Position numbers and translations under genes: made by a program
In this document: positions 1 to 64,000 of the stretch, in pieces
Layout of the letters: every line of letters begins with the position of its first letter
Position numbering within the stretch: position 1 is the first letter of the stretch
The notes under the pieces: generated by a model
Told to the model about the DNA's origin: nothing
The model's database searches: none
What the model saw: only the letters and a program-made list of their open reading frames with translations
From: Escherichia coli
GTDB taxonomy: Bacteria; Pseudomonadota; Gammaproteobacteria; Enterobacterales; Enterobacteriaceae
Length of the DNA: 64,000 nt
Assembly (NCBI RefSeq): GCF_044324785.1
Contig: NZ_CP172128.1
Strand: one strand, 5' to 3'

Positions 1-78
1 TTTATGAGTACTGACAGTATTCATTATTGTTATCCTCACGGGACTGAGTGCAGGGAGCCGTGACCGGCTCCGGTCCTT

Positions 79-2205
79 TTATGCCAAACGTTCAAGGGCA
101 ATCAGCATGGCGCTTTCCGGATCCAGCACGGGAAGCTGAATACCGGCCTGCGCCAGCCATTCCCCACTGATGTCGGAGGTCTGGTTCATCCAGCCGGGCA
201 GCCTGCGCATGGTATGCCCGCCTTCACCGACCAGCTGAATATCCGGATGGTCAACAACACGAAGCCGGTAACGGGCCTGTGGTGCCAGCCCCGGAAAACG
301 TAGAGCACCCGGCAGGGTGTGATCCGGCATGGCAAGCTGGCTCACCAGGAAGAGCGCCTGCGACTGATCCGGGCTGACCACCCCCTGCACCTGTGTCGCC
401 GCATCCGGCATATCCACCCGCCATAGGGTGCCCGTGTGGATAAGCTGCCGCCATTCTTTGTAGAGCGAGGCATAGCGGCGGTAACCGGCGGATTCCTCTT
501 CTCCGGCCGTTACCGGATCCAGCTCCAGTCCCATATGACCGAACAGGGCCGTCAGACCGCGAAAGGCAATGCTGTGCTGCCGGAAGGTGGCATGGCAGCG
601 ATGATGACCGATGTGTGCCCCCATAACCTCCGGCGGGAAAAAGTAACTCATGCCACGCTGTATGGTGCAGCGCTCCAGGGCGTCATTGTTGTCAGAAGCC
701 CAGAAGCGGTGCGTGCGGGTCAGAACCTCAAAGTCGATACGTCCACCGCCGGAAGCGCAGGACTCAAACTCAACACGGGGAAAACGTTCGCGCAGGAGAT
801 CCAGCAGCCGGTAAAACTGACGGGTCTGCGCGTCCGCCGCCGCCCGACCTTCATGCCCGGCCTGGACCAGCTCGCGGTTCATGTCCCATTTCACATAGTC
901 AACTGGGTGTTCGCCCAGCAGCCATAAACAGCGTTCATAAATGTAAGCAAAGGCCTCAGGAATGTTCAGGTTGAGAACATACTGATGTCTCCCGGTTGGT
1001 TGTGTGTACCCCGGCATTGACAGTACCCAGTCAGGATGGCGGCGAAAGAGGTCAGAGTCCGGGTTAATCATTTCCGGTTCCACCCAGATACCGAACTCCA
1101 TGCCGAGAGATTTCACATGGTTAATCACCGGCATCAGTCCGTCCGGATACTTCTGTTCATCCAGATACCAGTCGCCCAGAGCCGCATGGTCATCATTGCG
1201 CCCCTTAAACCAGCCGTCGTCGATAATGAAACGTTCAACGCCAAGCGCTGCCGCACGTCCGGCCATCTGCATGATGTAGTTCGGGTCGTGGTCAAAATAA
1301 ATACCTTCCCAGGTATTGAGGTGCACCGGACGGGGTTTCTGCTCAGGAAAACGGATGATTTCATCGCGCAGAAAACGGTGGTACTGCTGACTCATACCAT
1401 TGAGCCCCTCCGGGGAATAGCTGGCGTACAGCCACGGCGTGTACACGGTCTCATCCTTCTTCAGGGCTTTTTCTCCGGGCATCCACAGTGCTTCCGCCTG
1501 GAGGTAACGCCGTCCGTCAGTTTTGACCTCACATTTCATGCGATGGTTGCCACTCCAGCCCAGATGTACGGCCCACACCTCGCCCTGCTGTTCTGAGAAA
1601 CCGGGGGCACCGGCAATCAGTGCCGGAAAATGCTCATGGGACGTGCGGCCCCGGCGGTTCTCCAGCACAAAACCGTCATGTGTGAGACGGACCCTGTGCG
1701 GCTGAAACTCACGAGTCCAGCGTCCGTGGAAGGCCATGACTTCCTCTGCCCTTTCAGCCACAGGGAGCGTGATGGCGAAGCGGTTCACCTGCCAGTCCCC
1801 TTCACGGAGGTTCGTCAGGGCATGACGCATCTTCAGCACACCGGACGATGTCAGCACCAGTTCACTGACCATGCGCAGACCCGCCACTGCATCCTCACTG
1901 GTCAGGGTGAGTGATTCTCCGGCCTGTACCACGCTGATGGTACGGAACACAGGGGACGCATCCAGCCCGTTGCGGTGTCCCTCCAGCCCCGGCGAGCCAA
2001 AAAGTCCCGCGCCGTTTTCGGCCATCAGCGTCAGTGGGGTGTCGGTATCCAGACGACCATTCGCAACCGGCCTTTCCAGGCTGATACAGTCATCCGGTGA
2101 AAAGTGTTTCAGGGTGGATCCCCACCAGACAATCTCTGCATACGGGTGGGTTTTAATAATCAGGTCTGAGTGGGGACTGGTCAGCCTGCGGTACATCGGT
2201 TCCAT
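79..2205 (-). CDS. rafA: alpha-galactosidase, GH36 (raffinose operon RafA-like)
   Basis: 708-aa ORF with GH36 melibiase-type blocks (FIIDDGWF, KWDMNRE); lies directly downstream of a LacI-type repressor with operator palindromes, as in plasmid raf operons. Confidence 0.85.
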   Translation of the reverse strand: MEPMYRRLTSPHSDLIIKTHPYAEIVWWGSTLKHFSPDDCISLERPVANGRLDTDTPLTLMAENGAGLFGSPGLEGHRNGLDASPVFRTISVVQAGESLTLTSEDAVAGLRMVSELVLTSSGVLKMRHALTNLREGDWQVNRFAITLPVAERAEEVMAFHGRWTREFQPHRVRLTHDGFVLENRRGRTSHEHFPALIAGAPGFSEQQGEVWAVHLGWSGNHRMKCEVKTDGRRYLQAEALWMPGEKALKKDETVYTPWLYASYSPEGLNGMSQQYHRFLRDEIIRFPEQKPRPVHLNTWEGIYFDHDPNYIMQMAGRAAALGVERFIIDDGWFKGRNDDHAALGDWYLDEQKYPDGLMPVINHVKSLGMEFGIWVEPEMINPDSDLFRRHPDWVLSMPGYTQPTGRHQYVLNLNIPEAFAYIYERCLWLLGEHPVDYVKWDMNRELVQAGHEGRAAADAQTRQFYRLLDLLRERFPRVEFESCASGGGRIDFEVLTRTHRFWASDNNDALERCTIQRGMSYFFPPEVMGAHIGHHRCHATFRQHSIAFRGLTALFGHMGLELDPVTAGEEESAGYRRYASLYKEWRQLIHTGTLWRVDMPDAATQVQGVVSPDQSQALFLVSQLAMPDHTLPGALRFPGLAPQARYRLRVVDHPDIQLVGEGGHTMRRLPGWMNQTSDISGEWLAQAGIQLPVLDPESAMLIALERLA

Positions 2206-2240
2206 AAGACATCTCCGTTTTCGGGTATGCCTTACTGTTG

Positions 2241-2279
2241 ATCCGAATCGTTTCGGATAGCAACCGAAACGATTCGGAT
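2241..2279. promoter_or_regulatory. two operator-like palindromes in rafR-rafA intergenic region
   Basis: ATCCGAATCGTTTCGGAT (2241-2258) and CCGAAACGATTCGG (2263-2279), imperfect palindromes of LacI-family operator type just upstream of rafA start. Confidence 0.5.
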
Positions 2280-2298
2280 TTGTGAGCGGGATTAAAAA

Positions 2299-3309
2299 TC
2301 AGGCGGAGGGAGCAAGCGTTGTCTTGCCAGGATGAAATTCCGGCTGCCAGAGTACTTGTAGCATTTCAGGTGAAACATTCGTGACCAGCTGGCGTATCAT
2401 GTCGGCAACCTGACGACCGACGCGATGTCGTGTTGACTGAAGAACTGCAGCCACATCCTGTTCAATAATACTGTCTTGCGGCAGACCATCATAAACCACA
2501 AGAGAGACGGCATCCTCTCCGGACAGATGACCGGATAACTGCAGCGACATGGCCGCGCCATCACCGATCAGGTCACTGTCGGTAATAATGGCCGTCGGGG
2601 GAAGCGGAAGTGACATTAACTCAGTCACTGCCTGGAAACCTGAGCGTCGGGTGGGAGAGACCCGGCGTAGCCAGGTCTCAGGCAGACCATGTTCACTCAG
2701 GGCATCGCGCCATCCCTGACGTCGTGCAGTGACATAGGTACGGGAGTTGTCCTCACTCAGCAGGGCAATTCGCTGATGGCCCAGGGCAATCAGGTGCTGT
2801 GTGGCCTGCCAGGTTCCTGCATGGTTATCAAAGTCAAACCAGGCACAGGGAAGACCGGACGGCACCTGACCGAGTGCCAGAAACGGAATACCGGCCTCCT
2901 GCAGGTGTGTAAGACGCGGGTCATTATCCAGCGTGTGCGCCACGATAAGGGCATCAACCCGGCGGCTTTCGACCAGACGCATATAGCTGTGGCTGTCAGC
3001 CCGTTCATCATCGGCTATCAGCAGTAAGTCAATATCATGGCGGGCCAGTTCCCGGCTGATACAACTGACCATATCCACAAACACACTACTGCTGAACAGT
3101 ACAGCATGTTCAGGGAAGACCAGGCCGACCGCATCGGTTTTACCGGTTTTGAGACGTCTTGCCAGGGTATTCGGGCGATAACCACGACGCCGAGCTTCCG
3201 CTTCTACACGTGCACGGGTCGAAGCGGAAACGTCCGAAAATCCGCCAAGCGCCCGGCTGACTGTGGTGACAGAGATCCCGAGTTCGGCGGCGATAGCCTT
3301 GAGTGACAT
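2299..3309 (-). CDS. rafR: LacI-family transcriptional repressor (raffinose repressor-like)
   Basis: 336-aa ORF; N-terminal HTH (LKAIAAELGISVTTVSRAL), periplasmic-binding-protein-like C-domain; adjacent to rafA. Confidence 0.75.
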   Translation of the reverse strand: MSLKAIAAELGISVTTVSRALGGFSDVSASTRARVEAEARRRGYRPNTLARRLKTGKTDAVGLVFPEHAVLFSSSVFVDMVSCISRELARHDIDLLLIADDERADSHSYMRLVESRRVDALIVAHTLDNDPRLTHLQEAGIPFLALGQVPSGLPCAWFDFDNHAGTWQATQHLIALGHQRIALLSEDNSRTYVTARRQGWRDALSEHGLPETWLRRVSPTRRSGFQAVTELMSLPLPPTAIITDSDLIGDGAAMSLQLSGHLSGEDAVSLVVYDGLPQDSIIEQDVAAVLQSTRHRVGRQVADMIRQLVTNVSPEMLQVLWQPEFHPGKTTLAPSA

Positions 3310-3643
3310 ATTTTCTCCTGCGGATAACTGAACAGCCCTGTCCCTGATGCGGGTGATCCGGGCAACAAACCTGACAGAGACGCCTGCATAAGTGGTCGCG
3401 CTGTACCAGTATGAGCCTCCATCATCCTGATTTGTGTATTAACTTTCAATACCGGAGGACGATTTGATTACCGGTTGTTAGCAGGAGTGCGAATATTAGA
3501 CCGACGGTGGAGATCTAAGACTCAGTGAGCATAGCGATACACTATATTACTGTAATTAAGCCAGTAAACTTCCTGTTCACTGGCTTAAACGCTAATGATG
3601 TATGCAGTTGAACAAGCTTTTAAACTAATGATTAATTGATATA

Positions 3644-4980
3644 TGAGCTGGCCCCCTGAAACACCAGACAGTAGATGTATCTTAAAATAAGAGGTAGGCT
3701 TGGATATATGTCTAACACTAGTTCTAATTTTGAGATGGCTGGCGTTTTGTTAGGAAAAGAGGTGCGTAAACGTAAAACACCTCAGGAAAAAATCACAATT
3801 ATTCAACAGACTATGGAGCCAGGCATGACGGTGTCTCACGTGGCGCGTTTGCATGGAATTCAGCCCAGCCTGTTGTTTAAGTGGAAAAAACAATACCAGG
3901 AAGGAAGTCTCACTGCTGTGGCTGCGGGTGAAGACGTTGTTCCTGCTTCTGAACTGGCCGCTGCGATAAAGCAGATTAATCAGCTTCAGCGTTTACTGGG
4001 CAAGAAAACAATGGAAGTTGAGCTCCTCAAAGAAGCGGTGGAGTACGCGCAATCGCGAAAATGGATAGCGCATGTGCCCTTGTTACCTTCGGACAAGGAA
4101 TAGCCCCGGTAAGCCGTGTTCTGGGCGTGTCGCGTGCGCAGTTAACATTACGGATGAAGGCATCTGATAACAAGACAGATAAACGGCGTCAGAGACGCGA
4201 TGAGGCTGCGGATGCAGAAGTCTTATCGCGCATCCTGGATATCATTGGCGATATGCCAACATATGGGTATCGCCGTGTCTGGGCGATACCCAGACGGCAG
4301 TCCCGAAATGAAGGCCTGCCGTTCGTGAATGCAAAACGCGTTTACCGGATAATGAGCGAAAACAGCCTGTTGTTGTTGCATGACAAACCATCACGACCTC
4401 AGCGGGCACATAAAGGCCGTGTAGAGGTTAATAAAAGCGACCAGCGTTGGTGTTCCAATGGCTTTGAGTTCGGTTGCGATGATGGCGAAAAAGTCCGGGT
4501 TACGTTCGCCCTGGACTGTTGCGATCGTGAAGCTATCGACTGGGCAGCCAGTACGGGAGGTTACGATAAATCGACAGTGCAGGATGTGATGTTAGGCGCG
4601 ATAGAAAAACGCTTTGGCGATAAAGTGCCGGAACAGTCGATCCAGTGGCTGACAGATAACGATTCAGCGTACAGAGCGCATGAAACACGGCAGTTCGCCA
4701 GAGAGCTGAATCTGGAGCCCTGTACGACGGCAGTCAGCAGTCCTCAGAGTAATGGAATGGCAGAACGGTTCGTGAAAACGATGAAGGAAGACTACATCGC
4801 GTTCATGCCGAAACCGAATGTAAGAACGGCAGTGCATAACCTTGCAGTGGCGATCGAGCATTATAACGAATGGCATCCGCATAGTGCACTGGGTTATCGC
4901 TCGCCACGGGAATATCTGCGGCAGCAGGCCAGTAATGGGTTAAGTGATAACAGGTGTCTGGAAATATAGGGGCAAATCCA
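3644..4980 (+). mobile_element. IS3-family insertion sequence, IS2-like variant (orfA 3675-4103, orfB 4061-4969)
   Basis: overlapping orfA/orfB typical of IS3 family; orfB C-terminus and right end (GGAAATATAGGGGCAAATCCA) identical to IS2; left end TGAGCTGGCCCCCTGAA resembles IS2 IRL; no clear target duplication. Confidence 0.7.
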
Positions 4981-5242
4981 CTGCTGATAATTTAAGTCTG
5001 GCACTAATGATTTTTAGCAATTTTGCGGGTGGGGATGATTTTTTATCCGGAGCAAACCCAATACTTTTCAGATAACAGAGAAGAGCGGCAAAACCAAACC
5101 GGCTGGCAGGTTTACGGTGAACATTGATAATTGCCAGATCCTGTTCACTGAAATACGTCATTCGAGTCAGTGTTAACTCATCGTCTGGTAATGCCAGTAA
5201 TGATTCTTTTTCCGACTGCGAAAGAATCTGCCTCCTTGCCAT
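4981..5242 (-). pseudogene. tnpA: Tn21/Tn3-family transposase TnpA, N-terminal ~87 codons only (truncated by IS2-like element)
   Basis: translation MARRQILSQSEKESLLALPDDEL... matches the conserved N-terminus of Tn21-subfamily TnpA; ORF runs into the IS right end at 4980. Confidence 0.6.
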
Positions 5243-5408
5243 ATAGCCTTCCTTGTAAATTATTTAGTGCGTTATTTTTGATTAAAAAGTTATTGTATAA
5301 GGGTATACCCTGATGCAATAGACAAAACGTGACAGCACTCCAATAATGACATAACCTATATGCGATAGAATAAATGCAATAATCTAAACGCGATAGCGTG
5401 GTAGAAAA
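5243..5408. promoter_or_regulatory. putative res site / divergent promoter region between tnpA and resolvase
   Basis: AT-rich 166-bp divergent intergenic region with repeated GCGATAG motifs; position equivalent to res in Tn3-type modules. Confidence 0.3.
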
Positions 5409-6050
5409 ATGTTCATCAGAGCTTATTTAAGGGCATCGACAGAAGATCAGTTCGCCGATCGGGCAAAAGAGATGCTGGAGCAGTTCGTTCAGGAGCGGGG
5501 GCATAAAATCGCCAGCTACTACCGGGAGAACATCAGCGGCACAAAACTAGACCGCCCGGAACTGGGACGCTTACTGATGGACAGTCATCGCAATGATATC
5601 TTGCTGGTCGAGCAGATAGACCGCCTGACCCGTCTTAGCAACAGTGACTGGATAACGCTGAAAAAGCAGATAGAACAACACGAGTTGCGGATTGTCAGTC
5701 TTGATGTGCCCACATCATGGCAGGCTCTGTCAGATAAAGATCCTTCGCAAGCGGACCCGATCACCCGCACAGTAATAACCGCAATAAATAATATGCTTAT
5801 CGACCTGATGGCTGCAATGTCGCATAAAGACTGGCTGAGTCGTCGTCAACGACAAAAACAGGGAATTGAACGTGCCCATACTTTAGGTAAGTATCGGGGC
5901 AAACAGGCAGATCGGGAACGACATCAGAAAGTAATGTACTACCGGCAGATCAAGAAACTGAGCATCCGTGAAACGGCAGAGGTGACAGGCTATAGTACTT
6001 CCCAAGTTTGTCGCATTCAGGCGCTCTATAAAGAGGTTAAACCTGATTAA
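5409..6050 (+). CDS. serine recombinase (resolvase/invertase family)
   Basis: 213 aa; N-terminal catalytic motif YLRASTEDQ with Ser10; C-terminal HTH region; divergent from tnpA fragment. Confidence 0.7.
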   Translation: MFIRAYLRASTEDQFADRAKEMLEQFVQERGHKIASYYRENISGTKLDRPELGRLLMDSHRNDILLVEQIDRLTRLSNSDWITLKKQIEQHELRIVSLDVPTSWQALSDKDPSQADPITRTVITAINNMLIDLMAAMSHKDWLSRRQRQKQGIERAHTLGKYRGKQADRERHQKVMYYRQIKKLSIRETAEVTGYSTSQVCRIQALYKEVKPD

Positions 6051-6058
6051 AAAATAGC

Positions 6059-6096
6059 CTTAACGTACAATATTTTCCGTTTCCCAAACGGAGCCC
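6059..6096. repeat. Tn21-type 38-bp terminal inverted repeat
   Basis: reverse complement GGGCTCCGTTTGGGAAACGGAAAATATTGTACGTTAAG: GGG outer end, ACGGAAAATA core, TAAG inner end. Confidence 0.55.
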
Positions 6097-6579
6097 AAGA
6101 AGACGGCCGGCGGGCGGAATACGGCACGCTACCTGGGTCGTTATCTGAAGAAGCCACCAATAGCGGCTTCCCGGCTGGCACATTACAACGGAGGGGCGAG
6201 CCTGAGCTTCCGTTACCTGGACCACAAAACGGGAGAGACAGCGACGGAAACGCTGACGCAGCGTGAGCTGGTCGCGAGGATGAAACAGCACATCCCGGAG
6301 AAGTTTTTTAAGATGGTGAGGTACTTCGGGTTCCTTGCCAACCGGGGGTGTGGAGAGAAGCTGCCGCAGGTGTACCGAGCTCTGGGGATGGATAAACCGG
6401 AACCGGTGGCGAAAGTGTGCTATGCACAAATGGTGAAACAGTTCCTGAGTCGTGACCCGTTCGAATGCGTGCTGTGTGGCAGCCGGATGGTATACCGCCG
6501 GGCCCTTGCGGGGCTGAATGTATCAGGGCTGAAGAAAAACGCGCGGGATATCAGTCTGCTGAGGTATGTGCCGGCCTGA
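6097..6579 (+). pseudogene. IS91-family transposase, C-terminal fragment
   Basis: in-frame translation ...YLGRYLKKPPIAASRLAHYNG...VRYFGFLANRG... resembles IS91-family transposase C-termini; 5' part replaced by the Tn21-type IR. Confidence 0.5.
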
Positions 6580-7309
6580 TACAGGGTAAGTGTGTCAGCA
6601 ATCCGGGGAAAGGATAAAAAACCCCATCCGCAGTATAAAAACCGACCACGCAGAGAGAAAAAACACCGGCGTGATGTGAAAAACAGCTTACCGCACGAGG
6701 CATAAGACGCGGACAGTGGTATCGCTTAGTTTTTCAATTTCCTATACGTGAACAGACCAATTTTGCATTCGCCGTCCAGGAGTTTGAGGGGAAAGTAGTC
6801 AGTGTTTTACGCTCAGTCAGGGAAAGTGTGCAATGATAAATGACACGAAAGGAATCGTAGCACATGGGCACCGCGATTCAATATTCAAGGAAAACACAAT
6901 ACAGCAATGTACTTGTTCTGTTTCTATTATTCTAGCGATTTCAATAAAGGCACTTGCTCGCGCTCTGTCATTTTCTGAAACTCTTCATGCTGCATTTCGA
7001 TTTTCCTTCTAAGATCATAACTCGCATACCTGTTCTTTTTATGTATATCCATATCTATTTTTGTGACGAGTTCAAACCACAATGTTCGCACTCCCCATGC
7101 AGCGTTATGAAACATTTCCGCAACGGCTAGTCTGTATTAACTGCTTCGGTCATGTAGTCGCTAATACGTTCAGCGGTAATTTTCGTTATTTCATCGTAAT
7201 TCATTTTATCTCCTACAAGATTATTTAATGGAATGAAAAATATCTGGCCTGATAATAATGTTCCAGAATTAATATCTGCAGGCTATGTTAAGTTGTCCCC
7301 ACACACAAT

Positions 7310-7585
7310 CTACCTGTTTTCTCGTGTGTGCCACAGGCGCAATACATAAATAGTCTGGCCATTAAGTTCGTAACGGATTTCGTACTCGCCAGCAAAAATC
7401 CGTCTGACCTCCCTGGGTTCAAACTGAAACAACTGTTCTCCCATACGTGGATGAGTTAACAGAATGACCGGTGCCTGTGTCAGGGACTGCACCGTTCTGG
7501 CGGCCGCAGGTTTACTGGCCAGCACCAGAAAATCATATAACCGCGCCAAATCAGAAAGCGCCTTACTGGTCCACTTCAGTTCCAT
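7310..7585 (-). CDS. type II toxin, RelE/ParE family
   Basis: 91 aa, RelE/ParE-like size and C-terminal basic residues; start overlaps stop of upstream small RHH-type ORF. Confidence 0.7.
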   Translation of the reverse strand: MELKWTSKALSDLARLYDFLVLASKPAAARTVQSLTQAPVILLTHPRMGEQLFQFEPREVRRIFAGEYEIRYELNGQTIYVLRLWHTRENR

Positions 7586-7869
7586 CAGCGTGGCACCGGT
7601 AACGGATTGTCAGTACTGAGGCTGTCCGCCCAGGCCTGTACAGCCTGATGGTCGATAACCTGTCCGGATTTCACATCGTCCAGGGCTTCCAGCGTCAGGC
7701 GATTACGCTCCTCCTCCTGGGCAAGCCATGCAGAAAGCGCCTGTTTGATAACCCAGCCCCGGGAGCGTTCCAGTCTGGCGGCCATCTGGTCGACTTTATC
7801 AGCCATTGGTAATGGCACATGCGCGGTAATGACTTTTGTTGCCTGTGCGGTATTGTTTTTCATTTGCAT
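7585..7869 (-). CDS. type II antitoxin (ribbon-helix-helix, ParD/CopG-like)
   Basis: 94 aa, directly upstream of and overlapping the toxin gene. Confidence 0.6.
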   Translation of the reverse strand: MQMKNNTAQATKVITAHVPLPMADKVDQMAARLERSRGWVIKQALSAWLAQEEERNRLTLEALDDVKSGQVIDHQAVQAWADSLSTDNPLPVPR

Positions 7870-7925
7870 ACCCGATTAGTTGTTAATCATATTTAATCAT
7901 AGTGATTACTTTCAGACGGAACAAG

Positions 7926-9631
7926 GCAAATAATGCGCGTCAGCGCATGTAAGGCGGCACTCCGTTGTTGCATATGGCACAGGAGTAAAACCGCCGAAGC
8001 CCGGCGTAAGCCGGTACTGACTGATAGATTTCACCTTACCCATCCCCAGCCCTTGTATGTAATAGGACTCGATGGCTAGCTACCATCATATGAAGCAGAG
8101 TGAGCTTGTCCCAGCCCTGAACAGTCAGACTTTGATTAGCAGCAAAAGCCCTCTGCTTCACCTTTCACGCCAGCATTAACATTGAACGGTTGCCAAGAGC
8201 GATGACTCTGCATGTACAAGGGGAATAGGCGTGATGGTTTGGTGAAAGGAGAATATTCATGTTTCAGTTAGGTATTGATGTCAGCAAGAAAACGCTGGAT
8301 TTGTGCCTGCTGCGCGAAGGCGTAAAAGGCAGAGTTAAAACCCGAAAGCTTCAGAATGATATTAATGCTGTCAGCGCGGTAATAGCCTGGCTCAGTAAGC
8401 AACATTGTAAACCTGAAGATGTCCATATCATCATGGAAGCCACTGGTGTTTATCATGAATCACTGGCTTACGGGCTTCACAAAGCCGGGGGCCGGATATC
8501 ACTTGCCAACCCACACAGGGCAAGAGAGTTTGCCCGGGGTATGGGAATGCTGACCAAAAATGACCGGGTTGATGCTTATATGCTGGCTTGCTATGGCGTG
8601 CTTAAAGCACCGGAGCCATGGCTTCCTCCACCGGAAGAAGTCCGCCATCTCAGTGCACTGCTCCGCAGACGTGATGCTCTTGTGGCTGACAGTACTCGCG
8701 AAAAAAACAGGCTGGAAAAATACCTGGCAACAGACACACCTTCTGTTATAGCTGAATCCGTAGAGGCAATGATTGGTCAGTTGAACGCAGAAATTAAACG
8801 TCTGGACAGACTGATCCGTTCACACCTTAACCAGCATCCTGAATTAAAAAAGGATTTTGACCTGCTGACGTCAATAAAATCCGTAGGTTATCAGTTAGGT
8901 CTGAATATGCTTGTCATCCTGCGGAGCCATGATTTCGCCACAGCAGAACAGGTGGCTGCATTTTTAGGTGTCGTTCCCGTTGAAAAATATTCCGGCACCT
9001 CGGTCAGAGGGTGTCCGAAACTGTCAAAAATTGGTCCGCCGGAAATCCGGGCGAAACTGTATCTGGCTTCGTTGTGTGGTCTGAGATTTAACCCATTGAT
9101 GAAAGCGATGTATGAGCGATTATGCCTGAGAGGTAAGGGCAAAATGTGTGCCATTGGTGCGCTGATGAGAAAACTCGTGCACTGGTGCTATGGCGTACTG
9201 AAGACCCAAAAACCGTTTGATGTGGGCTATTTGCCTTCATATGCGCGTAGCGCATGTAAGGCGGCATGATGTAGTTACATATGGTACAGGAGTAAAACCG
9301 CCGAAGCCCGGCGTAAGCCGGTACGTATTGATAGGTTTCACCTATCCCATCCCTGCCCTGCGAGGCCATACGGGCTTTCAGCGATGATGAAGTATAGGTA
9401 AGCCCTTTTAACCCCGTTAGCGCGGCTATGCCGCGCTGTATCGGGGACTTAGTGCTGACAGCTTGCTGGCAGTACTTAGGGGGCTGTACGTCGGAGTTCA
9501 AGCGATTTTTCTTGACAGAACACGGTAGCTGCTAAGCCATACCCGCTTTCAGCCATGAGAGAGCTTCTGTGCGCGGTCGGAGTGGTCCCGACGAGGGTTT
9601 ACCCGAAGTCGGGACGTATCTCCGCGTTAGC
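7926..9631 (+). mobile_element. IS110-family insertion sequence (boundaries uncertain)
   Basis: contains the IS110-type transposase; ~100-bp imperfect direct repeats at 7926-8040 and 9240-9345; highly structured non-coding tail 9270-9631. Confidence 0.4.
8259..9269 (+). CDS. IS110-family transposase (DEDD-type recombinase)
   Basis: 336 aa, N-terminal MFQLGIDVSKKTLDLCLL characteristic of IS110/IS1111 transposases. Confidence 0.8.
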   Translation: MFQLGIDVSKKTLDLCLLREGVKGRVKTRKLQNDINAVSAVIAWLSKQHCKPEDVHIIMEATGVYHESLAYGLHKAGGRISLANPHRAREFARGMGMLTKNDRVDAYMLACYGVLKAPEPWLPPPEEVRHLSALLRRRDALVADSTREKNRLEKYLATDTPSVIAESVEAMIGQLNAEIKRLDRLIRSHLNQHPELKKDFDLLTSIKSVGYQLGLNMLVILRSHDFATAEQVAAFLGVVPVEKYSGTSVRGCPKLSKIGPPEIRAKLYLASLCGLRFNPLMKAMYERLCLRGKGKMCAIGALMRKLVHWCYGVLKTQKPFDVGYLPSYARSACKAA

Positions 9632-9699
9632 GGGGTCAGTTTGGAATTCGGAAAATAAACCATGTTAAGACTATTTTTTAGCCAAAGGGCTTTCAGGAA

Positions 9700-9840
9700 T
9701 CGCCAGAATGGCGGGACAACAGTGGTTTTGGTGTCCGAAATCGACCGGTTTCGGACATTGTTAAACAGATATATCCGAAAGTCAGCGAAATTACTTTCGG
9801 ACATGCATTATAATATGTACACCCATTTCGTACAGAAGAT
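9700..9840. promoter_or_regulatory. res-site-like repeats upstream of tnpR
   Basis: palindromic subsites TGTCCGAAATCGACCGGTTTCGGACA and CCGAAAGTCAGCGAAATTACTTTCGGACA. Confidence 0.45.
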
Positions 9841-9846
9841 CTCACT

Positions 9847-10437
9847 ATGTCTCGAATTTTTGCCTATTGTCGGGTTTCCACTCTGGAACAGACGACCGAA
9901 AATCAACGTCGGGAAATCGAAAGCGCGGGTTTTAACGTCAGACCCCAACGAATAATCGAAGAACAAATTAGTGGATCAGTAGCAGCCAGTGAACGTCCAG
10001 GTTTTAACCGGTTGCTTGATCGTCTGGAAAGTGGCGATGTATTGATAGTCACAAAACTGGATCGCCTCGGTCGTAATGCAATGGATATCAGGAAAACAGT
10101 GGAGCAACTGACCGAATCTGGCATCAGGGTACATTGCCTGGCATTAGGTGGTGTTGATCTGACCAGTCCGGCAGGAAAAATGACAATGCAAGTGATTTCA
10201 GCGGTCGCTGAATTTGAACGAGATCTTTTACTTGAACGAACTTATTCAGGGATAGCAAGAGCACGGGATGCAGGAAAACGTTTTGGTCGCCCACCGGTAT
10301 TAAATGAAGAACAAAAACAGAAGGTACTCGAACACATTAAGTCTGGGGGAAGTATAAGTGCTATTGCCAGGGAATTCCGAACCACACGGCAAACAATTCT
10401 GAGAGTTAGAGCGAAACAGCAAACTGTTACTGTATAG
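9847..10437 (+). CDS. tnpR: serine resolvase TnpR
   Basis: 196 aa; catalytic N-terminus [11 protein letters not shown]; C-terminal HTH; Tn3-family resolvase architecture. Confidence 0.8.
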
Positions 10438-10483
10438 AAAATAGTCTTAGCGTGGGATATTTTCCGTTTTCCAAGCGGACCCC

Positions 10484-10680
10484 AAGGAAGACTACATCGC
10501 GTTCATGCCGAAACCGAATGTAAGAACGGCATTGCATAATCTTGCAGTGGCGATCGAACATTACAATGAAAACCATCCGCACAGTGCGTTGGGTTATCGC
10601 TCTCCGCGAGAATATCGACGTCAGCGGGTAACATTAACTTAAGATACAACCCCTGTCTGGAAATAAGGGGGCAAGAACAC
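10484..10680 (+). pseudogene. 3' fragment of IS2-like orfB transposase with right-end remnant
   Basis: near-identical at nucleotide level to 4785-4980 of the IS2-like element; begins abruptly at the mini-element IR. Confidence 0.55.
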
Positions 10681-10791
10681 ATTGACACTGTAAATATGGC
10701 ATTGTATAAAACCCCGCGATAATAATGAGTTTCATTTGCATTACTCCCATTTGCTGGTCATCCACTCGCCTGTTTACAAGGATAGCGTTTA

Positions 10792-11790
10792 ATGAAGAAG
10801 GTCCTTTGCGCGTTAGGCTTGATGTTCACCGCCGTCAGTTCCGCGCTGGCAACAACCTACCCCCTGACGATTGAAAACTGCGGCTATCAGGAGACCTTCA
10901 CCCGGCCGCCGGAGCGCGTGGTCGCGCTGGGGCAAAATACGGTCGAAATTCTGCTGCTGCTCGGGCTGCAAAAGCAGGTGGTCGCCAGCGCCTTCTGGCC
11001 GACCAGCGTTTTACCGCAGCTGGCTGAGCAAAACGCGAAGATTAAAACCTTGACGGTGGAAATTCCGAGCCTGGAATCGGTGCTGGCGCAAAATCCTGAT
11101 TTCGTTCCCGCCCAGTTGCCGCTGCTGCTGGGGCCGGAAAGCAAAGTCGCCAGGCGTGAAGATCTCGCCACCGTCGGCGTGAACAGCTACGTCTCACCGG
11201 GGGTGTGCGCCACCAAAAAGGCCACCGGCGATATGTACGGCAGCCGGCAAAAGCTGTGGGATATGACCTGGCTGTATCAGGAAATTAGCGATTTTTCCCG
11301 CATTTTCAACGTCGAAGATCGTGGTCAGGCGCTGATTGCCGATTTCAAAAAACGTGAAGCCGACCTGCGCCAGGAGTTTGGTAAAAGCAAAAAGGATCTC
11401 TCCTTCGTCTTCTGGTTCTCCAGCGCCTCACCTTCGGCCGATGCCTATGTCGGCGGCAAAAACAGCGCCTCCGGATTTATCGCCAGCGTGCTGGGCGGAC
11501 ATAATGCGATTACCTCCGAAACCGAGTGGCCCACGGTGAGCTGGGAGAGCATTATTGCCGCCAACCCGGATGTGATCGTGGTCGCCAGCCTGGATCGTAA
11601 CCGCTGGGCGCTGGATAAAGCCGAGGAGAAGATCAAATTCCTCAAAAGCGATCCCGCCGTCAGCCAGCTGGAGGCGGTGAAAAAAGGCCATATCGTGGTC
11701 ATGGACGGTCAGGCGATGAATCCGACCATTCGCACGCTTTACGGAGCGGAGCAGGTGGGCGAGCAGCTGAGAAAAATGGGGCTGAACTGA
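10792..11790 (+). CDS. ABC transporter periplasmic substrate-binding protein (iron/siderophore type)
   Basis: 332 aa with signal peptide; followed by FecCD-type permease and ATPase genes. Confidence 0.7.
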   Translation: MKKVLCALGLMFTAVSSALATTYPLTIENCGYQETFTRPPERVVALGQNTVEILLLLGLQKQVVASAFWPTSVLPQLAEQNAKIKTLTVEIPSLESVLAQNPDFVPAQLPLLLGPESKVARREDLATVGVNSYVSPGVCATKKATGDMYGSRQKLWDMTWLYQEISDFSRIFNVEDRGQALIADFKKREADLRQEFGKSKKDLSFVFWFSSASPSADAYVGGKNSASGFIASVLGGHNAITSETEWPTVSWESIIAANPDVIVVASLDRNRWALDKAEEKIKFLKSDPAVSQLEAVKKGHIVVMDGQAMNPTIRTLYGAEQVGEQLRKMGLN

Positions 11791-12827
11791 TGAGCGTCGG
11801 CGCGATTGAGACGTGCCGCAGCATACTGCTCACCGGCTGGTGTGTACTGGCAGCGATCGTGCTGGCGCTGGTGATCGCTGTGGGCGTCAGCGTTGGCGAG
11901 CTGGCCATCCCGCTGCAGAATGTCTTTTATGCTATCAGCAACAGAACCGGCTTAACCGCTGAGCCGCTCAACCGTATCTATGAGAGCGTTATCTGGGATT
12001 TCCGCCTCAGCCGCGCGCTGGTCGCCGCCTGCTGCGGCGCCGGCCTCGCTATCTGCGGTGTCGTGCTGCAAAGCTTGCTGAAGAATGCCCTCGCCGAACC
12101 CTACGTCCTCGGCGTCTCCGCCGGGGCCTCCACCGGCGCGGTGTCGATCGTGGTGCTGGGCCTTGGCTCTGGCGCAATTTCCCTCTCGGCAGGCGCCTTT
12201 GCCGGGGCCTTCGCCGCCTTCGCCTTTGTCGCCTTGCTGACTAACGGCGCGCGCGGCGGCAATGAGCGTACGATTCTTGCGGGCGTCGCCGCCTCGCAGT
12301 TATTTAACGCCATCACGGCCTATACCATCAGCACCACCGCCAGCGCGCAGCAGGCGCGCGATGTGATGTTCTGGCTGCTGGGCAGCTTCAGCGGCGTCCG
12401 CTGGCCCGAATTCCAGTTGGTCATCGTGGTGGTGCTCGCGGGTCTGGCGGTCTGCCTGTGGTATGCCCGGGCGCTGGACGCGTTCACCTTCGGCGACGAT
12501 GCCGCCGCCTCGCTGGGGATTGCTGTGCCGCGCGTGCGCCTGATCCTCTTCACCACTGCGGCGCTGATCACCGCCACCATCGTCAGCATGGCCGGCTCAA
12601 TCGGCTTTGTTGGCCTGGTGGTGCCGCACGTGATGCGTTTCTTCTTTGGCCCGCTGCACCGAACGTTGCTGATCGCCAGCGCGCTGGCAGGGGCGATATT
12701 GATGGTACTGGCGGACATTGCGTCGCGCCTGCTGATTGCCCCGCAAAGTCTGCCCGTTGGGGTAGTAACCGCCCTGGTTGGGGTGCCTTTCTTTGCCGTG
12801 ATTATCTACCGCTCAAGGAATAAGTGA
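11790..12827 (+). CDS. ABC transporter permease, FecCD family
   Basis: 345 aa, multi-pass hydrophobic, FecCD-like conserved glycine-rich segments; start overlaps upstream stop. Confidence 0.75.
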   Translation: MSVGAIETCRSILLTGWCVLAAIVLALVIAVGVSVGELAIPLQNVFYAISNRTGLTAEPLNRIYESVIWDFRLSRALVAACCGAGLAICGVVLQSLLKNALAEPYVLGVSAGASTGAVSIVVLGLGSGAISLSAGAFAGAFAAFAFVALLTNGARGGNERTILAGVAASQLFNAITAYTISTTASAQQARDVMFWLLGSFSGVRWPEFQLVIVVVLAGLAVCLWYARALDAFTFGDDAAASLGIAVPRVRLILFTTAALITATIVSMAGSIGFVGLVVPHVMRFFFGPLHRTLLIASALAGAILMVLADIASRLLIAPQSLPVGVVTALVGVPFFAVIIYRSRNK

Positions 12828-13588
12828 TGAGTATTTGCGCTGAAAATATCACCTGGAAGGCAGGCAAAAAGGTCATCGTCAATAATGTCTCGCTGCGGGT
12901 GCCGCGCGGAGAAACGGTCGGACTGCTGGGGCCCAACGGCTGCGGCAAATCCTCGCTGCTGCGCGTTCTGGCGGGCCTGCGCCGCCCGGATGCAGGTCGC
13001 GTCACCCTCGACGGCCAGGATATCGCCCGGATGGCGAAAAAGCAGCTCGCCCGCCGCGTGGCTTGCGTCGAGCAACACGGCATGACCGAGGCCAATATGC
13101 GGGTGCGCGACGTCGTGCGCCTGGGACGCATTCCCCACCACTCTCCGTTCTCAAACTGGAGCGCTCAGGATGACGAAGCGATTGCCGCCGCGCTGCAGCG
13201 GGTAGCGATGCTGGAGAAAAGCGAACAGGGATGGTTAAGCCTCTCCGGCGGCGAGCGGCAGCGGGTGCATATCGCCCGCGCGCTGGCGCAGAGCCCGAGC
13301 GAAATCCTGCTGGATGAGCCGACCAACCATCTGGATATACACCATCAGATGCAGTTAATGCAGTTGATCAGCGAGCTGCCGGTAACCAGCATTGTGGCCA
13401 TTCACGATCTTAACCATGCCGCGATGTTCTGCGATTCGCTGATCGTGATGCAGCAGGGGCAGATCCTCGCCAGCGGGACGCCGGAGGAGATTTTGTCCGA
13501 AGCGCTGCTGTGGGACGTTTTCCGGGTGAAAACCAAAATCGAGATCTCCCCTTACCACGGCAAAAAGCACATTCATTTCATCGTTTAG
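12824..13588 (+). CDS. ABC transporter ATP-binding protein
   Basis: Walker A GPNGCGKSS, signature LSGGERQR, Walker B LLDEPT. Confidence 0.85.
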   Translation: MMSICAENITWKAGKKVIVNNVSLRVPRGETVGLLGPNGCGKSSLLRVLAGLRRPDAGRVTLDGQDIARMAKKQLARRVACVEQHGMTEANMRVRDVVRLGRIPHHSPFSNWSAQDDEAIAAALQRVAMLEKSEQGWLSLSGGERQRVHIARALAQSPSEILLDEPTNHLDIHHQMQLMQLISELPVTSIVAIHDLNHAAMFCDSLIVMQQGQILASGTPEEILSEALLWDVFRVKTKIEISPYHGKKHIHFIV

Positions 13589-13599
13589 GTTGGGCGGAT

Positions 13600-14832
13600 A
13601 TGCCTCTTTTCTCCCTGCGCCCTGCGGCAACCCTCTGGCCTCCGGTGTTACTGGGAAGCCAGTTCGTTTTTAATATTGGCTTTTACGCGGTCGTACCTTT
13701 CCTCGCCCTCTTCCTGCGCGACGACATGCTGCTCTCAGGCGGACTTATCGGCCTGATCCTCGGGCTGCGTACCTTCTCCCAACAGGGGATGTTTATCCTC
13801 GGCGGGACGCTGGCCGACCGCTATGGCGCTAAGGCGATCATTCTCGCCGGCTGCGTCGTTCGCGTCGCCGGTTTTCTCCTGCTGGCGTGCGGGGCGTCGC
13901 TGTGGGCCATTATCCTTGGCGCCTGCCTGACCGGCGTCGGCGGCGCCCTGTTCTCCCCGTCGATAGAGGCCCTGCTGGCGCGGGCCGGTACCCACAGCCA
14001 GGCCAACGGGAAACGCAGCCGCGCCGAGTGGTTTGCGCTGTTTGCGGTATGCGGTGAACTGGGAGCGGTGATCGGCCCGGTGGCCGGAGGCGTGCTGAGC
14101 GGGATCGGCTTTCGACATATCGCCCTCGCCGGCGCGGGAATATTTCTTCTGGCGCTGGCGGTGCTCTTTTTCGGTCTGCCCGCCGACGGGCACACGACAA
14201 CAACGCGCAGACGAGTCCCATGGTGGACGCCTTTGCGCCAGCCGCGCTTTGTCGCGTTTATTCTCGCCTACAGCTCATGGCTGTTGAGCTACAACCAACT
14301 CTACCTCGCTCTGCCGGTGGAGATCCAACGTTCCGGCGGCCGCGAGCAGGATCTGGCGCCGCTCTTTATGCTGGCCTCGCTGTTGATTATCACCCTCCAG
14401 CTCCCTCTCGCCCGCTTCGCCCGGCGAATGGGCGCCGTGCGCATCCTGCCGGTGGGCTTTCTGCTGCTGTCGGCTTCCTTTGCCAGCGTGGCGTTATTCG
14501 CCGCCGCCCCACCCGCCGAAAGTTGGCTGCGGTTAATGCCGGCGGCTGGTTTTGTCACGCTGCTCACCCTCGGCCAGATGCTGTTAGTGCCCGCAGCCAA
14601 GGATCTGATCCCGCTGTTCGCCGAGGAGTCGACGCTGGGCGCCCACTACGGAGCGCTCGCCACCGCAGGAGGGTGCGCGGTGTTAGCCGGGAATTTACTG
14701 CTCGGTCATTTACTTGACCAGGCGCTCATTCCGTCGCCGCAGGCGGTTTATCCCTGGCTTCTGCTGGCGCTGTTTCCGCTGTGCAGCGCCGTCGCCCTGC
14801 GGGCGATCTGTCGCCCGCTGGCGGCAACATGA
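13600..14832 (+). CDS. MFS transporter
   Basis: ~410 aa hydrophobic 12-TM-like protein; ATG at 13600 just after ATPase stop preferred over the 13510 ORF-track start, which overlaps the ATPase. Confidence 0.6.
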   Translation: MPLFSLRPAATLWPPVLLGSQFVFNIGFYAVVPFLALFLRDDMLLSGGLIGLILGLRTFSQQGMFILGGTLADRYGAKAIILAGCVVRVAGFLLLACGASLWAIILGACLTGVGGALFSPSIEALLARAGTHSQANGKRSRAEWFALFAVCGELGAVIGPVAGGVLSGIGFRHIALAGAGIFLLALAVLFFGLPADGHTTTTRRRVPWWTPLRQPRFVAFILAYSSWLLSYNQLYLALPVEIQRSGGREQDLAPLFMLASLLIITLQLPLARFARRMGAVRILPVGFLLLSASFASVALFAAAPPAESWLRLMPAAGFVTLLTLGQMLLVPAAKDLIPLFAEESTLGAHYGALATAGGCAVLAGNLLLGHLLDQALIPSPQAVYPWLLLALFPLCSAVALRAICRPLAAT

Positions 14833-14909
14833 CGCAGAGCGGGTAACAGCCCGCTCTGGAAGTGAACAGCTGGTATCCATATTTTCAGCTAATCCTTTAA
14901 CAAAGATCC

Positions 14910-15085
14910 TCAGCCCTGTTTAAACCCCGGCTTGCCGTTTTTGGCTCGCCATTCCTTCACTTCTTTTACGATACCTTCAGGACTGTCCTCACGGTCATCC
15001 CTTGGATAATAAATAAGATCAGAACCATCAGGGTGTTCAGCTAATCGACGAAATTCATCCACTAATTTATCGTCATCAGCCTCAG
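14910..15085 (-). pseudogene. colicin E-type DNase immunity protein (Im family), 3' fragment truncated by IS1
   Basis: minus-strand translation ...[41 protein letters not shown] matches the conserved C-terminus of Im2/Im7/Im9-type proteins; ORF enters IS1 end. Confidence 0.5.
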
Positions 15086-15853
15086 GGTGATGCTGCCAAC
15101 TTACTGATTTAGTATATGATGGTGTTTTTGAGGTGCTCCAGTGGCTTCTGTTTCTATCAGCTGTCCCTCCTGTTCAGCTACTGACGGGGTGGTGCGTAAC
15201 GGCAAAAGCACCGCCGGACATCAGCGCTATCTCTGCTCTCACTGCCGTAAAACATGGCAACTGCAGTTCACTTACACCGCTTCTCAACCCGGTACGCACC
15301 AGAAAATCATTGATATGGCCATGAATGGCGTTGGATGCCGGGCAACAGCCCGCATTATGGGCGTTGTCCTCAACACGATTTTACGTCACTTAAAAAACTC
15401 AGGCCGCAGTCGGTAACCTCGCGCATACAGCCGGGCAGTGACGTCATCGTCTGCGCGGAAATGGACGAACAGTGGGGCTATGTCGGGGCTAAATCGCGCC
15501 AGCGCTGGCTGTTTTACGCGTATGACAGGCTCCGGAAGACGGTTGTTGCGCACGTATTCGGTGAACGCACTATGGCGACGCTGGGGCGTCTTATGAGCCT
15601 GCTGTCACCCTTTGACGTGGTGATATGGATGACGGATGGCTGGCCGCTGTATGAATCCCGCCTGAAGGGAAAGCTGCACGTAATCAGCAAGCGATATACG
15701 CAGCGAATTGAGCGGCATAACCTGAATCTGAGGCAGCACCTGGCACGGCTGGGACGGAAGTCGCTGTCGTTCTCAAAATCGGTGGAGCTGCATGACAAAG
15801 TCATCGGGCATTATCTGAACATAAAACACTATCAATAAGTTGGAGTCATTACC
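15086..15853 (+). mobile_element. insAB: IS1 copy 1 (insA 15141-15416, insB 15335-15838)
   Basis: 768 bp, ends GGTGATGCTGCCAACTTACTG ... GTTGGAGTCATTACC; no flanking 9-bp duplication. Confidence 0.9.
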
Positions 15854-16048
15854 CGAACTAAAGAGGGGATGGCTGTTGCCCGTTCAAAGGGAAAATTGAA
15901 AGGAAAACAGCCTAAATTATCTGAAAAACAACAAAAAGAACTATGCCGTATGCGTGATACTGGCCAGTACTCTATCAGCGATCTAGCGGAACTATTTACC
16001 GTCTCGCGTGCAACGGTTTATCGAACACTTTCACGAGGACAAAAATGA
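15854..16048 (+). pseudogene. serine resolvase, C-terminal HTH fragment
   Basis: in-frame translation ...GKLKGKQPKLSEKQQKELCRMRDTGQYSISDLAELFTVSRATVYRTL... is a resolvase C-terminal domain; begins at IS1 end. Confidence 0.45.
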
Positions 16049-16307
16049 CCGATTTAACTACACAGCAACATCTAGTAAAAATTGTCCATGATTATGCCTG
16101 CCCTCAAAAGGGTCATGGACAGTCCATCAAAGGTTCAAATGGATTACATCTGCATTCAATACCCAGATTACTTCCGCTTTGCTAAATGGATAGAACGGTT
16201 GGCGTAGGGTATTGTTGATGGTGTAATTAAAGTTCCTAAAGATCATTAAAATATCAGATCGGAAATTTAGGCGGTTCCGGCGTAGAACCCAGAACCCCTT
16301 ATCCGAA

Positions 16308-17171
16308 TTATTGTTCAGTTAACTTCATTTCGACAAGTAAAGGTAAATGATCTGAGACAGATGCATATGGCTTACTTTCAGGGGTCGCTCTATCTGACGG
16401 TTTAGGAATATATACATCTTTAATGTCCCATTTTTGAGCATTTGATGTAAGTATATAATCAATTTTCCTGTCTGGATTCCATGATGGTGCCGTGTACTTC
16501 AATTCCTTATCAGTGTCATTGAACCATGCTGTTAAATCCAAGTACTCTGTTGATTGAGGTGGTAAATTAAGATCACCCACTATAATTGGAAGTGCATTTT
16601 TAAACTGCCAAGAAGAGAATTCTGTTTGAAGAGTTCTTACTTGCTCTGCTCGTAATGGCTGCGTAGTGAAGTCCAAATGAGTAGTTACTAACATAACAGG
16701 CGCAGGATAATTAGGGACATCAACTTCTACAGCACAGGCCGCTCTTTGCTCCGCACCTTTGATGTTAGGTAGTTCCATCCTTTTACTCAATTTCAAATCA
16801 TACTTAGACAGTACTGCTGTACCATATTCCCCACCATCATGATCTATAGCCTTGCAGAAGTAATAATTCATTCCCAACTTATTAGCTATATACTCTGCTT
16901 GATTGACTGGGTTAGAACCCTCTTTACTAAAGTTCTTACCAGAACGCCCAGTCATGTTATCAACTTCTTGCAGTCCAATAATATCAACATTCATTTTACG
17001 AATTGCTTCTACAATGGCATCAGTACTCCCCATTCTAGAGGCCATTATGTTATATGACCCAACACGAATACTATCGGTATCTGCTGGACCATCCATGAGG
17101 CGATCAGAAGCTAAAGTTGAAGAGGAAAGAACTATAAACCCTATAACCGCAGCAATGCTTGTTAATTTCAT
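16308..17171 (-). CDS. secreted endonuclease/exonuclease/phosphatase (EEP, DNase I-like fold) family protein
   Basis: 287 aa; N-terminal signal peptide; EEP-type motifs (GLQEV, VGDLN, C-terminal SDHLP); low-GC gene. Confidence 0.6.
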
Positions 17172-17192
17172 TTTTACACCTTGTTATTTTTG

Positions 17193-18523
17193 TAGACTGG
17201 CCCCCTGAATCTCCAGACAACCAATATCACTTAAATAAGTGATAGTCTTAATACTAGTTTTTAGACTAGTCATTGGAGAGCAGATGATTGATGTCTTAGG
17301 ACCGGAGAAACGCAGACGGCGTACTACACAGGAAAAGATCGCTATTGTTCAGCAGAGTTTTGAACCGGGAATGACGGTCTCCCTTGTTGCCCGGCAACAC
17401 GGTGTGGCAGCCAGCCAGTTATTTCTCTGGCGCAAGCAATACCAGGAGGGAAGTCTTACTGCTGTGGCCGCAGGAGAGCAGGTCGTTCCTGCCTCTGAAC
17501 TTGCTGCTGCCATGAAGCAGATTAAAGAACTCCAGCGCCTGCTCGGCAAAAAAACGATGGAAAATGAACTCCTTAAAGAAGCCGTTGAATACGGGCGTGC
17601 AAAAAAGTGGATAGCGCACGCGCCCTTATTGCCCGGGGATGGGGAGTAAGCTTAGTCAGCCGTTGTCTCCGGGTGTCGCGTGCGCAGTTGCACGTAATTC
17701 TCAGACGAACCGATGACTGGAAAGATGGTCGCCGCAGCCGTCACTCAGATGATACGGATGTGCTTCTCCGTATACACCATGTTATCGGAGAGCTGCCCAC
17801 GTATGGTTATCGTCGGGTATGGGCGCTGCTTCGCAGACAGGCCGAACTTGATGGTATGCCTGCGATCAATGCCAAACGTGTTTACCGGATCATGCGCCAG
17901 AATGCGCTGTTGCTTGAGCGAAAAACCGCTGTACCGCCATCGAAACGGGCACATACTGGCAAAGTGGCCGTGAAAGAAAGCAATCAACGATGGTGCTCTG
18001 ACGGGTTCGAGTTCCGCTGTGATAACGGAGAAAAACTGCGAGTCACGTTCGCGCTGGACTGCTGTGACCGTGAGGCACTGCACTGGGCAGTCACTACGGG
18101 CGGCTTCGACAGTGAAACAGTACAGGACGTCATGCTGGGAGCGGTGGAACGCCGCTTCGGCAACGAGCTTCCGGCGTCTCCAGTAGAGTGGCTGACGGAT
18201 AATGGTTCATGCTACCGGGCTAATGAAACACGGCAGTTTGCCCGGATGTTGGGGCTTGAACCGAAGAACACGGCGGTGCGGAGTCCGGAGAGTAACGGCA
18301 TAGCAGAGAGCTTCGTGAAAACGATAAAGCGTGACTACATCAGTATCATGCCTAAACCAGACGGGTTAACGGCAGCAAAGAACCTTGCAGAGGCGTTCGA
18401 GCATTATAACGAATGGCATCCGCATAGTGCACTGGGTTATCGCTCGCCACGGGAATATCTGCGGCAGCAGGCCAGTAATGGGTTAAGTGATAACAGGTGT
18501 CTGGAAATATAGGGGCAAATCCA
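17193..18523 (+). mobile_element. IS2 copy 1 (insC 17284-17649, insD 17607-18512)
   Basis: 1331 bp, IRL TAGACTGGCCCCCTGAATCTCCAGACAACC, right end ...GGGGCAAATCCA; 5-bp target duplication TTTTG on both sides. Confidence 0.9.
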
Positions 18524-18673
18524 TTTTGATAGTAAATTTACATATCAAAATAAATCATAAAATCGCTTTTTTTAGTGATAAAAACCTCAAAAACAAAAAC
18601 AATTAGTGATCAACATCTCATAAGTAGTACATTTATCAACCGTTCCATTAATGTTTCATTCTATCGCGAATTA

Positions 18674-19441
18674 GGTAATGACTCCAACTTATTGATAGTG
18701 TTTTATGTTCAGATAATGCCCGATGACTTTGTCATGCAGCTCCACCGATTTTGAGAACGACAGCGACTTCCGTCCCAGCCGTGCCAGGTGCTGCCTCAGA
18801 TTCAGGTTATGCCGCTCAATTCGCTGCGTATATCGCTTGCTGATTACGTGCAGCTTTCCCTTCAGGCGGGATTCATACAGCGGCCAGCCATCCGTCATCC
18901 ATATCACCACGTCAAAGGGTGACAGCAGGCTCATAAGACGCCCCAGCGTCGCCATAGTGCGTTCACCGAATACGTGCGCAACAACCGTCTTCCGGAGCCT
19001 GTCATACGCGTAAAACAGCCAGCGCTGGCGCGATTTAGCCCCGACATAGCCCCACTGTTCGTCCATTTCCGCGCAGACGATGACGTCACTGCCCGGCTGT
19101 ATGCGCGAGGTTACCGACTGCGGCCTGAGTTTTTTAAGTGACGTAAAATCGTGTTGAGGACAACGCCCATAATGCGGGCTGTTGCCCGGCATCCAACGCC
19201 ATTCATGGCCATATCAATGATTTTCTGGTGCGTACCGGGTTGAGAAGCGGTGTAAGTGAACTGCAGTTGCCATGTTTTACGGCAGTGAGAGCAGAGATAG
19301 CGCTGATGTCCGGCGGTGCTTTTGCCGTTACGCACCACCCCGTCAGTAGCTGAACAGGAGGGACAGCTGATAGAAACAGAAGCCACTGGAGCACCTCAAA
19401 AACACCATCATATACTAAATCAGTAAGTTGGCAGCATCACC
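18674..19441 (-). mobile_element. insAB: IS1 copy 2 (inverted relative to copy 1)
   Basis: 768 bp; insA/insB ORFs identical to copy 1; no flanking duplication. Confidence 0.9.
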
Positions 19442-19616
19442 CAAGGGGCCAGTCTAGCAGATTATGGTGCGCAGTTATACAACAGCAGTAATGAGGAGTC
19501 TACTATTTCTCTTGTTATGCCAGATGCAATTGAATGGAACGGAAAGAATACGCCAAGACGGCAATACATGATAAAATATATTGCCGTATTTAAATATTAA
19601 AATTTATTTTTGTAGA

Positions 19617-20024
19617 TTATCTGAATTTTCGGTGACCTTCAAGTTTTATATCGTTCATTTTATCCAGAGACTCACGTAATGATTCTATATCCCCGTCCTC
19701 AACTTTCTTTTTTGCAATATTGATTTCATGTTGTAGTTTTTTTAACTCTTCCTTATAACTATCTACAGAAACTTTATCATTAACATCTATCTTTTCAGGA
19801 ATAATATTCATAGAAGAATCTACAGATTTATCCATCATTTCAAGAGCATTTAATAGTGATGATTTATCATTGGAAGATTGTAGAATACTCATACTTTTGG
19901 CAAGAGACTGCATGTTTTTATCCAGGCCGGAAGCCAAAGATACGTTGCTGAGAGATAAAAAAATAGCTAGTACAGCACCTGAGAAAAATACCTTTTGTTT
20001 TTTCATTAATATATTCCTGTTCAA
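19617..20024 (-). CDS. cytochrome b562 family protein
   Basis: signal peptide plus four-helix-bundle-sized protein ending ...HRKFR, like the ...HQKYR C-terminus of E. coli cytochrome b562; alternative start at Met7. Confidence 0.55.
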   Translation of the reverse strand: MNRNILMKKQKVFFSGAVLAIFLSLSNVSLASGLDKNMQSLAKSMSILQSSNDKSSLLNALEMMDKSVDSSMNIIPEKIDVNDKVSVDSYKEELKKLQHEINIAKKKVEDGDIESLRESLDKMNDIKLEGHRKFR

Positions 20025-20204
20025 AGTTGATTATAGTTATGTCAATTTAAGTTTATTATTATGATTTTTTATTTTTGTACTATGAATCTCCTGTATGCTT
20101 ATATGTGCAGAAAATCTCATTTTATCAAGAAGAATATCAAATTTTCTCCGATACTTCTACATACTCCATCATTCATGCTCCTTTTATCCGTGCACCGTAA
20201 AACC

Positions 20205-20338
20205 CCGTCCTTCAGCGGGGATATAAGGCGCTGTTTTCCACCTAACCAGGTGTCTGCTGCTATTCAATGTATTGGCGGATGACGGATGCCGCCCGTTGAA
20301 GCAGGAACCCTCGTCCTTAGGGCGTGGAGGATGTCAAA
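20205..20338 (+). repeat. 134-bp direct repeat, copy 1
   Basis: ~97% identical to 28891-29024; contains short hairpins (CCCCG..CGGGG, GGCGG..CCGCC). Confidence 0.7.
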
Positions 20339-20439
20339 ATGAAAACTTGTGGTATGAATCAATCCATTCATCATCCTTTCGGATCATTGCATTCAGTATA
20401 ACGCTGGAAGAGCCTGGCAATATCACTGTATTGATGGTA

Positions 20440-21330
20440 TTACGCCATGAATTGCTTATTTCTTAAATACGACATGCACCACAGACAGGCTTTTCCTATA
20501 CCATCGGAACGAGCGGCAAGAAATAACTTGGTGGCGTGTTTATGTTCGCGCATTGGCTTTTTAAGCAATTTACCTCTGTTCAATAACGGCAATGCCAGAT
20601 GATGTGGAATATAACCAATACCGACGTTTTGTTCTATTAAGCTGATTGCCATGGCGAAGTCAGGAACAAAAATAGGTTTTTGTCCTTCCAACAACCAGGC
20701 TTGCATTGGGGGGAAGTTAACGGAGGTATCCCGGATACAAACCGCAGGATAATGACGCAATTCACTGTTTTCTAATGGATTCCGCTTCACTGCCAGTGGA
20801 TGAAGTGGGCTGACGACAAAATCCCATTCTATTTGTCCGACCGGTTCGCTAATGATGCCTTCACTGCTTGGTACTGCATGAGGAGCACCGTAGACCAGAT
20901 CAGCACGTTTACTGTACAGCGCATCCCAGCAGCCGTTGTATACTTCAATATCTACCGTCAGTGTTGTTGATGTGAATTGCCGTTCAAAATCTTGAATAAA
21001 TGACACCAGAAAATCACCAGGTATAATATTGTTCACCGCAATTGTCAGTTCACGCTCAATACCATCGTGAATCAGCACTGTGTTGCGCTTTAATGCATCC
21101 AGATCGCGGAGAATATTTTTGCTATGTTCGATGAAGTAACTCCCCGCCGGAGATAATTCAATATATCGTCCCTTACGAATGAACAGTTCAACGCCCAGGG
21201 TTTCTTCCGCTTTCTTCAGGGTGTAACTGATAGTAGAAGGGACTTTATTTAACTGTTCGGCTGCGGTGGTGATGTTCTGGTGTCTGGCGACCAGATGAAT
21301 AATTCGAATCGTTTCGTCTGAGATGAACAT
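20440..21330 (-). CDS. LysR-family transcriptional regulator
   Basis: 296 aa; N-terminal HTH (IRIIHLVARHQNITTAAEQLNKVPSTISYTLKKAEE) and LysR substrate-binding domain. Confidence 0.8.
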   Translation of the reverse strand: MFISDETIRIIHLVARHQNITTAAEQLNKVPSTISYTLKKAEETLGVELFIRKGRYIELSPAGSYFIEHSKNILRDLDALKRNTVLIHDGIERELTIAVNNIIPGDFLVSFIQDFERQFTSTTLTVDIEVYNGCWDALYSKRADLVYGAPHAVPSSEGIISEPVGQIEWDFVVSPLHPLAVKRNPLENSELRHYPAVCIRDTSVNFPPMQAWLLEGQKPIFVPDFAMAISLIEQNVGIGYIPHHLALPLLNRGKLLKKPMREHKHATKLFLAARSDGIGKACLWCMSYLRNKQFMA

Positions 21331-21407
21331 AAGGCTCCCTGGTCAGTGGTAAAGTGGCTGAATCTCTCCAGATTCAGCCGTAATCATTGCCTGAGTATAC
21401 CCAGGAA

Positions 21408-22628
21408 TTAGCGGTGTTGACTTGCCCGACTGAGAATCGCATACGCGATACATGCCACCAGAATGGAGTCAACTGAAGGGATCGTCGTCAGGGTGAATAA
21501 GCCTTTTACGGTCATAAAGCCAACCGCTGTGCCTGTGATCCATGCAGCGAATGTCAGTACTTTAACCTGTGACTCCTGAGTTAACACCGACTCTTGATAG
21601 CCATTACGGCGATAAAGGAAAAAGTCAGCGATATAAATTCCGGCAACTGGGGGAGTCGCGATACCCAGGAACAGCAGAAACGGAATAAACCACGCCATAA
21701 TATCCATACTGCCTACGATGGCGGAAAGGATACCCAGCGCAACGGTAATCTGCCATTTGGGAAAGCGGCTAAGCAGTGTGGAAACTACCAACGTCCCCTG
21801 GAACATATTGCCCGCATTACCGGTGACGCAGGCGAATATCAGCAACAGTGCTGCAGGCATAACCGCACCGAATACTGCCATAGCATTCAGTAAAGAGCCC
21901 TGGCCGCTAATGGCACTCGGCGTTGCACCCGCCCAGTATAGCAGAGGGTAGGCAACCAGAAACGTCATACCTGCGGCAATCAGAGCATGTTTTCGGTTAT
22001 GTACAAAACTACCGAAGTCGGGAAGTGTAGCAACCAGAACAATAATAGTGCCAACAACGGTGGAAACGGCGACACCTGTACTCATCTCCGCTATCGCTGC
22101 TGGCGCTGATACTTCGGTATGGGTTGCCACATAGAGTATATAACACAGCACCAGTGCGATAACCGGCACGGCGACCTGGGCAACTTTGCCCAGAATGGAA
22201 AAACCAAAGGCCGTAGAGGCGACAAAAATGACACAACCAGCTGCCACTAACAGTGCCAGTGGCGCTTCAATCCCATTCTGCGCCAGTAAGTCATGCACCG
22301 AATGACCAAACATATTAGCGGTAACGGCAATCCAGCCGAACAGACTTATAGCCATCAAAATATTAATGGCGATGGCCCCTTTTTCGCCAAATGAATATTT
22401 CACAATACCGTATGTTGGCAGGCGGGCTTTTTCTCCCACACTAATGGTGATGGCTGAAAGTAAGGTCAGAATGACGCCGCCTAATAGTACGACGCTAATT
22501 AAACTACCACTGGAAAGTTGATTGCCGAGGCTTGAGGATGACAACAGCACAGGTGTGACGGCAATACCCAGCAAAATCATGGTAATACGCAATCCTGATG
22601 CCGTATTCATATTATCTTCTTTACGCAT
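21408..22628 (-). CDS. NCS1-type (cytosine/purine/allantoin-like) permease, putative
   Basis: 406 aa polytopic membrane protein with a transporter-like profile. Confidence 0.5.
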   Translation of the reverse strand: MRKEDNMNTASGLRITMILLGIAVTPVLLSSSSLGNQLSSGSLISVVLLGGVILTLLSAITISVGEKARLPTYGIVKYSFGEKGAIAINILMAISLFGWIAVTANMFGHSVHDLLAQNGIEAPLALLVAAGCVIFVASTAFGFSILGKVAQVAVPVIALVLCYILYVATHTEVSAPAAIAEMSTGVAVSTVVGTIIVLVATLPDFGSFVHNRKHALIAAGMTFLVAYPLLYWAGATPSAISGQGSLLNAMAVFGAVMPAALLLIFACVTGNAGNMFQGTLVVSTLLSRFPKWQITVALGILSAIVGSMDIMAWFIPFLLFLGIATPPVAGIYIADFFLYRRNGYQESVLTQESQVKVLTFAAWITGTAVGFMTVKGLFTLTTIPSVDSILVACIAYAILSRASQHR

Positions 22629-22653
22629 AATATGTTTCCTTTATAAATGCGCG

Positions 22654-23043
22654 TTACATCGTGTGAAAATTCCCGGTGTATTTGCGCCAGCCCCCCAGTG
22701 CTGTAATCTCCTTCTGGCCTTCAGTCAGCCAGCTTTCTGCCAGTACGCCCAGTACTTCGCTACCATCGGCAAGTTTGATTTTTCCAATGGTCAGGCCTTC
22801 GGGTTCGTTCATTAACAGTTCGGCAAAACTGGCCAGAGGCAGTTGCCAGATTTCTACGTCTACGTGTGCTCCTCCTTCATTCACGCGGATCATTCCGGGA
22901 TGACGATCATTAATACTCCATAACCGGTAATGGGCGTCAGTTCGGTCTTCACGGACAAAAATACCGCCCGCTTTTTGCATATTTGGGTTGAGTTCCAGAC
23001 CGCGCATCAGCGTTCCGTTAACGGCTAAAAGTGTTGTAGTCAT
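22654..23043 (-). CDS. AIG2/gamma-glutamylcyclotransferase-like protein
   Basis: 129 aa with GGCT-like fold signature at the N-terminus; family assignment tentative. Confidence 0.4.
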   Translation of the reverse strand: MTTTLLAVNGTLMRGLELNPNMQKAGGIFVREDRTDAHYRLWSINDRHPGMIRVNEGGAHVDVEIWQLPLASFAELLMNEPEGLTIGKIKLADGSEVLGVLAESWLTEGQKEITALGGWRKYTGNFHTM

Positions 23044-23059
23044 TGTGTTCTCCAGAGAA

Positions 23060-24016
23060 TTAAAGGGTTATCCATGTTCCGCTCTGATGTGCCAGGGCTG
23101 CTTTTATGGTTTGCGGTGAAGTAATCAGTCCGCTGGCCTGTTTGCCTTGTTGCTGGCTGGCATTGATGAAATCAATAATGGCTTCCACTTTGGGTTGCAT
23201 ACTGCCGACACCAAACTGACCTTCCTGCAACAGCGTTTGAGCTTCGTAGACGCTGATAGCGTCGAGCCATTGTTGTTGTGGTGTACCAAAGTTAATCGCC
23301 ACTTTTTCTACACCGGTGGGGATCACCAGCAGATCAGCGCCTAACTGACTGGCGAGCAATGCGGAGGCCAGGTCTTTATCGATCACGGCTTCCACACCTT
23401 TCAGTTGTTGCCCGTCTCGCACCACAGGTATACCGCCGCCGCCGCAGGCTATAACCAGATATCCCTGGCGCACAAGGTGAGCGATGGTGTGGTGCTCAAT
23501 AATTTCCAGTGGCGCAGGAGAGGGAACTGTACGCCGCCAACCACGCCCGGCGTCCTCCATCAGCGTCCAGCCGAGTTGTTGTTGGCATTGTTGTGCTGTT
23601 TCTTCATCAAGAAACGCGCCAATCGGTTTACTGGGGCTGGCGAAAGCATCGTCATATGGGCTGACTCGCGTTTGTGTCACCAGGGTAATTACCGGTTTGT
23701 TTATGCCACGGCGAGCCAATTCGTTATGCAGCGCTTTCTGGAACATGTATCCAATGGCGCCTTGGGTATCACCCACGGCGTAATCCAGAGGAACCGGAGA
23801 AACTTCGTTACTGGCAAGTTCAGAGCGGCGCAGAATAAAGCCTACCTGCGGGCCATTACCGTGGGTTAGCACCAGGTCCCATCCGGCTTCAACCATATCA
23901 ACGATATGCTGCACGCTTTCCATTACTGCAACATATTGATCGGGAATACTATTGCGTTTATCGTCCTGAATGAGCGCATTGCCGCCAACCGCGACGACAG
24001 CCAGTGGCTTAACCAT
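23060..24016 (-). CDS. carbamate kinase-like protein (YahI/YbcF-type)
   Basis: AVVAVGGNAL ... THGNGPQVG amino-acid-kinase motifs; start taken at MVKPLAVVAVGG rather than the upstream ORF-track start. Confidence 0.75.
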   Translation of the reverse strand: MVKPLAVVAVGGNALIQDDKRNSIPDQYVAVMESVQHIVDMVEAGWDLVLTHGNGPQVGFILRRSELASNEVSPVPLDYAVGDTQGAIGYMFQKALHNELARRGINKPVITLVTQTRVSPYDDAFASPSKPIGAFLDEETAQQCQQQLGWTLMEDAGRGWRRTVPSPAPLEIIEHHTIAHLVRQGYLVIACGGGGIPVVRDGQQLKGVEAVIDKDLASALLASQLGADLLVIPTGVEKVAINFGTPQQQWLDAISVYEAQTLLQEGQFGVGSMQPKVEAIIDFINASQQQGKQASGLITSPQTIKAALAHQSGTWITL

Positions 24017-25433
24017 GATGGTTCTCCTTTGCGACGATCTCCGCCAGTTCACGTACAGCAGCGACAAAACAGGCCATCGGTGCAGTGGTGATCCCGGCAC
24101 CAATTTGTCCGACTCCCGCTTGTTTGTGGGCGATACCCGTATTGATGACCGGTAAAATGCCACGATCGGTCACTTTACACGCATCAATACCTGCTGCGGT
24201 GGGGGCAAAATTGAGGGCTGGAAGTGTAAATGCGGGGTTACCGCCGAGGGTGATTGCCTGCATCCGACGGCTGTTATTGGTGGCATCGGCAGGGGTGCCT
24301 CCCACAAATTTAACAATCGCCGGAGATGACGCCATCGCGAAGCCACCCACACCTGCGGTTTCAGTAATTGCGCTATCACCCAGGTCAGCAGCGGCGTCGT
24401 CAACGCCAAATCCGGGGAAGAACAGACCTTCAACTGCATTGGCAGGAGCCTGGAACCAGCGATCGCCAGTACCGGAAAGCCGAATACCAAAATTCACCCC
24501 GTTACGCGCCATCACCGTAACCATTGAACTGAACGGTACATTGGCGGCGGCATCCATCATTGCTTTACAGGCAGCCATCGACAAATTGAGGAAGAAGTGA
24601 TCGTTACCTGTGATAAATGCCACGACGCGCTGGATATGTTCCTGTGGAAGAGAGCAGGCCAGCAATGCCGGGAGCAGGCGCTTAATCAGCAAACCGGTAG
24701 CGGCAGCATTGCGGTTATGAACTTCATCCCCCATATGCAGCGCCTGCGCCATTAATGGCTTGAGTTCCAGCTCGCCGTGTTGTGCGATTGCTGCTTTCAT
24801 GGCCGGCGCCAGTTCATCACGCATCCAGGCCAGACGATTGAGAACTTCATCGTTATTGGCACCAAAACGGAGAACCTTACCCAGACCCTCATTGAAATTG
24901 CTAAAAGTACGATGGCCGTTGGTTTTGTTTTCCACCACCCATAATGGCATAGACGGGCTGATAATGCCTGCCATTGGTCCAACCGCGTGATAATGATGAC
25001 AAGGAGCAAGGTCGATTTCGCCTGCGTTTATCTGGTTTTCTGCGTCTTTCTGGCTTGTAGCCCAGCCTTCGTACAGCATGGCACCAATAATCGCCCCTTT
25101 TACCGGACCACACATATCTTCCCAGGCAATCGGTGGACCAGAGTGTAAAATGCGTTTTTGTTCAGCCATTTCGGGGATGGCTTCTTTAGCGAGCATGACA
25201 TCCACCAACACGGGCTGTGCTTCGAGATAACGTGTCATGGCGATTTGGTTGGCACTTTCTACCAGTGGATGGCGTAGTAATGACGCCAGAACCAAACCGG
25301 TGTCAATATCACCTTGTGCTGGCGGCTGCCAGTTGAGGGATATAGCATGCCCTCCTGCATGTTGAATATTGTCAGCAAAACTGTGTAGTCCCGCGTTCAC
25401 GACCTTCAAAGGCTGATTAAATAAGGTATTCAT
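24009..25433 (-). CDS. DUF1116 protein (YahG/YlbE-like)
   Basis: ~474 aa, conserved partner of FdrA-like and DUF2877 proteins; start taken at MNTLFNQPL. Confidence 0.65.
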   Translation of the reverse strand: MNTLFNQPLKVVNAGLHSFADNIQHAGGHAISLNWQPPAQGDIDTGLVLASLLRHPLVESANQIAMTRYLEAQPVLVDVMLAKEAIPEMAEQKRILHSGPPIAWEDMCGPVKGAIIGAMLYEGWATSQKDAENQINAGEIDLAPCHHYHAVGPMAGIISPSMPLWVVENKTNGHRTFSNFNEGLGKVLRFGANNDEVLNRLAWMRDELAPAMKAAIAQHGELELKPLMAQALHMGDEVHNRNAAATGLLIKRLLPALLACSLPQEHIQRVVAFITGNDHFFLNLSMAACKAMMDAAANVPFSSMVTVMARNGVNFGIRLSGTGDRWFQAPANAVEGLFFPGFGVDDAAADLGDSAITETAGVGGFAMASSPAIVKFVGGTPADATNNSRRMQAITLGGNPAFTLPALNFAPTAAGIDACKVTDRGILPVINTGIAHKQAGVGQIGAGITTAPMACFVAAVRELAEIVAKENHHG

Positions 25434-26989
25434 GCATTTAGCTCCTTTTTCTGCAACTGAGTCTGTGCAACGGTGCTGGCCCATAGCGCCGCCTGTGCAT
25501 TGCTGTTGGCAATGATGACGCCTGCATTTTGTAGTGAGCTTATCTGCTGACTGCGTATTTGCGGATCAGCTTCTGTTCCGCAAACGTGGGCAATCAGCAA
25601 CGGTGCATTATTCATGTCGATGTGTGAAAGTTGGTCCAGTAATTCGCTGACAGGCGTAGCGGAGGTGCCATAACCAAGTACAAGGTCGAATAACACAACG
25701 GCAGTATGTGAGTCGTTGAGTTCGTTGAGCAGACGTTGATTGCGCAGAGTCGGGTCGATCATTGGATGCGGTTTGCCACGGGTGAAATCATCGTCCCCCA
25801 TATCAATCAGTGTATGATCTTCACTTTGCCAGATATTTGCCAGAGCACGATTACCCGCAACTGGCGTATTGGAGGCGGCATGGAATCCCTTTTGTTGGCA
25901 GATAAGCTGAGCTTCGTAACAGAAGGTTCCTCCGGCGAAAACACCGCGTATCGCCTGGCGATGGACTGGCAGACTTTGGCAGGCGTTTTGTAACATTGTG
26001 AGATCGTCGCAGGAAACCTCGTTCTCGACAGCCGGAAGTGGCTGATCATTCAGTAACGCCACAGCGATGTCGGCGGCGCTGGCAAGTGTGGTGGCGGCAG
26101 TGATATTGGGACGTGCCAGATCATGCGGATTCGCCCCGAGGAAATTCACCACCACGGGTTTTCCACAAGCCTCGGCGCGCTCCAGAATAGTCCGGGCAAC
26201 GATCGGTGAAGGCGGTTTTGAAATAAGAACAATCACGTGAGTTTCATCGTCTTGTGCCAGCGCATCTAAAGCAAAGAGCATTGATATTCCACCAATCTCT
26301 TCACTGAGATCATGTCCGCCTGTTCCCAACGCCTGAGAAATACCCGCTCCGAGCTGGTCGATTCGGCAAGTCACTTCCTGTAGCCCGGTGCCTGACGCGC
26401 CAATAACACCAATTGCTCCGCGTTTCACCACATTAGCGAAGCCTAACGGAATGCCGTTAACAATGGCGGTTCCACAGTCAGGTCCCATTACGATACGCTG
26501 ACGTTCTCGGGCAAGCGTTTTGATGTATTTTTCCTGCCCGATACTGACGTTATCGCTGAACATCATCACGTTCATTCCGAGGTTTAACGCTTTAATTGCT
26601 TCGGCGGCGGCGTAGTCTCCCGGTACAGAAATGAGTGCCAGGTTGGCTTCGGGTTCAGCTTCCAGTGCCATTTCCAGGCTGACCTTTTCCGGTGATTTAA
26701 TGCCACAATCCGTTTCATCATCGGGTTTGCTGGTCAGACGTTGCTGGGCCAGTAGCAGTGCTTCATTGCAAATATCTTCTTCACCCATGACTGCAATCAC
26801 TAAATCATTGGGACTGGCGTTGATTTCGTTACCCAGACCCGCATCGCGCAATTGCTCGAGATTATTGGGTGTTCCCATGACGACCGAGGCCTGTTGAATA
26901 CCGGGCAACTTGCTGATTTGCGCGGAAATCTGCATCAGAGAAACTGAGTCCTGATAAAGATTACTGAAAACTTTATATTTAACTTTCAT
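25430..26989 (-). CDS. FdrA-like protein (YahF-type, succinyl-CoA-synthetase-alpha-like fold)
   Basis: ~519 aa, CoA-ligase/NAD-binding Rossmann-like N-domain; start taken at MKVKYKVF. Confidence 0.65.
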   Translation of the reverse strand: MKVKYKVFSNLYQDSVSLMQISAQISKLPGIQQASVVMGTPNNLEQLRDAGLGNEINASPNDLVIAVMGEEDICNEALLLAQQRLTSKPDDETDCGIKSPEKVSLEMALEAEPEANLALISVPGDYAAAEAIKALNLGMNVMMFSDNVSIGQEKYIKTLARERQRIVMGPDCGTAIVNGIPLGFANVVKRGAIGVIGASGTGLQEVTCRIDQLGAGISQALGTGGHDLSEEIGGISMLFALDALAQDDETHVIVLISKPPSPIVARTILERAEACGKPVVVNFLGANPHDLARPNITAATTLASAADIAVALLNDQPLPAVENEVSCDDLTMLQNACQSLPVHRQAIRGVFAGGTFCYEAQLICQQKGFHAASNTPVAGNRALANIWQSEDHTLIDMGDDDFTRGKPHPMIDPTLRNQRLLNELNDSHTAVVLFDLVLGYGTSATPVSELLDQLSHIDMNNAPLLIAHVCGTEADPQIRSQQISSLQNAGVIIANSNAQAALWASTVAQTQLQKKELNA

Positions 26990-27083
26990 GCTGTTACGCC
27001 TGTTCCATTCCGCCCGATAGCAAAATTCGGGCAAAGCATCCCCGTGTAGCCCCATAAACGGGCTACGGGAGAAAAGGTTGAAA

Positions 27084-27944
27084 TCAATTCATGGTGTTCA
27101 GGGTTCGAAATCCATGCAGCATTCCTGCAAGGCAATTTACTCCTGATGTTGCGCCAAATTGCATGATCTGTTCTGTACAGGATGCGATTGTCATTGCCGA
27201 TGCGCTCCCAACCAGTTGTGCGAGTAACCGGCAAATCGGTTCTGAAAAATGTCCCTGAAGCGCACGTTGCAGATAATGACGACTTATATCCGTGGTGTTG
27301 TGTGCATGTTGTTCAATTGCCTTCTGCAACCTGTATTGATGATTGGCAAGTGGTGCAGGGAGTTGCCATAACCAGAGGGCTGCCAGATAGCCCAGCAAAT
27401 AGTCATCTCCATCGGGCGTTAAGCCTTTACCAAAGCCGATCAGTTGGGGTACCTGGCGTTCCAGCGCATCTGGATGTTCCATAATATCTAATCCCTGGTG
27501 CGTGAGACTATCCGGCAGGTGCAATGTGCTTTGAACGTTATGCTCCAGACAAAATAAAAGCCGTTGCGATGCTATCGTGGGGTAGTGCTGGAAAACCAAA
27601 GGCAATGCCTCAAGAGTCAGCATTCCCCCCACAAATGGCGACTGCCAGAGCGTTGCGTTATCGAGCGCCACACAAAATCGAGGTGTCCGCAGTAAGCCTG
27701 GGGTTAACTGAATGGGATCTGAATGGGCAATCTCTCTTCGCCAGTCCCAACATTCAGGTAGCCAGACTCTGGCAGCATCAGGGAGATTCAGATACGTTTG
27801 CGCACACAACAGAGTGATGAATGTTCCCGCGTCTGAATACAGATTTACCGCATGTTTAAAAGCGCTATGTAGACGTAAATCTTGCGTTTCATTCTGCGGG
27901 AAAAGATATCCTAACGACGATGCACAAAGCGTAACCTGTACCAT
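27084..27944 (-). CDS. DUF2877 protein (YahE/YlbF-like)
   Basis: 286 aa; conserved third member of the FdrA/DUF1116/DUF2877 trio. Confidence 0.6.
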   Translation of the reverse strand: MVQVTLCASSLGYLFPQNETQDLRLHSAFKHAVNLYSDAGTFITLLCAQTYLNLPDAARVWLPECWDWRREIAHSDPIQLTPGLLRTPRFCVALDNATLWQSPFVGGMLTLEALPLVFQHYPTIASQRLLFCLEHNVQSTLHLPDSLTHQGLDIMEHPDALERQVPQLIGFGKGLTPDGDDYLLGYLAALWLWQLPAPLANHQYRLQKAIEQHAHNTTDISRHYLQRALQGHFSEPICRLLAQLVGSASAMTIASCTEQIMQFGATSGVNCLAGMLHGFRTLNTMN

Positions 27945-27949
27945 CGGCG

Positions 27950-28618
27950 TTAGCCTTCCAGACCTGCAATAATGGCTTTGGAATCAGTAACCCAACCGAA
28001 AATGGCACCTTGTGCTTTGATCATCTCAAGGGCGTATTTCTGGAATTCCGGGAAATAGGAGCCAACGCAATCTTCCGGTATGATGCATTCATAGCCACGG
28101 TCATTTGCTTCACGCACGGTGGTGGTTACGCAAACTTCGGTAGTCACGCCACAAACAATAAGTGTCTTGATACCACGCTTTTGCAAAATCAGATGTAAGT
28201 CGGTTTGATAAAAAGCGCCTTTACCGGGTTTATCAATCACAGGTTCGCCTGTCACTGGATACAGTTCAGGAATGATGTCATGACCTGCCTCACCCCTGAC
28301 CAGAATGCGTCCCATCGGTCCTGGTTCACCAATAAAGGTTTTTCCGCCGCGCGTCAGTTTGGCTGATGGGCAGTCGCTTAAGTCTTCACGATGGCCTTCA
28401 CGGGTATGAATAACCATAATTCCTTTTTGACGTGCGGCTACCAGAACTTCTTTACATGGTGCGATAGCCGTGCGAACCAGTGAAACATCATTACCCAATG
28501 CTTCTCCAAACCCTCCTGCTTCGACAAAATCACGTTGCATGTCTATCATGATCAGTGCCGTTGTGCACGGATCAAAGGGTAATTCAAAGGGTTGAGCCTG
28601 AAAAATGGATATCGTCAT
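27950..28618 (-). CDS. isochorismatase-family cysteine hydrolase
   Basis: ALIMIDMQRDF ... catalytic-Cys region IVCGVTTEVCV typical of isochorismatase/N-carbamoylsarcosine amidase family; start at MTISIF with GGAG RBS. Confidence 0.75.
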   Translation of the reverse strand: MTISIFQAQPFELPFDPCTTALIMIDMQRDFVEAGGFGEALGNDVSLVRTAIAPCKEVLVAARQKGIMVIHTREGHREDLSDCPSAKLTRGGKTFIGEPGPMGRILVRGEAGHDIIPELYPVTGEPVIDKPGKGAFYQTDLHLILQKRGIKTLIVCGVTTEVCVTTTVREANDRGYECIIPEDCVGSYFPEFQKYALEMIKAQGAIFGWVTDSKAIIAGLEG

Positions 28619-28890
28619 GACAAATCTCCAGTATATATTGTTTACTGGTGACGAGTATTCAATATAAAGGTGACCCACAACAGAAAAAAAAGTTGTTTTA
28701 CAGGAGCGAATATTTTTGAGGTGTCTAAATGTTGTTATGAAAAATGTGATTTATATCAATCTATGACATTCATAAACAACTTTTTTCAAATGTTTATTTG
28801 TTTAATATTAAAAAAATTGTCGATATATTGTGATATTAATCATCCTATTTGGCAGGGATAGTGCTGATTTTTAACAAATACCCCTTACAT

Positions 28891-29024
28891 CCGTCCTTCA
28901 ACGGGGATATAAAGCGCTGTTTTCCACCTAACCAGGTGTCTGCTGCTATTCAATGTATTGGCGGATGACGGATGCCGCCCGTTGAAGCAGGAACCCACGT
29001 CCTTAGGGCGTGGAGGATGTCAAA
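28891..29024 (+). repeat. 134-bp direct repeat, copy 2
   Basis: ~97% identical to 20205-20338, same orientation. Confidence 0.7.
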
Positions 29025-29076
29025 TACCCGCCCTCATTGAGAGAGAAGCTACGAGATTTTCGCTAAGGGACACAGG

Positions 29077-30560
29077 TCATACGGGAGATGGCGGTTCCCA
29101 GCGTTTATCCTGCTCCGGCGGAGGCAGTGATGCGTCATCGTTGCTGTTCGCCGCGATATAATCGCGGTAGTAGCGTTCACTTCCTTCCCGGTGATGATCC
29201 ACATCCGGTCGTGTAATCCTGTAGTCTTCGTGACCGGTACGGCCTGTCACATTATGCCAGGCAACCATTTCAGCAAAGACCTGGTTAAATTGTTTGTCGT
29301 TTCCTTCTGGTTCAAAGCCCATTCTGGGATCACGCTCAAACAATACAGGTGCAATCAAATCCAGTTTATCTGCCAGCGCATTGCGGTCATGGTGATTACG
29401 GAAAACAACCCTGTCACCATAATCCGTACAGACAAACTCTCCCGTCCGACGGTCACGGAAACGAACACTCCCGTTCTTCTGCAAACGGGCCTCGAGATCA
29501 CCGGTATTACCGTATACCGGCGTTCCGCCCGGTTCACAAAGCACGACACAGCGGTCTGTTGTTGTTGTGCGTGACTTGTCTTTACGGCGATCGCGATAAT
29601 CCCAGCCTCTCAACTGCGATACAGCAGCCCTGTCTCCCTGAGCAGCCTGAATTTCGACCCACTGACGGTAAGAGGGTGGATACCACTTCCCGTCAGCAAT
29701 AAGTTTCTGTCGCTCATCCCTGATGTCTTCTTTCAGCCTGATCAACGCCTGCATTCGCTGAACTTCTGCAATGTGATAATGCAGCTTACGTAATGCCGGA
29801 TCATCGTACTGCGCACGAATGTGTGACTTCCGCAGACGGCATGCCTGATGAATTTCCCGACAACGTTCCCCATTACGCAGATCTGGTTTACGCCATTGTT
29901 CACGCCATGCCAGATAGCGGGCACGCAGGTCAGCACGGGCCTCAGCTCTGGCTTCACGTCGCTGCCGGCGCAGCATTGGGTCACGTTTACTGCTGACCCC
30001 GTACCTGTCACTGACAGCCAGCTCCGGGTTATAGCGACTTTCAGGTTGCACCCTGTCAAACAAATCTGCTGGGGCACTCACAAAAGGTCCGGCCTGTGGC
30101 TCTGCACGCCCCAGAGTCAGATCAGGATGAATGCTGCTGGCCTTCACCGGCGTTTGCTCATGATTAAAGGCATCAACGACAACAAGCCCGTGATGTTGTT
30201 TCTGTAGCATCAGTCCCTGTTGTGCAAACAGCTCATGACAACGCTGCCAGGTAAACTCACCCTGTGTGATCATTTCTTCAATCTGAGGGCTACAATGGCT
30301 GATGCTGTATCCCCACAGACTTTCTTTATCAGAAAACAGTTCGCGTTTGATAGCCCCCTGCGGCCCCGTGCCTGTACGCATACGGTGCCATTCTTTATCG
30401 GTCGCAGGACAGCTCTCCATACGACGACCACGGAAGCGTTCTGTTGGCGTAACCTGGCGGAAAATATCTGTTGGTACAGGCTGCCAGCCACCATCGAGTT
30501 GATTCACATTGTCGAGCGTCAGCAGTGACCATACGCTGTCAGCACGAACGGGAGTCTGGT
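29077..30560 (-). pseudogene. NikB-like MOBP relaxase, C-terminal ~490 codons only
   Basis: N-terminal part of the translation (..TPVRADSVWSL..QPVPTDIF..) aligns with the C-terminal region of the nikB at the window end; relaxase catalytic domain absent. Confidence 0.55.
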
Positions 30561-30613
30561 TATGATATTTTTCGGATCCCGGTGAAAAAAGAGAGAAACA
30601 TGCAGATACCATG

Positions 30614-30732
30614 CATATCCATATGTTTGGCATCTGCATATGACAGGCATACGCATATCTCACACATCTGCATATCTATAACATATACATATGTATCACA
30701 TCTGCATATACTAAACATATATAAAAGCCGTC
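30614..30732. repeat. seven tandem 17-bp direct repeats, core CAT(C/A)NNCATAT
   Basis: core motif starts at 30614, 30631, 30648, 30665, 30682, 30699, 30716: exact 17-bp period; directly upstream of vagC. Confidence 0.7.
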
Positions 30733-30748
30733 TTGCCAGGAGGAAGAC

Positions 30749-30979
30749 ATGAGAACCGTATCTATTTTCAAAAATGGCAATAACCGCGCGATCCGTCTGC
30801 CCCGCGATCTGGATTTTGAGGGGGTGAGTGAGCTGGAGATTGTACGGGAAGGGGACAGAATCATTCTGCGTCCCCTCCGCCCGAGCTGGAGCTCATTCCT
30901 GGAGCTAGAAAAGGCCGATCCGGGCTTTATGACGGAACGCGAGGACGTTGTCTGCGACGAAGGACGATTTAACCTGTGA
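30749..30979 (+). CDS. vagC: VagC/VapB antitoxin (AbrB/SpoVT domain)
   Basis: 76 aa, MRTVSIFKNGNNRAIRLPRDL.. swapped-hairpin antitoxin; start/stop overlap with PIN toxin. Confidence 0.85.
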   Translation: MRTVSIFKNGNNRAIRLPRDLDFEGVSELEIVREGDRIILRPLRPSWSSFLELEKADPGFMTEREDVVCDEGRFNL

Positions 30980-31392
30980 ACAAGATCTATATGCTCGACA
31001 CGAACATCTGCTCGTTCATCATGCGCGAGCAGCCTGAAGCAGTGCTTAAGAATCTGGAGCAGGCGGTGCTGCGCGGTCACCGTATAGTGGTCTCGGCCAT
31101 CACCTACTCCGAGATGCGCTTCGGCGCCACCGGTCCAAAGGCATCGCCACGCCACGTGCAGCTGGTTGACGCGTTCTGCGCCCGTCTCGATGCCATCCTG
31201 CCCTGGGATCGCGCTGCGGTGGATGCAACCACGGAGGTTAAGGTGGCGCTGCGCCTCGCCGGCACGCCGATCGGTCCGAACGACACGGCGATCGCCGGGC
31301 ACGCCATCGCCACCGGGGCAATACTGGTGACGAATAATGTGAGAGAGTTTGAGCGGGTGCCTGGACTGGTACTGGAAGACTGGGCAGGATAA
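30976..31392 (+). CDS. vagD: VagD/VapC PIN-domain toxin
   Basis: 138 aa, PIN-domain acidic residues (MLDTNICSF.., ..VTNN..). Confidence 0.85.
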   Translation: MNKIYMLDTNICSFIMREQPEAVLKNLEQAVLRGHRIVVSAITYSEMRFGATGPKASPRHVQLVDAFCARLDAILPWDRAAVDATTEVKVALRLAGTPIGPNDTAIAGHAIATGAILVTNNVREFERVPGLVLEDWAG

Positions 31393-31395
31393 AGG

Positions 31396-31430
31396 AGTAA
31401 GGCCGCCCCCGACGGCCTTACCACTATTTT
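31396..31430 (+). terminator. rho-independent terminator-like hairpin after vagD
   Basis: GTAAGGCCG-CCCCCGAC-GGCCTTAC followed by T-rich tract. Confidence 0.5.
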
Positions 31431-31899
31431 GCGATGTCAGTCGTATTCATTTTCAGCGTTAAAAAAGGGCTCTATACGAATACGTGTATCAGCGTGAGTA
31501 AGTTTCGGCGGCCTGATAAATCCACTATTTCCCAGCTGGACAGCCAGTTGCCACATGGCATCACTACGGGGAATGCTACGATAATTCCTCTCTGTGAGGA
31601 AAGCGGCATAATCCTGATGCCCGAACGTCATGAGCACCTGTCTGATGAACTTGTGTGACCCACCGTCATTTTTAAGACATTGCATCAGCAGTGCCTGCTT
31701 CTGCCGGTCATCGGTTATTTTGGTGGAGAACCTTATCAGGGCTTGCTGGCTGAGAAGTGGTGCCTCAGAGAGCAGGGCTTCATCTTTTTCCCAGAGCCAG
31801 TTCAGGATACTGATACAGACTTCATCTGCAATCTTATCGCCATTCAGAATTAAACGAGTAATCCCCAGGTCAAACTGGTCATCAGCAAATAAAACAAGC

Positions 31900-33208
31900 T
31901 GAACCGCCCCGGGAATCCTGGAGACTAAACTCCCTGAGAAAGAGGTAAACAGAATGACTAAAAATACTCGTTTTTCCCCCGAAGTCCGTCAGAGGGCGAT
32001 TCGTATGGTTCTGGAAAGTCAGGGCGAATATGACTCACAGTGGGCGGCAATTTGTTCCATTGCCCCAAAGATTGGCTGTACACCGGAGACTCTGCGTGTC
32101 TGGGTACGCCAGCATGAGCGGGATACCGGAGGCGGTGATGGCGGGCTCACCACCGCTGAACGTCAGCGTCTGAAAGAGCTGGAACGTGAAAATCGTGAAC
32201 GCGCCGCAGTAACGATATCCTTCGCCAGGCTTCCGCTTATTTTGCGAAGGCGGAGTTCGACCGCCTCTGGAAAAAGTGATGCCACTGCTGGATAAGCTGC
32301 GTAAGCTGTACGGGGTCGGACGGGTATGCAGTGAACTACATATTGCCCCGTCAACGTATTACCACTGTCAGCAACAGCGACATCATCCTGATAAACGCAG
32401 TGCCCGTGCGCAGCGCGATGACTGGCTGAAGAAAGAGATACTGCGCGTATACGATGGGAATCATCAGGTATATGGTGTGCGTAAAGTCTGGCGTCAGTTG
32501 TTACGGGAAGGAATCAGGGTAGCCAGATGTACAGTGGCGCGCCTCATGGCGGTTATGGGACTTGCCGGTGTTCTCCGGGGTAAAAAGGTCCGCACTACCG
32601 TCAGCCGGAAAGCCGTTGCCGCAGGCGACCGCGTAAACCGTCAGTTTGTGGCAGAACGTCCTGACCAGTTGTGGGTGGCTGATTTTACTTACGTCAGCAC
32701 ATGGCAGGGGGTCGTCTATGTGGCGTTCATCATTGATGTGTTTGCCGGATACATCGTGGGGTGGCGGGTCTCATCGTCTATGGAAACGACATTCGTGCTG
32801 GATGCTCTGGAGCAGGCGTTATGGGCCCGTCGACCGTCCGGCACAGTCCATCACAGTGATAAAGGTTCTCAGTATGTATCGCTGGCCTACACACAGCGGC
32901 TTAAGGAAGCCGGATTACTGGCATCAACAGGAAGTACTGGTGACTCGTATGACAACGCGATGGCGGAGAGCATCAATGGCCTTTACAAAGCGGAGGTAAT
33001 ACACCGTAAGAGCTGGAAAAACCGGACAGAAGTGGAGCTGGCCACACTCACGTGGGTGGACTGGTATAACAATCGACGATTGCTGGAAAGGCTGGGCCAT
33101 ATCCCACCGGCAGAAGCAGAAAAAGCTTATTATGCTTCCATCGGAAACGATGATCTGGCAGCCTGAGTTCACAGATAAAACACTCTCCAGGAAACCCGGG
33201 GCGGTTCA
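31900..33208 (+). mobile_element. IS3-family insertion sequence (orfA 31954-32295, orfB 32276-33166)
   Basis: terminal inverted repeats TGAACCGCCCCGGGAATCCTGG / CCAGGAAACCCGGGGCGGTTCA; orfB with DDE-type transposase hallmarks; orfA/orfB overlap. Confidence 0.8.
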
Positions 33209-33556
33209 AACACCCTTTCTTCATCCATCCTGCGCGCTCCATCTGATAATGTTCTGACAGGTAAAAATCAAATTCTGTATGATTTTTGTGTTATCGATTT
33301 ATGATAATATCAGATATTTTTTCATTACTTATGATTAAAATCATATCTAATATGAATTTATGTGTATTGCTTAATTATCATATCACCTGCCCGTTTCCCG
33401 CCGCGCAGATCCGGTTTCCGGCTGAAGTGGATCCAGACCTGATTTGTTGCTGAGTATCGGTAAAAGTGCGGCTTATAAGCTATTCTGAAACATGGCAACT
33501 GAATCTGGGCTGTATAATTCCGGCAAGTGTCATCTGTATTTAAAGGACGTGTGAGT

Positions 33557-34009
33557 ATGAAATTTATGGAATGTGCTGTCCGGGATGTGATTTATGGGAC
33601 CAATGTCCGTCTTGTCAAACCGGTCAACATTTATGAATGTGAACTCGGGGACAATGTGTTTGTCGGCCCCTTCGTTGAGATACAGAAAGGCTGTGTCATT
33701 GGTAGTGGAAGTCGGATACAGTCGCACACGTTTATTTGTGAGAACGTAACACTGGGGGAGAAGTGCTTCATTGGTCATAACGTGACGTTCGCCAACGATC
33801 TGTTTCGTTCAGGAGCACCAGATCCGTCACCGGATAACTGGATCAGCATTACCCTGGGGGATTCGGTTACTGTTGGCAGTGGAGCCATTATTCTGTCTCC
33901 GTATATATGCAGCGGAGCTGTTATTGGTGCGGGTTCAGTTGTGGTAAAACCGATTGAGAACAAAGGCATTTATGCAGGAAACCCGGCAAGACTGCTCAGA
34001 ATATTATGA
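33557..34009 (+). CDS. hexapeptide-repeat (left-handed beta-helix) acetyltransferase
   Basis: repeated [LIV]G-x4 hexapeptides (IGSGSRIQ, IGHNVTFAND, VGSGAIILSP, IGAGSVVVKP). Confidence 0.65.
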   Translation: MKFMECAVRDVIYGTNVRLVKPVNIYECELGDNVFVGPFVEIQKGCVIGSGSRIQSHTFICENVTLGEKCFIGHNVTFANDLFRSGAPDPSPDNWISITLGDSVTVGSGAIILSPYICSGAVIGAGSVVVKPIENKGIYAGNPARLLRIL

Positions 34010-34013
34010 AAAA

Positions 34014-34042
34014 GAAAAGGGCCGTTACTGGCCCTTTTTATC
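34014..34042 (+). terminator. rho-independent terminator
   Basis: AAAAGGGCCGTTACTGGCCCTTTTTATC. Confidence 0.6.
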
Positions 34043-34277
34043 AGAGGTAGGTCTGTGAATACGGCAGGTGTACAGAAATCGACTGCCGGGGATCGATTTC
34101 CAGGGCCGCCCGGTATTCTGCGTCAGTGATATCACCTTTTTTCGGTAAATAACCGAGAGCATCGTTTCCCAGCCCTGACAGTATGCGTATTCTGGCGATC
34201 CGGAAATCAAACAGGCTGTCCATCATACCATGCTCCGGAAATGCGGGAGGAGTGGCCAGATAGGCAGGTTTGACCAT

Positions 34278-34405
34278 TGTCCTAAAGTGCCTTCAGGAAG
34301 AGATAATCGGGAAGCGCCTTCACTGATCGAAAGTTGATTTTCAAGAACCGTTCTGACAGCTTCGGCTTTGAACTCTTTAGAGTAACGTTGGGTTTTTCTG
34401 CTCAT
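34278..34405 (-). pseudogene. IS3-family orfA-like N-terminal remnant
   Basis: MSRKTQRYSKEFKAEAVRTVLENQLSISEGASRL.. fits the IS3-family orfA N-terminal pattern; no intact downstream transposase. Confidence 0.3.
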
Positions 34406-34763
34406 TATTAGCTCCTTCTGATGCCATTCTATTTCAGGAAGGAGTGTCCGTTAAACCCAGGCTACCTCATAGTTCATTTTCTGTTGATGCGCTGAAGATC
34501 ATTTCATTCAAAATACTGACATCTTTCATAAAGACCTCCATTTTATGTCGGGGAAAAATAAAGCACAGATAAACTATATTTTCACATTTAATTTACAAAT
34601 TGGTGGTATCAGTCACAAATAACTTACAGGTCCGGTAATATCGGTCTGTTAGTGATATTTACTGAAAATGATGGAAAGATATTGATAACGTGGTTGCCAT
34701 AACCAATGCTTCAGGGAAGCCGATATGGTTAATGTCATTACAATCGTCGCCACAGTTGCCTGT

Positions 34764-36094
34764 TAGACTGGCCCCCTGAATCTCCAGACAACCAATATCA
34801 CTTAAATAAGTGATAGTCTTAATACTAGTTTTTAGACTAGTCATTGGAGAGCAGATGATTGATGTCTTAGGACCGGAGAAACGCAGACGGCGTACTACAC
34901 AGGAAAAGATCGCTATTGTTCAGCAGAGTTTTGAACCGGGAATGACGGTCTCCCTTGTTGCCCGGCAACACGGTGTGGCAGCCAGCCAGTTATTTCTCTG
35001 GCGCAAGCAATACCAGGAGGGAAGTCTTACTGCTGTGGCCGCAGGAGAGCAGGTCGTTCCTGCCTCTGAACTTGCTGCTGCCATGAAGCAGATTAAAGAA
35101 CTCCAGCGCCTGCTCGGCAAAAAAACGATGGAAAATGAACTCCTTAAAGAAGCCGTTGAATACGGGCGTGCAAAAAAGTGGATAGCGCACGCGCCCTTAT
35201 TGCCCGGGGATGGGGAGTAAGCTTAGTCAGCCGTTGTCTCCGGGTGTCGCGTGCGCAGTTGCACGTAATTCTCAGACGAACCGATGACTGGAAAGATGGT
35301 CGCCGCAGCCGTCACTCAGATGATACGGATGTGCTTCTCCGTATACACCATGTTATCGGAGAGCTGCCCACGTATGGTTATCGTCGGGTATGGGCGCTGC
35401 TTCGCAGACAGGCCGAACTTGATGGTATGCCTGCGATCAATGCCAAACGTGTTTACCGGATCATGCGCCAGAATGCGCTGTTGCTTGAGCGAAAAACCGC
35501 TGTACCGCCATCGAAACGGGCACATACTGGCAAAGTGGCCGTGAAAGAAAGCAATCAACGATGGTGCTCTGACGGGTTCGAGTTCCGCTGTGATAACGGA
35601 GAAAAACTGCGAGTCACGTTCGCGCTGGACTGCTGTGACCGTGAGGCACTGCACTGGGCAGTCACTACGGGCGGCTTCGACAGTGAAACAGTACAGGACG
35701 TCATGCTGGGAGCGGTGGAACGCCGCTTCGGCAACGAGCTTCCGGCGTCTCCAGTAGAGTGGCTGACGGATAATGGTTCATGCTACCGGGCTAATGAAAC
35801 ACGGCAGTTTGCCCGGATGTTGGGGCTTGAACCGAAGAACACGGCGGTGCGGAGTCCGGAGAGTAACGGCATAGCAGAGAGCTTCGTGAAAACGATAAAG
35901 CGTGACTACATCAGTATCATGCCTAAACCAGACGGGTTAACGGCAGCAAAGAACCTTGCAGAGGCGTTCGAGCATTATAACGAATGGCATCCGCATAGTG
36001 CACTGGGTTATCGCTCGCCACGGGAATATCTGCGGCAGCAGGCCAGTAATGGGTTAAGTGATAACAGGTGTCTGGAAATATAGGGGCAAATCCA
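34764..36094 (+). mobile_element. IS2 copy 2
   Basis: ORFs identical to copy 1; 5-bp target duplication CCTGT on both sides. Confidence 0.9.
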
Positions 36095-36722
36095 CCTGTG
36101 TATCCGGATATTTGAAATGGATCTTCCAGAAGCGGACTCGGGTAGTATCTTCATGGTTTGGCTTTCAGCAGATCTGTGACTCTGCTATTTATTGATGAAT
36201 ATGACCTTTACAATTCCAGTTATTGTTCTGATTGCAATAATCACTTCATCACAATAATCCACCATTTTTTGTGATTATCTGGCAATAATTTTCTTTTCTG
36301 CTCCAGAGATCCGAAAACTCCTGGTTCCGGATCCGCGGATCCTTCGCTGCCGCCCGCTGGTCCGCTTTCACAGGATGTGGTGTCCCGCTCCGCTGACATG
36401 ACACTGTATGTTGTGTTTCTTCCCGTGTTCCCGAGCCAGTCATCAGCGGCAGAAAAGATCGCTTCGCTTATTCACTGATCCTGATTCACTTCCGGAAAAT
36501 CCTGAATCCGATAAAAATCGGATCATAGAAAAACAGTCATCCTGTAATTTATCATAGTTACTACATTGCAGGTTATTATTGTCATGATTACTTTTCAGGT
36601 CAGTTATTGATGGTGGTGTTAATAATAGCTGGATAACAATATTCCGTTGCCGGAGGCATGTTATAGCGTAATACTGGTGTATACTTAATGGTGTACAGAG
36701 AGTATGTAAGATGAGGTGCATT

Positions 36723-37248
<526 letters not shown>

Positions 37249-38058
37249 ATGTCAGGCTCCGTTATACACAGCCAGTCTGCAGCCATGGTACCGGCAGTGT
37301 ATTCTGCCGGACAGTCTGCACAACTTCCTGTTGCCATTGATTATCCGGCAGCTCTGGCACTCCGCCAGATGTCGATGGTTCATGATGAACTGCCGAAATA
37401 TCTGCTGGCTCCCGAGGTGAGTGCCCTGCTTCATTATGTCCCGGATCTGCGCCGCAAGATGCTGCTGGCCACTCTGTGGAACACCGGCGCGCGTATTAAT
37501 GAAGCACTAGCGCTGACGCGGGGGGATTTTTCGCTCACGCCTCCGTATCCGTTTGTGCAGCTGGCCACTCTGAAGCAGCGGACAGAAAAAGCCGCCAGGA
37601 GGGCAGGAAGGATGCCCGCCGGTCAGCAGACTCACCGTCTGGTTCCGCTCTCCGACGCCTGGTACGTCAGCCAGCTGCAGACGATGGTGGCCACACTGAA
37701 AATCCCCATGGAACGGCGTAATAAACGAACAGGCAGGACAGAGAAAGCGCGGATCTGGGAAGTGACGGACAGAACGGTCAGGACCTGGATTGGGGAGGCG
37801 GTTGCCGCCGCTGCTGCTGACGGTGTGACGTTCTCTGTTCCGGTCACACCACATACGTTCCGCCATTCCTATGCGATGCACATGCTGTATGCCGGTATAC
37901 CGCTGAAAGTTCTGCAAAGCCTGATGGGACATAAGTCCATCAGTTCAACGGAAGTCTACACGAAGGTTTTTGCGCTGGATGTGGCTGCCCGGCACCGGGT
38001 GCAGTTTGCGATGCCTGAGTCCGATGCGGTCACAATGCTGAAAAACAGACATGTATAA
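37249..38058 (+). CDS. resD: ResD tyrosine site-specific recombinase (F-plasmid D protein type)
   Basis: 269 aa; tyrosine recombinase C-terminal motifs (HTFRHSYAMHML, GHKSISSTEVYTKV); immediately downstream of ccdB as in F. Confidence 0.8.
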   Translation: MSGSVIHSQSAAMVPAVYSAGQSAQLPVAIDYPAALALRQMSMVHDELPKYLLAPEVSALLHYVPDLRRKMLLATLWNTGARINEALALTRGDFSLTPPYPFVQLATLKQRTEKAARRAGRMPAGQQTHRLVPLSDAWYVSQLQTMVATLKIPMERRNKRTGRTEKARIWEVTDRTVRTWIGEAVAAAAADGVTFSVPVTPHTFRHSYAMHMLYAGIPLKVLQSLMGHKSISSTEVYTKVFALDVAARHRVQFAMPESDAVTMLKNRHV

Positions 38059-38230
38059 TAAGTCACAATTATGAATTGTGATTTCTTCTATAAAAAAGAG
38101 ACCACTGCAATATGTGATCTCTTGTATTATTTCATAATTGTTAAAGCCACTTCACATTATGCTCACATTGTACGGATATATTCGTAATGTTTTTTTATAT
38201 CGAATGAACGACAGAAGTTGTGGAGATTTT

Positions 38231-38584
38231 ATGAAAGTAATTAGCATGAAATTTATTTTTATTTTAACGATTATTGCTCTTGCTGCTGTTTTTTTCTGGT
38301 CTGAAGATAAAGGTCCGGCATGCTATCAGGTCAGCGATGAACAGGCCAGAACGTTTGTAAAAAATGATTACCTGCAAAGAATGAAACGCTGGGACAACGA
38401 TGTACAACTTCTTGGTACAGAAATCCCGAAAATTACATGGGAAAAGATTGAGAGAAGTTTAACAGATGTTGAAGATGAAAAAACACTTCTTGTCCCATTT
38501 AAAGCTGAAGGCCCGGAGGGTAAGAGAATGTATTATGGCATGTACCATTGTGAGGAGGGATATGTTGAATATGCGAATGACTAA
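38231..38584 (+). CDS. cmi: colicin M immunity protein
   Basis: 117 aa with N-terminal membrane anchor; convergent with and adjacent to cma. Confidence 0.7.
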   Translation: MKVISMKFIFILTIIALAAVFFWSEDKGPACYQVSDEQARTFVKNDYLQRMKRWDNDVQLLGTEIPKITWEKIERSLTDVEDEKTLLVPFKAEGPEGKRMYYGMYHCEEGYVEYAND

Positions 38585-38633
38585 TACACTGTTATAAAGG
38601 CTGCATAAAAATGCCGGAACCCCGGCCCTTATA

Positions 38634-39449
38634 TTATCGCTTACCACTTTCTTTAATGTGAATTTCACCAGGAAGCAGTATCTGGTACTCTTTACCAGAA
38701 AACATCGCCCCGAGCCTTGTGAGCGACTCTCCGATAATGCCACGGTGAGTGCTGGCGTTAAAATCATATTTATCATCATATGAACGAACAACGCCATTGT
38801 AAATCCAGGAGCCATTGGCAGAGATAGTTAAAGTACCTTCTGTTTTCAGTGTGATATTACCAAGATATGCACCGGTAATAACATTATAATCACCAGTGGC
38901 ATGTGTGAACTTTGTAGAAACAGGGAATGTACCTACTACACCAGATTTTATAATGTCTTTTATCTGATTAATTTTCATAGGGGAAATTTTAAGACCAATG
39001 TTGGCGATATTAACGCTCCTTTCAGCGCCATTACCCCATAAATAGTGAGCAAGCGCCACAATTGGTGTAGTGACATTACCGCTCATTTGTTTCATATTCA
39101 TTGAGCGATAGTCATATTGACTTGGCGCTGGTTTTGCGAAGTGGTAAGCGTCATAAACGCTTATTCCAGGGTGAAGAACCAGATTTCGGTCGGCGTTACA
39201 GAAGTAACCAATATTTGTCGATATGATCTGCAATGTGAGAGGGTTGCTGGCCCCATGTTTTTTGATGTAATCCTCAAGTTGAGTTAAAGCCTGAAGACAC
39301 ATGTTTGGACTCTGGAAAAAACTATAAACAACCTGGACTAAAAGAGGGCCAGCACCAGGCACATGTGGTGCTGAAAGAGAAAATGCACCATTGCCATAAC
39401 TTGGTAAGTTAGTTGATGGTGATGGTGCATGAACAGTTAAGGTTTCCAT
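38634..39449 (-). CDS. cma: colicin M (lipid II-cleaving bacteriocin)
   Basis: 271 aa from METLTVHAPSPSTNLPSYGNGAFSL.. to ..EIHIKESGKR matches colicin M. Confidence 0.85.
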   Translation of the reverse strand: METLTVHAPSPSTNLPSYGNGAFSLSAPHVPGAGPLLVQVVYSFFQSPNMCLQALTQLEDYIKKHGASNPLTLQIISTNIGYFCNADRNLVLHPGISVYDAYHFAKPAPSQYDYRSMNMKQMSGNVTTPIVALAHYLWGNGAERSVNIANIGLKISPMKINQIKDIIKSGVVGTFPVSTKFTHATGDYNVITGAYLGNITLKTEGTLTISANGSWIYNGVVRSYDDKYDFNASTHRGIIGESLTRLGAMFSGKEYQILLPGEIHIKESGKR

Positions 39450-39690
39450 ACATAACTCCTTATAAGTTAACAAGATAACAGAGTTCGCCGCTGGCTAACG
39501 CCTCCGCCGGCGAACAAACCCCATGAGAGAGGCTCCCCATAACATTGTTTGCCTGATATGCCGTTAAAAATGGTAGGGCAGCTCCTGAACTACCATATAT
39601 AAGATATATATCTGTACACTCCATTAAATACTGGAAATATATTGAGAACTCTGATATATAATCTATATATAAAATACAAAAGGTATATAT

Positions 39691-40218
39691 ATGACCAGCA
39701 ATAAAGATAAGAACAAGAAAGCAAACGAAATATTATATGCATTTTTCATAATCGGGATTATTCCATTAATGGCTATATTAATACTTCGAATAAATGATCC
39801 ATATTCTCAAGTACTGTACTACTTATATAATAAGGTGGCATTTCTCCCTTCTATTACATCATTGCATGATCCCGTCATGACAACACTTATGTCAAACTAC
39901 AACAAGACAGCACCAGTTATGGGTATTCTCGTTTTTCTTTGCACATATAAGACAAGAGAAATCATAAAGCCAGTAACAAGAAAACTTGTTGTGCAATCCT
40001 GTTTCTGGGGGCCCGTTTTTTATGCCATTCTGATTTATATCACACTGTTCTATAATCTGGAACTAACAACAGCAGGTGGTTTTTTTAAATTATTATCTCA
40101 TAATGTCATCACTCTGTTTATTTTATATTGCTCCATTTACTTTACTGTTTTAACCATGACATATGCGATTTTACTGATGCCATTGCTTGTCATTAAATAT
40201 TTTAAAGGGAGGCAGTAA
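39691..40218 (+). CDS. cbi: colicin B immunity protein
   Basis: 175-aa polytopic membrane protein located between cba and cma on the opposite strand. Confidence 0.7.
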   Translation: MTSNKDKNKKANEILYAFFIIGIIPLMAILILRINDPYSQVLYYLYNKVAFLPSITSLHDPVMTTLMSNYNKTAPVMGILVFLCTYKTREIIKPVTRKLVVQSCFWGPVFYAILIYITLFYNLELTTAGGFFKLLSHNVITLFILYCSIYFTVLTMTYAILLMPLLVIKYFKGRQ

Positions 40219-40235
40219 CACTGCCTTCCTTTTAA

Positions 40236-40891
40236 TTATTTTATGATCTTGTGATTCAGCTCATCAACAAATTTATCATCGATAAATGCACCAATAGCAC
40301 CTGCAATAACTACGCCAACAAAACCAACAACTGTGGCCGAAAGACCAAAGGCTATAAGGGCCGAGCCTAATGTCAAAGAAAACAAACTAAGAGCTACAGC
40401 AGATGCCATCCCACTGATAACCCAGGACTCGACTTCCAGCATTAATGGCCCCCAGTTACCAGTCTGGTAACCCTCAATACTCTTCTCCCTGATGTTGTTT
40501 GCCTTTATTGCATAATCTGCTGCTTTGAACGTTTTACCCAACGCAGCAAATTTATTCCCCATATCCTCAGCATTAAATGCTTTCCACGCATTCACAATGG
40601 CTTCTTTGTCCGTTGCATTTATTTTAAGGCTGGGGTTAGCCATTAACTTATTAATGGAAGACATTGCATCATCATAACTACGAATCGTTTTTCCCTGAAA
40701 ATTATTTATATTCTCTGCAATTTCACGGGAAAGCGCCTTGTATTTATCTCCAAGATATTCCCCGACTTTGTCACCGACACTAATGATGACCTCGCTGGTT
40801 TTTGTCAGGACCGTCTTCTCGTCATTTTCTTGTTCTTTCTTGACTCTGAAGTCATCCTTTGCGTTATTTTCGGCTTCCTGGCGCTGGCTTA
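40236..40891 (-). pseudogene. cba: colicin B, C-terminal pore-forming part (gene split by IS1)
   Basis: hydrophobic helical hairpin of pore-forming colicins; reading frame continues upstream to the IS1 end. Confidence 0.8.
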
Positions 40892-40900
40892 AACTATTAC

Positions 40901-41668
40901 GGTGATGCTGCCAACTTACTGATTTAGTGTATGATGGTGTTTTTGAGGTGCTCCAGTGGCTTCTGTTTCTATCAGCTGTCCCTCCTGTTCAGCTACTGAC
41001 GGGGTGGTGCGTAACGGCAAAAGCACCGCCGGACATCAGCGCTATCTCTGCTCTCACTGCCGTAAAACATGGCAACTGCAGTTCACTTACACCGCTTCTC
41101 AACCCGGTACGCACCAGAAAATCATTGATATGGCCATGAATGGCGTTGGATGCCGGGCAACAGCCCGCATTATGGGCGTTGGCCTCAACACGATTTTACG
41201 TCACTTAAAAAACTCAGGCCGCAGTCGGTAACCTCGCGCATACAGCCGGGCAGTGACGTCATCGTCTGCGCGGAAATGGACGAACAGTGGGGCTATGTCG
41301 GGGCTAAATCGCGCCAGCGCTGGCTGTTTTACGCGTATGACAGGCTCCGGAAGACGGTTGTTGCGCACGTATTCGGTGAACGCACTATGGCGACGCTGGG
41401 GCGTCTTATGAGCCTGCTGTCACCCTTTGACGTGGTGATATGGATGACGGATGGCTGGCCGCTGTATGAATCCCGCCTGAAGGGAAAGCTGCACGTAATC
41501 AGCAAGCGATATACGCAGCGAATTGAGCGGCATAACCTGAATCTGAGGCAGCACCTGGCACGGCTGGGACGGAAGTCGCTGTCGTTCTCAAAATCGGTGG
41601 AGCTGCATGACAAAGTCATCGGGCATTATCTGAACATAAAACACTATCAATAAGTTGGAGTCATTACC
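40901..41668 (+). mobile_element. insAB: IS1 copy 3, inserted in cba
   Basis: 768 bp; 9-bp target duplication AACTATTAC (40892-40900 and 41669-41677); minor aa differences from copies 1/2. Confidence 0.9.
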
Positions 41669-42548
41669 AACTATTACTGTCCAGAATCTCCACGGCTGAA
41701 ATATATAGCGGAGAAACTCCACTGCCTTCAGGAAAACGGACAATGACATCATGATTATTACTGGACATCGTATAACCAGCCTCAACATAATTCCCTGTCT
41801 CAGAAATAACGCCATCTTCCTGGATTTCGGGATTAGACCGAACTGGAGTATTCATCTGACCCACACTTAATACCAGGTCCGGTAGATTTGGTGATACAGG
41901 GGCACTGTAAACATCTTTAATATTGGTTCCCGGACGACTCCGGTCCGGAACTGGAACGGCATCCACTACTGGCACTGTCATCGGAATACCTCCGATAATA
42001 GCCATATATTGTGTACCATTCTGCATAAGGTCCGTCAGACGATATTTTACCGGTACATTATTACCCGCTGCTGGTAACTGGCTGGCAGGGATATCCGTTA
42101 CCTGCTCCAGTTGCTGTGTAACCATAAGACGAATAATTTTTTGCTCATTTCCGGAAGCAGGCTCCAGACGGGCAAAAGAAACAGCAGCCGGGCGAGACGG
42201 TTCTGGCAAACCACCACGTAAACCATTTTCAAGAACTGTTCGTGCAGCGGAAACTTTCTCGTTTCCCCAGGGGCTATGCACACTGACAGACCATCCCGAC
42301 CAGTCTCCCTCTTCAAGTTCCTTATCAAGAATAATCCGGCGAATAATTCCAGGAAAAAGAACACTTTGTACAAGTGCGATACCTTGTGGGCTGTAATCCC
42401 CCCATCCCGGAGGCATGGATGGAGCGAGACCTGATGAGCCTCCGGGTTTCACATCACCGCCCGGAATTCGTCCTGTTGACGGCCACACAACCATTGTGTC
42501 CCCGTAATCAATACCTTCTGTCGGTACACTACCTTCATTATCACTCAT
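41669..42548 (-). pseudogene. cba: colicin B, N-terminal translocation/receptor part (gene split by IS1)
   Basis: MSDNEGSVPTEGIDYGDTMVVWPSTGRIPGG..; the two parts minus one duplication copy sum to 1536 bp (511 codons + stop). Confidence 0.8.
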
Positions 42549-42592
42549 AGAAAACCTCTTTGACTTTAAAAACAATCAATTAAAATTAAATA

Positions 42593-42622
42593 CTGTACAT
42601 ATAACCACTGGTTTTATGTACA
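42593..42622. promoter_or_regulatory. overlapping dual LexA (SOS) operator of colicin promoter
   Basis: CTGTACATATAACCACTGGTTTTATGTACAG, the tandem-overlapping SOS-box architecture of colicin promoters, ~45-75 bp upstream of cba start. Confidence 0.7.
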
Positions 42623-42759
42623 GATCAAAAATTACGCCGCTGTGTTTTCTCTGTCAAGACTGTGGATTTCAATTTTTGTGAAAACGATCAAAAAACAGGC
42701 ACTCACACCACGTGCTATTCTCGCCTGATACCACAAAAAACTGCACAAGCATTACTGGT

Positions 42760-43222
42760 CAGGACGGCAGGAAGAATGCCCGCCGGCCAGCAGACTCACC
42801 GGCTGGTTCCGCTCTCGGACTCCTGGTACGTCAGCCAGCTGCAGACGATAGTGGCCACACTGAAAATCCCCATGGAACGGCGTAATAAACGAACAGGCAG
42901 GACAGAGAAAGCGCGGATCTGGGAAGTGACGGACAGAACGGTCAGTACCTGGATTGGGGAAGCGGTTGCCGCCGCTGCCGCTGATGGTGTGACGTTCTCT
43001 GCCCCGGTCACGCCACATACGTTCCGCCATTCCTATACGATGCACATGCTGTATGCCGGTATACCGCTGAAGGTCCTGCAGAGCCTGATGGGGCATAAGT
43101 CCATCAGCTCAACGGAAGTCTACACGAAGGTGTTTGCGCTGGATGTGGCTGCCCGGCACCGGGTGCAGTTTTCGATGCCTGAGTCCGATGCGGTCACAAT
43201 GCTGAAAAACAGACACGCATAA
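42760..43222 (+). pseudogene. resD paralog, 3' fragment (~155 codons)
   Basis: ~90% identical to 37590-38058 including downstream 70 bp; 5' part absent. Confidence 0.65.
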
Positions 43223-43358
43223 TTCATAAATCATAATTATGAATTGTGATTTATTCTGTAAAAAAGAGACCACTGCAATATGTGATCTCTTGTATGCAAG
43301 GGGGCTTAAACAGTATGAATTCACAAGTGTGATTTCATAAGTAATAACTTTTTGATTA

Positions 43359-43634
43359 TTATGTTAGTGTTTTTAAGTATTGCTCAAGGGCTACTCTGAC
43401 GATGGCACTTACATTTTTTGGATCTTTACCATTGCGTTTATTCCTCAATGCCAGATCTTCTATTGTGACAAGCATGCTTTCACCAAGAGAGATTGTCGTC
43501 CGACATTGTTTTTCTGGTTCGGTTTTTTCCGGCGCGCCGTATGGTTTATCCGCAAGGCGCTGAGCCAGAGCCTCTGCTTGTTCTACCGTAACTGCAGCTC
43601 TGTTTAATGCTTGCTGGCTGGGTTTCTTCACCAT
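43359..43634 (-). CDS. ParG-like RHH partition/centromere-binding protein
   Basis: 91 aa with C-terminal ribbon-helix-helix-like segment; immediately downstream of ParA-type ATPase. Confidence 0.5.
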   Translation of the reverse strand: MVKKPSQQALNRAAVTVEQAEALAQRLADKPYGAPEKTEPEKQCRTTISLGESMLVTIEDLALRNKRNGKDPKNVSAIVRVALEQYLKTLT

Positions 43635-44272
43635 GGGCCAAATACCTCATTCATTAAATGTTCAATTTCTGCTTTGGCTGCTGTATTGTTCGTTTCTACT
43701 ACACCGGTGCCGTTGCTCATGCAATCGCGATAGACTTTTCTGAAACAAATAACTGAATCCAGAACTTGAATTGTTGGGAATTCTTCAAGATATTCAAGGA
43801 ATTCTTTTCTCTCATTTCCCCTCAAAACCGGATTGGTTGTTGCCATACTTTGTAAACAATAAACCTTAAGTTCCGGGTTAAGGTTACGCATTGCGTCTAT
43901 CTGTTGTTCTAGTTCTGTAAGAGTATCCAGGTCTGGTTGAGAACACTGTAGTGGCGCAATTATTTGATGTGCGACAACTCCACTCGTTATGAATTCCTTT
44001 GAGTTTCTTCCTGCGACATCCACTATTACATCATCGAACTTTTCATTCAGAGCCTGTAGTGTTTGTGTCAGATTATCAAATTTCTCAACAAGAGTTATTG
44101 CTGGTAAAAGTCCTGCAGCTTCTCGTTCCGCATGATGTTTTGCGGCTGTTCGTTGTAGATCTCCGTTTAACAGGCAGACTTCCCTTCCTTTATTTGCGAG
44201 AGCAATAGCCAGGTTTGATGCAATGGTAGTTTTCCCTGAACCACCTTTGTTCCCACCAACTACAGTAATCAT
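43628..44272 (-). CDS. small ParA/ParF-type partition ATPase
   Basis: 214 aa, deviant Walker A GGNKGGSGKTT; type Ib size. Confidence 0.7.
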   Translation of the reverse strand: MITVVGGNKGGSGKTTIASNLAIALANKGREVCLLNGDLQRTAAKHHAEREAAGLLPAITLVEKFDNLTQTLQALNEKFDDVIVDVAGRNSKEFITSGVVAHQIIAPLQCSQPDLDTLTELEQQIDAMRNLNPELKVYCLQSMATTNPVLRGNERKEFLEYLEEFPTIQVLDSVICFRKVYRDCMSNGTGVVETNNTAAKAEIEHLMNEVFGPW

Positions 44273-44500
44273 TGCAACCTCATAAATGTGATGTGTGAAG
44301 TATGATGATATTTTGACACGGTAACCTGAGGTGTCAATATGCGTTCATATTTATGAAGTATGAAACATGAAGTGTTTCATATGATGTAATAAATAATACT
44401 TGTGTTTTGTGATTTCATAACTATGATAGTACTCAAATTGAGTATTACCTTGCAACCAGAAACAGTGATTTACTCAGATTGAGTATTTAAGGGGCTATAG
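44273..44500. promoter_or_regulatory. shared divergent promoter / candidate centromere region
   Basis: AT-rich; direct repeats ACTCA(A/G)ATTGAGTATT x2 and TGAAGTATGA-type repeats between the two divergent partition operons. Confidence 0.45.
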
Positions 44501-45472
44501 ATGAACGTATACTGCGATGATGGTTCAACAACAATCAAGTTGGCATGGAATGACAATGGGAAAATCAGTAAGTCGTTGTCGCAAAACTCATTTCGTCATG
44601 GATGGAAGGTTGACGGGTTAGGGATTCGCCAGACATTTAACTATGAACTGGATGGTAAAAAATACACGTATGATGAAGTTAGCAACCAATCTATTCTTAC
44701 GACTCATATTGAGTATCAATATACGGATGTTAACCTGTTAGCTGTGCATCACGCTTTACTGAATAGTGGATTAGTGCCTCAGCCTGTATCATTGACTGTG
44801 ACTTTGCCTATCAGTGAGTTCTACACGAAAGAGTGTCAAAAAAATGAACTCAACATTCAGCGTAAAATTGAGAATTTAATGAGGCCGATTCGTCTTAATA
44901 AAGGCGATGTTTTCACCATTGAACACGTTGATGTGATGCCTGAATCATTGCCAGCTGTGTTTTCTCGTCTGGTCATGGATAAAGTTGGTCAGTTCGAAAA
45001 ATCGCTGGTAGTTGATATTGGCGGCACTACGCTTGATGTTGGTGTTATCGTTGGTCAATTTGACTCTGTAAGTGCCATTCATGGTAATTCTGGCATTGGT
45101 GTGTCTTCAGTTACGAAAGCTGCAATGAGTGCATTGCGCATGGCATCCAGTGATACCAGTTTCCTCGTTGCAGATGAATTGATTAAACGTCGTAATGACC
45201 CGGACTTTGTTCGGCAGGTTATAAATGACGAAACAAAAACTGATCTGGTCCTTAATACCATTGAGGGGGCTATTGCCAGTCTGGGGGAGCAAGTAGTCAA
45301 TGAGCTCGGTGATTTTCATCATGTGAATCGTGTTTATGTTGTCGGTGGTGGGGCACCGTTGATCTATGATTCGATAAAAACGGCATGGCACCATCTTGGG
45401 CAAAAAGTAGTGATGATGGAGTCGCCACAGACAGCACTGGTTGAAGCTATCGCGGCTTTCAAAGAGGAGTAA
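44501..45472 (+). CDS. stbA: StbA/ParM actin-like partition ATPase
   Basis: 323 aa, ParM-like N-terminus (VYCDDGSTTIKLAW) and actin-fold phosphate motifs (DIGGTTLD). Confidence 0.8.
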   Translation: MNVYCDDGSTTIKLAWNDNGKISKSLSQNSFRHGWKVDGLGIRQTFNYELDGKKYTYDEVSNQSILTTHIEYQYTDVNLLAVHHALLNSGLVPQPVSLTVTLPISEFYTKECQKNELNIQRKIENLMRPIRLNKGDVFTIEHVDVMPESLPAVFSRLVMDKVGQFEKSLVVDIGGTTLDVGVIVGQFDSVSAIHGNSGIGVSSVTKAAMSALRMASSDTSFLVADELIKRRNDPDFVRQVINDETKTDLVLNTIEGAIASLGEQVVNELGDFHHVNRVYVVGGGAPLIYDSIKTAWHHLGQKVVMMESPQTALVEAIAAFKEE

Positions 45473-45476
45473 TATT

Positions 45477-45869
45477 GTGGACGATGAACGGAAAAGGAAA
45501 AAATTCACACTTTATCTGCATCCGGAAAAAGCTGCAGACTTTCAAACTTTGGAAGCGATAGAGTCCGTTCCGCGTTCTGAGCGTGGTGAGCTGTTCCGGA
45601 ATGCATTTATTTCTGGAATGGCGTTACACCAACTTGATCCTCGCCTGCCTGTATTGCTGACTGCCATTTTGAGCGAGGAGTTTTCAGCAGATCAGGTTGT
45701 AACCTTACTCAGTCAGACGACTGGATGGAAGCCTTCTCAGGCCGATATCAGAGCTGTGTTGACTGAACTCGGTGCTTCGCAATCTGCTGAAAAAATGCCT
45801 CCTTCTGCTACTGATTCGGTGCAGGAGGCAATGAATGATGTGCGCCTTAAAATGCAAAAATTATTCTGA
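45477..45869 (+). CDS. stbB: StbB/ParR-like partition adaptor
   Basis: small ORF after stbA; GTG start at 45477 proposed (ORF-track ATG at 45441 overlaps stbA). Confidence 0.55.
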   Translation: MDDERKRKKFTLYLHPEKAADFQTLEAIESVPRSERGELFRNAFISGMALHQLDPRLPVLLTAILSEEFSADQVVTLLSQTTGWKPSQADIRAVLTELGASQSAEKMPPSATDSVQEAMNDVRLKMQKLF

Positions 45870-45873
45870 TATA

Positions 45874-47145
45874 TCAGAATGAAGCAATGGGGATCTCAGT
45901 CCATTGTGTTGTATACGAAGGCGAGAGCATTTCCCGTTTCATTTGCCATTCAGGGGCGGTTCCTCGCCCCGCAAACCACACTTTCCCTTTTCCCGACTGG
46001 TTCAGTTCATCGAGTGTTTTCATTAACTTTTCACTGTTTTTACGGGGCTGGATTTCATCAAATAATCCCGGCTGCGCTATACCCGATGGTGTGAAATCAG
46101 CCAGCATGACTCCTGCCTTCATATAGCGGTACCCTTCACGCCAGACATGGTTTAAGGCTCTGCATGCGGCGGCAATAATGTCCCGGCTGTCCTGTGTGGG
46201 CAATGGAAGCTTTTCCACAGCGGCATTGCTGTAACAGGGTTCTTTTACTGCAAAGGGGGATGTCCGTACAAATGTCGTCACCTGCCGGCAATACTGACGC
46301 TCCCCACGTAGTTTCTCTGCGGCCCGCTCTGCATACTGAACAACAGCCTGGTGCATGGCATCTTTGTCTGTGATTCGTTCACCAAAACTGCGACTACAGA
46401 CAATCTGCTGTTTTGCCGGTGGTGCTTCTTCCAGGGATATGCAGGACTCGCCGTTGAGTTCGCGTACCGTACGCTCAAGAATGACGCTGAAGTTTTTCCG
46501 GATGAATGCCGTGTTAGCCTGCGCCAGCTGCAGTGCTGTGTTAATACCCAGCGCATTCAGCTTTTCCGTCAGTCTGCGTCCTACTCCCCAGACCTCACCA
46601 ACTGGCTGCAGTCCCAGTAGCTTCAAGATCCGATTACGGTTTTCTGCCGTCAGCGCGACCACACCGGAAAACTGTGGCCATTGCTTTGTTGCCCACTGTG
46701 CACTTTTAGCCAGCGTTTTTGTAGGCGCAATGCCCACCCCCATGGTGAGTCCTGTCCAGCTCTTTACCTGTTCCCTGAGCTGATGACCAAAAAACTCCGG
46801 AGAGATGCAATGATTTATCCCCCGCAAATCAATAAACATTTCATCAATTGAGTAGGGCTCAACTGCGGGAGAAAGCGACTCCAGAACAGCCATGACCCGT
46901 TGGCTCATGCTGTGGTACAGCGCATAATTGCTGGAAAATACATGTATTTTCTTCTCCAGGCGCATCTGTCTCACCTGAAACCAGGGCTGCCCCATTCTGA
47001 TGCCAAGGGCTTTTGCCTCCGGGCTGCGCGCGATCACACAGCCATCGTTATTGCTGAGTACGATGACCGGTTCGTTGCGAAGGTCCGGGCGGAAAACTTT
47101 TTCACATGAGGCGTAGAAACTGTTGATATCAGCCAGTGCAAACAT
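45874..47145 (-). CDS. impB: translesion DNA polymerase V catalytic subunit (UmuC/ImpB family)
   Basis: 423 aa Y-family polymerase (MFALADINSFYASCE..., SIDEMF). Confidence 0.85.
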   Translation of the reverse strand: MFALADINSFYASCEKVFRPDLRNEPVIVLSNNDGCVIARSPEAKALGIRMGQPWFQVRQMRLEKKIHVFSSNYALYHSMSQRVMAVLESLSPAVEPYSIDEMFIDLRGINHCISPEFFGHQLREQVKSWTGLTMGVGIAPTKTLAKSAQWATKQWPQFSGVVALTAENRNRILKLLGLQPVGEVWGVGRRLTEKLNALGINTALQLAQANTAFIRKNFSVILERTVRELNGESCISLEEAPPAKQQIVCSRSFGERITDKDAMHQAVVQYAERAAEKLRGERQYCRQVTTFVRTSPFAVKEPCYSNAAVEKLPLPTQDSRDIIAAACRALNHVWREGYRYMKAGVMLADFTPSGIAQPGLFDEIQPRKNSEKLMKTLDELNQSGKGKVWFAGRGTAPEWQMKREMLSPSYTTQWTEIPIASF

Positions 47146-47582
47146 CAGCGTAACTCCCGCGTCCTGTGTATCACGTGAGTGACAACACCAAAAATACAGA
47201 TGTTTTCCGGATACAGTGTGCGGAACTCCGGGCTGTCTGAAACCGGCTCCAGTGCCGGGCGTGGGCGCAACAGCAGTCGTTTGACGGTGAACTCACCGTC
47301 GATCTCAGCGATAACGATGTCCCCGTGTTGTGGTTTTTCGGCCCTGTCCACTACCAGCAGATCACCATTCTGCACGCCAGCCTGGTTCATCGATTCACCG
47401 CTGGCGCGCAGAAAGAAGGTGGCTGCAGGTCTGCTGATGCAATAGCTGTTCAGATCCAGTTCCTGCTCAGCATAATCAGTGGCAGGCGAAGGAAAACCGG
47501 CCTGGCAACGATCGGCAAACAACGGTCGCACGTAACTGTCATCGCCTGAAGGGTCAGCCGGACGGTGATAAACGGTACTCAT
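47145..47582 (-). CDS. impA: UmuD/ImpA-like self-cleaving SOS protein
   Basis: 145 aa, S24 peptidase (LexA-like) domain with Ser/Lys dyad region (ASGESM ... FTVKRL). Confidence 0.8.
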   Translation of the reverse strand: MSTVYHRPADPSGDDSYVRPLFADRCQAGFPSPATDYAEQELDLNSYCISRPAATFFLRASGESMNQAGVQNGDLLVVDRAEKPQHGDIVIAEIDGEFTVKRLLLRPRPALEPVSDSPEFRTLYPENICIFGVVTHVIHRTRELR

Positions 47583-47826
47583 GCTGCAGGCAGCCAGCTG
47601 TCGTCCTGCCAGATTTCTTCCAGCAGAGACAGGATACGTTCTTTATCCTTGTCGTTGCGGGCTCCTGTGACAGATACAGACGGGGCGCTGCCCTGGTCTA
47701 TACGCAGCCAGATTTCCGGGTAGTGTGGTTTCAGACGTTGTTCGATTTCATTCTGTAGCGCCTGAAGTGTGCCTGATTTGAGGTTTTTGTGCTCTGGCGG
47801 TCGAAAAGAATTTCAATGCGGATCAT
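47579..47826 (-). pseudogene. impC: impC-like small ORF with apparent frameshift
   Basis: ATG at 47826 encodes MIRIEILFDRQSTK then stops; a second frame continues to a stop overlapping impA start; frames join at an A/T5 homopolymer near 47783-47787. Confidence 0.45.
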
Positions 47827-47848
47827 GTTCTCATCTCCCTTTTCTATT

Positions 47849-47866
47849 GCTGTATGTATATACAGT
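47849..47866. promoter_or_regulatory. LexA (SOS) box upstream of impCAB
   Basis: GCTGTATGTATATACAGTA, perfect CTGT-N8-ACAG. Confidence 0.75.
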
Positions 47867-48219
47867 ATTCTAATAACTGAATCCACACACAGTCAAATGT
47901 CATTATTGTGACTAAAAAACGCTCAATTCTCTGAGGGTGTGGCTGTATGCCTGCTGTGGAGTGCTGTGTCCAGCTTATCCACAGCATTTTGTGCACGGTT
48001 CTGTGGACAAAATACCTGGTTACCCAGGCCGTGCCGGCACGTTAACCGGGCTGCATCCGATGCAAGTATGTCGCTGTCGCCGGCCTCCTCACCCGGTCAC
48101 GTTTCGTCGTTCCTCCTCCACGCGCTGCGGCTTCGGGGCCGCACCTGCATTCGTATGCGGTCGCCCGGTAACAGGTGCGGCACGGCCTGATGGAGGCCGC
48201 ATGTGAGAGGAGAATTCCC

Positions 48220-49146
48220 ATGCCAAACTGGTGCTCGAATCGTATGTATTTTTCTGGTGAACCGGCACAGATCGCTGAGATTAAACGACTGGCCAGTGGT
48301 GCAGTCACACCGCTTTATCGCCGCGCCACAAATGAAGGTATTCAGCTGTTTCTGGCCGGAAGTGCCGGACTTCTGCAGACCACTGAAGATGTGCGGTTTG
48401 AACCATGCCCCGGACTGACGGCTGCCGGACGTGGTGTTGTATCTCCGGAGAATATAGCGTTCACCCGCTGGCTGACACACCTGCAGAACGGTGTACTGCT
48501 GGATGAGCAAAACTGCCTGATGCTGCATGAACTCTGGCTGCAGAGCGGTACTGGACAGCGTCGCTGGGAAGGATTACCGGACGATGTCAGGGATACCATC
48601 ACCGCACTTTTCACCGCAAAAAGAGGTGACTGGTGTGGCTTCTGGAGTAACGAGGATGTATCGGTGTGGTGGAACCGTCTGTGTGACAATGTACTGCCGG
48701 AAAAAACCATGCCGTTTGACCTGCTGACGGTTCTGCCGACCCGCCTTGATGTTGAAGTGAATGGCTTCAACGGTGGTGTTCTGAACGGTGTTCCTTCTGC
48801 ATATCACTGGTATACAGAACTGTATGGTGTGAAGTGGCCTTGTGGGTATGACCTGAATATCAGCAGTCAGGGGGAAAACTTCATTCAGGTGGATTTCGAC
48901 ACGCCGTGGTGTCAGCCGGAAAGCGACGTTATTGCAGCATTAAGCCGCCGTTTCAGCTGCACGCTGGAGCACTGGTATGCCGAACAGGGCTGTGATTTCT
49001 GTGGCTGGCAGTTGTATGAGCGCGGAGAGCTTGTTGATGTGCTGTGGGGGGAACTGGAATGGTCTTCCCCGACAGATGACGATGAGCTGCCGGAAGTCAC
49101 CGGACCTGCGTGGATAGTCGACAATGTGGCGCATTATGGCGGATGA
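48220..49146 (+). CDS. hypothetical leading-region protein (Cys/Trp-rich, ~308 aa)
   Basis: long ORF with GAGGAG RBS before ATG at 48220; not recognised. Confidence 0.5.
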   Translation: MPNWCSNRMYFSGEPAQIAEIKRLASGAVTPLYRRATNEGIQLFLAGSAGLLQTTEDVRFEPCPGLTAAGRGVVSPENIAFTRWLTHLQNGVLLDEQNCLMLHELWLQSGTGQRRWEGLPDDVRDTITALFTAKRGDWCGFWSNEDVSVWWNRLCDNVLPEKTMPFDLLTVLPTRLDVEVNGFNGGVLNGVPSAYHWYTELYGVKWPCGYDLNISSQGENFIQVDFDTPWCQPESDVIAALSRRFSCTLEHWYAEQGCDFCGWQLYERGELVDVLWGELEWSSPTDDDELPEVTGPAWIVDNVAHYGG

Positions 49147-49194
49147 AGTATGACGGAGACGGGCGGGAAACCGCCCGTTTCTTTTCCGACAAAG

Positions 49195-49551
49195 GATGTC
49201 GCCGGCGGCTCCGCTTTACCCGGCCATGCGGGGCATGGCCTTGTGGGTTTTCAACTCTGTAGCCTCAGCGTCGTGTGCGGGCTGTGCCGTGCCTCCATCG
49301 TAGCCGGGCTTCTGCGGGCGGGTTGCAAGGTAAGGTGAACCGCTGCGGTCACCCGGTCCCTCCTTCCCGTCTGCCGTGATTTTCCGGTCGTTCACCCGCT
49401 CAGATTTCGCGGTCTCACCCTCCAACTCCCGTCAGCCGTGTGCGTCAGGCTGCGGCTTCCCTTGCGCCCTTGCAACCCTGCAGGCCCGGCAAAGATGGAG
49501 GCACGGCACCGCCCGGTGTCGCGGAATATGTGAACAACGGAGGAAAACATC
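49195..49551 (+). repeat. GC-rich structured leading-region repeat, type B copy 1 (Frpo/ssi-like)
   Basis: ~360 bp nearly identical to 56148-56507; ends at klcA start. Confidence 0.6.
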
Positions 49552-49977
49552 ATGCAATATGCGAAACCTGTCACTCTGAATGTTGAAGAGTGCGACCGTC
49601 TCTCCTTTCTGCCTTACCTGTTTGGCAACGATTTTCTGTATGCCGAGGCGTATGTGTACGCGCTGGCGCAAAAAATGATGCCGGAATATCAGGGAGGCTT
49701 CTGGCACTTCATCCGCCTGCCGGACGGTGGCGGTTACATGATGCCGGATGGCGACCGTTTCCACATGGTGAACGGTGCAAACTGGTTTGACCGTACCGTG
49801 AGTGCTGATGCCTGCGGCATCATTCTGACTTCCCTTGTGATTAACCGCCAGTTGTGGCTGTACCACGACAGCGGGGATGCGGGACTGACACACCTTTACC
49901 GGATGCGCGATGCGCAGTTGTGGAGCCACATCGAATTTCACCCCGAATGCAATGCGATTTACGCGGCACTGGACTGA
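49552..49977 (+). CDS. klcA: KlcA/ArdB-family antirestriction protein
   Basis: 141 aa, size and sequence character of KlcA/ArdB. Confidence 0.65.
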
Positions 49978-50023
49978 TTAACGGACGGGGCGGCGATGCC
50001 GCCCCTGTAAAGGAGACGAGAAC

Positions 50024-50443
50024 ATGTACTGTACTGTTAAAGAAATTATCCGCGAAGTGCTGGATACAGACGTGCCGGACAGTGAATGCGTTTTTGCTGT
50101 GGTGCTGACCCGTGGGGATGTACGTCACATAGCCCGGGACTGGAACCTGACAGACGATGAGCTGGAAACCGTCATGCAGCGGCTGGACGATGCCTTTGAG
50201 CATGGTGCTGATGTCAGCATTGTTCACGACGTTGTTCGTGAACTGATGGAGGAAAAGCGCGTAAACCGTCTTGTAACAGTCCCTGCGGTGCTGCTGGAAA
50301 AAGTGATGGTGATGGCTGGTAGTGAAATTTATCGCCTCCATGCTGTAGGGAGCGAGAACGGGGGCGACGGTGACGCATTTGTCAGGGAAGAACGTGAGAT
50401 TATGCGGTTGATGCGTCAGGCGCTGGACGGGGAGAACGGGTAA
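50024..50443 (+). CDS. hypothetical leading-region protein
   Basis: 139-aa ORF, acidic; not recognised. Confidence 0.45.
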   Translation: MYCTVKEIIREVLDTDVPDSECVFAVVLTRGDVRHIARDWNLTDDELETVMQRLDDAFEHGADVSIVHDVVRELMEEKRVNRLVTVPAVLLEKVMVMAGSEIYRLHAVGSENGGDGDAFVREEREIMRLMRQALDGENG

Positions 50444-50634
50444 TGAATATCAGCACAGAAACCCGCGAAATTCTGCGCAATTACAAAGCCGTGATTAATG
50501 CACGACGTCGTGAGATGGGGCAGAAACCGCTCACCACCGCGCAGATTGTTGATGAAATCTGCGATTTTGTGGCAAATCAGCAGGCTGTTTTCCTCGGCGG
50601 TCACTACATCCTTCAGGGCAGCAGAAACAGGTGA
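50443..50634 (+). CDS. hypothetical small protein
   Basis: 63-aa ORF with start overlapping upstream stop. Confidence 0.35.
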   Translation: MNISTETREILRNYKAVINARRREMGQKPLTTAQIVDEICDFVANQQAVFLGGHYILQGSRNR

Positions 50635-50835
50635 TACAGGGCAGGCGGTGGAGGCCGCCTGTCAGCCCGCGCGAAAACCCCTGGCAGGCTGACGCCTGCC
50701 GGAAATGCGGGGTGCAGCGCCTGCGGCGCTGCCGGCCCGGCTTTCCGGTCAGAAGATAGTGTATGGCTGTATGCCAGGAACAGGTGCGATATTCCGTGAC
50801 ACTGTCACTGTTTCTGGCTGTCTTTTATTGCGCCC

Positions 50836-51403
50836 ACTTCGGCTCCCGGCTGCCTGGCGGCATCCGGTCGTCAGGCCCGACTACGACAGGCAGCTGCTTG
50901 CGCACCCGCCAGTCTCCGCCGAACCCGCTGGCGCGGTTTCGGGCTGTCGCTACGGTCCGATGCGTGAAAAACCGGGCTTGCAGCGACCGTTCCGGTCGCG
51001 CCGCCTCTGTCGCGCCGTGACCTGCGCTCCCTGCACACCTGACGGTGTGTGAGGAAACTGCGCCTGATGGCGCAGCAGTCTTCCCTCCTGCCGCCACCTC
51101 TGCGGCCTGTTTCCCGCTGTGGACTTTCCGGGGGGCAGACGTAACCCCCTCCCGTTCCATCTGTCCAGGGTGAGATGCACCGGCCACAAAATTTTTAGCC
51201 ATGAACCCGGCTAAAAATTTTGCGTCCGCCCCCGGACAGCTGTCCCGTGAGGCGGTAAACGGGCCCCCATCGGAAAGGTCCACTGCGGGGAGAAACCCCT
51301 GTGAAGTGGACGGCAGGAGGAGCTTTCGCTCCTCTGAAGGGGCACATGAACGTCCCGTCGCCGGTATCCGGTTTATCTCACATCTTTCAGTCAGGAGGTT
51401 CTT
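50836..51403 (+). repeat. GC-rich structured leading-region repeat, type A copy 1 (Frpo/ssi-like)
   Basis: homologous to 57192-57739 and 60527-60897; ends at ssb start. Confidence 0.6.
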
Positions 51404-51931
51404 ATGAGTGCACGTGGTATCAACAAGGTCATCCTCGTCGGGCGTCTGGGCAATGATCCGGAAGTCCGTTACATCCCCAACGGGGGCGCAGTGGCAAACC
51501 TGCAGGTGGCCACGTCAGAAAGCTGGCGCGACAAACAGACGGGGGAGATGCGGGAGCAGACGGAATGGCACCGCGTGGTGCTGTTCGGCAAGCTCGCGGA
51601 AGTGGCAGGTGAATATCTGCGCAAGGGCGCGCAGGTCTACATCGAGGGGCAACTCCGTACCCGTAGCTGGGAAGATAACGGTATCACCCGTTACGTCACT
51701 GAAATTCTTGTTAAGACCACGGGCACCATGCAGATGCTGGGGAGTGCACCACAGCAGAACGCTCAGGCGCAACCGAAGCCTCAGCAGAATGGGCAGCCAC
51801 AGAGTGCTGACGCGACGAAAAAAGGTGGCGCGAAAACGAAAGGCCGTGGACGTAAGGCCGCGCAGCCCGAGTCTCAGCCGCAACCGCCGGAGGGGGAGGA
51901 TTACGGGTTTTCAGACGATATCCCGTTCTGA
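51404..51931 (+). CDS. ssb: plasmid single-stranded DNA-binding protein
   Basis: OB-fold N-terminus [23 protein letters not shown].., Gly/Gln-rich linker, acidic tail DDIPF. Confidence 0.9.
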
Positions 51932-51949
51932 CTGGCCTGACTGTGATAA

Positions 51950-52222
<273 letters not shown>

Positions 52223-52285
52223 GAGAGGTGCCGGACGGGAACGCGTCCGGCAGACATACAACCATCCCGGTCAAAGGAGAAATAT

Positions 52286-54244
52286 ATGTCAGTTACAGAG
52301 TCTAAGACAAAAACGGAGCGTAAATCCAGCCGTAAACCTGCAAAAACGCAGGAAACTGCACTGTCTGCCCTGCTGGCGCAGACGGAGGAAGTGAGCGTGC
52401 CGCTGGATTCACTGATTAAATCACCGCTGAATGTGCGCACGGTGCCGTATTCTGCGGAGTCCGTCAGTGAACTGGCTGATTCCATTAAGGGAGTCGGCCT
52501 GCTGCAGAATCTGGTTGTTCATGCCCTGCCAGGTGACCGTTACGGTGTCGCCGCAGGTGGTCGCCGACTGGCAGCACTCAACATGCTGGCAGAGCGTGAC
52601 ATCATTCAGGCTGACTGGCCTGTCCGCGTGAAAATTATTCCGCAGGAGCTGGCGACGGCTGCATCGATGACCGAGAACGGTCATCGTCGGGATATGCACC
52701 CTGCCGAACAGATTGCCGGATTCCGCGCAATGGCGCAGGAAGGCAAAACACCTGCGCAAATCGGTGATTTGCTGGGCTATTCACCCCGCCATGTCCAGCG
52801 AATGCTGAAACTGGCTGACCTTGCGCCTGTCATCCTCGATGCGCTGGCAGAAGACCGCATCACCACCGAACACTGTCAGGCGCTGGCGCTGGAGAACGAC
52901 ACCGCGCGTCAGGTGCAGGTGTTTGAAGCCGCCTGCCAGTCAGGATGGGGTGGAAAACCGGATGTGCGGGTTATCCGCAACCTGATTACGGAAAGTGAAG
53001 TGGCGGTGAAGGACAACACTAAATTTCGCTTTGTGGGGGCTGATGCTTTCTCGCCTGACGAACTGCGCACCGATTTGTTCAGCGATGACGGGGACGGTTA
53101 TGTCGACCGCGTGGCGCTCGATGCCGCCCTGCTGGAAAAACTCCAGGTTGTTGCAGAGTCCCTTCGGGAAGCAGAAGGCTGGGAATGGTGCGCCGGGCGC
53201 ATGGAGCCAGTCGGTGAGTGCCGTGAGGATGCCGGAACATACCGCTGTCTGCCGGAGCCGGAAGCGGTGCTGACGGAGGCGGAAGAAGAACGCCTGAACG
53301 AACTGATGACGCGTTACGACGCGCTGGAAAACCAGTGTGAGGAATCCGACCTGCTGGAAGCAGAAATGAAGCTGATGCGCTGCATGGCGAAGGTCAGAGC
53401 GTGGACGCCGGAGATACGTGCCGGAAGCGGTGTGGTGGTGTCCTGGCGTTATGGCAACGTATGTGTCCAGCGTGGTGTGCAGTTGCGCAGTGAAGATGAC
53501 GCGACTGACGACGCTGACCGCACGGAACAGGTGCAGGAGAAAGCGTCAGTGGAGGAAATCAGTCTGCCACTGCTGACGAAAATGTCTTCCGAACGCACGC
53601 TGGCAGTCCAGGCGGCACTGATGCAGCAACCGGACAAATCCCTGACACTGCTGGCATGGACGCTCTGCCTGAATGTGTTTGGCAGCGGAGCGTACAGTAA
53701 ACCAGCACAAATCAGCCTGGAATGTAAACATTATTCGCTGACCAGCGATGCGCCGTCAGGGAAGGAAGGTGCCGCATTCATGGCGCTGATGGCAGAAAAA
53801 GCCCGTCTTGCGGCCCTGTTACCGGAGGGATGGTCACGGGACATGACGACATTCCTTTCACTCAGTCAGGAGGTGCTGTTATCCCTGCTCAGTTTCTGCA
53901 CCGCGTGCAGCATCCACGGCGTTCAGACCCGCGAGTGTGGTCACACGTCACGCAGCCCGCTGGACACGCTGGAGAGCGCCATCGGTTTTCACATGCGCGA
54001 CTGGTGGCAGCCGACAAAAGCAAACTTCTTCGGACACCTGAAAAAGCCGCAGATTATCGCAGCCCTGAATGAGGCAGGACTGTCCGGTGCCGCACGGGAC
54101 GCGGAGAAGATGAAGAAAGGCGATGCGGCTGAACATGCAGAGTTCCATATGAAAGACAACCGCTGGGTGCCTGGCTGGATGTGTGCACCACGTCCACAGA
54201 CGGATACCACTGAACGCACTGATAACCTGGCTGATGCCGCCTGA
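52286..54244 (+). CDS. ParB-like nuclease domain protein
   Basis: 652 aa; N-terminal ParB/Srx-like segment (..LLQNLVVHALPGDRYGVAAGGRRLAAL..). Confidence 0.7.
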   Translation: MSVTESKTKTERKSSRKPAKTQETALSALLAQTEEVSVPLDSLIKSPLNVRTVPYSAESVSELADSIKGVGLLQNLVVHALPGDRYGVAAGGRRLAALNMLAERDIIQADWPVRVKIIPQELATAASMTENGHRRDMHPAEQIAGFRAMAQEGKTPAQIGDLLGYSPRHVQRMLKLADLAPVILDALAEDRITTEHCQALALENDTARQVQVFEAACQSGWGGKPDVRVIRNLITESEVAVKDNTKFRFVGADAFSPDELRTDLFSDDGDGYVDRVALDAALLEKLQVVAESLREAEGWEWCAGRMEPVGECREDAGTYRCLPEPEAVLTEAEEERLNELMTRYDALENQCEESDLLEAEMKLMRCMAKVRAWTPEIRAGSGVVVSWRYGNVCVQRGVQLRSEDDATDDADRTEQVQEKASVEEISLPLLTKMSSERTLAVQAALMQQPDKSLTLLAWTLCLNVFGSGAYSKPAQISLECKHYSLTSDAPSGKEGAAFMALMAEKARLAALLPEGWSRDMTTFLSLSQEVLLSLLSFCTACSIHGVQTRECGHTSRSPLDTLESAIGFHMRDWWQPTKANFFGHLKKPQIIAALNEAGLSGAARDAEKMKKGDAAEHAEFHMKDNRWVPGWMCAPRPQTDTTERTDNLADAA

Positions 54245-54298
54245 TGAACAACCACACCGCCCCGCCGGAGACGGGGCGGCAGCAAGGGAGATACCGTG

Positions 54299-54733
54299 AT
54301 GAAAACTGAACTGACCCTGAATGTCCTGCAGACCATGAACGCACAGGAATATGAAGATATCCGTGCTGCGGGAAGCGATATGCGCCGTAATCTCACTCAC
54401 GAGGTGATGCGTAAAGTGGACGCACCGGCTAACTGGATGATGAATGGCGAGTATGGCAGTGAGTTCGGGGGCTTTTTCCCCGTCCAGGTTCGTTTCACGC
54501 CAGCCCACGAACGTTTCCACCTGGCATTATGTTCGCCGGGAGACGTCTCTCAACTCTGGATGCTGGTTCTGGTGAATGGTGGTGGACAGCCTTTCGCCGT
54601 CGTTCAGGTGCAACATATCTTCACGCCTGTCGCGATCAGTCACACGCTGGCGCTCGCCGCGACACTTGATGCGCAGGGATACAGTGTTAACGACATCATT
54701 CATATTTTGATGGCAGAAGGAGGTCAGGCATGA
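54299..54733 (+). CDS. psiB: PsiB, plasmid SOS-inhibition protein B
   Basis: [27 protein letters not shown].. matches PsiB. Confidence 0.85.
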
Positions 54734-55449
54734 GCGCACGTTCACGGGCACTGATCCCCCTCAGCGCAGAACAACAGGCCGCCATGCAGGCTGTGGCTGT
54801 CACCGAACAACGTCGTCGTCAGGGACGCACACTTTCAGCATGGCCTTATGCCAGCGCTTTCTTTCGCTGCCTGAATGGCAGTCGCCGGATTTCGCTGACC
54901 GATCTCCGCTTTTTTGCCCCTGCGCTGACGAAGGAGGAATTTCATGGCAACCGTCTCCTGTGGCTGGCTGCCGTGGATAAACTGATTGAAAGTTTTGGTG
55001 AAGTCTGTGTTCTTCCCCTGCCATCCGATGCGGGGCATCGTCTGTTCCCGTCTGTTCCTTTTCGTGAAGGTGAGCGTCGTCGTCAGAAAACCACGCTGAC
55101 AGAGCAGAAATACAGCCGCCAGCGGGAACGTGAGGCAGAACGACGGGAACTGGAATACCAGACATGTTTTGCTCAGGCGCAGATTGACCTTGCGTTTCAT
55201 ACTCCCGCCACGGTCGGAAGCTGGTTGTCCCGCTGGTCTGGTGTTGTTGAGGAGCATGATCTGGAAACGATTTTCTGGGGGTGGTGCGGGCGTTTTCCGT
55301 CACTGTCATCATTTGACCGGTTTTTCTGGCAGGAGGGACCACTCTGGCGGCTGATTTTTGAAGCCGGTGAGGCCGGTCGTGGTGCACCGGTACAGGTACG
55401 TGCACTTGAGCAGTGGATGATCCCGAACAAGCTGGAGAACGTAATATGA
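54730..55449 (+). CDS. psiA: PsiA
   Basis: 239-aa ORF overlapping psiB stop, PsiA-like. Confidence 0.75.
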
Positions 55450-56042
55450 TGAAATCAGACGAAAAATATCAGGTTCCCGTGTGGATGCGACCTCTGTTGC
55501 CGTTGCTCTGCAACACCGGGGGGAACGATCCGGAAGAACTGCTGAATGATACAGCAACCACTGTCAGTGCGAATGTTGTCCGTTATGTACTGATAGTTGC
55601 TGTGCGGTCGCAGGTTGATCTGCTGCAGATTCTGTACAGGAAAGGGCTGTTGCGCACAGAGATACCAGGTGGCTTTTCACCGGAAGAAGCGCAGGCACTC
55701 CTGGATAATCTGGTGCGCAGCCATATCAGCAGGGCGCTGTCGGGTGAGCGAATGGCAGCCCGTGACAGAAATGCCGATCTGGCCTGGATTCGACAGCAAC
55801 TGGTCGATGCCGCCTGGTTTGTCCGTGCCACACTGGAGGCGCATGGGATGGGCGTCGGAAATGAGAGTCCCCCTGCTCAGCCGGAGACAATGCCGGACAT
55901 ACAGACACGGGAACTGGTGATGTTGATCAAGCGACTGGCATCATCGCTGAAAGCGGTGAAACCGGACAGTTGTGTGGTGCGTGAAGCGCAGGACTGGCTG
56001 CGCGACAGAAAACTTGTGAGCATCACGGATGTTCTTCGGTGA
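55446..56042 (+). CDS. hypothetical leading-region protein
   Basis: ~198-aa ORF overlapping psiA stop. Confidence 0.45.
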   Translation: MMKSDEKYQVPVWMRPLLPLLCNTGGNDPEELLNDTATTVSANVVRYVLIVAVRSQVDLLQILYRKGLLRTEIPGGFSPEEAQALLDNLVRSHISRALSGERMAARDRNADLAWIRQQLVDAAWFVRATLEAHGMGVGNESPPAQPETMPDIQTRELVMLIKRLASSLKAVKPDSCVVREAQDWLRDRKLVSITDVLR

Positions 56043-56147
56043 ACCAGTGGAGGTATGCTTGAGGGGCAGGGACATGCCGGTCATGATCGTTTCGTTCCAG
56101 GGGTGGTCTGGAGATCATGCGGTGTGCTCCCTGCTCTCGCCGGAATA

Positions 56148-56507
56148 AGGACGTCGCCGGCGGCTCCGCTTTTACCCGGCCATGCGGGGCATGGCCTTGT
56201 GGGTTTTCAGGTATGAAGCCATCGTGTCGTGTGCGGGCTGTGCCGTGCCTCCATCGTAGCCGGGCTTCTGCGGGCGGGATGCAAAGGTACGCTTCGCCGC
56301 TGCGGTCACCCGGTCCCTCCTTCCCGTCTGCCGTGATTTTCCGGTCGTTCACCCGCTCAGATTTCGCGGTCTCACCCTCCAACTCCCGTCAGCCGTGCGC
56401 GTCGGGCTGCGGCTTTCCTTGCGCCCTTGCATCCCTGCAGGCCCGGCAAGGATGGAGGCACGGCACCGCCCGGTGCCGCAGAACATGTGACTATGGAGGA
56501 TTCGGGA
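56148..56507 (+). repeat. GC-rich structured leading-region repeat, type B copy 2 (Frpo/ssi-like)
   Basis: nearly identical to 49195-49551; ends at ardA start. Confidence 0.6.
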
Positions 56508-57008
56508 ATGTCTGTTGTTGCACCTGCTGTATACGTTGGAACCTGGCACAAATACAACTGCGGAAGCATCGCCGGACGCTGGTTTGACCTGACCACGTTT
56601 GATGATGAACGCGATTTTTTCGCCGCCTGCCGTGCCCTTCACCAGGATGAAACCGATCCGGAACTGATGTTTCAGGATTATGAGGGATTCCCGGGGAATA
56701 TGGCCTCTGAATGTCATATCAACTGGGCCTGGGTTGAAGGCTTCCGCCGGGCGCGGGATGAAGGCTGCGAAGAGGCTTATCGTCTCTGGGTGGATGATAC
56801 CGGTGAGACGGATTTTGACACCTTCCGCGATGCCTGGTGGGGCGAGGCTGACAGTGAGGAGGCTTTTGCGGTTGAGTTCGCCAGTGATACCGGCCTGCTG
56901 GCTGGCGTGCCGGAGACGGTGGCGCTCTATTTTGACTATGAGGCGTATGCGCGGGATTTATTCCTGGACTCCTTCACCTTTATTGACGGTCATGTGTTCC
57001 GTCGGTGA
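56508..57008 (+). CDS. ardA: ArdA antirestriction protein (DNA mimic)
   Basis: 166 aa from MSVVAPAVYVGTWHKYNCGSIAGRWFDL.., highly acidic. Confidence 0.85.
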   Translation: MSVVAPAVYVGTWHKYNCGSIAGRWFDLTTFDDERDFFAACRALHQDETDPELMFQDYEGFPGNMASECHINWAWVEGFRRARDEGCEEAYRLWVDDTGETDFDTFRDAWWGEADSEEAFAVEFASDTGLLAGVPETVALYFDYEAYARDLFLDSFTFIDGHVFRR

Positions 57009-57191
57009 TTTACTCCCCCGCTCCGGCGGGGGTATGGCCTGCCGGGCCGCCGGAAAACCCTGGCAGGCTTACGCCTGCCTGAAATGCAGGAGGGCCGCGC
57101 CTGCGGCGCTGCCCTTCCTGCCCGTCATGGTGTGAGGCATTTTTCTGTTATGTCGTTTCTGTTGTTCTGATTTCCGGAGGCGGGGACACCC

Positions 57192-57739
57192 TTCGGCTCC
57201 CGGCTGCCTGGCGGCATCCGGTCGTCAGGCCCGACTCCGACAGGCAGCTGCTGGCGCACCCGCCAGTCTCCGCCGAACCCGCTGGCGCGGTTTCGGGCTG
57301 CCGCTACGGTCCGATGTCTGAAAAACCAGGCCTGCAGCGACCGTTCCGGTCGCGCCGCCCCTGTCGCGCCGGAAACGGCGCTCCCTGCACACCTGACGGT
57401 GTGTAAGGCCACTGCGCCTGATGGCGCAGTTGTCTGCCCTTCCGCCGCCACCCCTGCGGCCTGTTTCCCGCTGTGGACTTTCCGGGGGCTGAAGCGGCCA
57501 CAACACGTTTCAGCCGTCCAGGGGAGAGATGTACCAGCCACAAAACTTTTTGCCGCAGGCGTCAAAAACTTTTGCGTCTGCCCCCGGACAACTGCCCCGT
57601 GCCGTGGCAGTCGCTGCCCCATCGGAAAGGTCCACTGCGGGGAGAAACCCCGAAGAAGTGGACGGCAGAAGGGGCTTTCGCCCCTCCGGGGAATAACCGG
57701 TCGGCCCGGCGACCTGATTCAGCAGAAGGAGACTTTTTC
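57192..57739 (+). repeat. GC-rich structured leading-region repeat, type A copy 2 (Frpo/ssi-like)
   Basis: homologous to 50836-51403 and 60527-60897. Confidence 0.6.
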
Positions 57740-58174
57740 ATGACAGTCAGCAGCACGATTTCCGTTTTTTGCCGCGACGGGGTGTTCCGTACCGTTTACT
57801 GCCACCTGCACGGTGAGCCGGCCCGGAACGGTCGCATCCTGCATACCCACTATGCCACCGGTCAGCAGGCCGAAGCCCTAGTTGAACACGGTGATATCCG
57901 TTGCCTCGGTCCCCGTTGCGACAAACCCGCCGGGCATACGCTTCAGAACCCGGTGGACGGTGTGACGGCTTATTACGGACGTGACAGTGGTTTCCGGATG
58001 GACAGTGAAGCGCGTGAGTACCGCTCTTTCAGGGAGGCTATTGCCACTGAAAGCACAGAAGAGGTGCGCTTCCATTATGTGTTCATCGACGGCTACTGGA
58101 AGGTGATGTACCGCACGCCGGAAGGCTGGAAGATGAAAGCGCTCGCGCTGGCACTGCGTCGCTGTCCGGAATGA
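57740..58174 (+). CDS. hypothetical leading-region protein (144 aa)
   Basis: AAGGAG RBS 8 bp before ATG at 57740; Cys/His-containing; not recognised. Confidence 0.5.
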   Translation: MTVSSTISVFCRDGVFRTVYCHLHGEPARNGRILHTHYATGQQAEALVEHGDIRCLGPRCDKPAGHTLQNPVDGVTAYYGRDSGFRMDSEAREYRSFREAIATESTEEVRFHYVFIDGYWKVMYRTPEGWKMKALALALRRCPE

Positions 58175-58266
58175 AAAAAAGCAGGGCGATAACCCCTGCC
58201 TTTCTCCGCCGGCGCTTCCCCGTACGGAAGTCCGGCATCTCATTCACTAACTATGGAGATTATGCC

Positions 58267-58533
58267 ATGAGACCATCAATTATCTTCGCAACCGCCGAGT
58301 ATGTAAAGCGTCTGCGTGAAGAGTGCCGGCGGGAGAACAAACCCCTGCACCGCCATACCCGCTTCAGACGCCAGGAACTGGCACCGGATGAGATTAACCC
58401 GGACGTCCTGGCGATGGGCGGTCATATCGCCAGACGCTGCAGTGAGCGGAAGCGGGTGCGTATCCCCGCCATGAAAGTCAGCGAATGGGGCCACCTGCTC
58501 CGCGCGCTTGAAATTGAACGGGTCTGCCACTGA
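58267..58533 (+). CDS. hypothetical small basic protein
   Basis: 88-aa ORF; weak support. Confidence 0.3.
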   Translation: MRPSIIFATAEYVKRLREECRRENKPLHRHTRFRRQELAPDEINPDVLAMGGHIARRCSERKRVRIPAMKVSEWGHLLRALEIERVCH

Positions 58534-58597
58534 TTACCCCTTGCCGTCTGCCTGTGCAGGCGGCAGGATACGTTCAGACATCTCACCAGGAGGAACC

Positions 58598-59560
58598 GTG
58601 AGTAAGAAGAAAAACACCACAACGCCCACGCCGCATGATGCTGCGTTCCGGTCGTTCCTGGCGAATCCCGACGTCGCCAGAGATTTTCTGGAACTGCATC
58701 TTCCGGCGGAGTACCGGCAGTTGTGCGACCTGTCCACGCTGAAGCTGGAACCCGCCACCTTTGTTGAGCCGGACCTGCATCAGTACGCCAGCGATATCCT
58801 CTGGAGTGTGAAAACCACCGGGGGTGAAGACGGCTATGTTTATACGCTCATCGAGCACCAGAGCACCGAAAATCTGTACATGCCTTTCCGCATGATACGT
58901 TACAGTGTGGCGGCGATGCAGAGACATCTGGAGCAGCACAAAACATTGCCACTGGTGATTCCGGTGCTGTTCTATCATGGTGAGCGCAGCCCGTACCCGT
59001 ACAGCATGAACTGGCTGGACTGTTTTGAGGATCCGGCGCTTGCGGCTAAAATATACACAAAGCCGTTTCCGCTGGTTGATATCACTGTCGTTGATGACAA
59101 TGAAATCATGAACCATCGCCGGATGGCCGCACTGACGCTGCTGATGAAGCATATCCGCCATCGTGACATGATGGAGCTGCTGGACAAACTCCCGCAGGTC
59201 ATGGTGGAAATTTCAGACGAGCAGGTGCGTGTTCTGATTCATTACATCGTTAACGCAGGGGACTCTGTATCACCGGAATTTATGCGGGCGCTGGCTGAGC
59301 GTCTGCCGCAGCATGAGGATAAACTGATGACTATTGCCGAACGTCTTGAGCAGCAAGGAATACAGAAAGGAATACAGCAGGGAATACAGCAGGGAATACA
59401 GCAGGGAATACAGCAGGGAATACAGCAGGGAATACAGAAAGGCCGCATGGAGGAGAAGCAGGATATTGCGCGTCAGCTTCAGAAAACGGGAATGCCATCT
59501 GCACAAATCTGTCAGATCACCGGACTTTCCGAAGCTGAACTGAAGAACATCACTCACTGA
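58598..59560 (+). CDS. Rpn-family (YhgA-like) recombination-promoting nuclease / putative transposase
   Basis: GTG start after AGGAGG RBS; N-terminus ..TPHDAAFRSFLANPDVARDFLELHLP.. and ..YTLIEHQS.. typical of Rpn/YhgA PD-(D/E)XK proteins; C-terminal (GIQQ)x7 repeat. Confidence 0.7.
   Translation: MSKKKNTTTPTPHDAAFRSFLANPDVARDFLELHLPAEYRQLCDLSTLKLEPATFVEPDLHQYASDILWSVKTTGGEDGYVYTLIEHQSTENLYMPFRMIRYSVAAMQRHLEQHKTLPLVIPVLFYHGERSPYPYSMNWLDCFEDPALAAKIYTKPFPLVDITVVDDNEIMNHRRMAALTLLMKHIRHRDMMELLDKLPQVMVEISDEQVRVLIHYIVNAGDSVSPEFMRALAERLPQHEDKLMTIAERLEQQGIQKGIQQGIQQGIQQGIQQGIQQGIQKGRMEEKQDIARQLQKTGMPSAQICQITGLSEAELKNITH
59357..59440 (+). repeat. in-frame 12-bp tandem repeat x7 (GGAATACAGCAG) encoding (GIQQ)n inside rpn-like gene
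   Basis: perfect tandem copies visible directly. Confidence 0.85.
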
Positions 59561-59571
59561 TGAGAACCACA

Positions 59572-59598
59572 AAGCCCGGCAAAATGCCGGGTTTTTTT
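59572..59598 (+). terminator. rho-independent terminator-like hairpin
   Basis: AAAGCCCGGCAAAATGCCGGGTTTTTTTG. Confidence 0.6.
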
Positions 59599-59622
59599 GT
59601 CAGCAGGAGCAGAGCAAACAGC

Positions 59623-59784
59623 ATGACGATTGCAGAACGTCTTGAGCAAAAAGGTCGCCAGGAAGGAGCGCTTGAAAAAGCCCTGGCCATTGCGTGCCAG
59701 CTTCAGAAAATGGGGATGACGCCGGAGCAGATTAAGCAGGCTACCGGACTGTCCGAAGCTGAACTGAAAAAAATCATTCACTGA
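59623..59784 (+). CDS. stand-alone Rpn C-terminal-domain paralog (53 aa)
   Basis: MTIAERLEQKG..GLSEAELKKIIH parallels the C-terminus of the upstream Rpn-like protein. Confidence 0.45.
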   Translation: MTIAERLEQKGRQEGALEKALAIACQLQKMGMTPEQIKQATGLSEAELKKIIH

Positions 59785-59794
59785 TGAGAGCATC

Positions 59795-59822
59795 ACAGCC
59801 CGGCAGAATGCCGGGCTTTTTT
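59795..59822 (+). terminator. rho-independent terminator-like hairpin
   Basis: CAGCCCGGCAGAATGCCGGGCTTTTTTG. Confidence 0.6.
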
Positions 59823-59842
59823 GCCAGCAGGGGCAGAGCAGT

Positions 59843-60037
59843 ATGACTATTGCAGAACGTCTTATACAGAAAGGTTTCGACGAGGGTTTTAAACAAGGTT
59901 TTAAACAAGGGGCTCTTGAAGTGGCGCGGGAAATAGCCTGCCGGCTGCGGGATATAGGCTGGCCGCCGGAACGGATTCAGGAGGTCACGGGACTTTCCGG
60001 TGAAGAACTGAAAAAGCTGTTTCCTGATGAGCAGTAG
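59843..60037 (+). CDS. stand-alone Rpn C-terminal-domain paralog (64 aa)
   Basis: MTIAERLIQKG..GLSGEELKKLF parallels the same domain. Confidence 0.45.
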   Translation: MTIAERLIQKGFDEGFKQGFKQGALEVAREIACRLRDIGWPPERIQEVTGLSGEELKKLFPDEQ

Positions 60038-60068
60038 CCTGGCATTCAGCCAGGCTGTGAATCACCGC

Positions 60069-60320
60069 TCACACATCCTCTGCCGTTTCCCCCAGTTCAT
60101 TTTCCAGTCGCCTGATGATATCTGCCTTACGCATCCCCTGCATGTGAGGCAGCAGGTCACGGACTGAAAGAGCCTGGGTGGTCCTCCAGACGGTGACGTC
60201 CACCTGTTCCGCATTTTCCCAGGCGTGCCATGTTCTCTGCGTCACGCCAAATTCTCTGGCCGCTTTTTCGCGTGACCAGAGCATGCTTTTTCGCCAGATT
60301 CGCAGTTCCCAGCCGGTCAT
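60069..60320 (-). CDS. small HTH-type DNA-binding protein, putative
   Basis: 83-aa ORF; inverted repeat AAAGTGAAAAAACTTCACTTT just upstream of its start. Confidence 0.4.
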   Translation of the reverse strand: MTGWELRIWRKSMLWSREKAAREFGVTQRTWHAWENAEQVDVTVWRTTQALSVRDLLPHMQGMRKADIIRRLENELGETAEDV

Positions 60321-60526
60321 AAAACACCTTTGAAAAAGTGAAAAAACTTCACTTTATTTTATCATCATAATCATCAAATCAGCGCGATAAATAAGTGTAA
60401 AAAAATGAAGAAATTTCACTTTTTTTTGCTTGTAAATGTCGTGCGGTTTTCTCTGTTTTCACCTGTGCGGGAGTGGTGTGCCAGTGACCACCACATGCCA
60501 TTGTTGTGCCGTCGTTTTTCTTCAGT

Positions 60527-60897
60527 CGCGCCGTATGCGGCGCTCCCTGCACACCTTACGGTGTGTAAGGCCACTGCGCCTGATGGCGCAGCTGTCTCTG
60601 CCTGTCTGCCGCCGCACTGCGGCCTGTTCTCCGCAGACGGACTTTCCGGGGGTACATACATGACCACATCCCGTTTCAGTCGTCCAGGGGAGAGATGTAC
60701 CAGCCACAAAACTTTTTGCCGCAGGCGTCAAAAACTTTTGCGTCTGCCCCCGGACAACTGCCCCGTGACGTGGTGAGCGTCCCCCGTCGGAAAGGTCCAC
60801 TGCGGGGAAATCCCCGAAGACCCGGACGGCAGAAGGAGCTTCGCTCCTCCGGGAAATGACCTGGCTGACCCGGCAGTCGTGACGATGAGGAGACAAT
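60527..60897 (+). repeat. GC-rich structured leading-region repeat, type A copy 3 (Frpo/ssi-like)
   Basis: homologous to the 3' ~370 bp of the other type A copies. Confidence 0.6.
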
Positions 60898-60900
60898 GTG

Positions 60901-61749
60901 ATGAATCAGACTTTACCCACTGCTGACCTGAATACTGCCGGCACGACAGATGTTATTCCGTCTGTGGCTATCGACCGCATCATCGCGCAGCGTAACGAAG
61001 GTATTGCACTGTTCATGCAGGCGATGGAATGCCTGGCGACAGCGCGCAAGATTCTGCTCGATGCGTCAGGTGATATTTTTCTTTACGGGTTTGAAGACTG
61101 CGTGACTGATTCCGTTCGTCGCATAGATAAACCGGAAGAAGCGAAAAGGAATATCACCCGTCTTGCCGACCGGAAAATCTGGGAGCGCCTGATGACAGAT
61201 ACGGGCATGTACACCTTCATGAGTTCATGCCAGCGTGATGAGTGGAACAGCCAGCTGATGAGCGACACCTGTCCTGAAATCACCCTGGACAATGTACTGG
61301 CAACATTCCGCCATCTGAATGCCTGCAAGATGCAGACATTTGAACAGGGACTGATTGATGTCTACCGGAAATTGTCATGGGATTACAGAACCAATAATCC
61401 CTGCCGTCTGGGTAAGAAAATCATTATTGAAAACCTGCTGTACCGCTGGAGTAACGGGCGTGTGACGCTGGACTGCAGCGGACGGGAGGCACTGGATGAC
61501 CTGGTACGTCCGTTTTATCTGCTGGAGGGGCGCAACGTTCCTGACTTCAGGAACAGCATCGGGGCGCAGTATGGTGAATTTCTCGGGAACGGCGACAATG
61601 TCGGTAAGCTGTTAGAAGGGGAATATTTTACGGTGCGTGGCTACCAGAAAGGGACCGTACACATTGTCTTTAATCGTTCTGACCTTGTTGAAAAACTGAA
61701 TGATATTATTGCACGGCATTATCCAGGTGTATTGCCGCCACGAGTCTGA
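60901..61749 (+). CDS. hypothetical leading-region protein (282 aa)
   Basis: GAGGAG RBS; long ORF ending at a strong terminator; not recognised. Confidence 0.5.
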   Translation: MNQTLPTADLNTAGTTDVIPSVAIDRIIAQRNEGIALFMQAMECLATARKILLDASGDIFLYGFEDCVTDSVRRIDKPEEAKRNITRLADRKIWERLMTDTGMYTFMSSCQRDEWNSQLMSDTCPEITLDNVLATFRHLNACKMQTFEQGLIDVYRKLSWDYRTNNPCRLGKKIIIENLLYRWSNGRVTLDCSGREALDDLVRPFYLLEGRNVPDFRNSIGAQYGEFLGNGDNVGKLLEGEYFTVRGYQKGTVHIVFNRSDLVEKLNDIIARHYPGVLPPRV

Positions 61750-61758
61750 TTAAACAGA

Positions 61759-61790
61759 AAAGCCCTGGTATTTATGCCGGGGCTTTTTTT
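61759..61790 (+). terminator. rho-independent terminator
   Basis: AAAAGCCCTGGTATTTATGCCGGGGCTTTTTTTTC. Confidence 0.65.
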
Positions 61791-61834
61791 TCTGTAATCA
61801 TCATAATCTCAGAACACGATGTGACATTGTCACA

Positions 61835-62176
61835 TCAATTGTTGTTCATATCGATGCCATCTTTCCTGCCTGAATCTGTCTTTTTAGGTGCTGTTTTAGA
61901 GGAAGAACGGCGGGATGGTTTTTTCGATTCTGCTTCCCGAATAATGTCACGAAGTGCCTTCTCTCCTACTTCATACCCTGCATTTTTGAGCGTGTCACGA
62001 ACATCTGCCAGTGTATAACCCTTTGTCCTTATCAGGACAATAATGTCATCACGAATGGCATCAAGAAAATCACGCAATGTTTTCCGTTGAGCGGTGAGAT
62101 CTGGCAATTCCGATAAAGCAGCTTTTGCCAGCTGGATGTCATCATCTGAGTAAAATTTTTTAGAAGCCATTGGCAC
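61835..62176 (-). CDS. hypothetical protein, divergent from nikA
   Basis: 113-aa ORF with Lys/Ser-rich basic tail. Confidence 0.4.
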   Translation of the reverse strand: MPMASKKFYSDDDIQLAKAALSELPDLTAQRKTLRDFLDAIRDDIIVLIRTKGYTLADVRDTLKNAGYEVGEKALRDIIREAESKKPSRRSSSKTAPKKTDSGRKDGIDMNNN

Positions 62177-62289
62177 TTTCTCTCCGTTTCATGTTGAAGT
62201 CTGATTTTATCATCAAAAACTGACTCCTGGCAGGGCTGCGCCCTGCCTCTGCCGTCTGCATAAGACTATGATGCACAAAAATAACAGGC

Positions 62290-62390
62290 TATAATGGCCT
62301 GAAAAACGGGACAGGATGTGTAATCGTATAACCGCGCACACACGGCTATACGATTACCACCTGGTCAGGGCTTAGCCCCGACACCCCGGT
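62290..62390 (+). promoter_or_regulatory. oriT region (putative nic site and NikA binding repeats) with nikA promoter
   Basis: inverted repeats CGTATAACC..GGCTATACG and GGGCTTAGCCC directly upstream of nikA, the expected oriT position in IncI-type transfer modules. Confidence 0.5.
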
Positions 62391-62402
62391 AAGGAGCAGA
62401 CC

Positions 62403-62735
62403 ATGAGTGAGAAGAAAACCCGAAGTGGCAGTGAGAAACGGCAAAAGAATGTCCTCATTGCTGTTCGTTTTTCACCAGAAGAGGCTGAGATTGTTAAAGA
62501 AAAGGCAGAAAAAAACGGACTGACAGTTTCAACTCTGATAAGAAAAACTGTGCTGGGAAAACAGATAAATGCCCGCATTGATGAAGATTTTTTGAAAGAG
62601 CTGATGCGTCTTGGTCGCCTGCAGAAGCATCTGTTTGTGGAAGGAAAACGCACGGGAGATAAAGAGTATGCAGAGGTTCTCGTTGCTATTACAGAGCTTG
62701 CTAATACTCTGCGAAGAGATTTAATGGGACGCTGA
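62403..62735 (+). CDS. nikA: NikA relaxosome accessory protein (RHH)
   Basis: 110-aa ORF (size of IncI1 NikA) immediately upstream of the relaxase. Confidence 0.75.
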   Translation: MSEKKTRSGSEKRQKNVLIAVRFSPEEAEIVKEKAEKNGLTVSTLIRKTVLGKQINARIDEDFLKELMRLGRLQKHLFVEGKRTGDKEYAEVLVAITELANTLRRDLMGR

Positions 62736-62746
62736 GATAATCGCTG

Positions 62747-64000
62747 ATGAATGCCATCATTCCGAAAAAAAGACGCGACGGAAAGTCTTCTTTTGAAGAC
62801 CTGATTGCGTACACCTCAGTGCGGGATGATGTGCCGGAAGATGAACTCAGGCCAGACACGGAAATGAAAGCTGAGATTCCGCACCGGAACCGCTTCAGAC
62901 GTCTTGTTGATTATGCAACACGTCTGCGTAATGAAAAATTTGTTTCCCTGATTGATGTGATGAAAGACGGCAGTCAGTGGGTGAATTTCTATGGTGTGAC
63001 CTGCTTTCATAACTGTTTGTCTCTTGAATCTGCGGCTGAAGAAATGCAGAAAGCAGCAGACCTTGCTCATTTTTCCAAAGATGATACAGATCCTGTTTTT
63101 CACTATATTCTCTCCTGGCCTGCGCACGAAAGTCCGCGTTCTGAGCAGCTTTTTGACTGTGTGCGTCACACCCTGAAATCCCTTGAGCTGTCAAAACATC
63201 AGTATGTGGCAGCCGTTCATACAGACACGGATAACCTGCATGTACATGTTGCAGTGAATCGTGTCCACCCTGAAACCGGCTATATCAATTGCCTTCCGTG
63301 GAGCCAGGAAAAACTCAGCCGTGCATGTCGTGAACTTGAACTTAAGCACGGATTCGCGCCTGATAATGGCTGCTTTGTGCATGCACCCGGCAACCGTATT
63401 GTGCGCAAAACAGCGCTGGTACGTGAGCGCCGTAATGCCTGGCGACGCGGGAAAAAGCAGACGTTCAGGGAATATATTGCGCAGATGTCGATTGCCGGTC
63501 TGCGTGAAGAGCCCGCACAGGACTGGTTATCTTTGCATAAACGGCTGGCCAGTGATGGTCTGTATATCACGATGCAGGAAGGGGAACTGGTGGTGAAGGA
63601 TGGCTGGGACAGAGCGCGGGAAGGTGTTGCACTCAGTTCGTTCGGACCGTCATGGACAGCTGAAAAACTGGGGCGGAAACTGGGGGAATATCAGCCTGTA
63701 CCGACAGATATTTTCAGTCAGGTGGGGGCACCCGGTCGTTATGATCCGGAAGCCATTAACGTGGATATCCGGCCGGAAAAAGTGGCAGAAACGGAGAGTC
63801 TGAAACAGTACGCCTGTCGTCACTTTGCTGAACGCTTACCGAAAATGGCGCGAAATGGTGAACTGAAAAGTTGCCTGGCTGTACACCGTACTCTGGCAGA
63901 GGCGGGATTATGGATGGGGATTCAGCACGGGCATCTGGTACTGCATGATGGATTTGAACCACAGCAGACGCCGGTTCGTGCAGACAGTATATGGCCGTTG
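62747..64000 (+). CDS. nikB: NikB MOBP relaxase, 5' part (runs off window end)
   Basis: open frame from ATG 62747 to window end; relaxase motifs VFHYILSW and HTDTDNLHVHVAVNRV. Confidence 0.8.
   Translation, partial: MNAIIPKKRRDGKSSFEDLIAYTSVRDDVPEDELRPDTEMKAEIPHRNRFRRLVDYATRLRNEKFVSLIDVMKDGSQWVNFYGVTCFHNCLSLESAAEEMQKAADLAHFSKDDTDPVFHYILSWPAHESPRSEQLFDCVRHTLKSLELSKHQYVAAVHTDTDNLHVHVAVNRVHPETGYINCLPWSQEKLSRACRELELKHGFAPDNGCFVHAPGNRIVRKTALVRERRNAWRRGKKQTFREYIAQMSIAGLREEPAQDWLSLHKRLASDGLYITMQEGELVVKDGWDRAREGVALSSFGPSWTAEKLGRKLGEYQPVPTDIFSQVGAPGRYDPEAINVDIRPEKVAETESLKQYACRHFAERLPKMARNGELKSCLAVHRTLAEAGLWMGIQHGHLVLHDGFEPQQTPVRADSIWPL

Follow-up and report, generated by a model that had tools for sequence, protein, structure and literature searches.

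The window (the whole 64-kb stretch of DNA that was analyzed) carries an operon on its minus strand in which impC, impA and impB follow one another in this order, each stop codon overlapping the next start, as is evident from the ORF list and the translations. The junction of impC and impA is an ATGA (47582-47579), and that of impA and impB a TGATG (47147-47143). Judged from its sequence, the locus is an impCAB operon under LexA repression, carried on an I-complex (IncK2/Z-type) plasmid. Features of the operon are summarized in Table 1.

Table 1. Coordinates of the impCAB genes and of their predicted control elements in the window.
Feature	Coordinates	Strand	Evidence and remarks
impB, UmuC-like Y-family DNA polymerase	45874..47145	-	Intact, 423 aa; NF002955; PF00817, PF11799, PF13438
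impA, UmuD-like S24 self-cleaving subunit	47145..47582	-	Intact, 145 aa; PF00717 at 3e-24; NF007621
impC 3′ part, residues ~15-82, DinI-like domain	47579..47783	-	Three-frame translation and tblastn; out of frame with the start
impC 5′ fragment as encoded, 31 aa	47731..47826	-	Translation: 14 true ImpC residues and 17 out-of-frame residues, premature TGA
A5 homopolymer, site of the one-base deletion	47784..47788	-	A6 in the intact gene
impC Shine-Dalgarno GGGAG	47835..47839	-	Sequence; predicted anti-SD duplex -8.4 kcal/mol
Main LexA (SOS) box	47848..47867		Operon strand reads TACTGTATATACATACAGCA; between the -10 hexamer and the impC Shine-Dalgarno
Promoter-like site of impCAB, sigma-70 type	47867..47896	-	Consensus scan, 10/12 positions; 18-nt spacer
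-10 hexamer TAGAAT	47872-47867	-	Part of the promoter-like site
-35 hexamer TTGACT	47896-47891	-	Part of the promoter-like site
Weak second LexA-like box AACTGAATCCACACACAGTC	47875..47894		Putative, read from sequence; overlaps the -35 hexamer

ImpA is the plasmid homologue of UmuD and ImpB that of UmuC, which together make up the error-prone translesion polymerase. An earlier reading of the same DNA, made from the letters alone (the sequence-only reading), described both genes as intact, and this agrees with their full-length frames and domain profile matches. The impA product scores 143 bits against NF007621 (cut-off 110) and the impB product 793 bits against NF002955 (cut-off 431). Within the translated ImpA sequence a QA/GFPSPA cleavage-site context and the motifs GESM and TVKR could be distinguished, which we take to be the counterparts of those of UmuD.

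The position of the predicted promoter agrees with that of the published LexA-regulated impCAB promoter (PMC12211044). The sequence-only reading had placed a perfect LexA box at this operon. Both operon and box are present, but the box, which reads GCTGTATGTATATACAGTA on the plus strand (47849-47867), is near-consensus rather than perfect, as its 20-mer (47848-47867) agrees with TACTG(TA)5CAGTA at 18 of the 20 positions. No other 20-mer in the 64-kb window matches this consensus with three or fewer mismatches, and none was found in 100 shuffles. The 20-mer test took the place of a search for the bare core CTGT-N8-ACAG, which is not significant alone in the window (2 found vs 0.74 expected). 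The only core match besides that of impCAB is CTGTCACTGGATACAG at 28249-28264, which is within chance expectation.

The main box of the window is identical to the impCAB SOS box of plasmid pTF2, for which a heterology index of 1.60 is given, and the second, putative box is the same 20-mer as that listed for pTF2 impCAB with an index of 13.49 (PMC12211044, Table 1). In pTF2 released from LexA control, the levels of ImpC, ImpA and ImpB rose 21-fold, 9-fold and 2-fold, respectively (PMC12211044). In the window, impA and impB still lie behind what is, by sequence, an SOS-controlled promoter, to which LexA is predicted to bind.

The defect lies in the first gene. Translation from the impC ATG at 47826 (minus strand) yields MIRIEILFDRQSTK, after which the A5 run shifts the frame and a premature TGA (47733-47731) is reached. 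The rest of ImpC (NLKSG...SWLPAA) is encoded in another frame, which extends to the TGA at 47581-47579 that overlaps the impA ATG at 47582. The claim that impC can be read only by combining two frames is therefore borne out by translation; the 5-nt run at which they meet exists as well, at the position given in Table 1 and not at 47783-47787 as first reported. A 4-nt run had been expected to restore a single frame. This was wrong, since A4 leads to another premature stop; A3 also brings impC back to one frame, and the intact gene has A6, spanning codons 14-15.

With the tract repaired to A6, the 82-aa product is identical in every residue to canonical ImpC (UniRef IMPC_ECOLX, found on at least 1000 contigs) and matches the DinI family (PF06183) at 8e-18 over residues 19-79. 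The 31-aa product that is actually encoded gave no Pfam match, PF06183 included, so by translation the frameshift takes away almost all of the DinI-like fold. This exact 31-aa product is already on record in other public assemblies. A search of the whole window revealed no second copy of impC or dinI that could compensate. The three impCAB frames are not all intact, and the locus is a member of this operon family with a defective, frameshifted first gene.

The closest relative of the window is pLH10-b-1-A (NZ_CP100531.1), an IncK2/Z plasmid of 169 kb from pooled poultry faeces in Switzerland. Apart from two extra IS3-family copies, the two are about 99.97% identical (99.96-99.99% across all 64 kb). 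Over 61 kb, no indels separate them other than GG against GGG at one site, a single base at an IS junction and a short variant patch; because they are so few, the window is not a noisy assembly. NZ_CP100531.1 has the same A5 tract, and its 2,087-nt operon is 100% identical to that of the window. The operon, including A5, is also 100% identical in the drafts GCA_902828525.1, GCA_965255025.1 (together with three similar places) and GCA_051163525.1. Three French plasmids (OY754359, OY757114 and OY757127) carry A5 too, and the 341-nt impC region matches exactly in all three; OY754359, whose source on record is a hen, differs from the window by 3 substitutions across the 2,087-nt operon. Five of these A5 loci give gap-free alignments with the window across about 6.1 kb.

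The intact counterpart is found in pE16-3, an IncK2/Z sister plasmid from chicken in China. Over 5.4 kb it differs from the window by a single A and by 4 substitutions, all of which lie beyond the operon. Its impC has A6, the sole difference across the operon, and carries the annotation of a complete 82-aa DinI-like protein. Its ImpA and ImpB share their RefSeq accessions with those of the window (WP_000109071.1 and WP_000457496.1, respectively).

Several other elements of the window were noted in the course of these comparisons. The two IS3-family copies (~1.34 kb each) are located at 17181-18525 and 34760-36094 and are missing at these sites in pLH10-b-1-A; three IS1 copies are found at 15085-15853, 18674-19442 and 40901-41668. 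Near impCAB, the only small indels relative to pLH10-b-1-A are at 50012, where GG stands against GGG in the Shine-Dalgarno region of a DUF1380 gene, and at 50436-50442, a variant patch at the 3′ end of the DUF1380 gene that fits the 139-aa and 140-aa forms of other plasmids. A non-coding repeat of ~350 nt occurs twice (49192-49544 and 56147-56500, 92% identical), in each case just upstream of an antirestriction gene (an ORF at 49552-49977 and ardA at about 56509-57009). The minus strands of these repeats are predicted to fold into long single-stranded DNA hairpins (z-scores -5.4 and -3.3), and in this respect they look like the Frpo/ssi-type single-strand promoters of plasmid leading regions. 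Further repeat pairs are 50837-51334 with 57191-57686, and 57363-57710 with 60525-60874.

Transfer of the NZ_CP100531.1 annotation by coordinate offset gave putative positions for the cargo genes. A colicin M gene with its immunity gene and a colicin B immunity gene would lie at about 38200-40200, with an IS1 copy just beyond the latter; the colicin B activity gene is absent from the PLSDB gene table of NZ_CP100531.1, a table that is itself incomplete. The same offset puts an alpha-galactosidase/sucrose-type sugar cluster, an iron ABC transporter and a carbamate kinase/fdrA cluster, as well as the toxin-antitoxin pairs ccdAB, vapBC and relE/parE, within positions 1-45000 of the window.

Comparison with impC of other plasmids, a check proposed in the sequence-only reading, revealed that A6 is the norm. 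The exact 72-nt A6 segment was present in 2,318 of 2,486 PLSDB records, the exact 71-nt A5 segment in 11 of 2,485 (0.44%), and A7 in a single record. Among complete E. coli genomes, 7 of 1,741 records carry the A5 segment. The A5 tract is not confined to the haplotype of the window: it also occurs on a SPAdes-named contig with 140x coverage (L011), which has 22 substitutions against the window in an ungapped alignment, and on a third haplotype (L022), for which otherwise identical A6 counterparts are present in PLSDB. An independent null allele, in which CAG is changed to TAG (Q25 amber, ~75 nt into impC) and A6 is intact, was identified in three further loci. Ordinary mutation thus occasionally removes impC, the short A run being a mild hotspot.

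The defect is easily overlooked in annotated records. PGAP turns the A5 allele into a “DinI-like family protein” truncated at its N terminus, which is 44 or 55 aa long and starts at ATC (WP_229997119.1 and WP_225556493.1), and the Q25 amber alleles are annotated with the same 55-aa “DinI-like” protein. The two accessions are recorded on 171 and 272 contigs, respectively, some of which have Q25 amber and A6 instead, while some are noisy assemblies. In addition, homopolymer deletions recur in impB of many public “complete” plasmids (G5 to G4 at 46823, T6 to T5 at 46794 and C5 to C4 at 46259, in window coordinates). Deletions of this kind in the impAB region were observed in nine of the compared loci; they resemble systematic long-read errors that create false pseudogenes.

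The sequence-only reading had left open whether the run marks a genuine pseudogene, a phase-variable site or a sequencing error. In the last case the true plasmid would have A6 and an intact impC, and a long-read consensus would have dropped one A. Such errors do occur at this site. Of the 11 A5 plasmids in PLSDB, at least five (CP031286, LC620534, MN335640, CP048312 and CP054316) are noisy, with 6 to 15 more gapped positions in impAB, within the same 2 kb, that are mostly homopolymer deletions. Uncorrected long reads leave this pattern, and read error explains roughly half of the other public A5 records. The A5 contig of FDAARGOS_1300, tried as a clean independent case, was downgraded because the same assembly also contains an A6 twin, and the excess of 11 A5 records over one A7 points to a bias towards deletion. 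However, the operon of the window has no further homopolymer indel, the indels that separate the window from its closest relative over 61 kb are few, and the same A5 occurs free of gaps in at least 8 assemblies of different accession series, some of which resemble short-read drafts (as judged from contig sizes and names). A systematic miscall at this site should also affect far more than 0.44% of records. A literature search on the sequencing platform of strain LH10-b-1 found no publication on this strain. We consider an artefact in the window unlikely. Near-identical plasmids and drafts of several independent submitters share A5 without any other indel, which, together with the A6 sister pE16-3, supports a genuine pseudogene; it is very probable that A5 in the window is a true, inherited one-base deletion and that impC is a pseudogene in a plasmid lineage.

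Two other explanations would leave ImpC production possible in an A5 plasmid. If the tract were a contingency switch, it would toggle between 5 and 6 A at high frequency, turn ImpC on and off and tune ImpAB by translational coupling. The mutation does sit in a homopolymer, A5 has arisen on at least three distinct haplotypes, so that the site mutates recurrently, and the predicted coupling described below would lend such changes a regulatory effect. Known homopolymeric switches generally have at least 7 bases, though, against only 5 or 6 here. Across about 2,490 plasmids the tract hardly varies in length, every sampled member of the A5 lineage has kept A5 with zero reversions, and with 73 A or T runs of 6 or more bases in the window there is nothing special about this tract. 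A long tract varying in length in both directions among close relatives, as at homopolymeric contingency loci, was not found here, and phase variation is highly improbable. Recoding would yield full-length ImpC if tRNA-Lys slipped by -1 on A AAA A or if RNA polymerase slipped. Worked out from the sequence, a -1 slip of P-site tRNA-Lys on A5 would give exactly the wild-type ...STK-NLKSG..., and leakage by AAA slippage at the percent level or less is plausible. Re-pairing of the A-site codon ACC is nevertheless impossible, so the site falls short of a canonical X XXY YYZ heptamer. Since its flanking sequence does not differ from that of the single-frame gene, no stimulatory element has been selected. 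In at least 93% of records the homologues are single-frame, and about 99.5% of relatives keep ImpC in a single frame, which makes the two-frame layout derived and recent. With a zero frame of A AAA ACC and a layout that is not conserved, the site does not correspond to programmed -1 frameshifting of the dnaX or IS3 type. On these sequence features programmed frameshifting is rejected and trace leakage is conceivable; production of full-length ImpC by recoding has very little probability.

The simplest and most likely reading of these comparisons is a recent one-base deletion inherited in one plasmid lineage, which comes from poultry where the source is recorded. On this reading, replication slippage removed one A from the A6 run that spans codons 14-15 of the gene. 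The A5 allele would then have been passed on by descent in the plasmid lineage, with impC reduced to a pseudogene for a 31-aa peptide without the DinI-like domain.

The deletion may also affect the genes downstream. Unlike impC and impB, impA appears to have no Shine-Dalgarno sequence (predicted anti-SD duplex of -2.2 kcal/mol vs -8.4 for impC and -6.9 for impB), and the 20 nt before its AUG are predicted to pair with the impC coding sequence. From the overlap of the impA AUG with the impC stop, the lack of an own Shine-Dalgarno and this upstream pairing, we infer that translation of impA is coupled to that of impC. With A5, ribosomes would stop 149 nt upstream of impA and ImpA synthesis would fall, so the frameshift probably lowers ImpA translation too, according to this model. 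With less ImpA, the ImpA′2-ImpB polymerase would be attenuated, and UV protection and mutagenesis would be weakened, not abolished. Rho-dependent polarity over the 148-nt untranslated stretch was also considered and discarded, the composition of this stretch not being C-rich (C/G 1.10).

In I-complex plasmids impC is under strong purifying selection (median dN/dS 0.001; PMC10286972), and overexpression of impCAB causes a severe growth defect. Given this selection, loss of impC is unusual and not the norm. It could be neutral or cost-saving for the plasmids concerned. Alternatively, if ImpC acts as DinI does, its loss might lift an inhibition of ImpA cleavage. It is a doubtful proposal, to which we attach little probability, that the loss of ImpC together with the coupling is adaptive in a poultry-associated IncK2/Z megaplasmid lineage. 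It would act either by making an operon that is toxic when overexpressed cheaper or by removing a DinI-like brake on ImpA cleavage and so altering SOS mutagenesis, and the A tract would be a recurrent, occasionally reversible hotspot.

Published work already covers the operon, its LexA box and the resemblance of ImpC to DinI, and the A5 allele is already in public records. The practical points are that this allele marks a poultry IncK2/Z plasmid lineage, that automatic annotation masks the impC defect behind the 44-aa and 55-aa “DinI-like” calls with ATC starts, and that pLH10-b-1-A and pE16-3 form a natural A5/A6 pair usable for asking about the role of ImpC and the dependence of impA on coupling.

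The impCAB operon of the IncI1 plasmid TP110 was reportedly described by Lodwick, Owen and Strike in 1990. The locus analyzed here resembles that of TP110 and other I-complex plasmids in its impC-impA-impB order with overlapping stops and starts, and in an ImpC that is canonical after repair. impCAB has also been studied in pMS7163B (PMC10286972) and pTF2 (PMC12211044), with the latter of which the window shares both the main LexA box and the weak second box. It differs from published impCAB in the absence of one A from A6, resulting in a 31-aa ImpC, and in nothing else. Residues 3-79 of repaired ImpC align with residues 2-78 of E. coli DinI (PDB 1GHH; E = 7e-6). DinI modulates RecA filaments as well as the cleavage of UmuD; we know of no direct biochemistry on ImpC. 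Repaired ImpC scores 41 bits against the NCBIfam DinI equivalog, below its cut-off of 111, and is therefore considered a paralogue and not DinI itself, while the window impC as encoded has only 14 residues in frame. A LexA-controlled S24 self-cleaving subunit and a Y-family polymerase are common to umuDC, mucAB, samAB and impAB, but the former three consist of two genes and lack a DinI-like first gene. With its broken impC, the operon of the window would functionally have a two-gene layout like theirs, except that its first remaining gene is without a ribosome-binding site.

Follow-up and report, generated by a model that had tools for sequence, protein, structure and literature searches.

What do the open reading frames (ORFs) that flank klcA in the leading region of a conjugative plasmid encode, and do their products help the plasmid to evade the defences of a recipient? 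We addressed this in the window, a 64,000-nt stretch of Escherichia coli DNA, for three ORFs that had been predicted from the sequence: 48220–49146 (308 aa), 50024–50443 (139 aa) and 50443–50634 (63 aa). All were found, on the + strand. The 308-aa ORF is Cys/Trp-rich as described (10 Cys and 16 Trp) and the 139-aa ORF acidic (pI 4.58, net charge −14), but the acidity does not extend to the 63-aa ORF, whose product is basic instead (pI 9.62, net charge +3). Their description as uncharacterised leading-region ORFs holds, as profiles match DUFs alone (DUF1281 and DUF1281_C for the first, a weak DUF1380 for the second, none for the third), and no match was obtained to a characterised family with unrelated function, which the original prediction had named as a result that would speak against it. 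Scans with NCBIfam, PADLOC and PHROG returned 'unknown function' matches or none, literature searches by gene name, DUF1281, DUF1380 and YubJ among them, brought up no functional study, and no Rfam families were found within 47000–52000. The three ORFs are bona fide leading-region backbone genes of an IncK2/I-complex conjugative plasmid. The locus is 99.8% identical to pLH10-b-1-A (IncK2/Z) and shares its gene order with F, pEB1 and pESBL; Shine-Dalgarno-like sequences occur at the starts of all three ORFs, and at least 5000 plasmid records carry each of them. The sequences are identical or nearly identical to database entries, with nothing new in this window, and the families are already catalogued, as the abundant, uncharacterised and leading-region-enriched families 6, 14 and 27 (Samuel et al., 2024).

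All three ORFs are under purifying selection, with dN/dS of 0–0.25 relative to F, pEB1 and pESBL (0.19–0.24 for the 139-aa gene) and with 16 of 16 pairwise codon differences in the 63-aa ORF silent. These substitution patterns already contradict the idea that the ORFs are annotation noise or relics without function that travel with klcA. Length and position are moreover kept in homologues at 34–56% identity, and the DUF1281 protein encoded by the 308-aa ORF has a confident model and invariant motifs. We therefore regard relics as barely credible, even though the DUF1281 homologue in F is frameshifted, many entries are truncated and the genes are non-essential in TnSeq, where the pESBL homologues Hp8, Hp12 and Hp13, like KlcA and M.EcoGIX, were dispensable for transfer to E. 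coli K-12.

The 139-aa and 63-aa ORFs are predicted to be the distal cistrons, second and third respectively, of an operon headed by the anti-restriction gene klcA/ardB (49552..49977, + strand; PF03230, E = 8e-26; phrog_10132). The three genes are co-directional, with 46 nt between klcA and the 139-aa gene and −1 nt between the latter and the 63-aa gene; no + strand terminator was found between 49978 and 50443, and a terminator-like hairpin lies at 50540–50563, within the 63-aa ORF. KlcA/ArdB, with which both proteins share operon and promoter, is also small and acidic, but its family, PF03230, is matched by neither of them. The original prediction had placed an 'Frpo-like repeat' between the 308-aa ORF and klcA. 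The sequence there is not Frpo-like; it corresponds to a class 2 single-stranded DNA (ssDNA) promoter, the homologue of ssp2 of F, on the transferred (−) strand 5′ of klcA (49278..49515). This hairpin has 32-nt arms (91% complementary), folds as minus-strand DNA at −106 kcal/mol (z = −5.7), shares 89–96% identity with the sequences that precede klcA in F, pEB1 and pESBL, and matches the class 2 promoter HMM with E = 3e-129; a second class 2 copy occurs at 56131–56500, 5′ of ardA. Promoter and roadblock activity have been demonstrated for the pESBL and F homologues, and induction, 5′ RACE and ssp2-deletion phenotypes against RM-bearing recipients have been published (PMC12672017; bioRxiv 10.64898/2026.01.09.698686). 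For the near-identical loci of pESBL and F, the literature describes transcription of the klcA operon from the single strand as it arrives, within minutes of entry, and its shut-off once the complementary strand is made; the transcript was induced in transconjugants of pESBL and F (PMC12672017).

The product of the second cistron (50024..50443, + strand) is an acidic, DUF1380-like protein of the YubJ/YcgC/YfeC/YcjA type, Hp12 of pESBL. It is 86% identical to YubJ of F (YUBJ_ECOLI), which occupies the same place after klcA, and 84–88% identical to most plasmid-borne copies; in all, 125 matches were found among 1.84 billion representatives. Against PF07128 (DUF1380) it scores 19.0 bits (E = 0.0015), below the cut-off of 26, as does YubJ of F (20.4 bits). 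Sixteen of its 20 aligned relatives nevertheless match this profile, and in BLASTP the DUF1380 protein of pEB1, for which PF07128 gives 178 bits, aligns with it at 28% identity over 116 aa (E = 5e-10). Its MY.T start and VTVPA..L core also occur in canonical DUF1380 proteins (YubF/YcgB type), whose genes lie in the methylase operon, absent from this plasmid. By sequence, the 139-aa protein is thus best filed as a divergent DUF1380 sister subfamily or paralogue of YubJ type. The KlcA to DUF1380-like synteny is kept at 34–35% identity, with MTase-YubE-DUF1380 lying upstream. In the allele of the window dS is 0.84 in the C-terminal half versus 0.20 in the N-terminal half, and this diverged C-terminal half suggests a mosaic allele.

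Could this protein be a DNA mimic, as was proposed for acidic small proteins of the region? An Ocr/ArdA-type mimic, which would fill the groove where type I restriction enzymes bind DNA, would be consistent with its acidity (30 D/E among 139 residues), with the position of its gene beside klcA in an operon expressed early, and with the arrangement in pBK30683, where ArdA, a known mimic, is found in place of the 139-aa gene, between klcA and a homologue of the 63-aa gene. ArdA, encoded in the window at 56509–57009, is small and acidic too, and has early expression from a class 2 ssDNA promoter. However, the 139-aa protein has no sequence or fold similarity to ArdA or other known mimics. Its AF2 model, moderately confident (pLDDT 79.8, pTM 0.50), is all-helical with six helices, and PDB sequence and profile searches with the 139-aa and 63-aa proteins gave no match below E = 0.03. 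For the other two ORFs the idea is likewise unsupported, given that the 63-aa protein is basic and that the sole informative structural relative of the 308-aa protein is Api92. We consider a mimic of this kind quite improbable.

The third cistron encodes the basic 63-aa 'AreA' (50443..50634, + strand; WP_001027495.1; Hp13 of pESBL), a name taken from UniRef; the protein is present on at least 1000 contigs. Its start overlaps the stop of the 139-aa gene (TAATG), to which it is predicted to be translationally coupled. The protein is identical in F and pESBL, and among the best 5000 plasmid matches the gene shows at least 95% identity, versus 80–90% for the 139-aa gene. Homologues with 47–56% identity are found at the equivalent place in L006 and in pBK30683; searches of Pfam, NCBIfam, PHROG and PDB gave no match. 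A basic protein that is conserved far above its neighbours, and whose gene remains last in the operon even where ArdA takes the middle position, could be an accessory or regulator, and so could the 139-aa protein, be it as a chaperone or specificity factor of KlcA (or M.EcoGIX) or as a tuner of leading-region or host expression. In line with this, DUF1380 paralogues follow both anti-restriction genes, in the orders MTase-YubE-DUF1380 and KlcA-DUF1380-like. Yet pBK30683 has KlcA without a DUF1380-like partner, which weakens the idea of a KlcA cofactor, and L004 and L005 retain KlcA and the DUF1380-like gene, in L004 without a 63-aa ORF following. Cloned KlcA/ArdB, moreover, works alone in anti-restriction assays, and a search for a DNA-binding domain in the 63-aa protein detected none. 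Accessory or regulatory roles in place of direct inhibition appear rather unlikely.

The explanation that we favour, with moderate confidence, is that the ORFs are backbone genes of which the pair in the klcA operon is expressed early and has an establishment or anti-defence role, while the DUF1281 gene forms a separate unit. The 139-aa and 63-aa genes would be transcribed, together with klcA, from the class 2/ssp2-homologous hairpin of the incoming T-strand, and their products would take effect in the new recipient as the plasmid becomes established. There, the acidic, helical 139-aa protein would most likely be a stoichiometric protein inhibitor that targets a defence or nuclease function of the recipient; an anti-restriction-like role is suggested because ArdA fills its slot in pBK30683 and because a paralogue follows the M.EcoGIX methylase. 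The basic 63-aa protein would most likely be a small binding or regulatory partner, tied to the last position of the klcA operon regardless of the middle gene. The 308-aa protein would probably be another recipient-directed factor, encoded by a unit of its own between an upstream hairpin and a terminator, and its Api92-like fold is without functional relatives. An anti-defence or establishment role would fit the context, namely the synteny with KlcA, the slot exchange with ArdA, the zygotically induced operon and the leading-region enrichment, and a conditional role would accord with the dispensability in K-12 that the pESBL homologues share with KlcA and M.EcoGIX; profile and fold searches against known anti-defence proteins yielded no match for the three ORFs.

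Establishment may also involve functions unrelated to immunity, like those of SSB, PsiB and HerB, in ssDNA handling, the SOS response or metabolic cost. SSB, PsiB/PsiA and the ParB-like YfjB/HerB are encoded in the same region, and homologues of the ORFs studied here are dispensable in K-12 matings. YfjB/HerB (52286–54244 in the window) comes from the leading region of the same plasmids, is zygotically induced and was also uncharacterised at first, but differs in being a CTP-binding ParB-like DNA clamp that, in recent work, reprograms host transcription rather than blocking defence, and its example indicates that a leading-region location alone does not mean anti-defence. Against such functions for the present ORFs are their tight, conserved linkage to klcA and the methylase, not to ssb/psiB, and the positional swap with ArdA, and we assign them a low probability. 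The three ORFs are good candidates for experiment. Their families are among the most abundant uncharacterised leading-region genes of IncF, IncI and IncK plasmids, which are the main carriers of resistance genes, ESBL genes included, in Enterobacteriaceae, and the roles of the proteins could reveal new ways in which plasmids neutralise recipient defences or prepare the host, and could suggest targets to block plasmid establishment.

The remaining ORF (48220..49146, + strand) encodes a full-length DUF1281/YubB-family, Api92-like protein, elsewhere named YfdA, YccB or Hp8, which is acidic (pI 4.41, net charge −23) and scores above the Pfam gathering threshold for both PF06924 (168.8 bits, cut-off 27.3) and PF18406 (55.9 bits, cut-off 22.8). 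The motifs MPxWCxNR, DFDTxW, HW..E.G..CG and a C-terminal GG are all present in it and are invariant in 31 homologues (46–97% identity). Since MPxWCxNR, at the N-terminus, is invariant in these homologues and aligns with residues 3–8 of Api92, the start at 48220 is supported; the RefSeq start in the closest relative corresponds to 48244 of the window and removes part of this motif. The protein model is confident and adopts the fold of Api92 from Yersinia pseudotuberculosis (PDB 2IJR), a ferredoxin-like core with a helical insert, at an identity of only ~33%. The plasmid clade has an invariant or nearly invariant GCDFCG turn (C258, C261), which Api92 lacks in the alignment. Api92 has been crystallised and has no known function, so that the match supplies a name, not a mechanism. 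Fold searches revealed no relative beyond Api92 and no likeness to known DNA mimics, and the matches of a BFVD search were confined to 'YubB ferredoxin-like' proteins, all uncharacterised, from phages and giant viruses. DUF1281 appears to be dispensable, as its gene is a pseudogene in F. Many DUF1281 database entries are truncated.

Upstream of this gene lies a conserved hairpin, a candidate cis element on the − strand (48025..48189), with 27-nt arms (48025–48051 and 48163–48189) that are 78% complementary and a minus-strand DNA fold with z = −4.7; F, pEB1 and pESBL retain the block 47937–48219 at 95.5–97.9% identity. A search for a sigma-70-like promoter on the + strand upstream of DUF1281 gave none. 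The hairpin is the best non-self match in the window to the class 2 promoter HMM, albeit a weak one limited to the left arm (nhmmer, 5 bits, E = 0.094), and its local alignment gives z = 1.8 against the klcA copy and 5.6–6.0 against the ardA copy. On the transferred strand it may act as a weak ssDNA promoter. Assignment as Frpo or class 3 was rejected, as it shows no similarity to these and a marginal one only to class 2. In pBK30683, a duplicated class 3 (M.EcoGIX-type) hairpin is immediately 5′ of the DUF1281 gene, which ties DUF1281 to ssDNA promoters in another plasmid. The pESBL study named six induced operons, and not every leading gene was induced (PMC12672017); DUF1281 lies upstream of the outermost of these operons and therefore may lack zygotic induction. 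A more specific proposal, that YubJ-type DUF1380 proteins are a new anti-restriction or anti-defence family, interchangeable in function with ArdA within the klcA operon, with AreA as conserved small partner, and that the DUF1281 hairpin is a further, previously unrecognised ssDNA promoter that drives the DUF1281 gene, strikes us as doubtful; if true, IncI/IncF leading regions would gain a seventh zygotic unit.

Just 3′ of the DUF1281 stop is an intrinsic-terminator-like stem-loop followed by a T-run (49159..49185, + strand), with the sequence ACGGGCGG-GAAA-CCGCCCGT-TTCTTTT and a stem predicted by folding, and DUF1281 is therefore predicted to be a separate transcription unit. F and pEB1 have a comparable terminator ahead of the klcA promoter region. 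A short repeat, AAAGGATGTCGCCG (49191..49204), marks the point at which related plasmids carry the methylase (M.EcoGIX) operon and the window does not: in a three-way alignment, it is inside this repeat that the window passes from homology to sequence after DUF1281 to homology to sequence before ssp2.

All three ORFs predicted to flank klcA (49552-49977, + strand) were found where they had been placed on the + strand: a 308-aa ORF at 48220-49146, a 139-aa ORF at 50024-50443 and a 63-aa ORF at 50443-50634. The first is indeed rich in Cys and Trp (10 and 16 residues; pI 4.41, net charge -23) and the second acidic (2 Cys, 1 Trp; pI 4.58, net charge -14), but the 63-aa protein, with pI 9.62 and net charge +3 (1 Cys, no Trp), is basic and not acidic. 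A plausible ribosome-binding site precedes each ORF, and the stop codon of the 139-aa ORF overlaps the start codon of the 63-aa ORF (TAATG). Comparison with plasmids F, pEB1 and pESBL gave dN/dS values of 0.13-0.25 (308-aa gene), 0.19-0.24 (139-aa gene) and effectively 0 (63-aa gene); in the 63-aa gene 16/16 pairwise codon differences are silent. The exact proteins occur on at least 1000 (63-aa), 209 (139-aa) and 104 (308-aa) contigs. Judged from sequence, the three ORFs are real genes.

The surrounding region (47600-51400) shares 99.8% identity with E. coli plasmid pLH10-b-1-A (IncK2/Z, MOBP, MPF_I), and at least 5000 enterobacterial plasmids have matches to it. Gene order begins on the minus strand with impB, impA and an impC remnant, and continues on the + strand with DUF1281 (the 308-aa ORF), klcA, a DUF1380-like gene (the 139-aa ORF), the 63-aa ORF, a GC-rich hairpin region, ssb, DUF905, ParB-like yfjB/herB, psiB, psiA and ardA; F, pEB1 and pESBL-EA11 have the same module. 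Synteny with F would place oriT beyond ardA, so that the window minus strand would be the one transferred and would serve as template for all + strand genes here. The original prediction of uncharacterised leading-region genes agrees with Samuel et al. (Nature 2024), who list family 27 (DUF1281; YubB/YccB/YfdA), family 14 (YcjA/YcgC/YfeC/YubJ) and family 6 (AreA/YffA) as 'uncharacterized', T-strand oriented and leading-region enriched, and no paper in the literature searched assigns a function. In pESBL TnSeq analysis, neither maintenance nor transfer to E. coli K-12 required the homologues Hp8, Hp12 and Hp13. The same held for KlcA and M.EcoGIX, the latter mattering only with restricting recipients. 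To read the three as uncharacterised genes with a possible anti-defence role is plausible and in line with the field's current view; for the suggested DNA mimicry we found no support.

On the transferred strand, the fold of the 405-nt spacer 5' of klcA is a long hairpin (-106 kcal/mol, z = -5.7; arms at 49278-49309 and 49484-49515). The spacer shares 89-96% identity with the sequence preceding klcA in F, pEB1 and pESBL and has a near-identical second copy 5' of ardA (56131-56500; nhmmer E = 6e-123). The ardA-side copy agrees with the published klcA/ardA promoter pairing. The klcA-upstream hairpin had been taken for a Frpo-like repeat, but it shows no resemblance to the Frpo region that precedes ssb and is, by homology, the 'class 2' ssDNA promoter (ssp2). 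In transconjugants of pESBL and F, the klcA operon is induced early from the class 2 promoter, whose transcription start has been mapped in pESBL (PMC12672017). In F, ssp2 additionally acts as a UvrD-resolved roadblock to synthesis of the complementary strand, and its deletion reduces transfer into strains that carry RM systems (bioRxiv 10.64898/2026.01.09.698686). The 139-aa gene follows klcA after 46 nt, the 63-aa gene follows in turn at -1 nt, and no terminator was found between the three cistrons, so that, by homology to the studied plasmids, both genes would be distal cistrons of the klcA operon in the window plasmid. In the most likely picture, their products would be early establishment proteins, driven by the ssDNA promoter and riding with KlcA: the acidic 139-aa protein would probably inhibit some defence function of the recipient, and the basic 63-aa protein would be a conserved small partner. 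The 308-aa Api92-like protein would be separately transcribed. The locus holds no new sequence feature, and the value of the three genes lies in their ranking as experimental candidates.

The F copy of the 139-aa protein is the Swiss-Prot 'uncharacterized protein YubJ'. Pfam DUF1380 matched the window protein only below threshold (19 bits vs 26), yet its identity to the canonical DUF1380 of the methylase operon was 28% (E = 5e-10), and 16/20 of its aligned relatives matched the model. The family is narrow (125 matches among 1.84 billion representatives, mostly fragments), and the predicted structure (pLDDT 79.8, pTM 0.50) consists of six helices, among them a long helical hairpin at the C-terminus. 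Homologues at just 34-35% identity still lie directly 3' of a KlcA gene, with MTase-YubE-DUF1380 farther upstream. Against F, synonymous divergence in the C-terminal half of the gene (50258-50443) is four times that in the N-terminal half (dS 0.84 vs 0.20) at similar dN/dS (about 0.2 vs 0.11), which suggests a mosaic, recombinant allele rather than positive selection. In K. pneumoniae plasmid pBK30683 (L009), ArdA (11245-11751 in L009) takes the place of the DUF1380-like gene between klcA and the homologue of the 63-aa gene. KlcA therefore needs no DUF1380 partner, and among the contextual hints at an anti-restriction-like role for the 139-aa protein, ArdA in this slot is the best.

The 63-aa protein (WP_001027495.1, 'AreA' in UniRef) is identical in F, pESBL and the window plasmid, and across the best 5000 plasmid matches its identity is at least 95%, with the 139-aa gene mostly at 80-90%. 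Homologues in the same position are 47% identical in L006, a divergent plasmid contig, and 56% in pBK30683 (3' of ArdA), and a second divergent contig (L004) has no 63-aa ORF after its DUF1380-like gene. Domain and structure searches with the 63-aa protein gave no match. Inside the ORF, a terminator-like stem-loop followed by ATTTTGTGG (50540-50563, + strand) could be due to chance or be an attenuator of read-through toward the Frpo region.

The 308-aa protein matched Pfam DUF1281 (1e-49), DUF1281_C ('ferredoxin-like domain in Api92-like protein'; 4e-15) and the structural-genomics protein Api92 (PDB 2IJR; 5e-51), and its viral structure matches, from phages and giant viruses, were without exception uncharacterised proteins labelled 'YubB ferredoxin-like'. 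Alignment of 31 homologues (46-97% identity) from Escherichia, Salmonella, Klebsiella, Kosakonia and Pantoea plasmids revealed invariant N-terminal MPxWCxNR, DFDTxW, HW..E.G..CG and C-terminal GG motifs. Since MPxWCxNR is N-terminal and invariant, the predicted start at 48220 is favoured over the RefSeq start in the closest relative, eight residues shorter; the pESBL annotation, too, has 308 aa. C5, H251, C258 and C261 (window 48232 and 48970-49002), invariant or nearly so in the plasmid DUF1281 clade, could form a candidate metal site; the CxxC turn of this clade is not conserved in Api92. In F, a 1-nt frameshift breaks the homologue (yubB region; L003 2811-3781) into two ORFs and so makes it a pseudogene.

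The noncoding block 5' of DUF1281 (47937-48219) is as conserved as coding sequence (95.5-97.9% identity in F, pEB1 and pESBL), and F keeps it at 95.5% identity to the window although the gene is split. It contains a hairpin (arms 48025-48051 and 48163-48189; fold z = -4.7) unrelated to Frpo and class 3 promoters and with marginal likeness to class 2 (nhmmer E = 0.094); no sigma-70-like + strand promoter was found in the block. DUF1281 genes do recruit ssDNA-promoter hairpins, since that of pBK30683 (IncFII; 47% identical) is preceded by a duplicated class 3 (M.EcoGIX-type) hairpin (5721-5947 and 7639-7866 in L009). In the pESBL study only six operons were induced, and induction was not seen for every leading gene (PMC12672017).

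A terminator-like stem-loop and T-run (49159-49185) lie directly 3' of DUF1281. The window plasmid lacks the entire M.EcoGIX methylase operon (class 3 ssDNA promoter, methylase, yubE, canonical DUF1380 and ychA/ycfA-like genes) that F, pEB1 and pESBL carry between DUF1281 and klcA. A 14-nt motif, AAAGGATGTCGCCG (49191-49204), contains the junction. In pEB1 this motif is found at two places, one following the DUF1281 terminator and one preceding the class 2 promoter, a pattern consistent with loss by recombination between short direct repeats. Of the best 5000 matching plasmids, 82 cover at least 80% of 47600-51400 in one piece.

A minus-strand 125-aa 'hypothetical protein' (50826-51203), annotated by RefSeq in the closest relative, is probably spurious because it lies within the GC-rich Frpo hairpin region. 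DinI-like impC (minus strand, 47579-47830) has a 1-nt deletion in a poly-A/T run at 47784-47788 (A5 vs A6 in pEB1), which leaves a 14-codon N-terminal piece and the 44-aa remnant that RefSeq annotates; pLH10-b-1-A carries the identical frameshift. Both impA and impB appear intact, and a LexA box, CTGTATGTATATACAG, lies at 47850-47865.

Follow-up and report, generated by a model that had tools for sequence, protein, structure and literature searches.

The 144-aa product of the gene studied here, ORF144, is very likely an early-expressed effector of a plasmid leading region. The best overall explanation, to which we give a probability of about 0.45, is an establishment effector expressed early from the ssi2 promoter in front of the gene. 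Early expression of ORF144 is well supported by the sequence of the window (the whole stretch of 64,000 nucleotides analysed) and by what has been published on an ortholog of 97% identity. That the gene exists, how its operon is laid out and which promoter precedes it were known from earlier publications. New here are the finding that the PndC (toxin-antitoxin) label is wrong, the placement of ORF144 in a very large family of phages and plasmids, a confidently predicted fold without a solved relative together with its set of conserved residues, an allele replacement confined to the slot of the gene, and the correct mapping of published transposon (TraDIS) and toxicity data. Feature coordinates are collected in Table 1.

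Table 1. Positions of ORF144 and associated features in the window.
Feature	Coordinates	Strand	Basis or remark
Class 1 sister copy (ssi3 position)	50672..51370	-	in front of ssb
Class 1 (Frpo/ssi2-type) ssDNA promoter element	57051..57710	- (transferred, functional)	repeat, fold, ssi2 homology
Core hairpin of the ORF144 element	57378-57697	-	about 320 nt
Ribosome-binding site AAGGAG	57726..57731	+	8 nt 5' of the ORF144 ATG; direct sequence reading
ORF144 (ygcA slot; RefSeq WP_084818460.1, labelled 'PndC'; PHROG 1987/23089 family)	57740..58174	+	sequence, RefSeq, profile matches
GC-rich stem-loop (GCAGGG...CCCTGC)	58181..58199	+	directly 3' of the ORF144 stop codon
ORF88	58267..58533	+	next gene after ORF144; ortholog of pMS7163B_00810
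Rpn-family gene (PD-(D/E)XK, Transposase_31)	58598..59560	+	same gene string as ORF144; 12-nt tandem repeat 59339-59466
Shorter class 1 sister copy (ssi1 position)	60515..60880	-	ahead of the DUF4942 gene
oriT nick region CACATCCTG|T	62311..62320	-	sequence read on the - strand

Leading-region setting and the single-strand promoter

Positions 57100-58300 were 100% identical to the E. coli plasmid pLH10-b-1-A (IncK2/Z, MOBP, MPF_I). The window represents the leading region of a plasmid of the I-complex (IncK2/Z). Upstream of ~33 kb it is not collinear with NZ_CP100531.1, and the coordinates of that record were trusted for the leading region only. An IS3-family element (orfA/orfB) lies at 31954-33166 (+), at a position where pLH10-b-1-A lacks it, so that collinearity with that record is lost upstream of the leading region; the element contains an ordinary full-length ALIL frameshift pseudoknot (Rfam, 32234-32350, 107.8 bits).

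The + strand genes run in the order KlcA-type antirestriction gene, DUF1380, ssb (51404-51931), DUF905, a 652-aa ParB-like gene, psiB, psiA, a 198-aa ORF and ardA (56508-57008), the last lying directly upstream of ORF144. They continue with ORF88, the Rpn-family gene and two short Rpn-tail ORFs, beyond which stand an HTH gene on the - strand, the DUF4942 gene, the oriT gap, nikA/mobA and the relaxase gene. ORF144 thus shares its island with KlcA, PsiB/PsiA, SSB, ArdA and DUF4942. The DUF4942 gene (60898-61749, +), which follows the ssi1-type copy, gave a whole-length match to a PHROG annotated as DNA methyltransferase, without a separate methyltransferase domain call.

We take the sequence at 62311-62320 to be the nick region of IncI1 (R64-type) plasmids, and the exact nick position is likewise our assumption. 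Since this sequence reads on the - strand, the - strand is the transferred strand (T-strand); the nick falls at ~62.3 kb, and the leading region extends below it. It follows from the orientation of the nick region that the T-strand is the template for ORF144 and for all + strand leading-region genes. ORF144 lies 4.1-4.6 kb from the nick.

The original prediction held that ORF144 has a strong ribosome-binding site and shares its upstream element with ssb, the repeat ending at the start codon. The ATG, the TGA and the AAGGAG motif were all found as described. The upstream repeat spans ~660 nt and is a direct repeat of the element before ssb, with 93% identity between 57191-57488 and 50837-51134 and with blocks 57051-57090 and 57560-57686 also shared, which bears out the common architecture. 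Its end had been placed too far downstream: the similarity fades at ~57710, ~30 nt short of the start codon. A shorter copy of the repeat occurs at 60525-60773, ahead of the DUF4942 gene.

When the - strand of 57340-57725 was folded as single-stranded DNA, one long imperfect hairpin of -123.7 kcal/mol resulted, compared with -83.3 ± 4.0 kcal/mol for shuffles of the region (z = -10.2 for the - strand); the + strand folded less well (-104.9 kcal/mol). The class 1 element is present in three copies per plasmid in three plasmids, and the consensus of the nine copies comprised 100 predicted pairs, ten of which were kept through changes on both sides. All nine copies carry a constant 10-11-nt bulge on the non-template arm of the hairpin, and this bulge, with TACATC, TATATC or TGCATC, is a candidate -10 element; no sigma-70 -35/-10 boxes could be assigned with confidence within the hairpin. 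The ORF144 element was 95% identical to the pESBL-EA11 element in the ssi2 position. By repeat, predicted fold and homology, the element upstream of ORF144 is the known ssi2/Frpo (class 1) single-strand promoter.

A second repeat family (49215-49533 and 56171-56490, 92-94% identical) stands directly ahead of the KlcA-type gene (49551-49976) and of ardA. In this placement it matches the 'class 2' ssDNA promoters proposed for pESBL (PMC12672017).

In the pESBL study (PMC12672017, Wen et al. 2025), three hairpins were equated with ssi1-3 of ColIb-P9 and Frpo of F ("class 1"), and two further hairpins, before klcA and ardA, were designated "class 2". Start sites were mapped by 5' RACE for six leading-region operons of pESBL, ssi1-3 included, and operon induction reached up to ~500-fold at 15 min post-mating, a figure that applies to operons and not to single genes. 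Three ssi-driven operons have also been described on two clinical IncI1 plasmids, with "PndC" among the products (PMC10104558). The ORF144 slot of pESBL-EA11 holds the 144-aa O3K_RS25985 ("hypothetical protein"), which is 97% identical to ORF144. The expectation that genes so placed are expressed first is therefore borne out by the 95% identity to pESBL ssi2 together with the published early induction of the pESBL operons. ORF144 resembles the ssi/Frpo-driven early genes of IncI1 and F plasmids (ardA, psiB, ssb, M.EcoGIX) in its island, its class 1 promoter, the use of the T-strand as template and its strong ribosome-binding site, and of such systems, the pESBL operons have documented early and transient expression. 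Unlike ArdA, KlcA/ArdB, PsiB, SSB and the methyltransferases, to which it is unrelated, ORF144 has a sequence and a predicted fold of its own.

On the sequence, and on the published work with the 97%-identical ortholog, ORF144 is the first cistron behind the ssi2 (class 1, Frpo-type) promoter of this I-complex (IncK2/Z) leading region. During conjugation the - strand would enter the recipient from the oriT nick, bringing in ORF144 within the first ~4.6 kb. The ~320-nt upstream hairpin would fold in the single strand and be used by host RNA polymerase, so that transcription of ORF144 would precede synthesis of the complementary strand and cease when the DNA becomes double-stranded.

The ORF144 gene and its protein family

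ORF144 runs from ATG 57740 to TGA 58172-58174 and encodes 144 aa. In the six-frame ORF list the frame reaches back to GTG 57473, which gives 233 aa. Because the methionine at the ATG position was invariant in 68 of 68 aligned family members and the RefSeq annotation also gives 144 aa, we placed the start at ATG 57740 and not at GTG 57473; the 233-aa extension is mere read-through of the hairpin element. The GC-rich stem-loop behind the stop codon looks like a putative weak or bidirectional terminator.

ORF144 matched PHROG 1987 and PHROG 23089 over residues 1-126 and 1-122 (E = 3.9e-19 and 4e-19, respectively), and both PHROGs are annotated as function unknown. A phmmer search against 1.84 billion cluster representatives returned 1,934 family representatives at E <= 1e-3, with 256 at E <= 1e-10, mostly of 120-160 aa, and dN/dS against diverged alleles was 0.17-0.20. 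On the PHROG match, the number of representatives and the dN/dS values, ORF144 is judged a real coding gene, beyond chance. It is also under purifying selection, which holds for comparisons of alleles whose dS is saturated. Profile searching of 5.8 billion proteins gave 2,953 matches, all of them unnamed, and with a 10-sequence subset of the alignment the family was found on at least 582 IMG/VR contigs. Relatives occur in the jumbo phages GAP32, Serratia BF, Erwinia, Yersinia and Pectobacterium CBB, and also in T4-like cyanophages (S-PM2, S-SKS1), Vibrio nt-1 and Caulobacter phages.

The family consensus reads MxTRS..VYCHWDGY..NG..L..HY...LGD.S.L...P.GH(S/T)F..P..G.TV.YGRDRGE...EY.Y.F..G.W. 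In the 68-member alignment, M1, L34, G51, H66, Y113 and W120 were invariant, and Y20, H22, G25, Y38, Y79, R81 and D82 were at least 96% conserved; H22 and R81 reached 99% and D82 97%, at a mean identity of ~32%. The polar residues H22, H66, R81 and D82 and several aromatic residues are thus kept across bacteria, archaea and phages at ~30% identity. ORF144 itself differs from the consensus at seven positions that are otherwise well conserved (T3V, R4S, D24H, Y26E, S54R, R83S and E85F), and these differences could mean altered or lost activity in the plasmid allele. The protein is near neutral (pI 7.7; 18 acidic D+E and 19 basic K+R residues), as against a family median pI of 5.2. Its relation to the phage proteins of PHROG 1987/23089 (for example GAP32_348 and S-PM2 'T4-like GC 66') is true full-length sequence membership, with the motifs YCH.(D/H)G, GH(S/T), YGRD, Y..F and W in common. 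The plasmid clade differs from them in the seven changed positions and in its near-neutral charge, and the phage members do not stand behind ssDNA promoters.

AlphaFold gave a confident model of ORF144 (pLDDT 96.6, pTM 0.90), and no match to the predicted fold was found among solved structures (PDB). The structure-prediction check proposed at the outset thus produced a model of high confidence that lacks a solved counterpart, and the proposed homology search turned up no housekeeping function. On the model, the product is a soluble alpha/beta protein of 144 aa, and the rest of its very large family comes mainly from early and accessory gene strings of phages. Pfam, NCBIfam and PADLOC scans of the protein yielded nothing usable (PADLOC, 0 families), and Pfam on the 68 family members gave noise only. 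No homology to known anti-defence, anti-restriction or SOS-inhibitor proteins was detected, and neither KlcA/ArdB, PsiB, ArdC nor other solved leading-region proteins resembled ORF144 in sequence or fold. The protein, which the original prediction did not recognise, already has names (ygcA, and 'PndC' in RefSeq), and the ssi elements are published.

Three structural readings of the protein were rejected. With a DNA mimic of the ArdA/Ocr type ORF144 has in common the adjacent ardA, early expression and the anti-defence island; it is not acidic (pI 7.7), matched neither Pfam ArdA nor any such fold in the PDB, and has conserved His, Arg and Asp instead of a charge pattern, by which the reading is ruled out. 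The H-x-D...H...R spacing is like that of 2-oxoglutarate/Fe(II) oxygenases, and no jelly-roll or cupin was among the structural matches. An ADP-ribosyltransferase R-S-E reading was likewise discarded, no such fold being among those matches.

Distribution, allele replacement and downstream genes

A tblastn search of PLSDB found ORF144 in 2,016 plasmids, 1,950 of them at 95-99% identity, carried by Escherichia, Salmonella, Shigella and Klebsiella. R64-style IncI1 records name the gene ygcA, and it is included in the IncK2 core genome list. In three assemblies (L003-L005, positions 8001-8432) the ORF144 slot holds a homolog of 51-53% identity (P0054), and the proteins flanking it are 92-99% identical to the ORF144 neighbours. 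The divergent stretch of DNA begins at the start codon and ends ~12 codons short of the stop, the sequence on either side being 96-100% identical, and dS was 2.2 inside the swapped gene compared with 0.04-0.15 in the flanks. Fast evolution in situ was rejected on these dS values; instead, recombination in the conserved flanks has put an old, diverged homolog in place of the gene. The P0054-type allele was absent from the PLSDB matches and represents a rare lineage. A Salmonella contig carries a homolog of 43% identity beside two ArdC-type genes and the CbtA toxin. Two deletion derivatives (the P0050 and P0051 group of proteins) were also found, one with DUF1380 fused to ORF144 residues 5-56 on ~150 contigs and the other with ArdA fused to ORF144 residues 100-144. 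These natural fusions show recurrent large deletions across the leading region.

ORF88, the gene that follows, encodes a basic 88-aa protein with no Pfam, NCBIfam, PHROG or PADLOC match. By its R64-style names it may belong to the largest leading-region family (YdaB/YdfB/YgdA) of PMC11541004. In the TraDIS study of the I-complex plasmid pMS7163B (PMC10286972), the ortholog of ORF144 is pMS7163B_00820, c(73636..74070), and insertions in it had a log2FC of +1.30 after TOP10-to-J53 conjugation. They were slightly enriched, not depleted, and the gene is therefore not required for that transfer. Gene 810 of the same plasmid, c(73277..73543), caused a severe growth defect on overexpression, and one transposon orientation upstream of it was counter-selected (PMC10286972). 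This toxicity is not a property of ORF144, as the supplementary table places 810 at ORF88 and 820 at ORF144.

In the same TraDIS table (PMC10286972), insertions in pMS7163B_00780, 00790 and 00800 were enriched ~7-9-fold post-conjugation (log2FC 2.8-3.2). These correspond to the Rpn gene and two small neighbours (window ~58.6-60.0 kb), and the enrichment is not discussed in the main text of that paper. The 12-nt tandem repeat at the end of the Rpn gene encodes a repeated QGIQ motif. After this gene, two stand-alone ORFs (59560-59784 and 59843-60037) each repeat the Rpn C-terminal tail (MTIAERL...) and lie within ~150-nt direct repeats at 59465-59616 and 59689-59840. Rpn toxins have antitoxins in the form of C-terminal Rpn fragments, so an array of orphan tails in a leading region could be directed against the Rpn proteins of a recipient.

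The 'PndC' name and the possible roles of ORF144

RefSeq calls the ORF144 product "post-segregation killing protein PndC", and UniProt does likewise. According to this name ORF144 would be a component (the leader/mok-like frame) of pnd, a hok/sok-type post-segregational killing system. All that speaks for it is the inherited database name, repeated in PMC10104558 and in Supplementary Table 1 of PMC11541004, and ORF144 shares nothing else with PndC. No NCBIfam or Pfam model backs the name. No hok/sok-type RNA was matched by Rfam in 44000-64000 at E <= 0.1 or across the whole window at gathering score, so that an antisense RNA is missing, and the six-frame ORF list contained no Hok-like ORF overlapping or following ORF144. 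Locus and size differ as well, and ORF144 is globular. Hok/Gef genes do exist elsewhere, at 79824-79976 in pESBL and at 51872-52024 in pMS7163B (the latter listed as 'pnd'), in both cases on the far side of the transfer genes relative to the ORF144 slot. The oldest bearer of the name that we encountered, UniProt C1J8S7, has 251 aa, its translation running through the hairpin. ORF144 is not PndC, and for practical purposes the reading is refuted.

The name has spread to surveys. Family 23 in Supplementary Table 1 of PMC11541004 comprises 2,203 ORFs in T-strand orientation at a median position of 7 from oriT, and by size it ranks 23rd among the 100 largest leading-region families. The ORF144 family is very probably this family, because ORF144 is at position 7 counting from oriT and NCBI uses the family's name for the ORF144 protein. 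It has thus been counted as a toxin-antitoxin part, through an unsupported name, in the 2024 survey (PMC11541004) and in RefSeq. The correction moves a large family from "explained" to "unknown".

The main rival to an establishment effector directed at the host is a factor in DNA metabolism that, in the manner of SSB and PsiB, would process, protect or replicate incoming ssDNA or influence recombination and repair. This is unlikely, and it draws on ORF144 sharing an island with ssb, psiB/psiA and the ParB-like gene and on the recurrent neighbours of the family in phage loci. We grouped 80 IMG/VR viral loci into 49 independent groups by neighbour clustering. The commonest neighbour was the P-loop protein of phrog_1250, directly downstream in 11 of the 49 groups; a RecA/DnaB-like ATPase was directly upstream in seven and an ATP-dependent DNA ligase occurred in six. 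A DUF4942-containing protein was nearby at two of the 80 loci. Against a DNA-metabolism role, no neighbour reached a majority of the 49 groups. Among longer family members scanned for fused domains, one carried a WYL_2 domain and one a gp32-like segment, which would fit the same role, although the gp32 fusion is possibly a gene-calling artefact. No DNA-binding or nuclease fold was recognised in ORF144, and its ortholog was dispensable for laboratory conjugation.

The remaining alternatives are less likely. ORF144 could be the antitoxin, chaperone or regulator partner of a toxic ORF88, of Rpn or of both, in a three-gene module. ORF144 (at 82-85% aa identity), ORF88 (56-57%) and Rpn (74-75%) are adjacent on diverged backbones as well, and the ORF88 ortholog is the gene with the severe overexpression defect. 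The module is nevertheless improbable: none of the 80 viral loci had an ORF88, Rpn or ArdA homolog nearby, which for ORF88 and Rpn means that the family works without them, and in the allele swap only ORF144 is exchanged, next to an ORF88 that keeps 95% identity. The insertion-orientation bias upstream of 810 (ardA panel) also speaks against it: transcription reading through from that site should express 820 along with 810, yet it is counter-selected all the same. Just as improbable is that ORF144 is dispensable cargo kept by linkage, with no role in transfer or establishment. Consistent with cargo are the absence of a conjugation defect in TraDIS and the truncated or fused derivatives in nature, one of them on ~150 contigs. 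Set against these are purifying selection (dN/dS ~0.2, even with saturated dS), the presence of the gene on ~2,000 plasmids, mostly at 95-99% identity, and its first position behind a dedicated early promoter, which is kept in pESBL, pMS7163B and this plasmid.

For the establishment effector that we prefer speak, besides placement and constraint, the island with ArdA directly upstream, the 43% homolog beside ArdC-type genes, the abundance on plasmids, the allele replacement confined to the slot and the phage contexts. In contigs of phages and mobile elements, the genes of distant relatives sit in strings of small ORFs on the same strand, one with Lar, VRR-NUC and a DNA methylase, one with RadC and one with NADAR and PNKP; the GAP32 relative is a few genes from NMN adenylyltransferase and PnuC. 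Against it stand the TraDIS enrichment, the natural deletion derivatives, the seven departures from the consensus, the lack of a match to known anti-defence proteins or solved structures and the weakness of the associations at phage loci. The product may be a small enzyme or a ligand-binding effector whose working surface would be formed by His22, His66, Arg81 and Asp82 together with the conserved aromatic residues. Its target would be common to many hosts, for instance a nucleic acid, a molecule resembling a nucleotide or a protein that is conserved universally. Conservation of H22, H66, R81, D82 and the aromatics across bacteria, archaea and phages favours a putative catalytic or ligand site over a host-specific protein mimic; as a mechanism for ORF144, a catalytic site or ligand pocket is nonetheless doubtful. 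ORF144 would help the incoming element to establish, most likely through weakening of a defence or stress response of the host, and would not be needed for DNA transfer itself. An anti-defence role as such is a tentative proposal and somewhat less likely than not. The small phage anti-defence enzymes and sponges Acb1 and Tad1/Tad2 serve as a guess at what ORF144 may work like, being small, early, shared between mobile elements, deeply conserved in polar and aromatic residues and aimed at targets common to many hosts. No sequence or structural similarity between them and ORF144 was detected, and we do not claim membership. It is a rather remote prospect that the ORF144 family constitutes a new class of counter-defence or host-manipulating enzymes, with a fold unseen in the PDB and shared by phages and conjugative plasmids. 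If this is true, the family acts at the very start of infection or transfer, and the two diverged alleles in the same slot reflect different target specificities.

I-complex plasmids (IncI1, IncK, IncB/O/Z) rank among the main carriers of ESBL genes in humans and poultry, and ORF144, present on ~2,000 sequenced plasmids, is among the first genes expressed in a new host. The breadth of the family in phages, the confident fold without a solved relative and the conserved His, Arg and Asp residues make ORF144 a defined target for work on the establishment of plasmids and phages.

Follow-up and report, generated by a model that had tools for sequence, protein, structure and literature searches.

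The genes at positions 58598 to 60037 of the 64-kb stretch of Escherichia coli DNA analysed here (hereafter the window) most probably form a plasmid RpnL/RpnS toxin-antitoxin system of the antiphage nuclease kind described by Zhong et al. in 2023 (PNAS, PMC10400941), together with two stand-alone RpnSs genes. We assign this interpretation, which draws on sequence comparisons, a probability of about 0.78. An IncK2/Z (I-complex) conjugative plasmid carries the locus in its leading region. In the published systems, RpnL acts as a toxic antiphage nuclease, RpnS is an antitoxin made from an internal MTIAERL start, the count of four-residue repeats tunes partner binding, and downstream RpnSs copies are gained and lost by recombination (PMC10400941); the mechanism is also described in PMC10400984. 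The plasmid system tested by Zhong et al. was RpnP2 of ECOR13 (PMC10400941).

The nuclease gene and its predicted internal antitoxin start

The features of the nuclease gene are as follows.

58598-59560, + strand: rpnL, GTG start, 320 amino acids; full-length Rpn (YhgA-like) PD-(D/E)XK nuclease, predicted toxin, with an A-type C-terminal tail
59025-59052, + strand: candidate internal sigma-70 promoter, TTGAGG-16-TAAAAT (proposed from a consensus scan alone, with 9 of 12 matches), which could drive a short rpnS transcript
59315-59560, + strand: internal start and rpnS; RBS GAGGA at 59315-59319, N7, ATG at 59327; predicted 77-amino-acid RpnS identical to the RpnL tail
59351-59437, + strand: tandem repeat (TRF: period 12, 7.2 copies, 96% matches) in helix 1 of RpnL/RpnS, the presumed hypervariable specificity segment

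The rpnL product matches Transposase_31 (PF04754, E = 3e-78, residues 11-207) and the NCBIfam 'Rpn family' model TIGR01784 (191.4 bits against a cut-off of 52.1), and shares 49% identity with RpnA of E. coli K-12 along its full length by BLASTP. These matches bear out the proposal of an earlier note on this DNA that the gene encodes an Rpn/YhgA-like nuclease. In the BLASTP alignment, RpnL residues D14, D66, E86, Q88 and R98 fall opposite D11, D63, E82, Q84 and R94, the catalytic residues of RpnA used for comparison (PMC5350276), and RpnL reads DDNEI at the RpnA PDDEI motif. From this homology we infer that rpnL yields a toxic PD-(D/E)XK DNA endonuclease, which would be the first step of the mechanism proposed here. 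PADLOC, which is without an Rpn model, returned for the RpnL tail just a weak match to a 'putative invertase' HTH model.

The nuclease gene itself already holds an internal start for a predicted antitoxin, a point that the earlier note had missed. The ATG at 59327 aligns by BLASTP with RpnA M244, a proven internal start (PMC10400941), and the solved RpnA-S protein (7TH0) begins MTIAERLRQEG, with the same MTIAERL methionine as ATG 59327. By sequence, the A tail matches 7TH0 with E = 0.001. The GAGGA-N7-ATG arrangement is conserved both in the A/B gene lineage and in the divergent A2 gene lineage. According to Zhong et al., every rpn gene of E. coli contains internal transcription start sites (PMC10400941). 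Because of the exact positional equivalence to RpnA M244 and to the 7TH0 protein, the start at 59327 should yield a cognate antitoxin RpnS, a three-helix protein the same as the RpnL tail that would bind and block RpnL.

The 12-bp repeat begins at RpnS residue 11; the four-amino-acid repeats described by Zhong et al. lie 8-20 residues after the internal Met (PMC10400941). Although an in-frame repeat is present as the earlier note had claimed, its description as a perfect 12-bp x7 array was slightly overstated: TRF gives 96% matches, and the translation is GIQK-(GIQQ)x5-GIQK, with five perfect units and a variant unit at either end. Our module survey covered 82 related loci, in which unit numbers range over 3-7 for A tails (3, 4, 5, 6 and 7 all being seen), 2-5 for A2, 0-7 for B and 0-6 for C. 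The seven units of the window lie toward the top of the range in this plasmid lineage. The arrays of two loci, L053 and L055, are identical except for a single A unit.

A comparison of copy numbers across related plasmids had been suggested in the earlier note, and it reveals variation in both repeat and module number among the 82 loci. The occurrence of 3-7 A-tail units on otherwise identical backgrounds supports the view that the repeat is a slipped-strand mutable site. In the proposed mechanism, the repeat would lengthen helix 1 of RpnL and RpnS together, and slippage would alter the unit number and thereby isolate the pair from other Rpn alleles. The variation is seen directly in the loci surveyed, and the specificity rule is taken from published work, where it was demonstrated for RpnC with one added unit (PMC10400941).

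Two heterologous stand-alone modules

Downstream of rpnL lie two small genes, S1 and S2, and three related hairpins.

59575-59598, + strand: terminator-like hairpin 1; stem 59575-59591, CCCGGCA-AAA-TGCCGGG, then T7; -17.2 kcal/mol, z = -3.8
59623-59784, + strand: S1, stand-alone RpnSs gene of B type, 53 amino acids, one GRQE unit
59797-59823, + strand: terminator-like hairpin 2; stem 59797-59817, AGCCCGGCA-GAA-TGCCGGGCT, then T6; -20.8 kcal/mol, z = -4.2
59843-60037, + strand: S2, stand-alone RpnSs gene of C type, 64 amino acids, units GFDE-GFKQ-GFKQ
60036-60056, + strand: third homologous hairpin, after S2 and before a convergent HTH gene, without a T-run; -17.5 kcal/mol, z = -2.9

Both small genes start with MTIAERL and end with GLSxxELKK, and their coordinates and ends are as the earlier note had given them. 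That note had let its proposal depend on true similarity of these ORFs to the Rpn C-terminus, and the similarity is present. When the Rpn tail was compared by tblastn with the whole 64-kb window, only S1 and S2 matched (E~1e-10). S1 also matches the last 50 positions of TIGR01784 (E = 7e-9), with the S1 and S2 matches falling at model positions 221-273. The two proteins are homologous to the last ~50-77 residues of RpnL, and DNA alignment yields three tandem homologous modules that include the region beyond each stop codon. Precomputed Pfam assignments for stand-alone tail proteins, S2 among them, give PF27070 (HTH_Rpn_C); a profile search of S1 and S2 against Pfam-A reported neither PF27070 nor DUF4351.

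An AlphaFold model of S2 (pLDDT 85) contains one long and two short helices (residues 3-37, 42-49 and 53-59), and resembles RpnA-S of E. coli, 7TH0, more closely than any other PDB entry (probability 0.98, TM 0.73 on the target). The predicted structure, modelled on S2 rather than on the A tail, thus has the three-helix RpnA-S-like fold with a long first helix. S2 carries a 12-bp repeat of its own (GFKQ, x2.2, 59885-59910 by TRF) that the earlier note did not mention.

RNA folding energies confirm the terminator-like hairpin that had been noticed ahead of each small ORF; the hairpin after S2 had been overlooked. In the relatives, hairpin 1 is conserved behind all A, A2 and B modules. No Rfam family reached its gathering score within 56500-61500. 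S1 and S2 have only a distant AGGAG/AGGGG element, 13 and 9 nucleotides from their respective ATG codons, and because of this distance and the strong terminator-like hairpin directly upstream, their expression could be low. GenBank contains a 74-amino-acid form of S1 that starts at ATG 59560, overlaps the rpn stop and reads through the hairpin. This longer form is likely to be an artefact, as no reading frame is conserved across the extension: the spacer is 4 nucleotides shorter in S2 of the window itself and in two relatives (L017 and L027), which does not keep the frame.

Four tail types, A, A2, B and C, occur among the 82 loci. Nuclease bodies with an A, a B or a C tail share 98-100% identity, whereas the tails are ~44-66% identical; the A2 gene lineage is divergent from the A/B lineage. 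Relative to the adjacent RpnL tail, S1 is 66% and S2 is 44% identical. The nuc-B(1) RpnL in NZ_CP134369.1 has a fused tail to which S1 is 100% identical, and S1 is the exact tail of the RpnL of locus L013, a protein present on at least 1000 contigs. The exact S1 protein itself is found on 718 contigs. The C type is almost always stand-alone, and is fused to a nuclease in R621a, where no downstream gene follows; S2 and the R621a nuc-C tail have the same unit number (3). Of 5426 complete E. coli genomes, 1340 contain C-type module DNA, which occupies 1569 places, 1553 of them on plasmids.

By these identities, S1 and S2 are most likely heterologous RpnS paralogues, and the same modules serve as fused nuclease tails in other plasmids. 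Since their unit sequences and unit numbers (1 and 3, compared with 7) differ from those of the RpnL tail, S1 and S2 are more likely to bind B- or C-tailed RpnL alleles than the adjoining nuclease. The earlier note had considered a dissociated partner or inhibitor of the nuclease, which agrees with the published RpnS/RpnSs antitoxin concept (PMC10400941).

The first 9 nucleotides of S1 are those of the C type (ATGACGATT) and are followed by B-specific sequence, which marks a recombination breakpoint; it maps inside the 12-nucleotide GCAGAACGTCTT stretch. The B-to-C spacer of the window is identical to that of L017, a plasmid with a B-tailed nuclease followed by C. One-, two- and three-module states are all seen. 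Three-module arrays are uncommon, occur on both the A and A2 gene lineages (L027, L076), and have recombination breakpoints inside the MTIAERL box. We propose that the array was built, and is remade, by unequal homologous recombination between alleles, as the mosaic junctions indicate. Crossovers would occur in the 5' box ATGAC.AT.GC.GAACGTCTT, which encodes MTIAERL, and in the conserved 3' end and hairpin. The shuffling of cassettes envisaged in the earlier note thus holds at the population level, where B and C modules are found both stand-alone and fused and breakpoints fall in the MTIAERL box, but not as a programmed device. As judged from these sequences, module exchange is ordinary homologous recombination between alleles.

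Possible roles of the stand-alone genes in the leading region

It is possible, though not the reading we favour, that the extra modules, or at least S1, are selectively neutral by-products of unequal crossing-over between alleles that last only up to the next deletion event and have no use beyond supplying material for the replacement of tails. The frequent recombination implied by the mosaic junctions and the coexistence of one-, two- and three-module states are consistent with this idea, as is the presence of the A-to-B junction, at 95% identity or more, in just 28 of ~1960 matching PLSDB plasmids. However, the 718 contigs with the exact S1 protein indicate that this allele has spread, and three-module arrays have appeared on two nuclease lineages. 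In addition, the stand-alone C-type ORF is intact nearly everywhere: it was undamaged in 16 of the 17 plasmid loci first fetched, the exception (L005) being interrupted by an IS66 insertion. Estimates of dN/dS are ~0.33 for C and 0.10 for B, values that come from few, recombining sequences, with most sampled B sequences being fused rather than stand-alone. The intact ORFs and ratios below 1 speak against the suggestion, also made in the earlier note, that S1 and S2 are decay products of a tandem duplication. The stand-alone copies appear instead to be under purifying selection.

An unlikely alternative function is that of an extra antitoxin for the adjoining nuclease, in the manner proposed for RpnESs/YpaA, with S1 and S2 raising its dosage or decoupling it despite the repeat mismatch. 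Such a role has been suggested for downstream RpnSs (PMC10400941, PMC10400984), and a stand-alone C gene, under apparent purifying selection, follows the nuclease in nearly every one of the 82 loci. However, a single-unit mismatch abolishes inhibition in the published data (PMC10400941), and the modules of the window differ both in unit sequence (GIQQ, GRQE and GFKQ) and in number (7, 1 and 3). Published RpnSs copies also cluster with their own upstream RpnS, and S1 and S2 do not.

Furthermore, the unit numbers of tail and C do not track each other across loci. They are equal in 2 of 29 unique combinations, where 4.3 would be expected, a result that gives no sign of matched repeat numbers between nuclease tail and stand-alone C. 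In loci with a B-tailed nuclease followed by C, higher B-tail unit numbers go with lower C unit numbers (rho = -0.70, p = 0.0016, n = 17). Because this sample is small, was picked via C variants and splits into two sequence lineages, we treated the correlation as population structure rather than signal.

The surroundings of the array bear on a further possibility, and include the following features.

57191-57686, - strand: Frpo/ssi-type single-strand DNA promoter repeat, assigned by homology, which would fold in the transferred (-) strand and direct + strand transcription downstream
57740-58174, + strand: ygcA-like ORF, annotated in the identical record NZ_CP100531.1 and named ygcA in LC567094
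58267-58533, + strand: ygdA-like ORF, annotated in the identical record NZ_CP100531.1 and named ygdA in LC567094
60069-60320, - strand: convergent HTH gene (ygeA in LC567094), 83 amino acids; a constant companion of the array, annotated in almost every locus fetched

Three such promoter repeats are present in the window (50837-51334, 57191-57686 and 60525-60773). Folded as - strand single-stranded DNA, the 57191-57686 repeat gives -167.5 kcal/mol (z = -9.8). A blastn comparison of the repeat with F yielded two places, just upstream of ssb and of an ORF at F 64032, and these are the sites given for Frpo2 (ssb) and Frpo1 (F 64032) in the literature (PMC9849209). By this homology, the repeat is predicted to have promoter activity in the window plasmid. 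The rpn array lies downstream of it and is encoded on the strand that also carries ssb, psiB and ardA. The ygcA-like and ygdA-like ORFs, which gave no NCBIfam or PADLOC matches, are kept upstream of rpn in the fetched plasmid loci with a long enough flank. Our literature search found no paper that places Rpn in an I-complex leading region behind an Frpo-type promoter.

This placement would suit orphan antitoxins that act in conflict between plasmids, a reading we regard as doubtful. Here, the single-strand promoter would switch on S1 and S2 soon after transfer, and their products would neutralise B- or C-tailed RpnL of resident related plasmids or the host; the addition of S1 to an array of an A-tailed nuclease and C would widen the Rpn immunity of the incoming plasmid. 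Orphan antitoxins have been reported as enriched in leading regions and proposed to counter toxin-antitoxin defences (PMC11541004). Further points in favour are the complete match between S1 and the RpnS of a rival allele that is very common, the unit number that S2 shares with the R621a tail, and the scarcity of unit matches between tail and C, by which C would rarely be matched to its neighbour under the published rule. One contig (L043) retains the RpnS and C genes despite a deleted nuclease core.

Against this reading, two terminator-like hairpins stand between the promoter and S1 and S2, and attack by RpnL on incoming plasmids is an assumption. The identity of S1 to the tail of another allele also follows automatically from recent recombination. 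Among 1.84 billion representatives, no full-length Rpn with a close C-type tail was found outside the plasmid family, although clustering at 50% identity could hide some. It is similarly doubtful that the stand-alone RpnS genes of I-complex leading regions as a whole form an 'immunity repertoire', expressed zygotically from Frpo-type promoters against Rpn nucleases with matching tails that come from rival plasmids already resident or from the host. If they did, recombination would add or swap modules and slippage would retune them in a plasmid arms race.

Least credible is a programmed integron- or shufflon-like cassette system, in which a site-specific recombinase acting at the hairpins or boxes would switch the tail within a clone: the resemblance is outward only (modules each with a hairpin, and an Rci shufflon carried elsewhere by I-complex plasmids), all modules share one orientation such that inversion cannot fuse them to the nuclease, and junctions lie within extended homology rather than at a fixed short core. 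An integron cassette array or Rci shufflon is also ruled out by the hairpins, which are short 7-9 bp GC stems with T-runs like intrinsic terminators, by the absence of a recombinase gene adjoining the array, and by the lack of any match in the whole window, with up to two mismatches, to the shufflon sfx core.

Significance and comparison with known systems

The intragenic antitoxin, the four-amino-acid repeat code and downstream RpnSs genes were already published in 2023, and the locus opens no new class. New here are the survey of tail types in 82 loci, the heterologous stand-alone modules, the mosaic breakpoints and the leading-region placement behind an Frpo-type repeat. The value of the locus is as a natural data set: roughly one in four complete E. 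coli genomes has the C-type module, and a single nuclease body is seen with three or more tails that can replace one another and with none, one or two stand-alone antitoxin-type genes, such that the recombination path of tail replacement can be read at the nucleotide level. The set offers concrete pairs for the repeat-number specificity rule, for example S1 and the nuc-B(1) RpnL of NZ_CP134369.1. Placement behind a single-strand promoter also raises the question of what role Rpn and RpnSs might have in plasmid establishment.

Like the RpnL/RpnS systems of Zhong et al. (RpnA-E and RpnP2; PMC10400941), the locus predicts a PD-(D/E)XK nuclease with a three-helix C-terminal tail, an internal MTIAERL start, and four-amino-acid (12-bp) repeats ~10 residues later whose unit number varies between strains. 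Plasmid location was also noted in that paper for some rpn genes. The locus differs in its I-complex leading-region position behind an Frpo-type promoter, in its seven units, and in reading DDNEI for the PDDEI of RpnA.

The closest counterparts of S1 and S2 are the published RpnSs genes (ypaA/rpnESs after rpnE and rpnCSs after rpnC; PMC10400941), which are likewise stand-alone RpnS-type genes directly 3' of rpn, carry variable four-amino-acid repeats, and through recombination can be gained, deleted or become joined to the N-terminal part of the nuclease. Each published case has a single downstream gene that groups with its own RpnS upstream, as a local duplication would. In contrast, the window holds two such genes that belong to different, heterologous types, and the adjacent tail is the nearest relative of neither (66% identity for S1 and 44% for S2), although such clustering is not a class-defining criterion. 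The B copy is the exact tail of another common allele, and C is almost always stand-alone and rarely fused.

The locus also resembles the leading-region orphan antitoxins of Samuel et al. 2024 (PMC11541004), which have no matching toxin adjoining, lie near ssb, psiB and ardA in the first-transferred region, and are co-oriented with single-strand promoters. Unlike our account, that paper makes no mention of Rpn, YhgA or Transposase_31, and an anti-defence role for RpnSs is put forward here only as a hypothesis. Finally, Zhong et al. drew a comparison with the TAEL repeat of the EcoR124I/EcoR124II HsdS subunits, in which the count of four-residue units in a helical spacer likewise changes specificity. 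The HsdS repeat sets the spacing of the DNA target, whereas the Rpn repeat sets the pairing of toxin and antitoxin.

Anatomy of the rpn locus

An Rpn-family nuclease gene had been proposed for this region in the earlier note, and this assignment is borne out by matches of the encoded protein, RpnL, to Pfam family Transposase_31 (PF04754, E = 3e-78) and to NCBIfam TIGR01784, 'Rpn family recombination-promoting nuclease' (191 bits; cut-off 52 bits), and by alignment with E. coli K-12 RpnA (49% identity over the entire length). RpnL residues D14, D66, E86 and Q88 align with RpnA D11, D63, E82 and Q84 (Q84 to K), at which mutation abolished all three in-vivo phenotypes (Kingston et al. 2017, PMC5350276). 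Residues 165-170 of RpnL (window ~59090-59107) include DDNEI in place of the PDDEI reported for all E. coli K-12 Rpn proteins, with N at the position aligned with RpnA D165, where D165A is hyperactive.

Features of the locus and its surroundings
58598-59560, + strand: rpnL ORF, GTG start, 320 aa
59623-59784, + strand: S1, 53 aa, starts MTIAERL and ends GLSxxELKK
59843-60037, + strand: S2, 64 aa, starts MTIAERL and ends GLSxxELKK
60036-60056: third hairpin, 3' of S2, without a T-run
50837-51334, 57191-57686 and 60525-60773: three long repeats, Frpo/ssi-type single-strand promoter

Rpn proteins have been described as toxin-antitoxin systems (Zhong et al. 2023, PMC10400941; commentary PMC10400984). 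The full-length product, RpnL, is a DNA endonuclease and acts as the toxin, and RpnS, a small protein identical to the tail and made from an internal translation start, blocks RpnL by direct binding (PMC10400941). The tail carries 4-aa repeats that begin 8-20 residues past the internal Met and differ in number among strains; one added unit abolishes inhibition unless it is present in both partners (PMC10400941). Separate downstream RpnS genes are known (ypaA/rpnESs, rpnCSs) and can be deleted or fused to the nuclease, and RpnP2, a system encoded on a plasmid, confers protection from T-even phages (PMC10400941).

Judged by sequence, every anatomical element of this description is found at the window locus. 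The ATG at 59327 falls at the position of RpnA M244, where internal translation is proven to start, and crystallised RpnA-S (7TH0) has the N-terminus MTIAERLRQEG. A GAGGA element lies 7 nt 5' of this ATG and is shared by the A2 gene lineage despite its divergence. Residue 11 of the 77-aa predicted RpnS is the first encoded by the 12-bp tandem repeat (59351-59437). This had been called a perfect sevenfold repeat; TRF yields 7.2 copies with 96% matches, and the protein reads GIQK-(GIQQ)5-GIQK, so the repeat is close to perfect without being fully so.

A search of the 64-kb window with the Rpn tail returned S1 and S2 as the sole further matches (E~1e-10), in agreement with the two small ORFs and coordinates given in the earlier note. 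At the DNA level these form three tandem homologous modules with the rpnL tail, each running from ATG to stop codon to hairpin. The hairpins preceding S1 and S2, also seen previously, carry T-runs (-17.2 and -20.8 kcal/mol). S2 holds its own 12-bp repeat (2.2 copies, TRF), and its AlphaFold model (pLDDT 85), with one long and two short helices, has 7TH0 as best PDB match (prob 0.98). Newer annotation lists the small ORFs as 'RpnC/YadD family protein' with Pfam HTH_Rpn_C. GenBank gives S1 as 74 aa (window 59560-59784), with an ATG overlapping the rpn stop (TGATGA) and a frame that crosses the terminator hairpin; an identical 21-aa extension is on many C-type records. This longer form is probably an annotation artefact, because the extension frame is not conserved.

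Tail types and module arrays among relatives

Full or partial matches to the region occur in 2040 PLSDB plasmids, mostly conjugative and from Escherichia, Salmonella and Shigella. C-type module DNA occurs in 1340 of 5426 complete E. coli genomes, nearly always plasmid-borne. Four tail types were distinguished in a sample of 82 fetched loci.

Tail types, with unit numbers among the 82 loci
A: GIQQ units, 3-7; core RMEEKQDIARQLQKTGMP
A2: related to A, on a gene ~85% identical in DNA; 2-5 units
B: GRQE/GRME units, 0-7; core ALEKALAIACQLQKMGM
C: GFDE/GFKQ units, 0-6; core ALEVAREIACRLRDIGW; frame-shifted end LFPDEQ

Nuclease bodies are 98-100% identical whichever of the A, B or C tails they carry, whereas the tails are only ~44-66% identical among themselves; the tail has therefore been replaced on a constant body. 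Naming the fused tail first and stand-alone modules after it, with unit numbers in brackets, the majority of plasmids carry a two-module array (nuc-A|C, nuc-A2|C or nuc-B|C), and the window array has three, nuc-A(7)|B(1)|C(3). S1 matches, at 100% identity, the fused tail (and hence the predicted RpnS) of the nuc-B(1) RpnL of NZ_CP134369.1, a protein present in at least 1000 contigs. The C type is stand-alone in 120 of the 120 best protein clusters; a chimeric DNA probe nonetheless found single-piece nuc-C junctions, as in plasmid R621a, where the nuclease is fused to C(3) and nothing follows downstream. One-, two- and three-module states thus all exist. Comparison across relatives, as the earlier note had suggested, reveals that neither module number nor repeat number is invariant. 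Two loci with otherwise identical three-module arrays (L053 and L055) differ by one A unit, as would be expected from slippage or unequal exchange inside the repeat.

The A-to-B junction was found at >=95% identity in only 28 of ~1960 matching PLSDB plasmids, and the exact S1 protein in 718 contigs of a larger collection. Three-module arrays with a different A2-to-B spacer also occur in the A2 lineage (L027, L076); this state arose, or moved by recombination, more than once. In another three-module array (L005, NZ_CP104082.1, ~2832-2912), the IS66-family element ISCro1 lies 9 codons into the C-type gene and truncates it. Locus L043 (GCA_001012335.1 LDDI01000003.1, 900-1731), downstream of DinI and DUF1281 genes, lacks the 5' part of rpn including the catalytic core. 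The remaining frame starts at KTLPLVIPVLFYHG. What is left is an antitoxin-only remnant, in which neither the internal RpnS (B, 0 units) nor the stand-alone C (6 units) is damaged.

The starts and spacers of the modules are mosaic. The window stand-alone B starts with ATGACGATTGCAGAACGTCTT, followed by B-specific sequence, whereas fused B starts with ATGACTATCGCAGAACGTCTT; the ACG ATT version is the usual start of stand-alone C. The spacer 5' of S1 equals that before C in many two-module plasmids, and the S1-S2 spacer is identical to that of a nuc-B|C plasmid (L017). In the simplest history, a nuc-A|C and a nuc-B|C allele would have undergone unequal crossover within the MTIAERL box, in a 12-nt stretch (GCAGAACGTCTT), with C of the former exchanging with fused B of the latter. 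A nuc-C fusion like that of R621a would then be the reciprocal outcome, or the result of a deletion. The proposal that cassettes are shuffled onto the nuclease thus holds in an evolutionary sense, but nothing points to a dedicated recombinase: the hairpins resemble intrinsic terminators, all modules share one orientation, the shufflon core has no match in the window at up to 2 mismatches, and no recombinase gene neighbours the array.

Genomic setting and candidate roles of the stand-alone copies

The window matches E. coli plasmid pLH10-b-1-A (NZ_CP100531.1; IncK2/Z, conjugative) without differences, and the rpn locus lies in the leading region, in the order ssb, ParB-like, psiB, psiA, ardA, two small ORFs, rpn, S1, S2; beyond S2 come an HTH gene in convergent orientation, a DUF4942 gene and the nikA/relaxase genes. 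The three long repeats match F in two places (74-94% identity), directly 5' of ssb and of the ORF at F 64032, which correspond to Frpo2 and Frpo1 (PMC9849209). Each copy precedes a run of + strand leading-region genes. As minus-strand DNA, the middle copy has a strong predicted fold (z=-9.8); it lies directly 5' of ygcA-ygdA-rpn-S1-S2, a string co-oriented with ssb, psiB and ardA. Because of this fold and placement, early post-transfer transcription of rpn from the middle element is plausible; rpn is not named in the main text of the pESBL transcriptome paper.

Two neighbouring genes were also noted. Records disagree on the ORF at 57740-58174 (144 aa), which some list as 'post-segregation killing protein PndC' and others as 'hypothetical'; the PndC label looks unreliable because NCBIfam and PADLOC yield no match. 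The 83-aa HTH gene (60069-60320, - strand) is conserved, is convergent with the array in almost every relative, and has a weak PADLOC match to mad1 (E=0.003).

The published specificity rule predicts that neither S1 nor S2 inhibits the neighbouring A(7) nuclease, whose units differ from theirs in sequence and in number. The two might instead act as heterologous antitoxins against RpnL alleles with B or C tails, a reading that fits the leading-region setting, where orphan antitoxins are enriched (PMC11541004), and the retention of RpnS and C without a nuclease core at L043. That the copies are neutral by-products of recombination, a reservoir of tails, is credible for S1 but less so for C, which is nearly universal. 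Extra antitoxin dosage for the adjacent nuclease is less likely given the unit mismatch. Decay of a tandem duplication, as once suggested, does not describe these copies: stand-alone C is intact in 16 of 17 first-fetched plasmid loci (the exception being the IS66 insertion in L005), and dN/dS over the non-repeat core is ~0.33 for C and 0.10 for B in a small, recombining sample.

Tail and stand-alone C have equal unit numbers in 2 of 29 unique combinations (permutation expectation 4.3). Among nuc-B|C loci they are never equal and are negatively correlated (rho=-0.70, p=0.0016 without phylogenetic control, n=17 unique combinations), in data from two sequence lineages sampled through C variants. 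We do not read this as functional coupling; it probably reflects that lineage split. S1 and S2 each lie behind a strong T-run hairpin with a Shine-Dalgarno-like element only at a distance. They must rely on read-through to be expressed, and their level of expression could be low.

Comparison with published Rpn systems

By every sequence-level criterion, the window locus is an RpnL/RpnS system with RpnSs genes, and its proposed route agrees with the loss of rpnSs by deletion or fusion described by Zhong et al. The spare modules might serve as inter-plasmid immunity factors. Our literature search found no paper linking Rpn to a leading-region setting downstream of an Frpo-type promoter. The locus differs from published RpnSs cases in having two downstream copies instead of one, neither of which is the closest relative of the adjacent tail, and in its leading-region placement downstream of an Frpo-type promoter. 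These three departures are refinements of the known system and not a new kind of system.

Follow-up and report, generated by a model that had tools for sequence, protein, structure and literature searches.

Leading regions of conjugative plasmids are closely studied anti-defence islands with single-strand promoters, and nearly all of their genes face one way. The locus described here raises the question of what is controlled by a small gene that runs against this flow, encodes a helix-turn-helix (HTH)-like protein and is preceded by an inverted repeat. A 64,000 nt stretch of plasmid DNA from Escherichia coli (the window) was analysed, together with the whole 169,272-bp plasmid and related loci. 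The product of the gene, YgeA, is most likely an autorepressor of the XRE/Aca2-like type; devices of this kind are known and the gene had been annotated before, but its place and orientation are unusual. What is new is a defined candidate operator (AAGTGnA-N5-TnCACTT, in two to three copies), together with a likely promoter and a fold resembling that of Aca2, which turn a 'hypothetical HTH' into a testable module.

Position and orientation of ygeA in the leading region

As the preliminary description had stated, the ORF list of the window contains an 83 aa ORF on the minus strand; it occupies 60069-60320 and has an ATG start. A ribosome-binding site, AAGGTG (60330 to 60325, minus strand), is evident in the sequence at a distance of 4 nt from the ATG, which itself lies 15 nt downstream of a perfect 8+5+8 palindrome (60335-60355). 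The start codon can be regarded as fixed because the N-terminal sequence MTG[WFY]EL is conserved across the family. The ORF, which is predicted to encode a small XRE/Aca2-like HTH protein, is named ygeA in records that use the R64 gene names and has already been annotated by PGAP as 'helix-turn-helix transcriptional regulator' (WP_000148285.1); it belongs to the IncI-type (I-complex) conjugative plasmids. The IncK2/Z plasmid pLH10-b-1-A (NZ_CP100531) matches the window at 100 % identity, and approximately 2,000 plasmid records from Escherichia, Salmonella, Shigella and Klebsiella share the ygeA stretch at 90-99 % identity. Comparison of the window with a diverged IncI1 variant (84 % amino-acid identity) gave a dN of 0.097 and a dS of 1.40; the resulting ratio of 0.07 indicates strong purifying selection, and ygeA is a real gene. 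A literature search covering ygeA, ygfB, yggA, ygdA and leading-region repressors found no study of ygeA. The F plasmid also has a 'ygeA', downstream of Frpo1 on the leading-gene strand (Couturier 2023); this was set aside as a different gene, unrelated to the present one apart from its name, and the annotation of the F leading region contains no HTH gene.

Around ygeA, ardA comes first, then a pndC-like gene, ygdA, the gene for an Rpn nuclease and two small Rpn-C-terminal ORFs, all on the plus strand; these are followed by ygeA (minus), an ssi/Frpo-type element, ygfB (plus), yggA/mobC (minus), oriT and nikA (plus). The antisense orientation ascribed to ygeA therefore holds with respect to ardA, the pndC-like gene, rpn and ygfB, all of which are on the plus strand. 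The gene nearest to oriT, ygfB (60898-61749), encodes a DUF4942 protein and stands behind the third ssi/Frpo-type element (ssi3, 60525-60874, plus strand), a single-strand promoter element that was recognized by its repetition and by similarity to F and that drives ygfB; ssi3 and the ygeA module are arranged back-to-back. The ssi1-3 elements of IncI1 have been described, and ygfB of IncI1 possesses its own ssDNA promoter with a start mapped by 5'-RACE (PMC12672017). Three copies of the element are present in the window (approximately 51006-51334, 57363-57710 and 60525-60874), with a mutual identity of 80-86 %, and part of the third copy resembles the F plasmid upstream of F's own ygeA, the reported place of Frpo1.

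The MOBP nick motif CATCCTG was found on the minus strand (62318 to 62312), next to the oriT inverted repeat. Within the oriT core (62300-62360), this repeat, GTAATCGTATA...TATACGATTAC, occupies 62320-62357, upstream of nikA. The known consensus of MOBP nick sites indicates that the nicked strand is probably the minus strand; it would thus be the transferred strand, with lower coordinates entering first. The leading genes on the plus strand can be transcribed from the incoming single strand, whereas ygeA runs in the sense of the transferred strand and is templated by the complementary strand, which is synthesized in the recipient, so that the gene is unreadable from the incoming single strand.

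This arrangement recurs in published data. In the table of Samuel et al. 2024, HTH-regulator family 22 (2,333 members) has a median position of 2 from oriT on strand -1; position 1 is taken by family 24 (DUF4942/YgfB), and positions 3 and 4 by Rpn-like genes of family 20 and family 18 (RpnB), respectively, and the gene order in the window and in loci L001, L002 and L013 agrees with it. By position, strand, size and neighbours, ygeA appears to be family 22 (representative WP_151333485.1), which was catalogued and is unstudied in that work. It appears to be one of few abundant leading-region families that face the other way and can be read only from double-stranded DNA.

Several further features were observed in the DNA downstream of ygeA. 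The Rpn-family nuclease ORF (58508-59560, plus strand) contains a 12 nt tandem repeat (59339-59466) encoding (QGIQ)n, and the C-terminal segment of Rpn recurs in the two small ORFs behind it (59560-59784 and 59843-60037). These ORFs may encode RpnS-like small partner proteins; the equivalent small ORF of IncI1 loci gave a weak match to PF27070 (HTH_Rpn_C). Two G+C-rich hairpins with 8 nt arms and 5 nt loops were also seen. The first (59797-59817) is followed by a T-run and is terminator-like, behind the 74 aa ORF, and the second (60036-60056), which has no T-run, lies exactly between the convergent 64 aa ORF and ygeA and could terminate both.

Predicted fold and family of YgeA

When queried alone against Pfam, YgeA matched HTH_31 (E 7e-5, 23.5 bits) and HTH_3 (E 0.007, 16.8 bits), scoring in each case below the gathering score (27 and 23, respectively). 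Among the family as a whole, HTH_31 was matched at E<=0.01 by 26 of 28 members and HTH_3 by 25 of 28, with best E values of 1.2e-7 and 8.8e-9, respectively. A DNA-binding fold was predicted by AlphaFold2 with the family alignment (pLDDT 90.1), in agreement with the HTH-like nature originally suggested; a model from the single sequence (pLDDT 53) was useless, and the alignment-based model was used instead. The model folds compactly into five helices (residues 3-12, 17-24, 28-35, 42-60 and 65-80). The unit that reads the DNA is probably formed by helix 2, the turn and helix 3, and helix 28-35, which carries the conserved Arg29, is the predicted recognition helix.

A word-indexed protein search reached only relatives of approximately 80 % identity or more, and an exhaustive HMMER search of 1.84 billion representatives recovered 79 proteins at E<1e-3. 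These are mostly 70-110 aa long and share the pattern MTG[WFY]EL(R/K)xWRxxxxW(S/T)QExAAxxLGVSxRT(Y/W)xxYE. In comparison with generic XRE/Cro-C1 repressors, the YgeA family is very small. Close members were found only in plasmid leading regions. In one relative of 190 aa (P0114), two YgeA-like HTH units are joined head to tail in one polypeptide, which thereby amounts to a single-chain dimer; this natural tandem fusion is consistent with YgeA working as a dimer. Distant members, at about 32-33 % identity, were not solo. In L016 (5001-6668) and L017 (5001-6789), they belong to co-directional operons with a protein of ~130-150 aa, a PLDc_2 or Mrr_cat nuclease-like protein and a protein of ~160 aa; a single upstream GTGACATAATGTCAC palindrome, with the same GTG-N9-CAC spacing, is present in L016.

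The nearest counterpart to the DNA-binding domain is Aca2. Aca2 (anti-CRISPR-associated protein 2) of Pectobacterium phage ZF40 belongs to the DUF1870 group, which includes YdiL and SO3848. Like Aca2, YgeA is predicted to have an Aca2-type N-terminal HTH domain with a conserved arginine in the recognition helix, and two inverted repeats (O1 and O2, see below) lie in its promoter or 5' UTR, although their sequence and spacing differ from the TTCG-core IR1 and IR2 of Aca2. Arg29, which is nearly invariant across the YgeA family, aligns with Aca2 R30, whose substitution by alanine abolishes repression (PMC6765145). The alignment to Aca2 spans residues 1-56 only, YgeA being 83 aa in length compared with 115-125 aa for Aca2, and in the YgeA model only two C-terminal helices appear to be present, without the dimerization domain of Aca2. 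No match to Pfam DUF1870 was obtained with YgeA, even at E<=10, or with 28 relatives. The motif of YgeA is AAGTGAA-N5-TTCACTT, whereas the Aca2 operators have a TTCG core with N6/N8 spacing, and ygeA is monocistronic and on the opposite strand to its neighbours, whereas aca2 lies downstream of an acr gene in one operon; the neighbours of ygeA carry no anti-CRISPR annotation or precomputed anti-CRISPR domain. Because of the missing DUF1870 match, the length of 83 aa, the lack of the C-terminal dimerization domain and the absence of an acr operon, YgeA was not considered a member of the Aca2 family.

Structural similarity of the YgeA model extended to HigA2, MqsA, HipB, C.AhdI and C.EcoT38IS, and weak profile matches to MqsA and HipB were also obtained. 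These similarities, and the methyltransferase-like nature of the neighbouring ygfB product, raise the question of whether YgeA is a type II antitoxin or the controller (C) protein of a restriction-modification system. Such an identity is extremely improbable. ygeA is monocistronic with its neighbours on the other strand, and no co-directional ORF was found beside it in the window or in L001, L002, L003, L009, L013, L015 and L029. An endonuclease gene is absent from the locus, the two putative operators are 67 bp apart rather than laid out as adjacent C-boxes, and the neighbouring DUF4942 gene is divergent, with its own ssDNA promoter. Identification as an antitoxin or C protein was rejected, no partner gene being present. 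More generally, YgeA differs from the XRE/Cro-C1 repressors and HTH antitoxins (434 Cro/cI, P22 C2, SinR, HipB, HigA and MqsA) in that it lacks a partner toxin, a lysis-lysogeny partner and a sensor domain.

Paired palindromes upstream of ygeA and their conservation

The inverted repeat quoted in the preliminary description, AAAGTGAAAAAACTTCACTTT, was located at 60335-60355. This proximal putative operator (O1, AAAGTGAA-AAAAC-TTCACTTT) is a perfect palindrome whose centre lies 25 nt before the ATG, with arms of 8 nt each (60335-60342 and 60348-60355) and a spacer of 5 nt. A distal copy that had been overlooked (O2, AAAATGAA-GAAAT-TTCACTTT; full string AAAATGAAGAAATTTCACTTT) was found at 60402-60422, centred 67 bp from O1. 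It has one mismatch in the window, is a perfect palindrome in L001, L010, L011 and L012, and belongs to a 39 nt direct repeat that lies 67 bp from the first copy. Perfect 8 bp inverted repeats with spacers of 3-8 nt are not rare singly, as 41 occur in the 64-kb window. The ygeA palindrome motif itself, at <=3 mismatches, had three matches in the window where 0.24 would be expected; the best pair, with 0 and 1 mismatch, were both upstream of ygeA. When the degenerate family motif was run against the whole 169,272-bp plasmid at <=1 mismatch, there were three hits compared with 0.41 expected, of which two were the ygeA sites and the third lay inside a 541 aa cargo ORF. This third hit (CAGTGTATGATCTTCACTT, 25808-25826, 1 mismatch to the degenerate motif) was judged to be a chance match.

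Related loci from Pectobacterium, Citrobacter and metagenomic MOBP plasmids carry the motif AAGTGnA-N5-TnCACTT in two to three copies per locus. In L003, L005, L006, L009, L015 and L029 (Citrobacter), whose proteins are 40-50 % identical, there are two to three copies of AAGTGCA-N5-TGCACTT. The Pectobacterium versatile MOBP plasmid (L003) has the same synteny as the window (HTH gene, minus; DUF4942 gene, plus; mobC, minus; nikA, plus), and upstream of its orthologue, which is ~46 % identical to YgeA as judged from the close relative P0112, there are two perfect palindromes, AAAAGTGCA-GAATT-TGCACTTTT and ATAAGTGCA-GATTC-TGCACTTAT. The I-complex plasmids have the half-site GTGAA where the others have GTGCA, and both arms of each site show this change. 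In L013, the IncI1 variant, the two sites are asymmetric at half-site position 6 (AAGTGTA...TTCACTT and AAGTGAA...TACACTT).

The palindromes are duplicated, fixed in position and conserved with the family. Across the close family loci examined, the distance from the ATG back to the centre of the proximal copy was always 24-25 nt, apart from 34 nt in L005, and in all lineages a -10-like hexamer (TAAAAT, TAATAT, TAAATT or TAGAAT) abuts this copy on its upstream side. The distal copy lies 45-67 bp further upstream across the loci, whilst the 5 nt spacer and all of the flanking DNA vary from locus to locus. Exact matches to the motif within the scanned relative loci were exclusively upstream of the HTH gene.

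It was considered whether the palindromes act instead as nucleic-acid hairpins, i.e. as weak intrinsic terminators or attenuators, as protein-bound RNA stem-loops comparable to the IR2 RNA to which Aca2 binds, or as structures in the transferred single strand. O1 and O2 are flanked by A- and T-runs, the copies of several relatives were flagged by the scanner as terminator-like hairpins, and O1 and O2 are mutually complementary (26 nt at 81 %); in addition, a possible post-transcriptional role was raised for the 5' UTR IR2 by the authors of the Aca2 study (PMC6765145). Against this, folding as ssDNA or RNA was no better than that of shuffled sequences (z -1.17 and -0.32), no Rfam family was matched, and the sequence of the arms is itself conserved across lineages, beyond what pairing would demand. 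Pairing is broken at position 6 in both IncI1 sites and in two of the three L009 sites, and since the transcript of ygeA is predicted to start inside O1, the O1 hairpin could not form in it. As arm sequence is conserved whilst single unpaired positions are tolerated, recognition by a protein fits better than a requirement for a hairpin, and the hairpin, terminator, RNA or ssDNA reading, which we regard as very unlikely, was rejected on the folding and Rfam results.

A reciprocal test was made by searching 298 Gb of representative genomes for two perfect copies of the motif 26-56 nt apart. Eight places were found. At two of them the motif pair directly precedes a true YgeA-family gene in the leading region of a MOBP plasmid, namely in L026 from Escherichia sp. 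(HMM E 6e-34) and in L029 from Citrobacter amalonaticus (E 2e-29). Another lay between two HTH genes of a generic Cro/CI-like pair in a MAG of the Christensenellaceae, and in the remaining five no YgeA-like gene was detected alongside, one of these being at a contig end where the neighbour is cut off. Given these five places, the motif is not exclusive to the YgeA family, although the motif pair is strongly associated with it. The Christensenellaceae MAG locus (L023, 1424-1751) has three palindromes with AAGTGAA/AAGTGCA-N5 half-sites between its Cro-like and CI-like HTH genes, and could either have arisen by convergence or be very distantly related to the operator-protein pair of YgeA.

Probable autorepression and possible further targets

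A putative extended -10 sequence of the ygeA promoter, TGaTAAAAT (60364 to 60356, minus strand), was read by eye and abuts O1. The consensus promoter scan of the window gave no sigma-70 site on the ygeA strand, and for this reason the promoter is one that we infer; in L006, the consensus scanner called TGGAAA-18-TAAAAT in the HTH sense, ending at the operator. The arrangement suggests that a YgeA dimer would bind the two 19-21-bp palindromes (AAGTGAA-N5-TTCACTT) with one recognition helix per half-site. O1 would follow the -10 of ygeA such that the predicted transcription start falls inside it, and a bound dimer would therefore exclude RNA polymerase. In this manner YgeA may hold its own expression at a low set point by negative autoregulation, with O2 as an auxiliary site, either of lower affinity or cooperative. 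Since the template of ygeA exists only after synthesis of the complementary strand, YgeA would be a product of the double-stranded phase, and its timing would contrast with that of the surrounding genes, which are driven by ssDNA promoters. YgeA is thus probably a small XRE-type HTH autorepressor with a DNA-binding domain most like that of Aca2, made only from double-stranded DNA. The HTH assignment and the proposal that the inverted repeat is an autoregulatory operator are well supported by these computational results, which add the second copy, O2, and conservation throughout the family.

The further suggestion that YgeA regulates the neighbouring early genes fared differently. Scanning of the whole 169,272-bp plasmid for the motif revealed no operator before ardA, psiB, ssb, the Rpn genes or any tra/pil operon, and the early genes are driven by ssi/Frpo elements, which O1 and O2 do not overlap. 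On this basis a wider plasmid regulon was rejected, and regulation of the early genes by YgeA is not supported, with the possible exception of divergent transcription towards ssi3-ygfB. The situation may be compared with that of the ArdK/KorA-type repressors of IncN pKM101, IncW R388 and IncP plasmids, which are plasmid-encoded in or near the leading region and silence establishment genes in the established plasmid. These regulators have operator copies before several operons; the YgeA motif, unlike theirs, was found before one promoter only, its own. An ArdK-family gene is annotated in the Pectobacterium relative.

A repressor that acts on itself alone brings no obvious benefit, and another target is therefore probably still missing. 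Such targets might lie in trans, either among host genes or at a promoter of a related incoming or co-resident plasmid, in which case YgeA would be a solo regulator whose autoregulation is mere housekeeping. The lack of a second cis target in the plasmid is consistent with this, most aca-like genes are 'solo' and have been proposed to have an 'anti-anti-defence' or immunity-like role (PMC9410906), and some members of the family of Samuel et al. match the aca6 model. No candidate target was identified, however, and the YgeA family is restricted to a single position within the leading regions of plasmids, which speaks for a local role. Principal targets in trans are regarded as quite unlikely.

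A local target would be available if autorepression by YgeA also extended to the other side of O1. A sigma-70 promoter-like site of uncertain function, GTGAAA-16-TATCAT (60338-60365, plus strand), was detected by the promoter scan; its -35 lies inside O1, O2 is ~30-50 nt downstream of its predicted start, and it points towards ssi3 and ygfB. O1 and O2 could then form a bidirectional switch that also shuts this divergent promoter, which would read through ssi3 into ygfB, and YgeA would repress the gene nearest oriT during the double-stranded phase, in the way that Aca proteins repress acr genes. The divergent site is the sole sigma-70-like site in 59900-61000 and recurs in the diverged IncI1 locus L013. 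In every lineage, moreover, a repeated intergenic element of ssDNA-promoter type, followed by the first gene, adjoins the HTH module back-to-back, with the module on the strand opposite to the leading genes, and Aca-family repressors control neighbouring anti-defence operons (bioRxiv 10.64898/2026.07.27.740549). Several observations speak against the switch. The divergent site was not found in L003, L009 and L015, and the L006 scan gave a promoter in the HTH sense only. Its TATCA is the complement of the extended -10 of ygeA, so that its conservation is ambiguous and may be a by-product of that of the -10. The divergent neighbour is also not constant, the first gene behind the element being a DUF4942 gene in the I-complex and Pectobacterium and a member of a ~140 aa family in L006, L009 and L015, and ygfB already has the ssDNA promoter that was mapped by 5'-RACE in IncI1 (PMC12672017). 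A bidirectional switch is accordingly regarded as a tentative extension of autorepression, and one that is more probably wrong than right.

At its most far-reaching, YgeA would be a plasmid counterpart of Aca that is wired to the state of the DNA, an establishment timer that is made once the leading region is double-stranded, closes the divergent promoter beside the oriT-proximal ssDNA promoter and thereby, in established plasmids, silences ygfB or an equivalent first-entering anti-defence candidate, with the resident copy possibly acting on related incoming plasmids as well. This is speculative, and we hold it to be unlikely. Were it true, the HTH module and the ssDNA-promoter element, whose pairing is conserved in several plasmid lineages, would function as one unit, and new anti-defence genes could be recognized by the YgeA-like genes beside them. 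In practical terms, it matters whether IncI/K/Z resistance plasmids, once established, use YgeA to quiet the genes nearest oriT. If YgeA is merely an autorepressor, the result for ygeA amounts to a routine refinement of its annotation.

The intergenic element beside the HTH module is of a different type in some of the relatives on other MOBP plasmids. In L009 it is repeated upstream of leading-region operons (2382-2545, 4304-4780 and 6218-6560), and the same element is present in L006 (614-1086) and L015 (3069-3298), with the HTH module abutting one copy. blast comparison of this L009-type element with the ssi elements of the window and with the F plasmid gave no detectable similarity, and it may represent another class of single-strand promoter.
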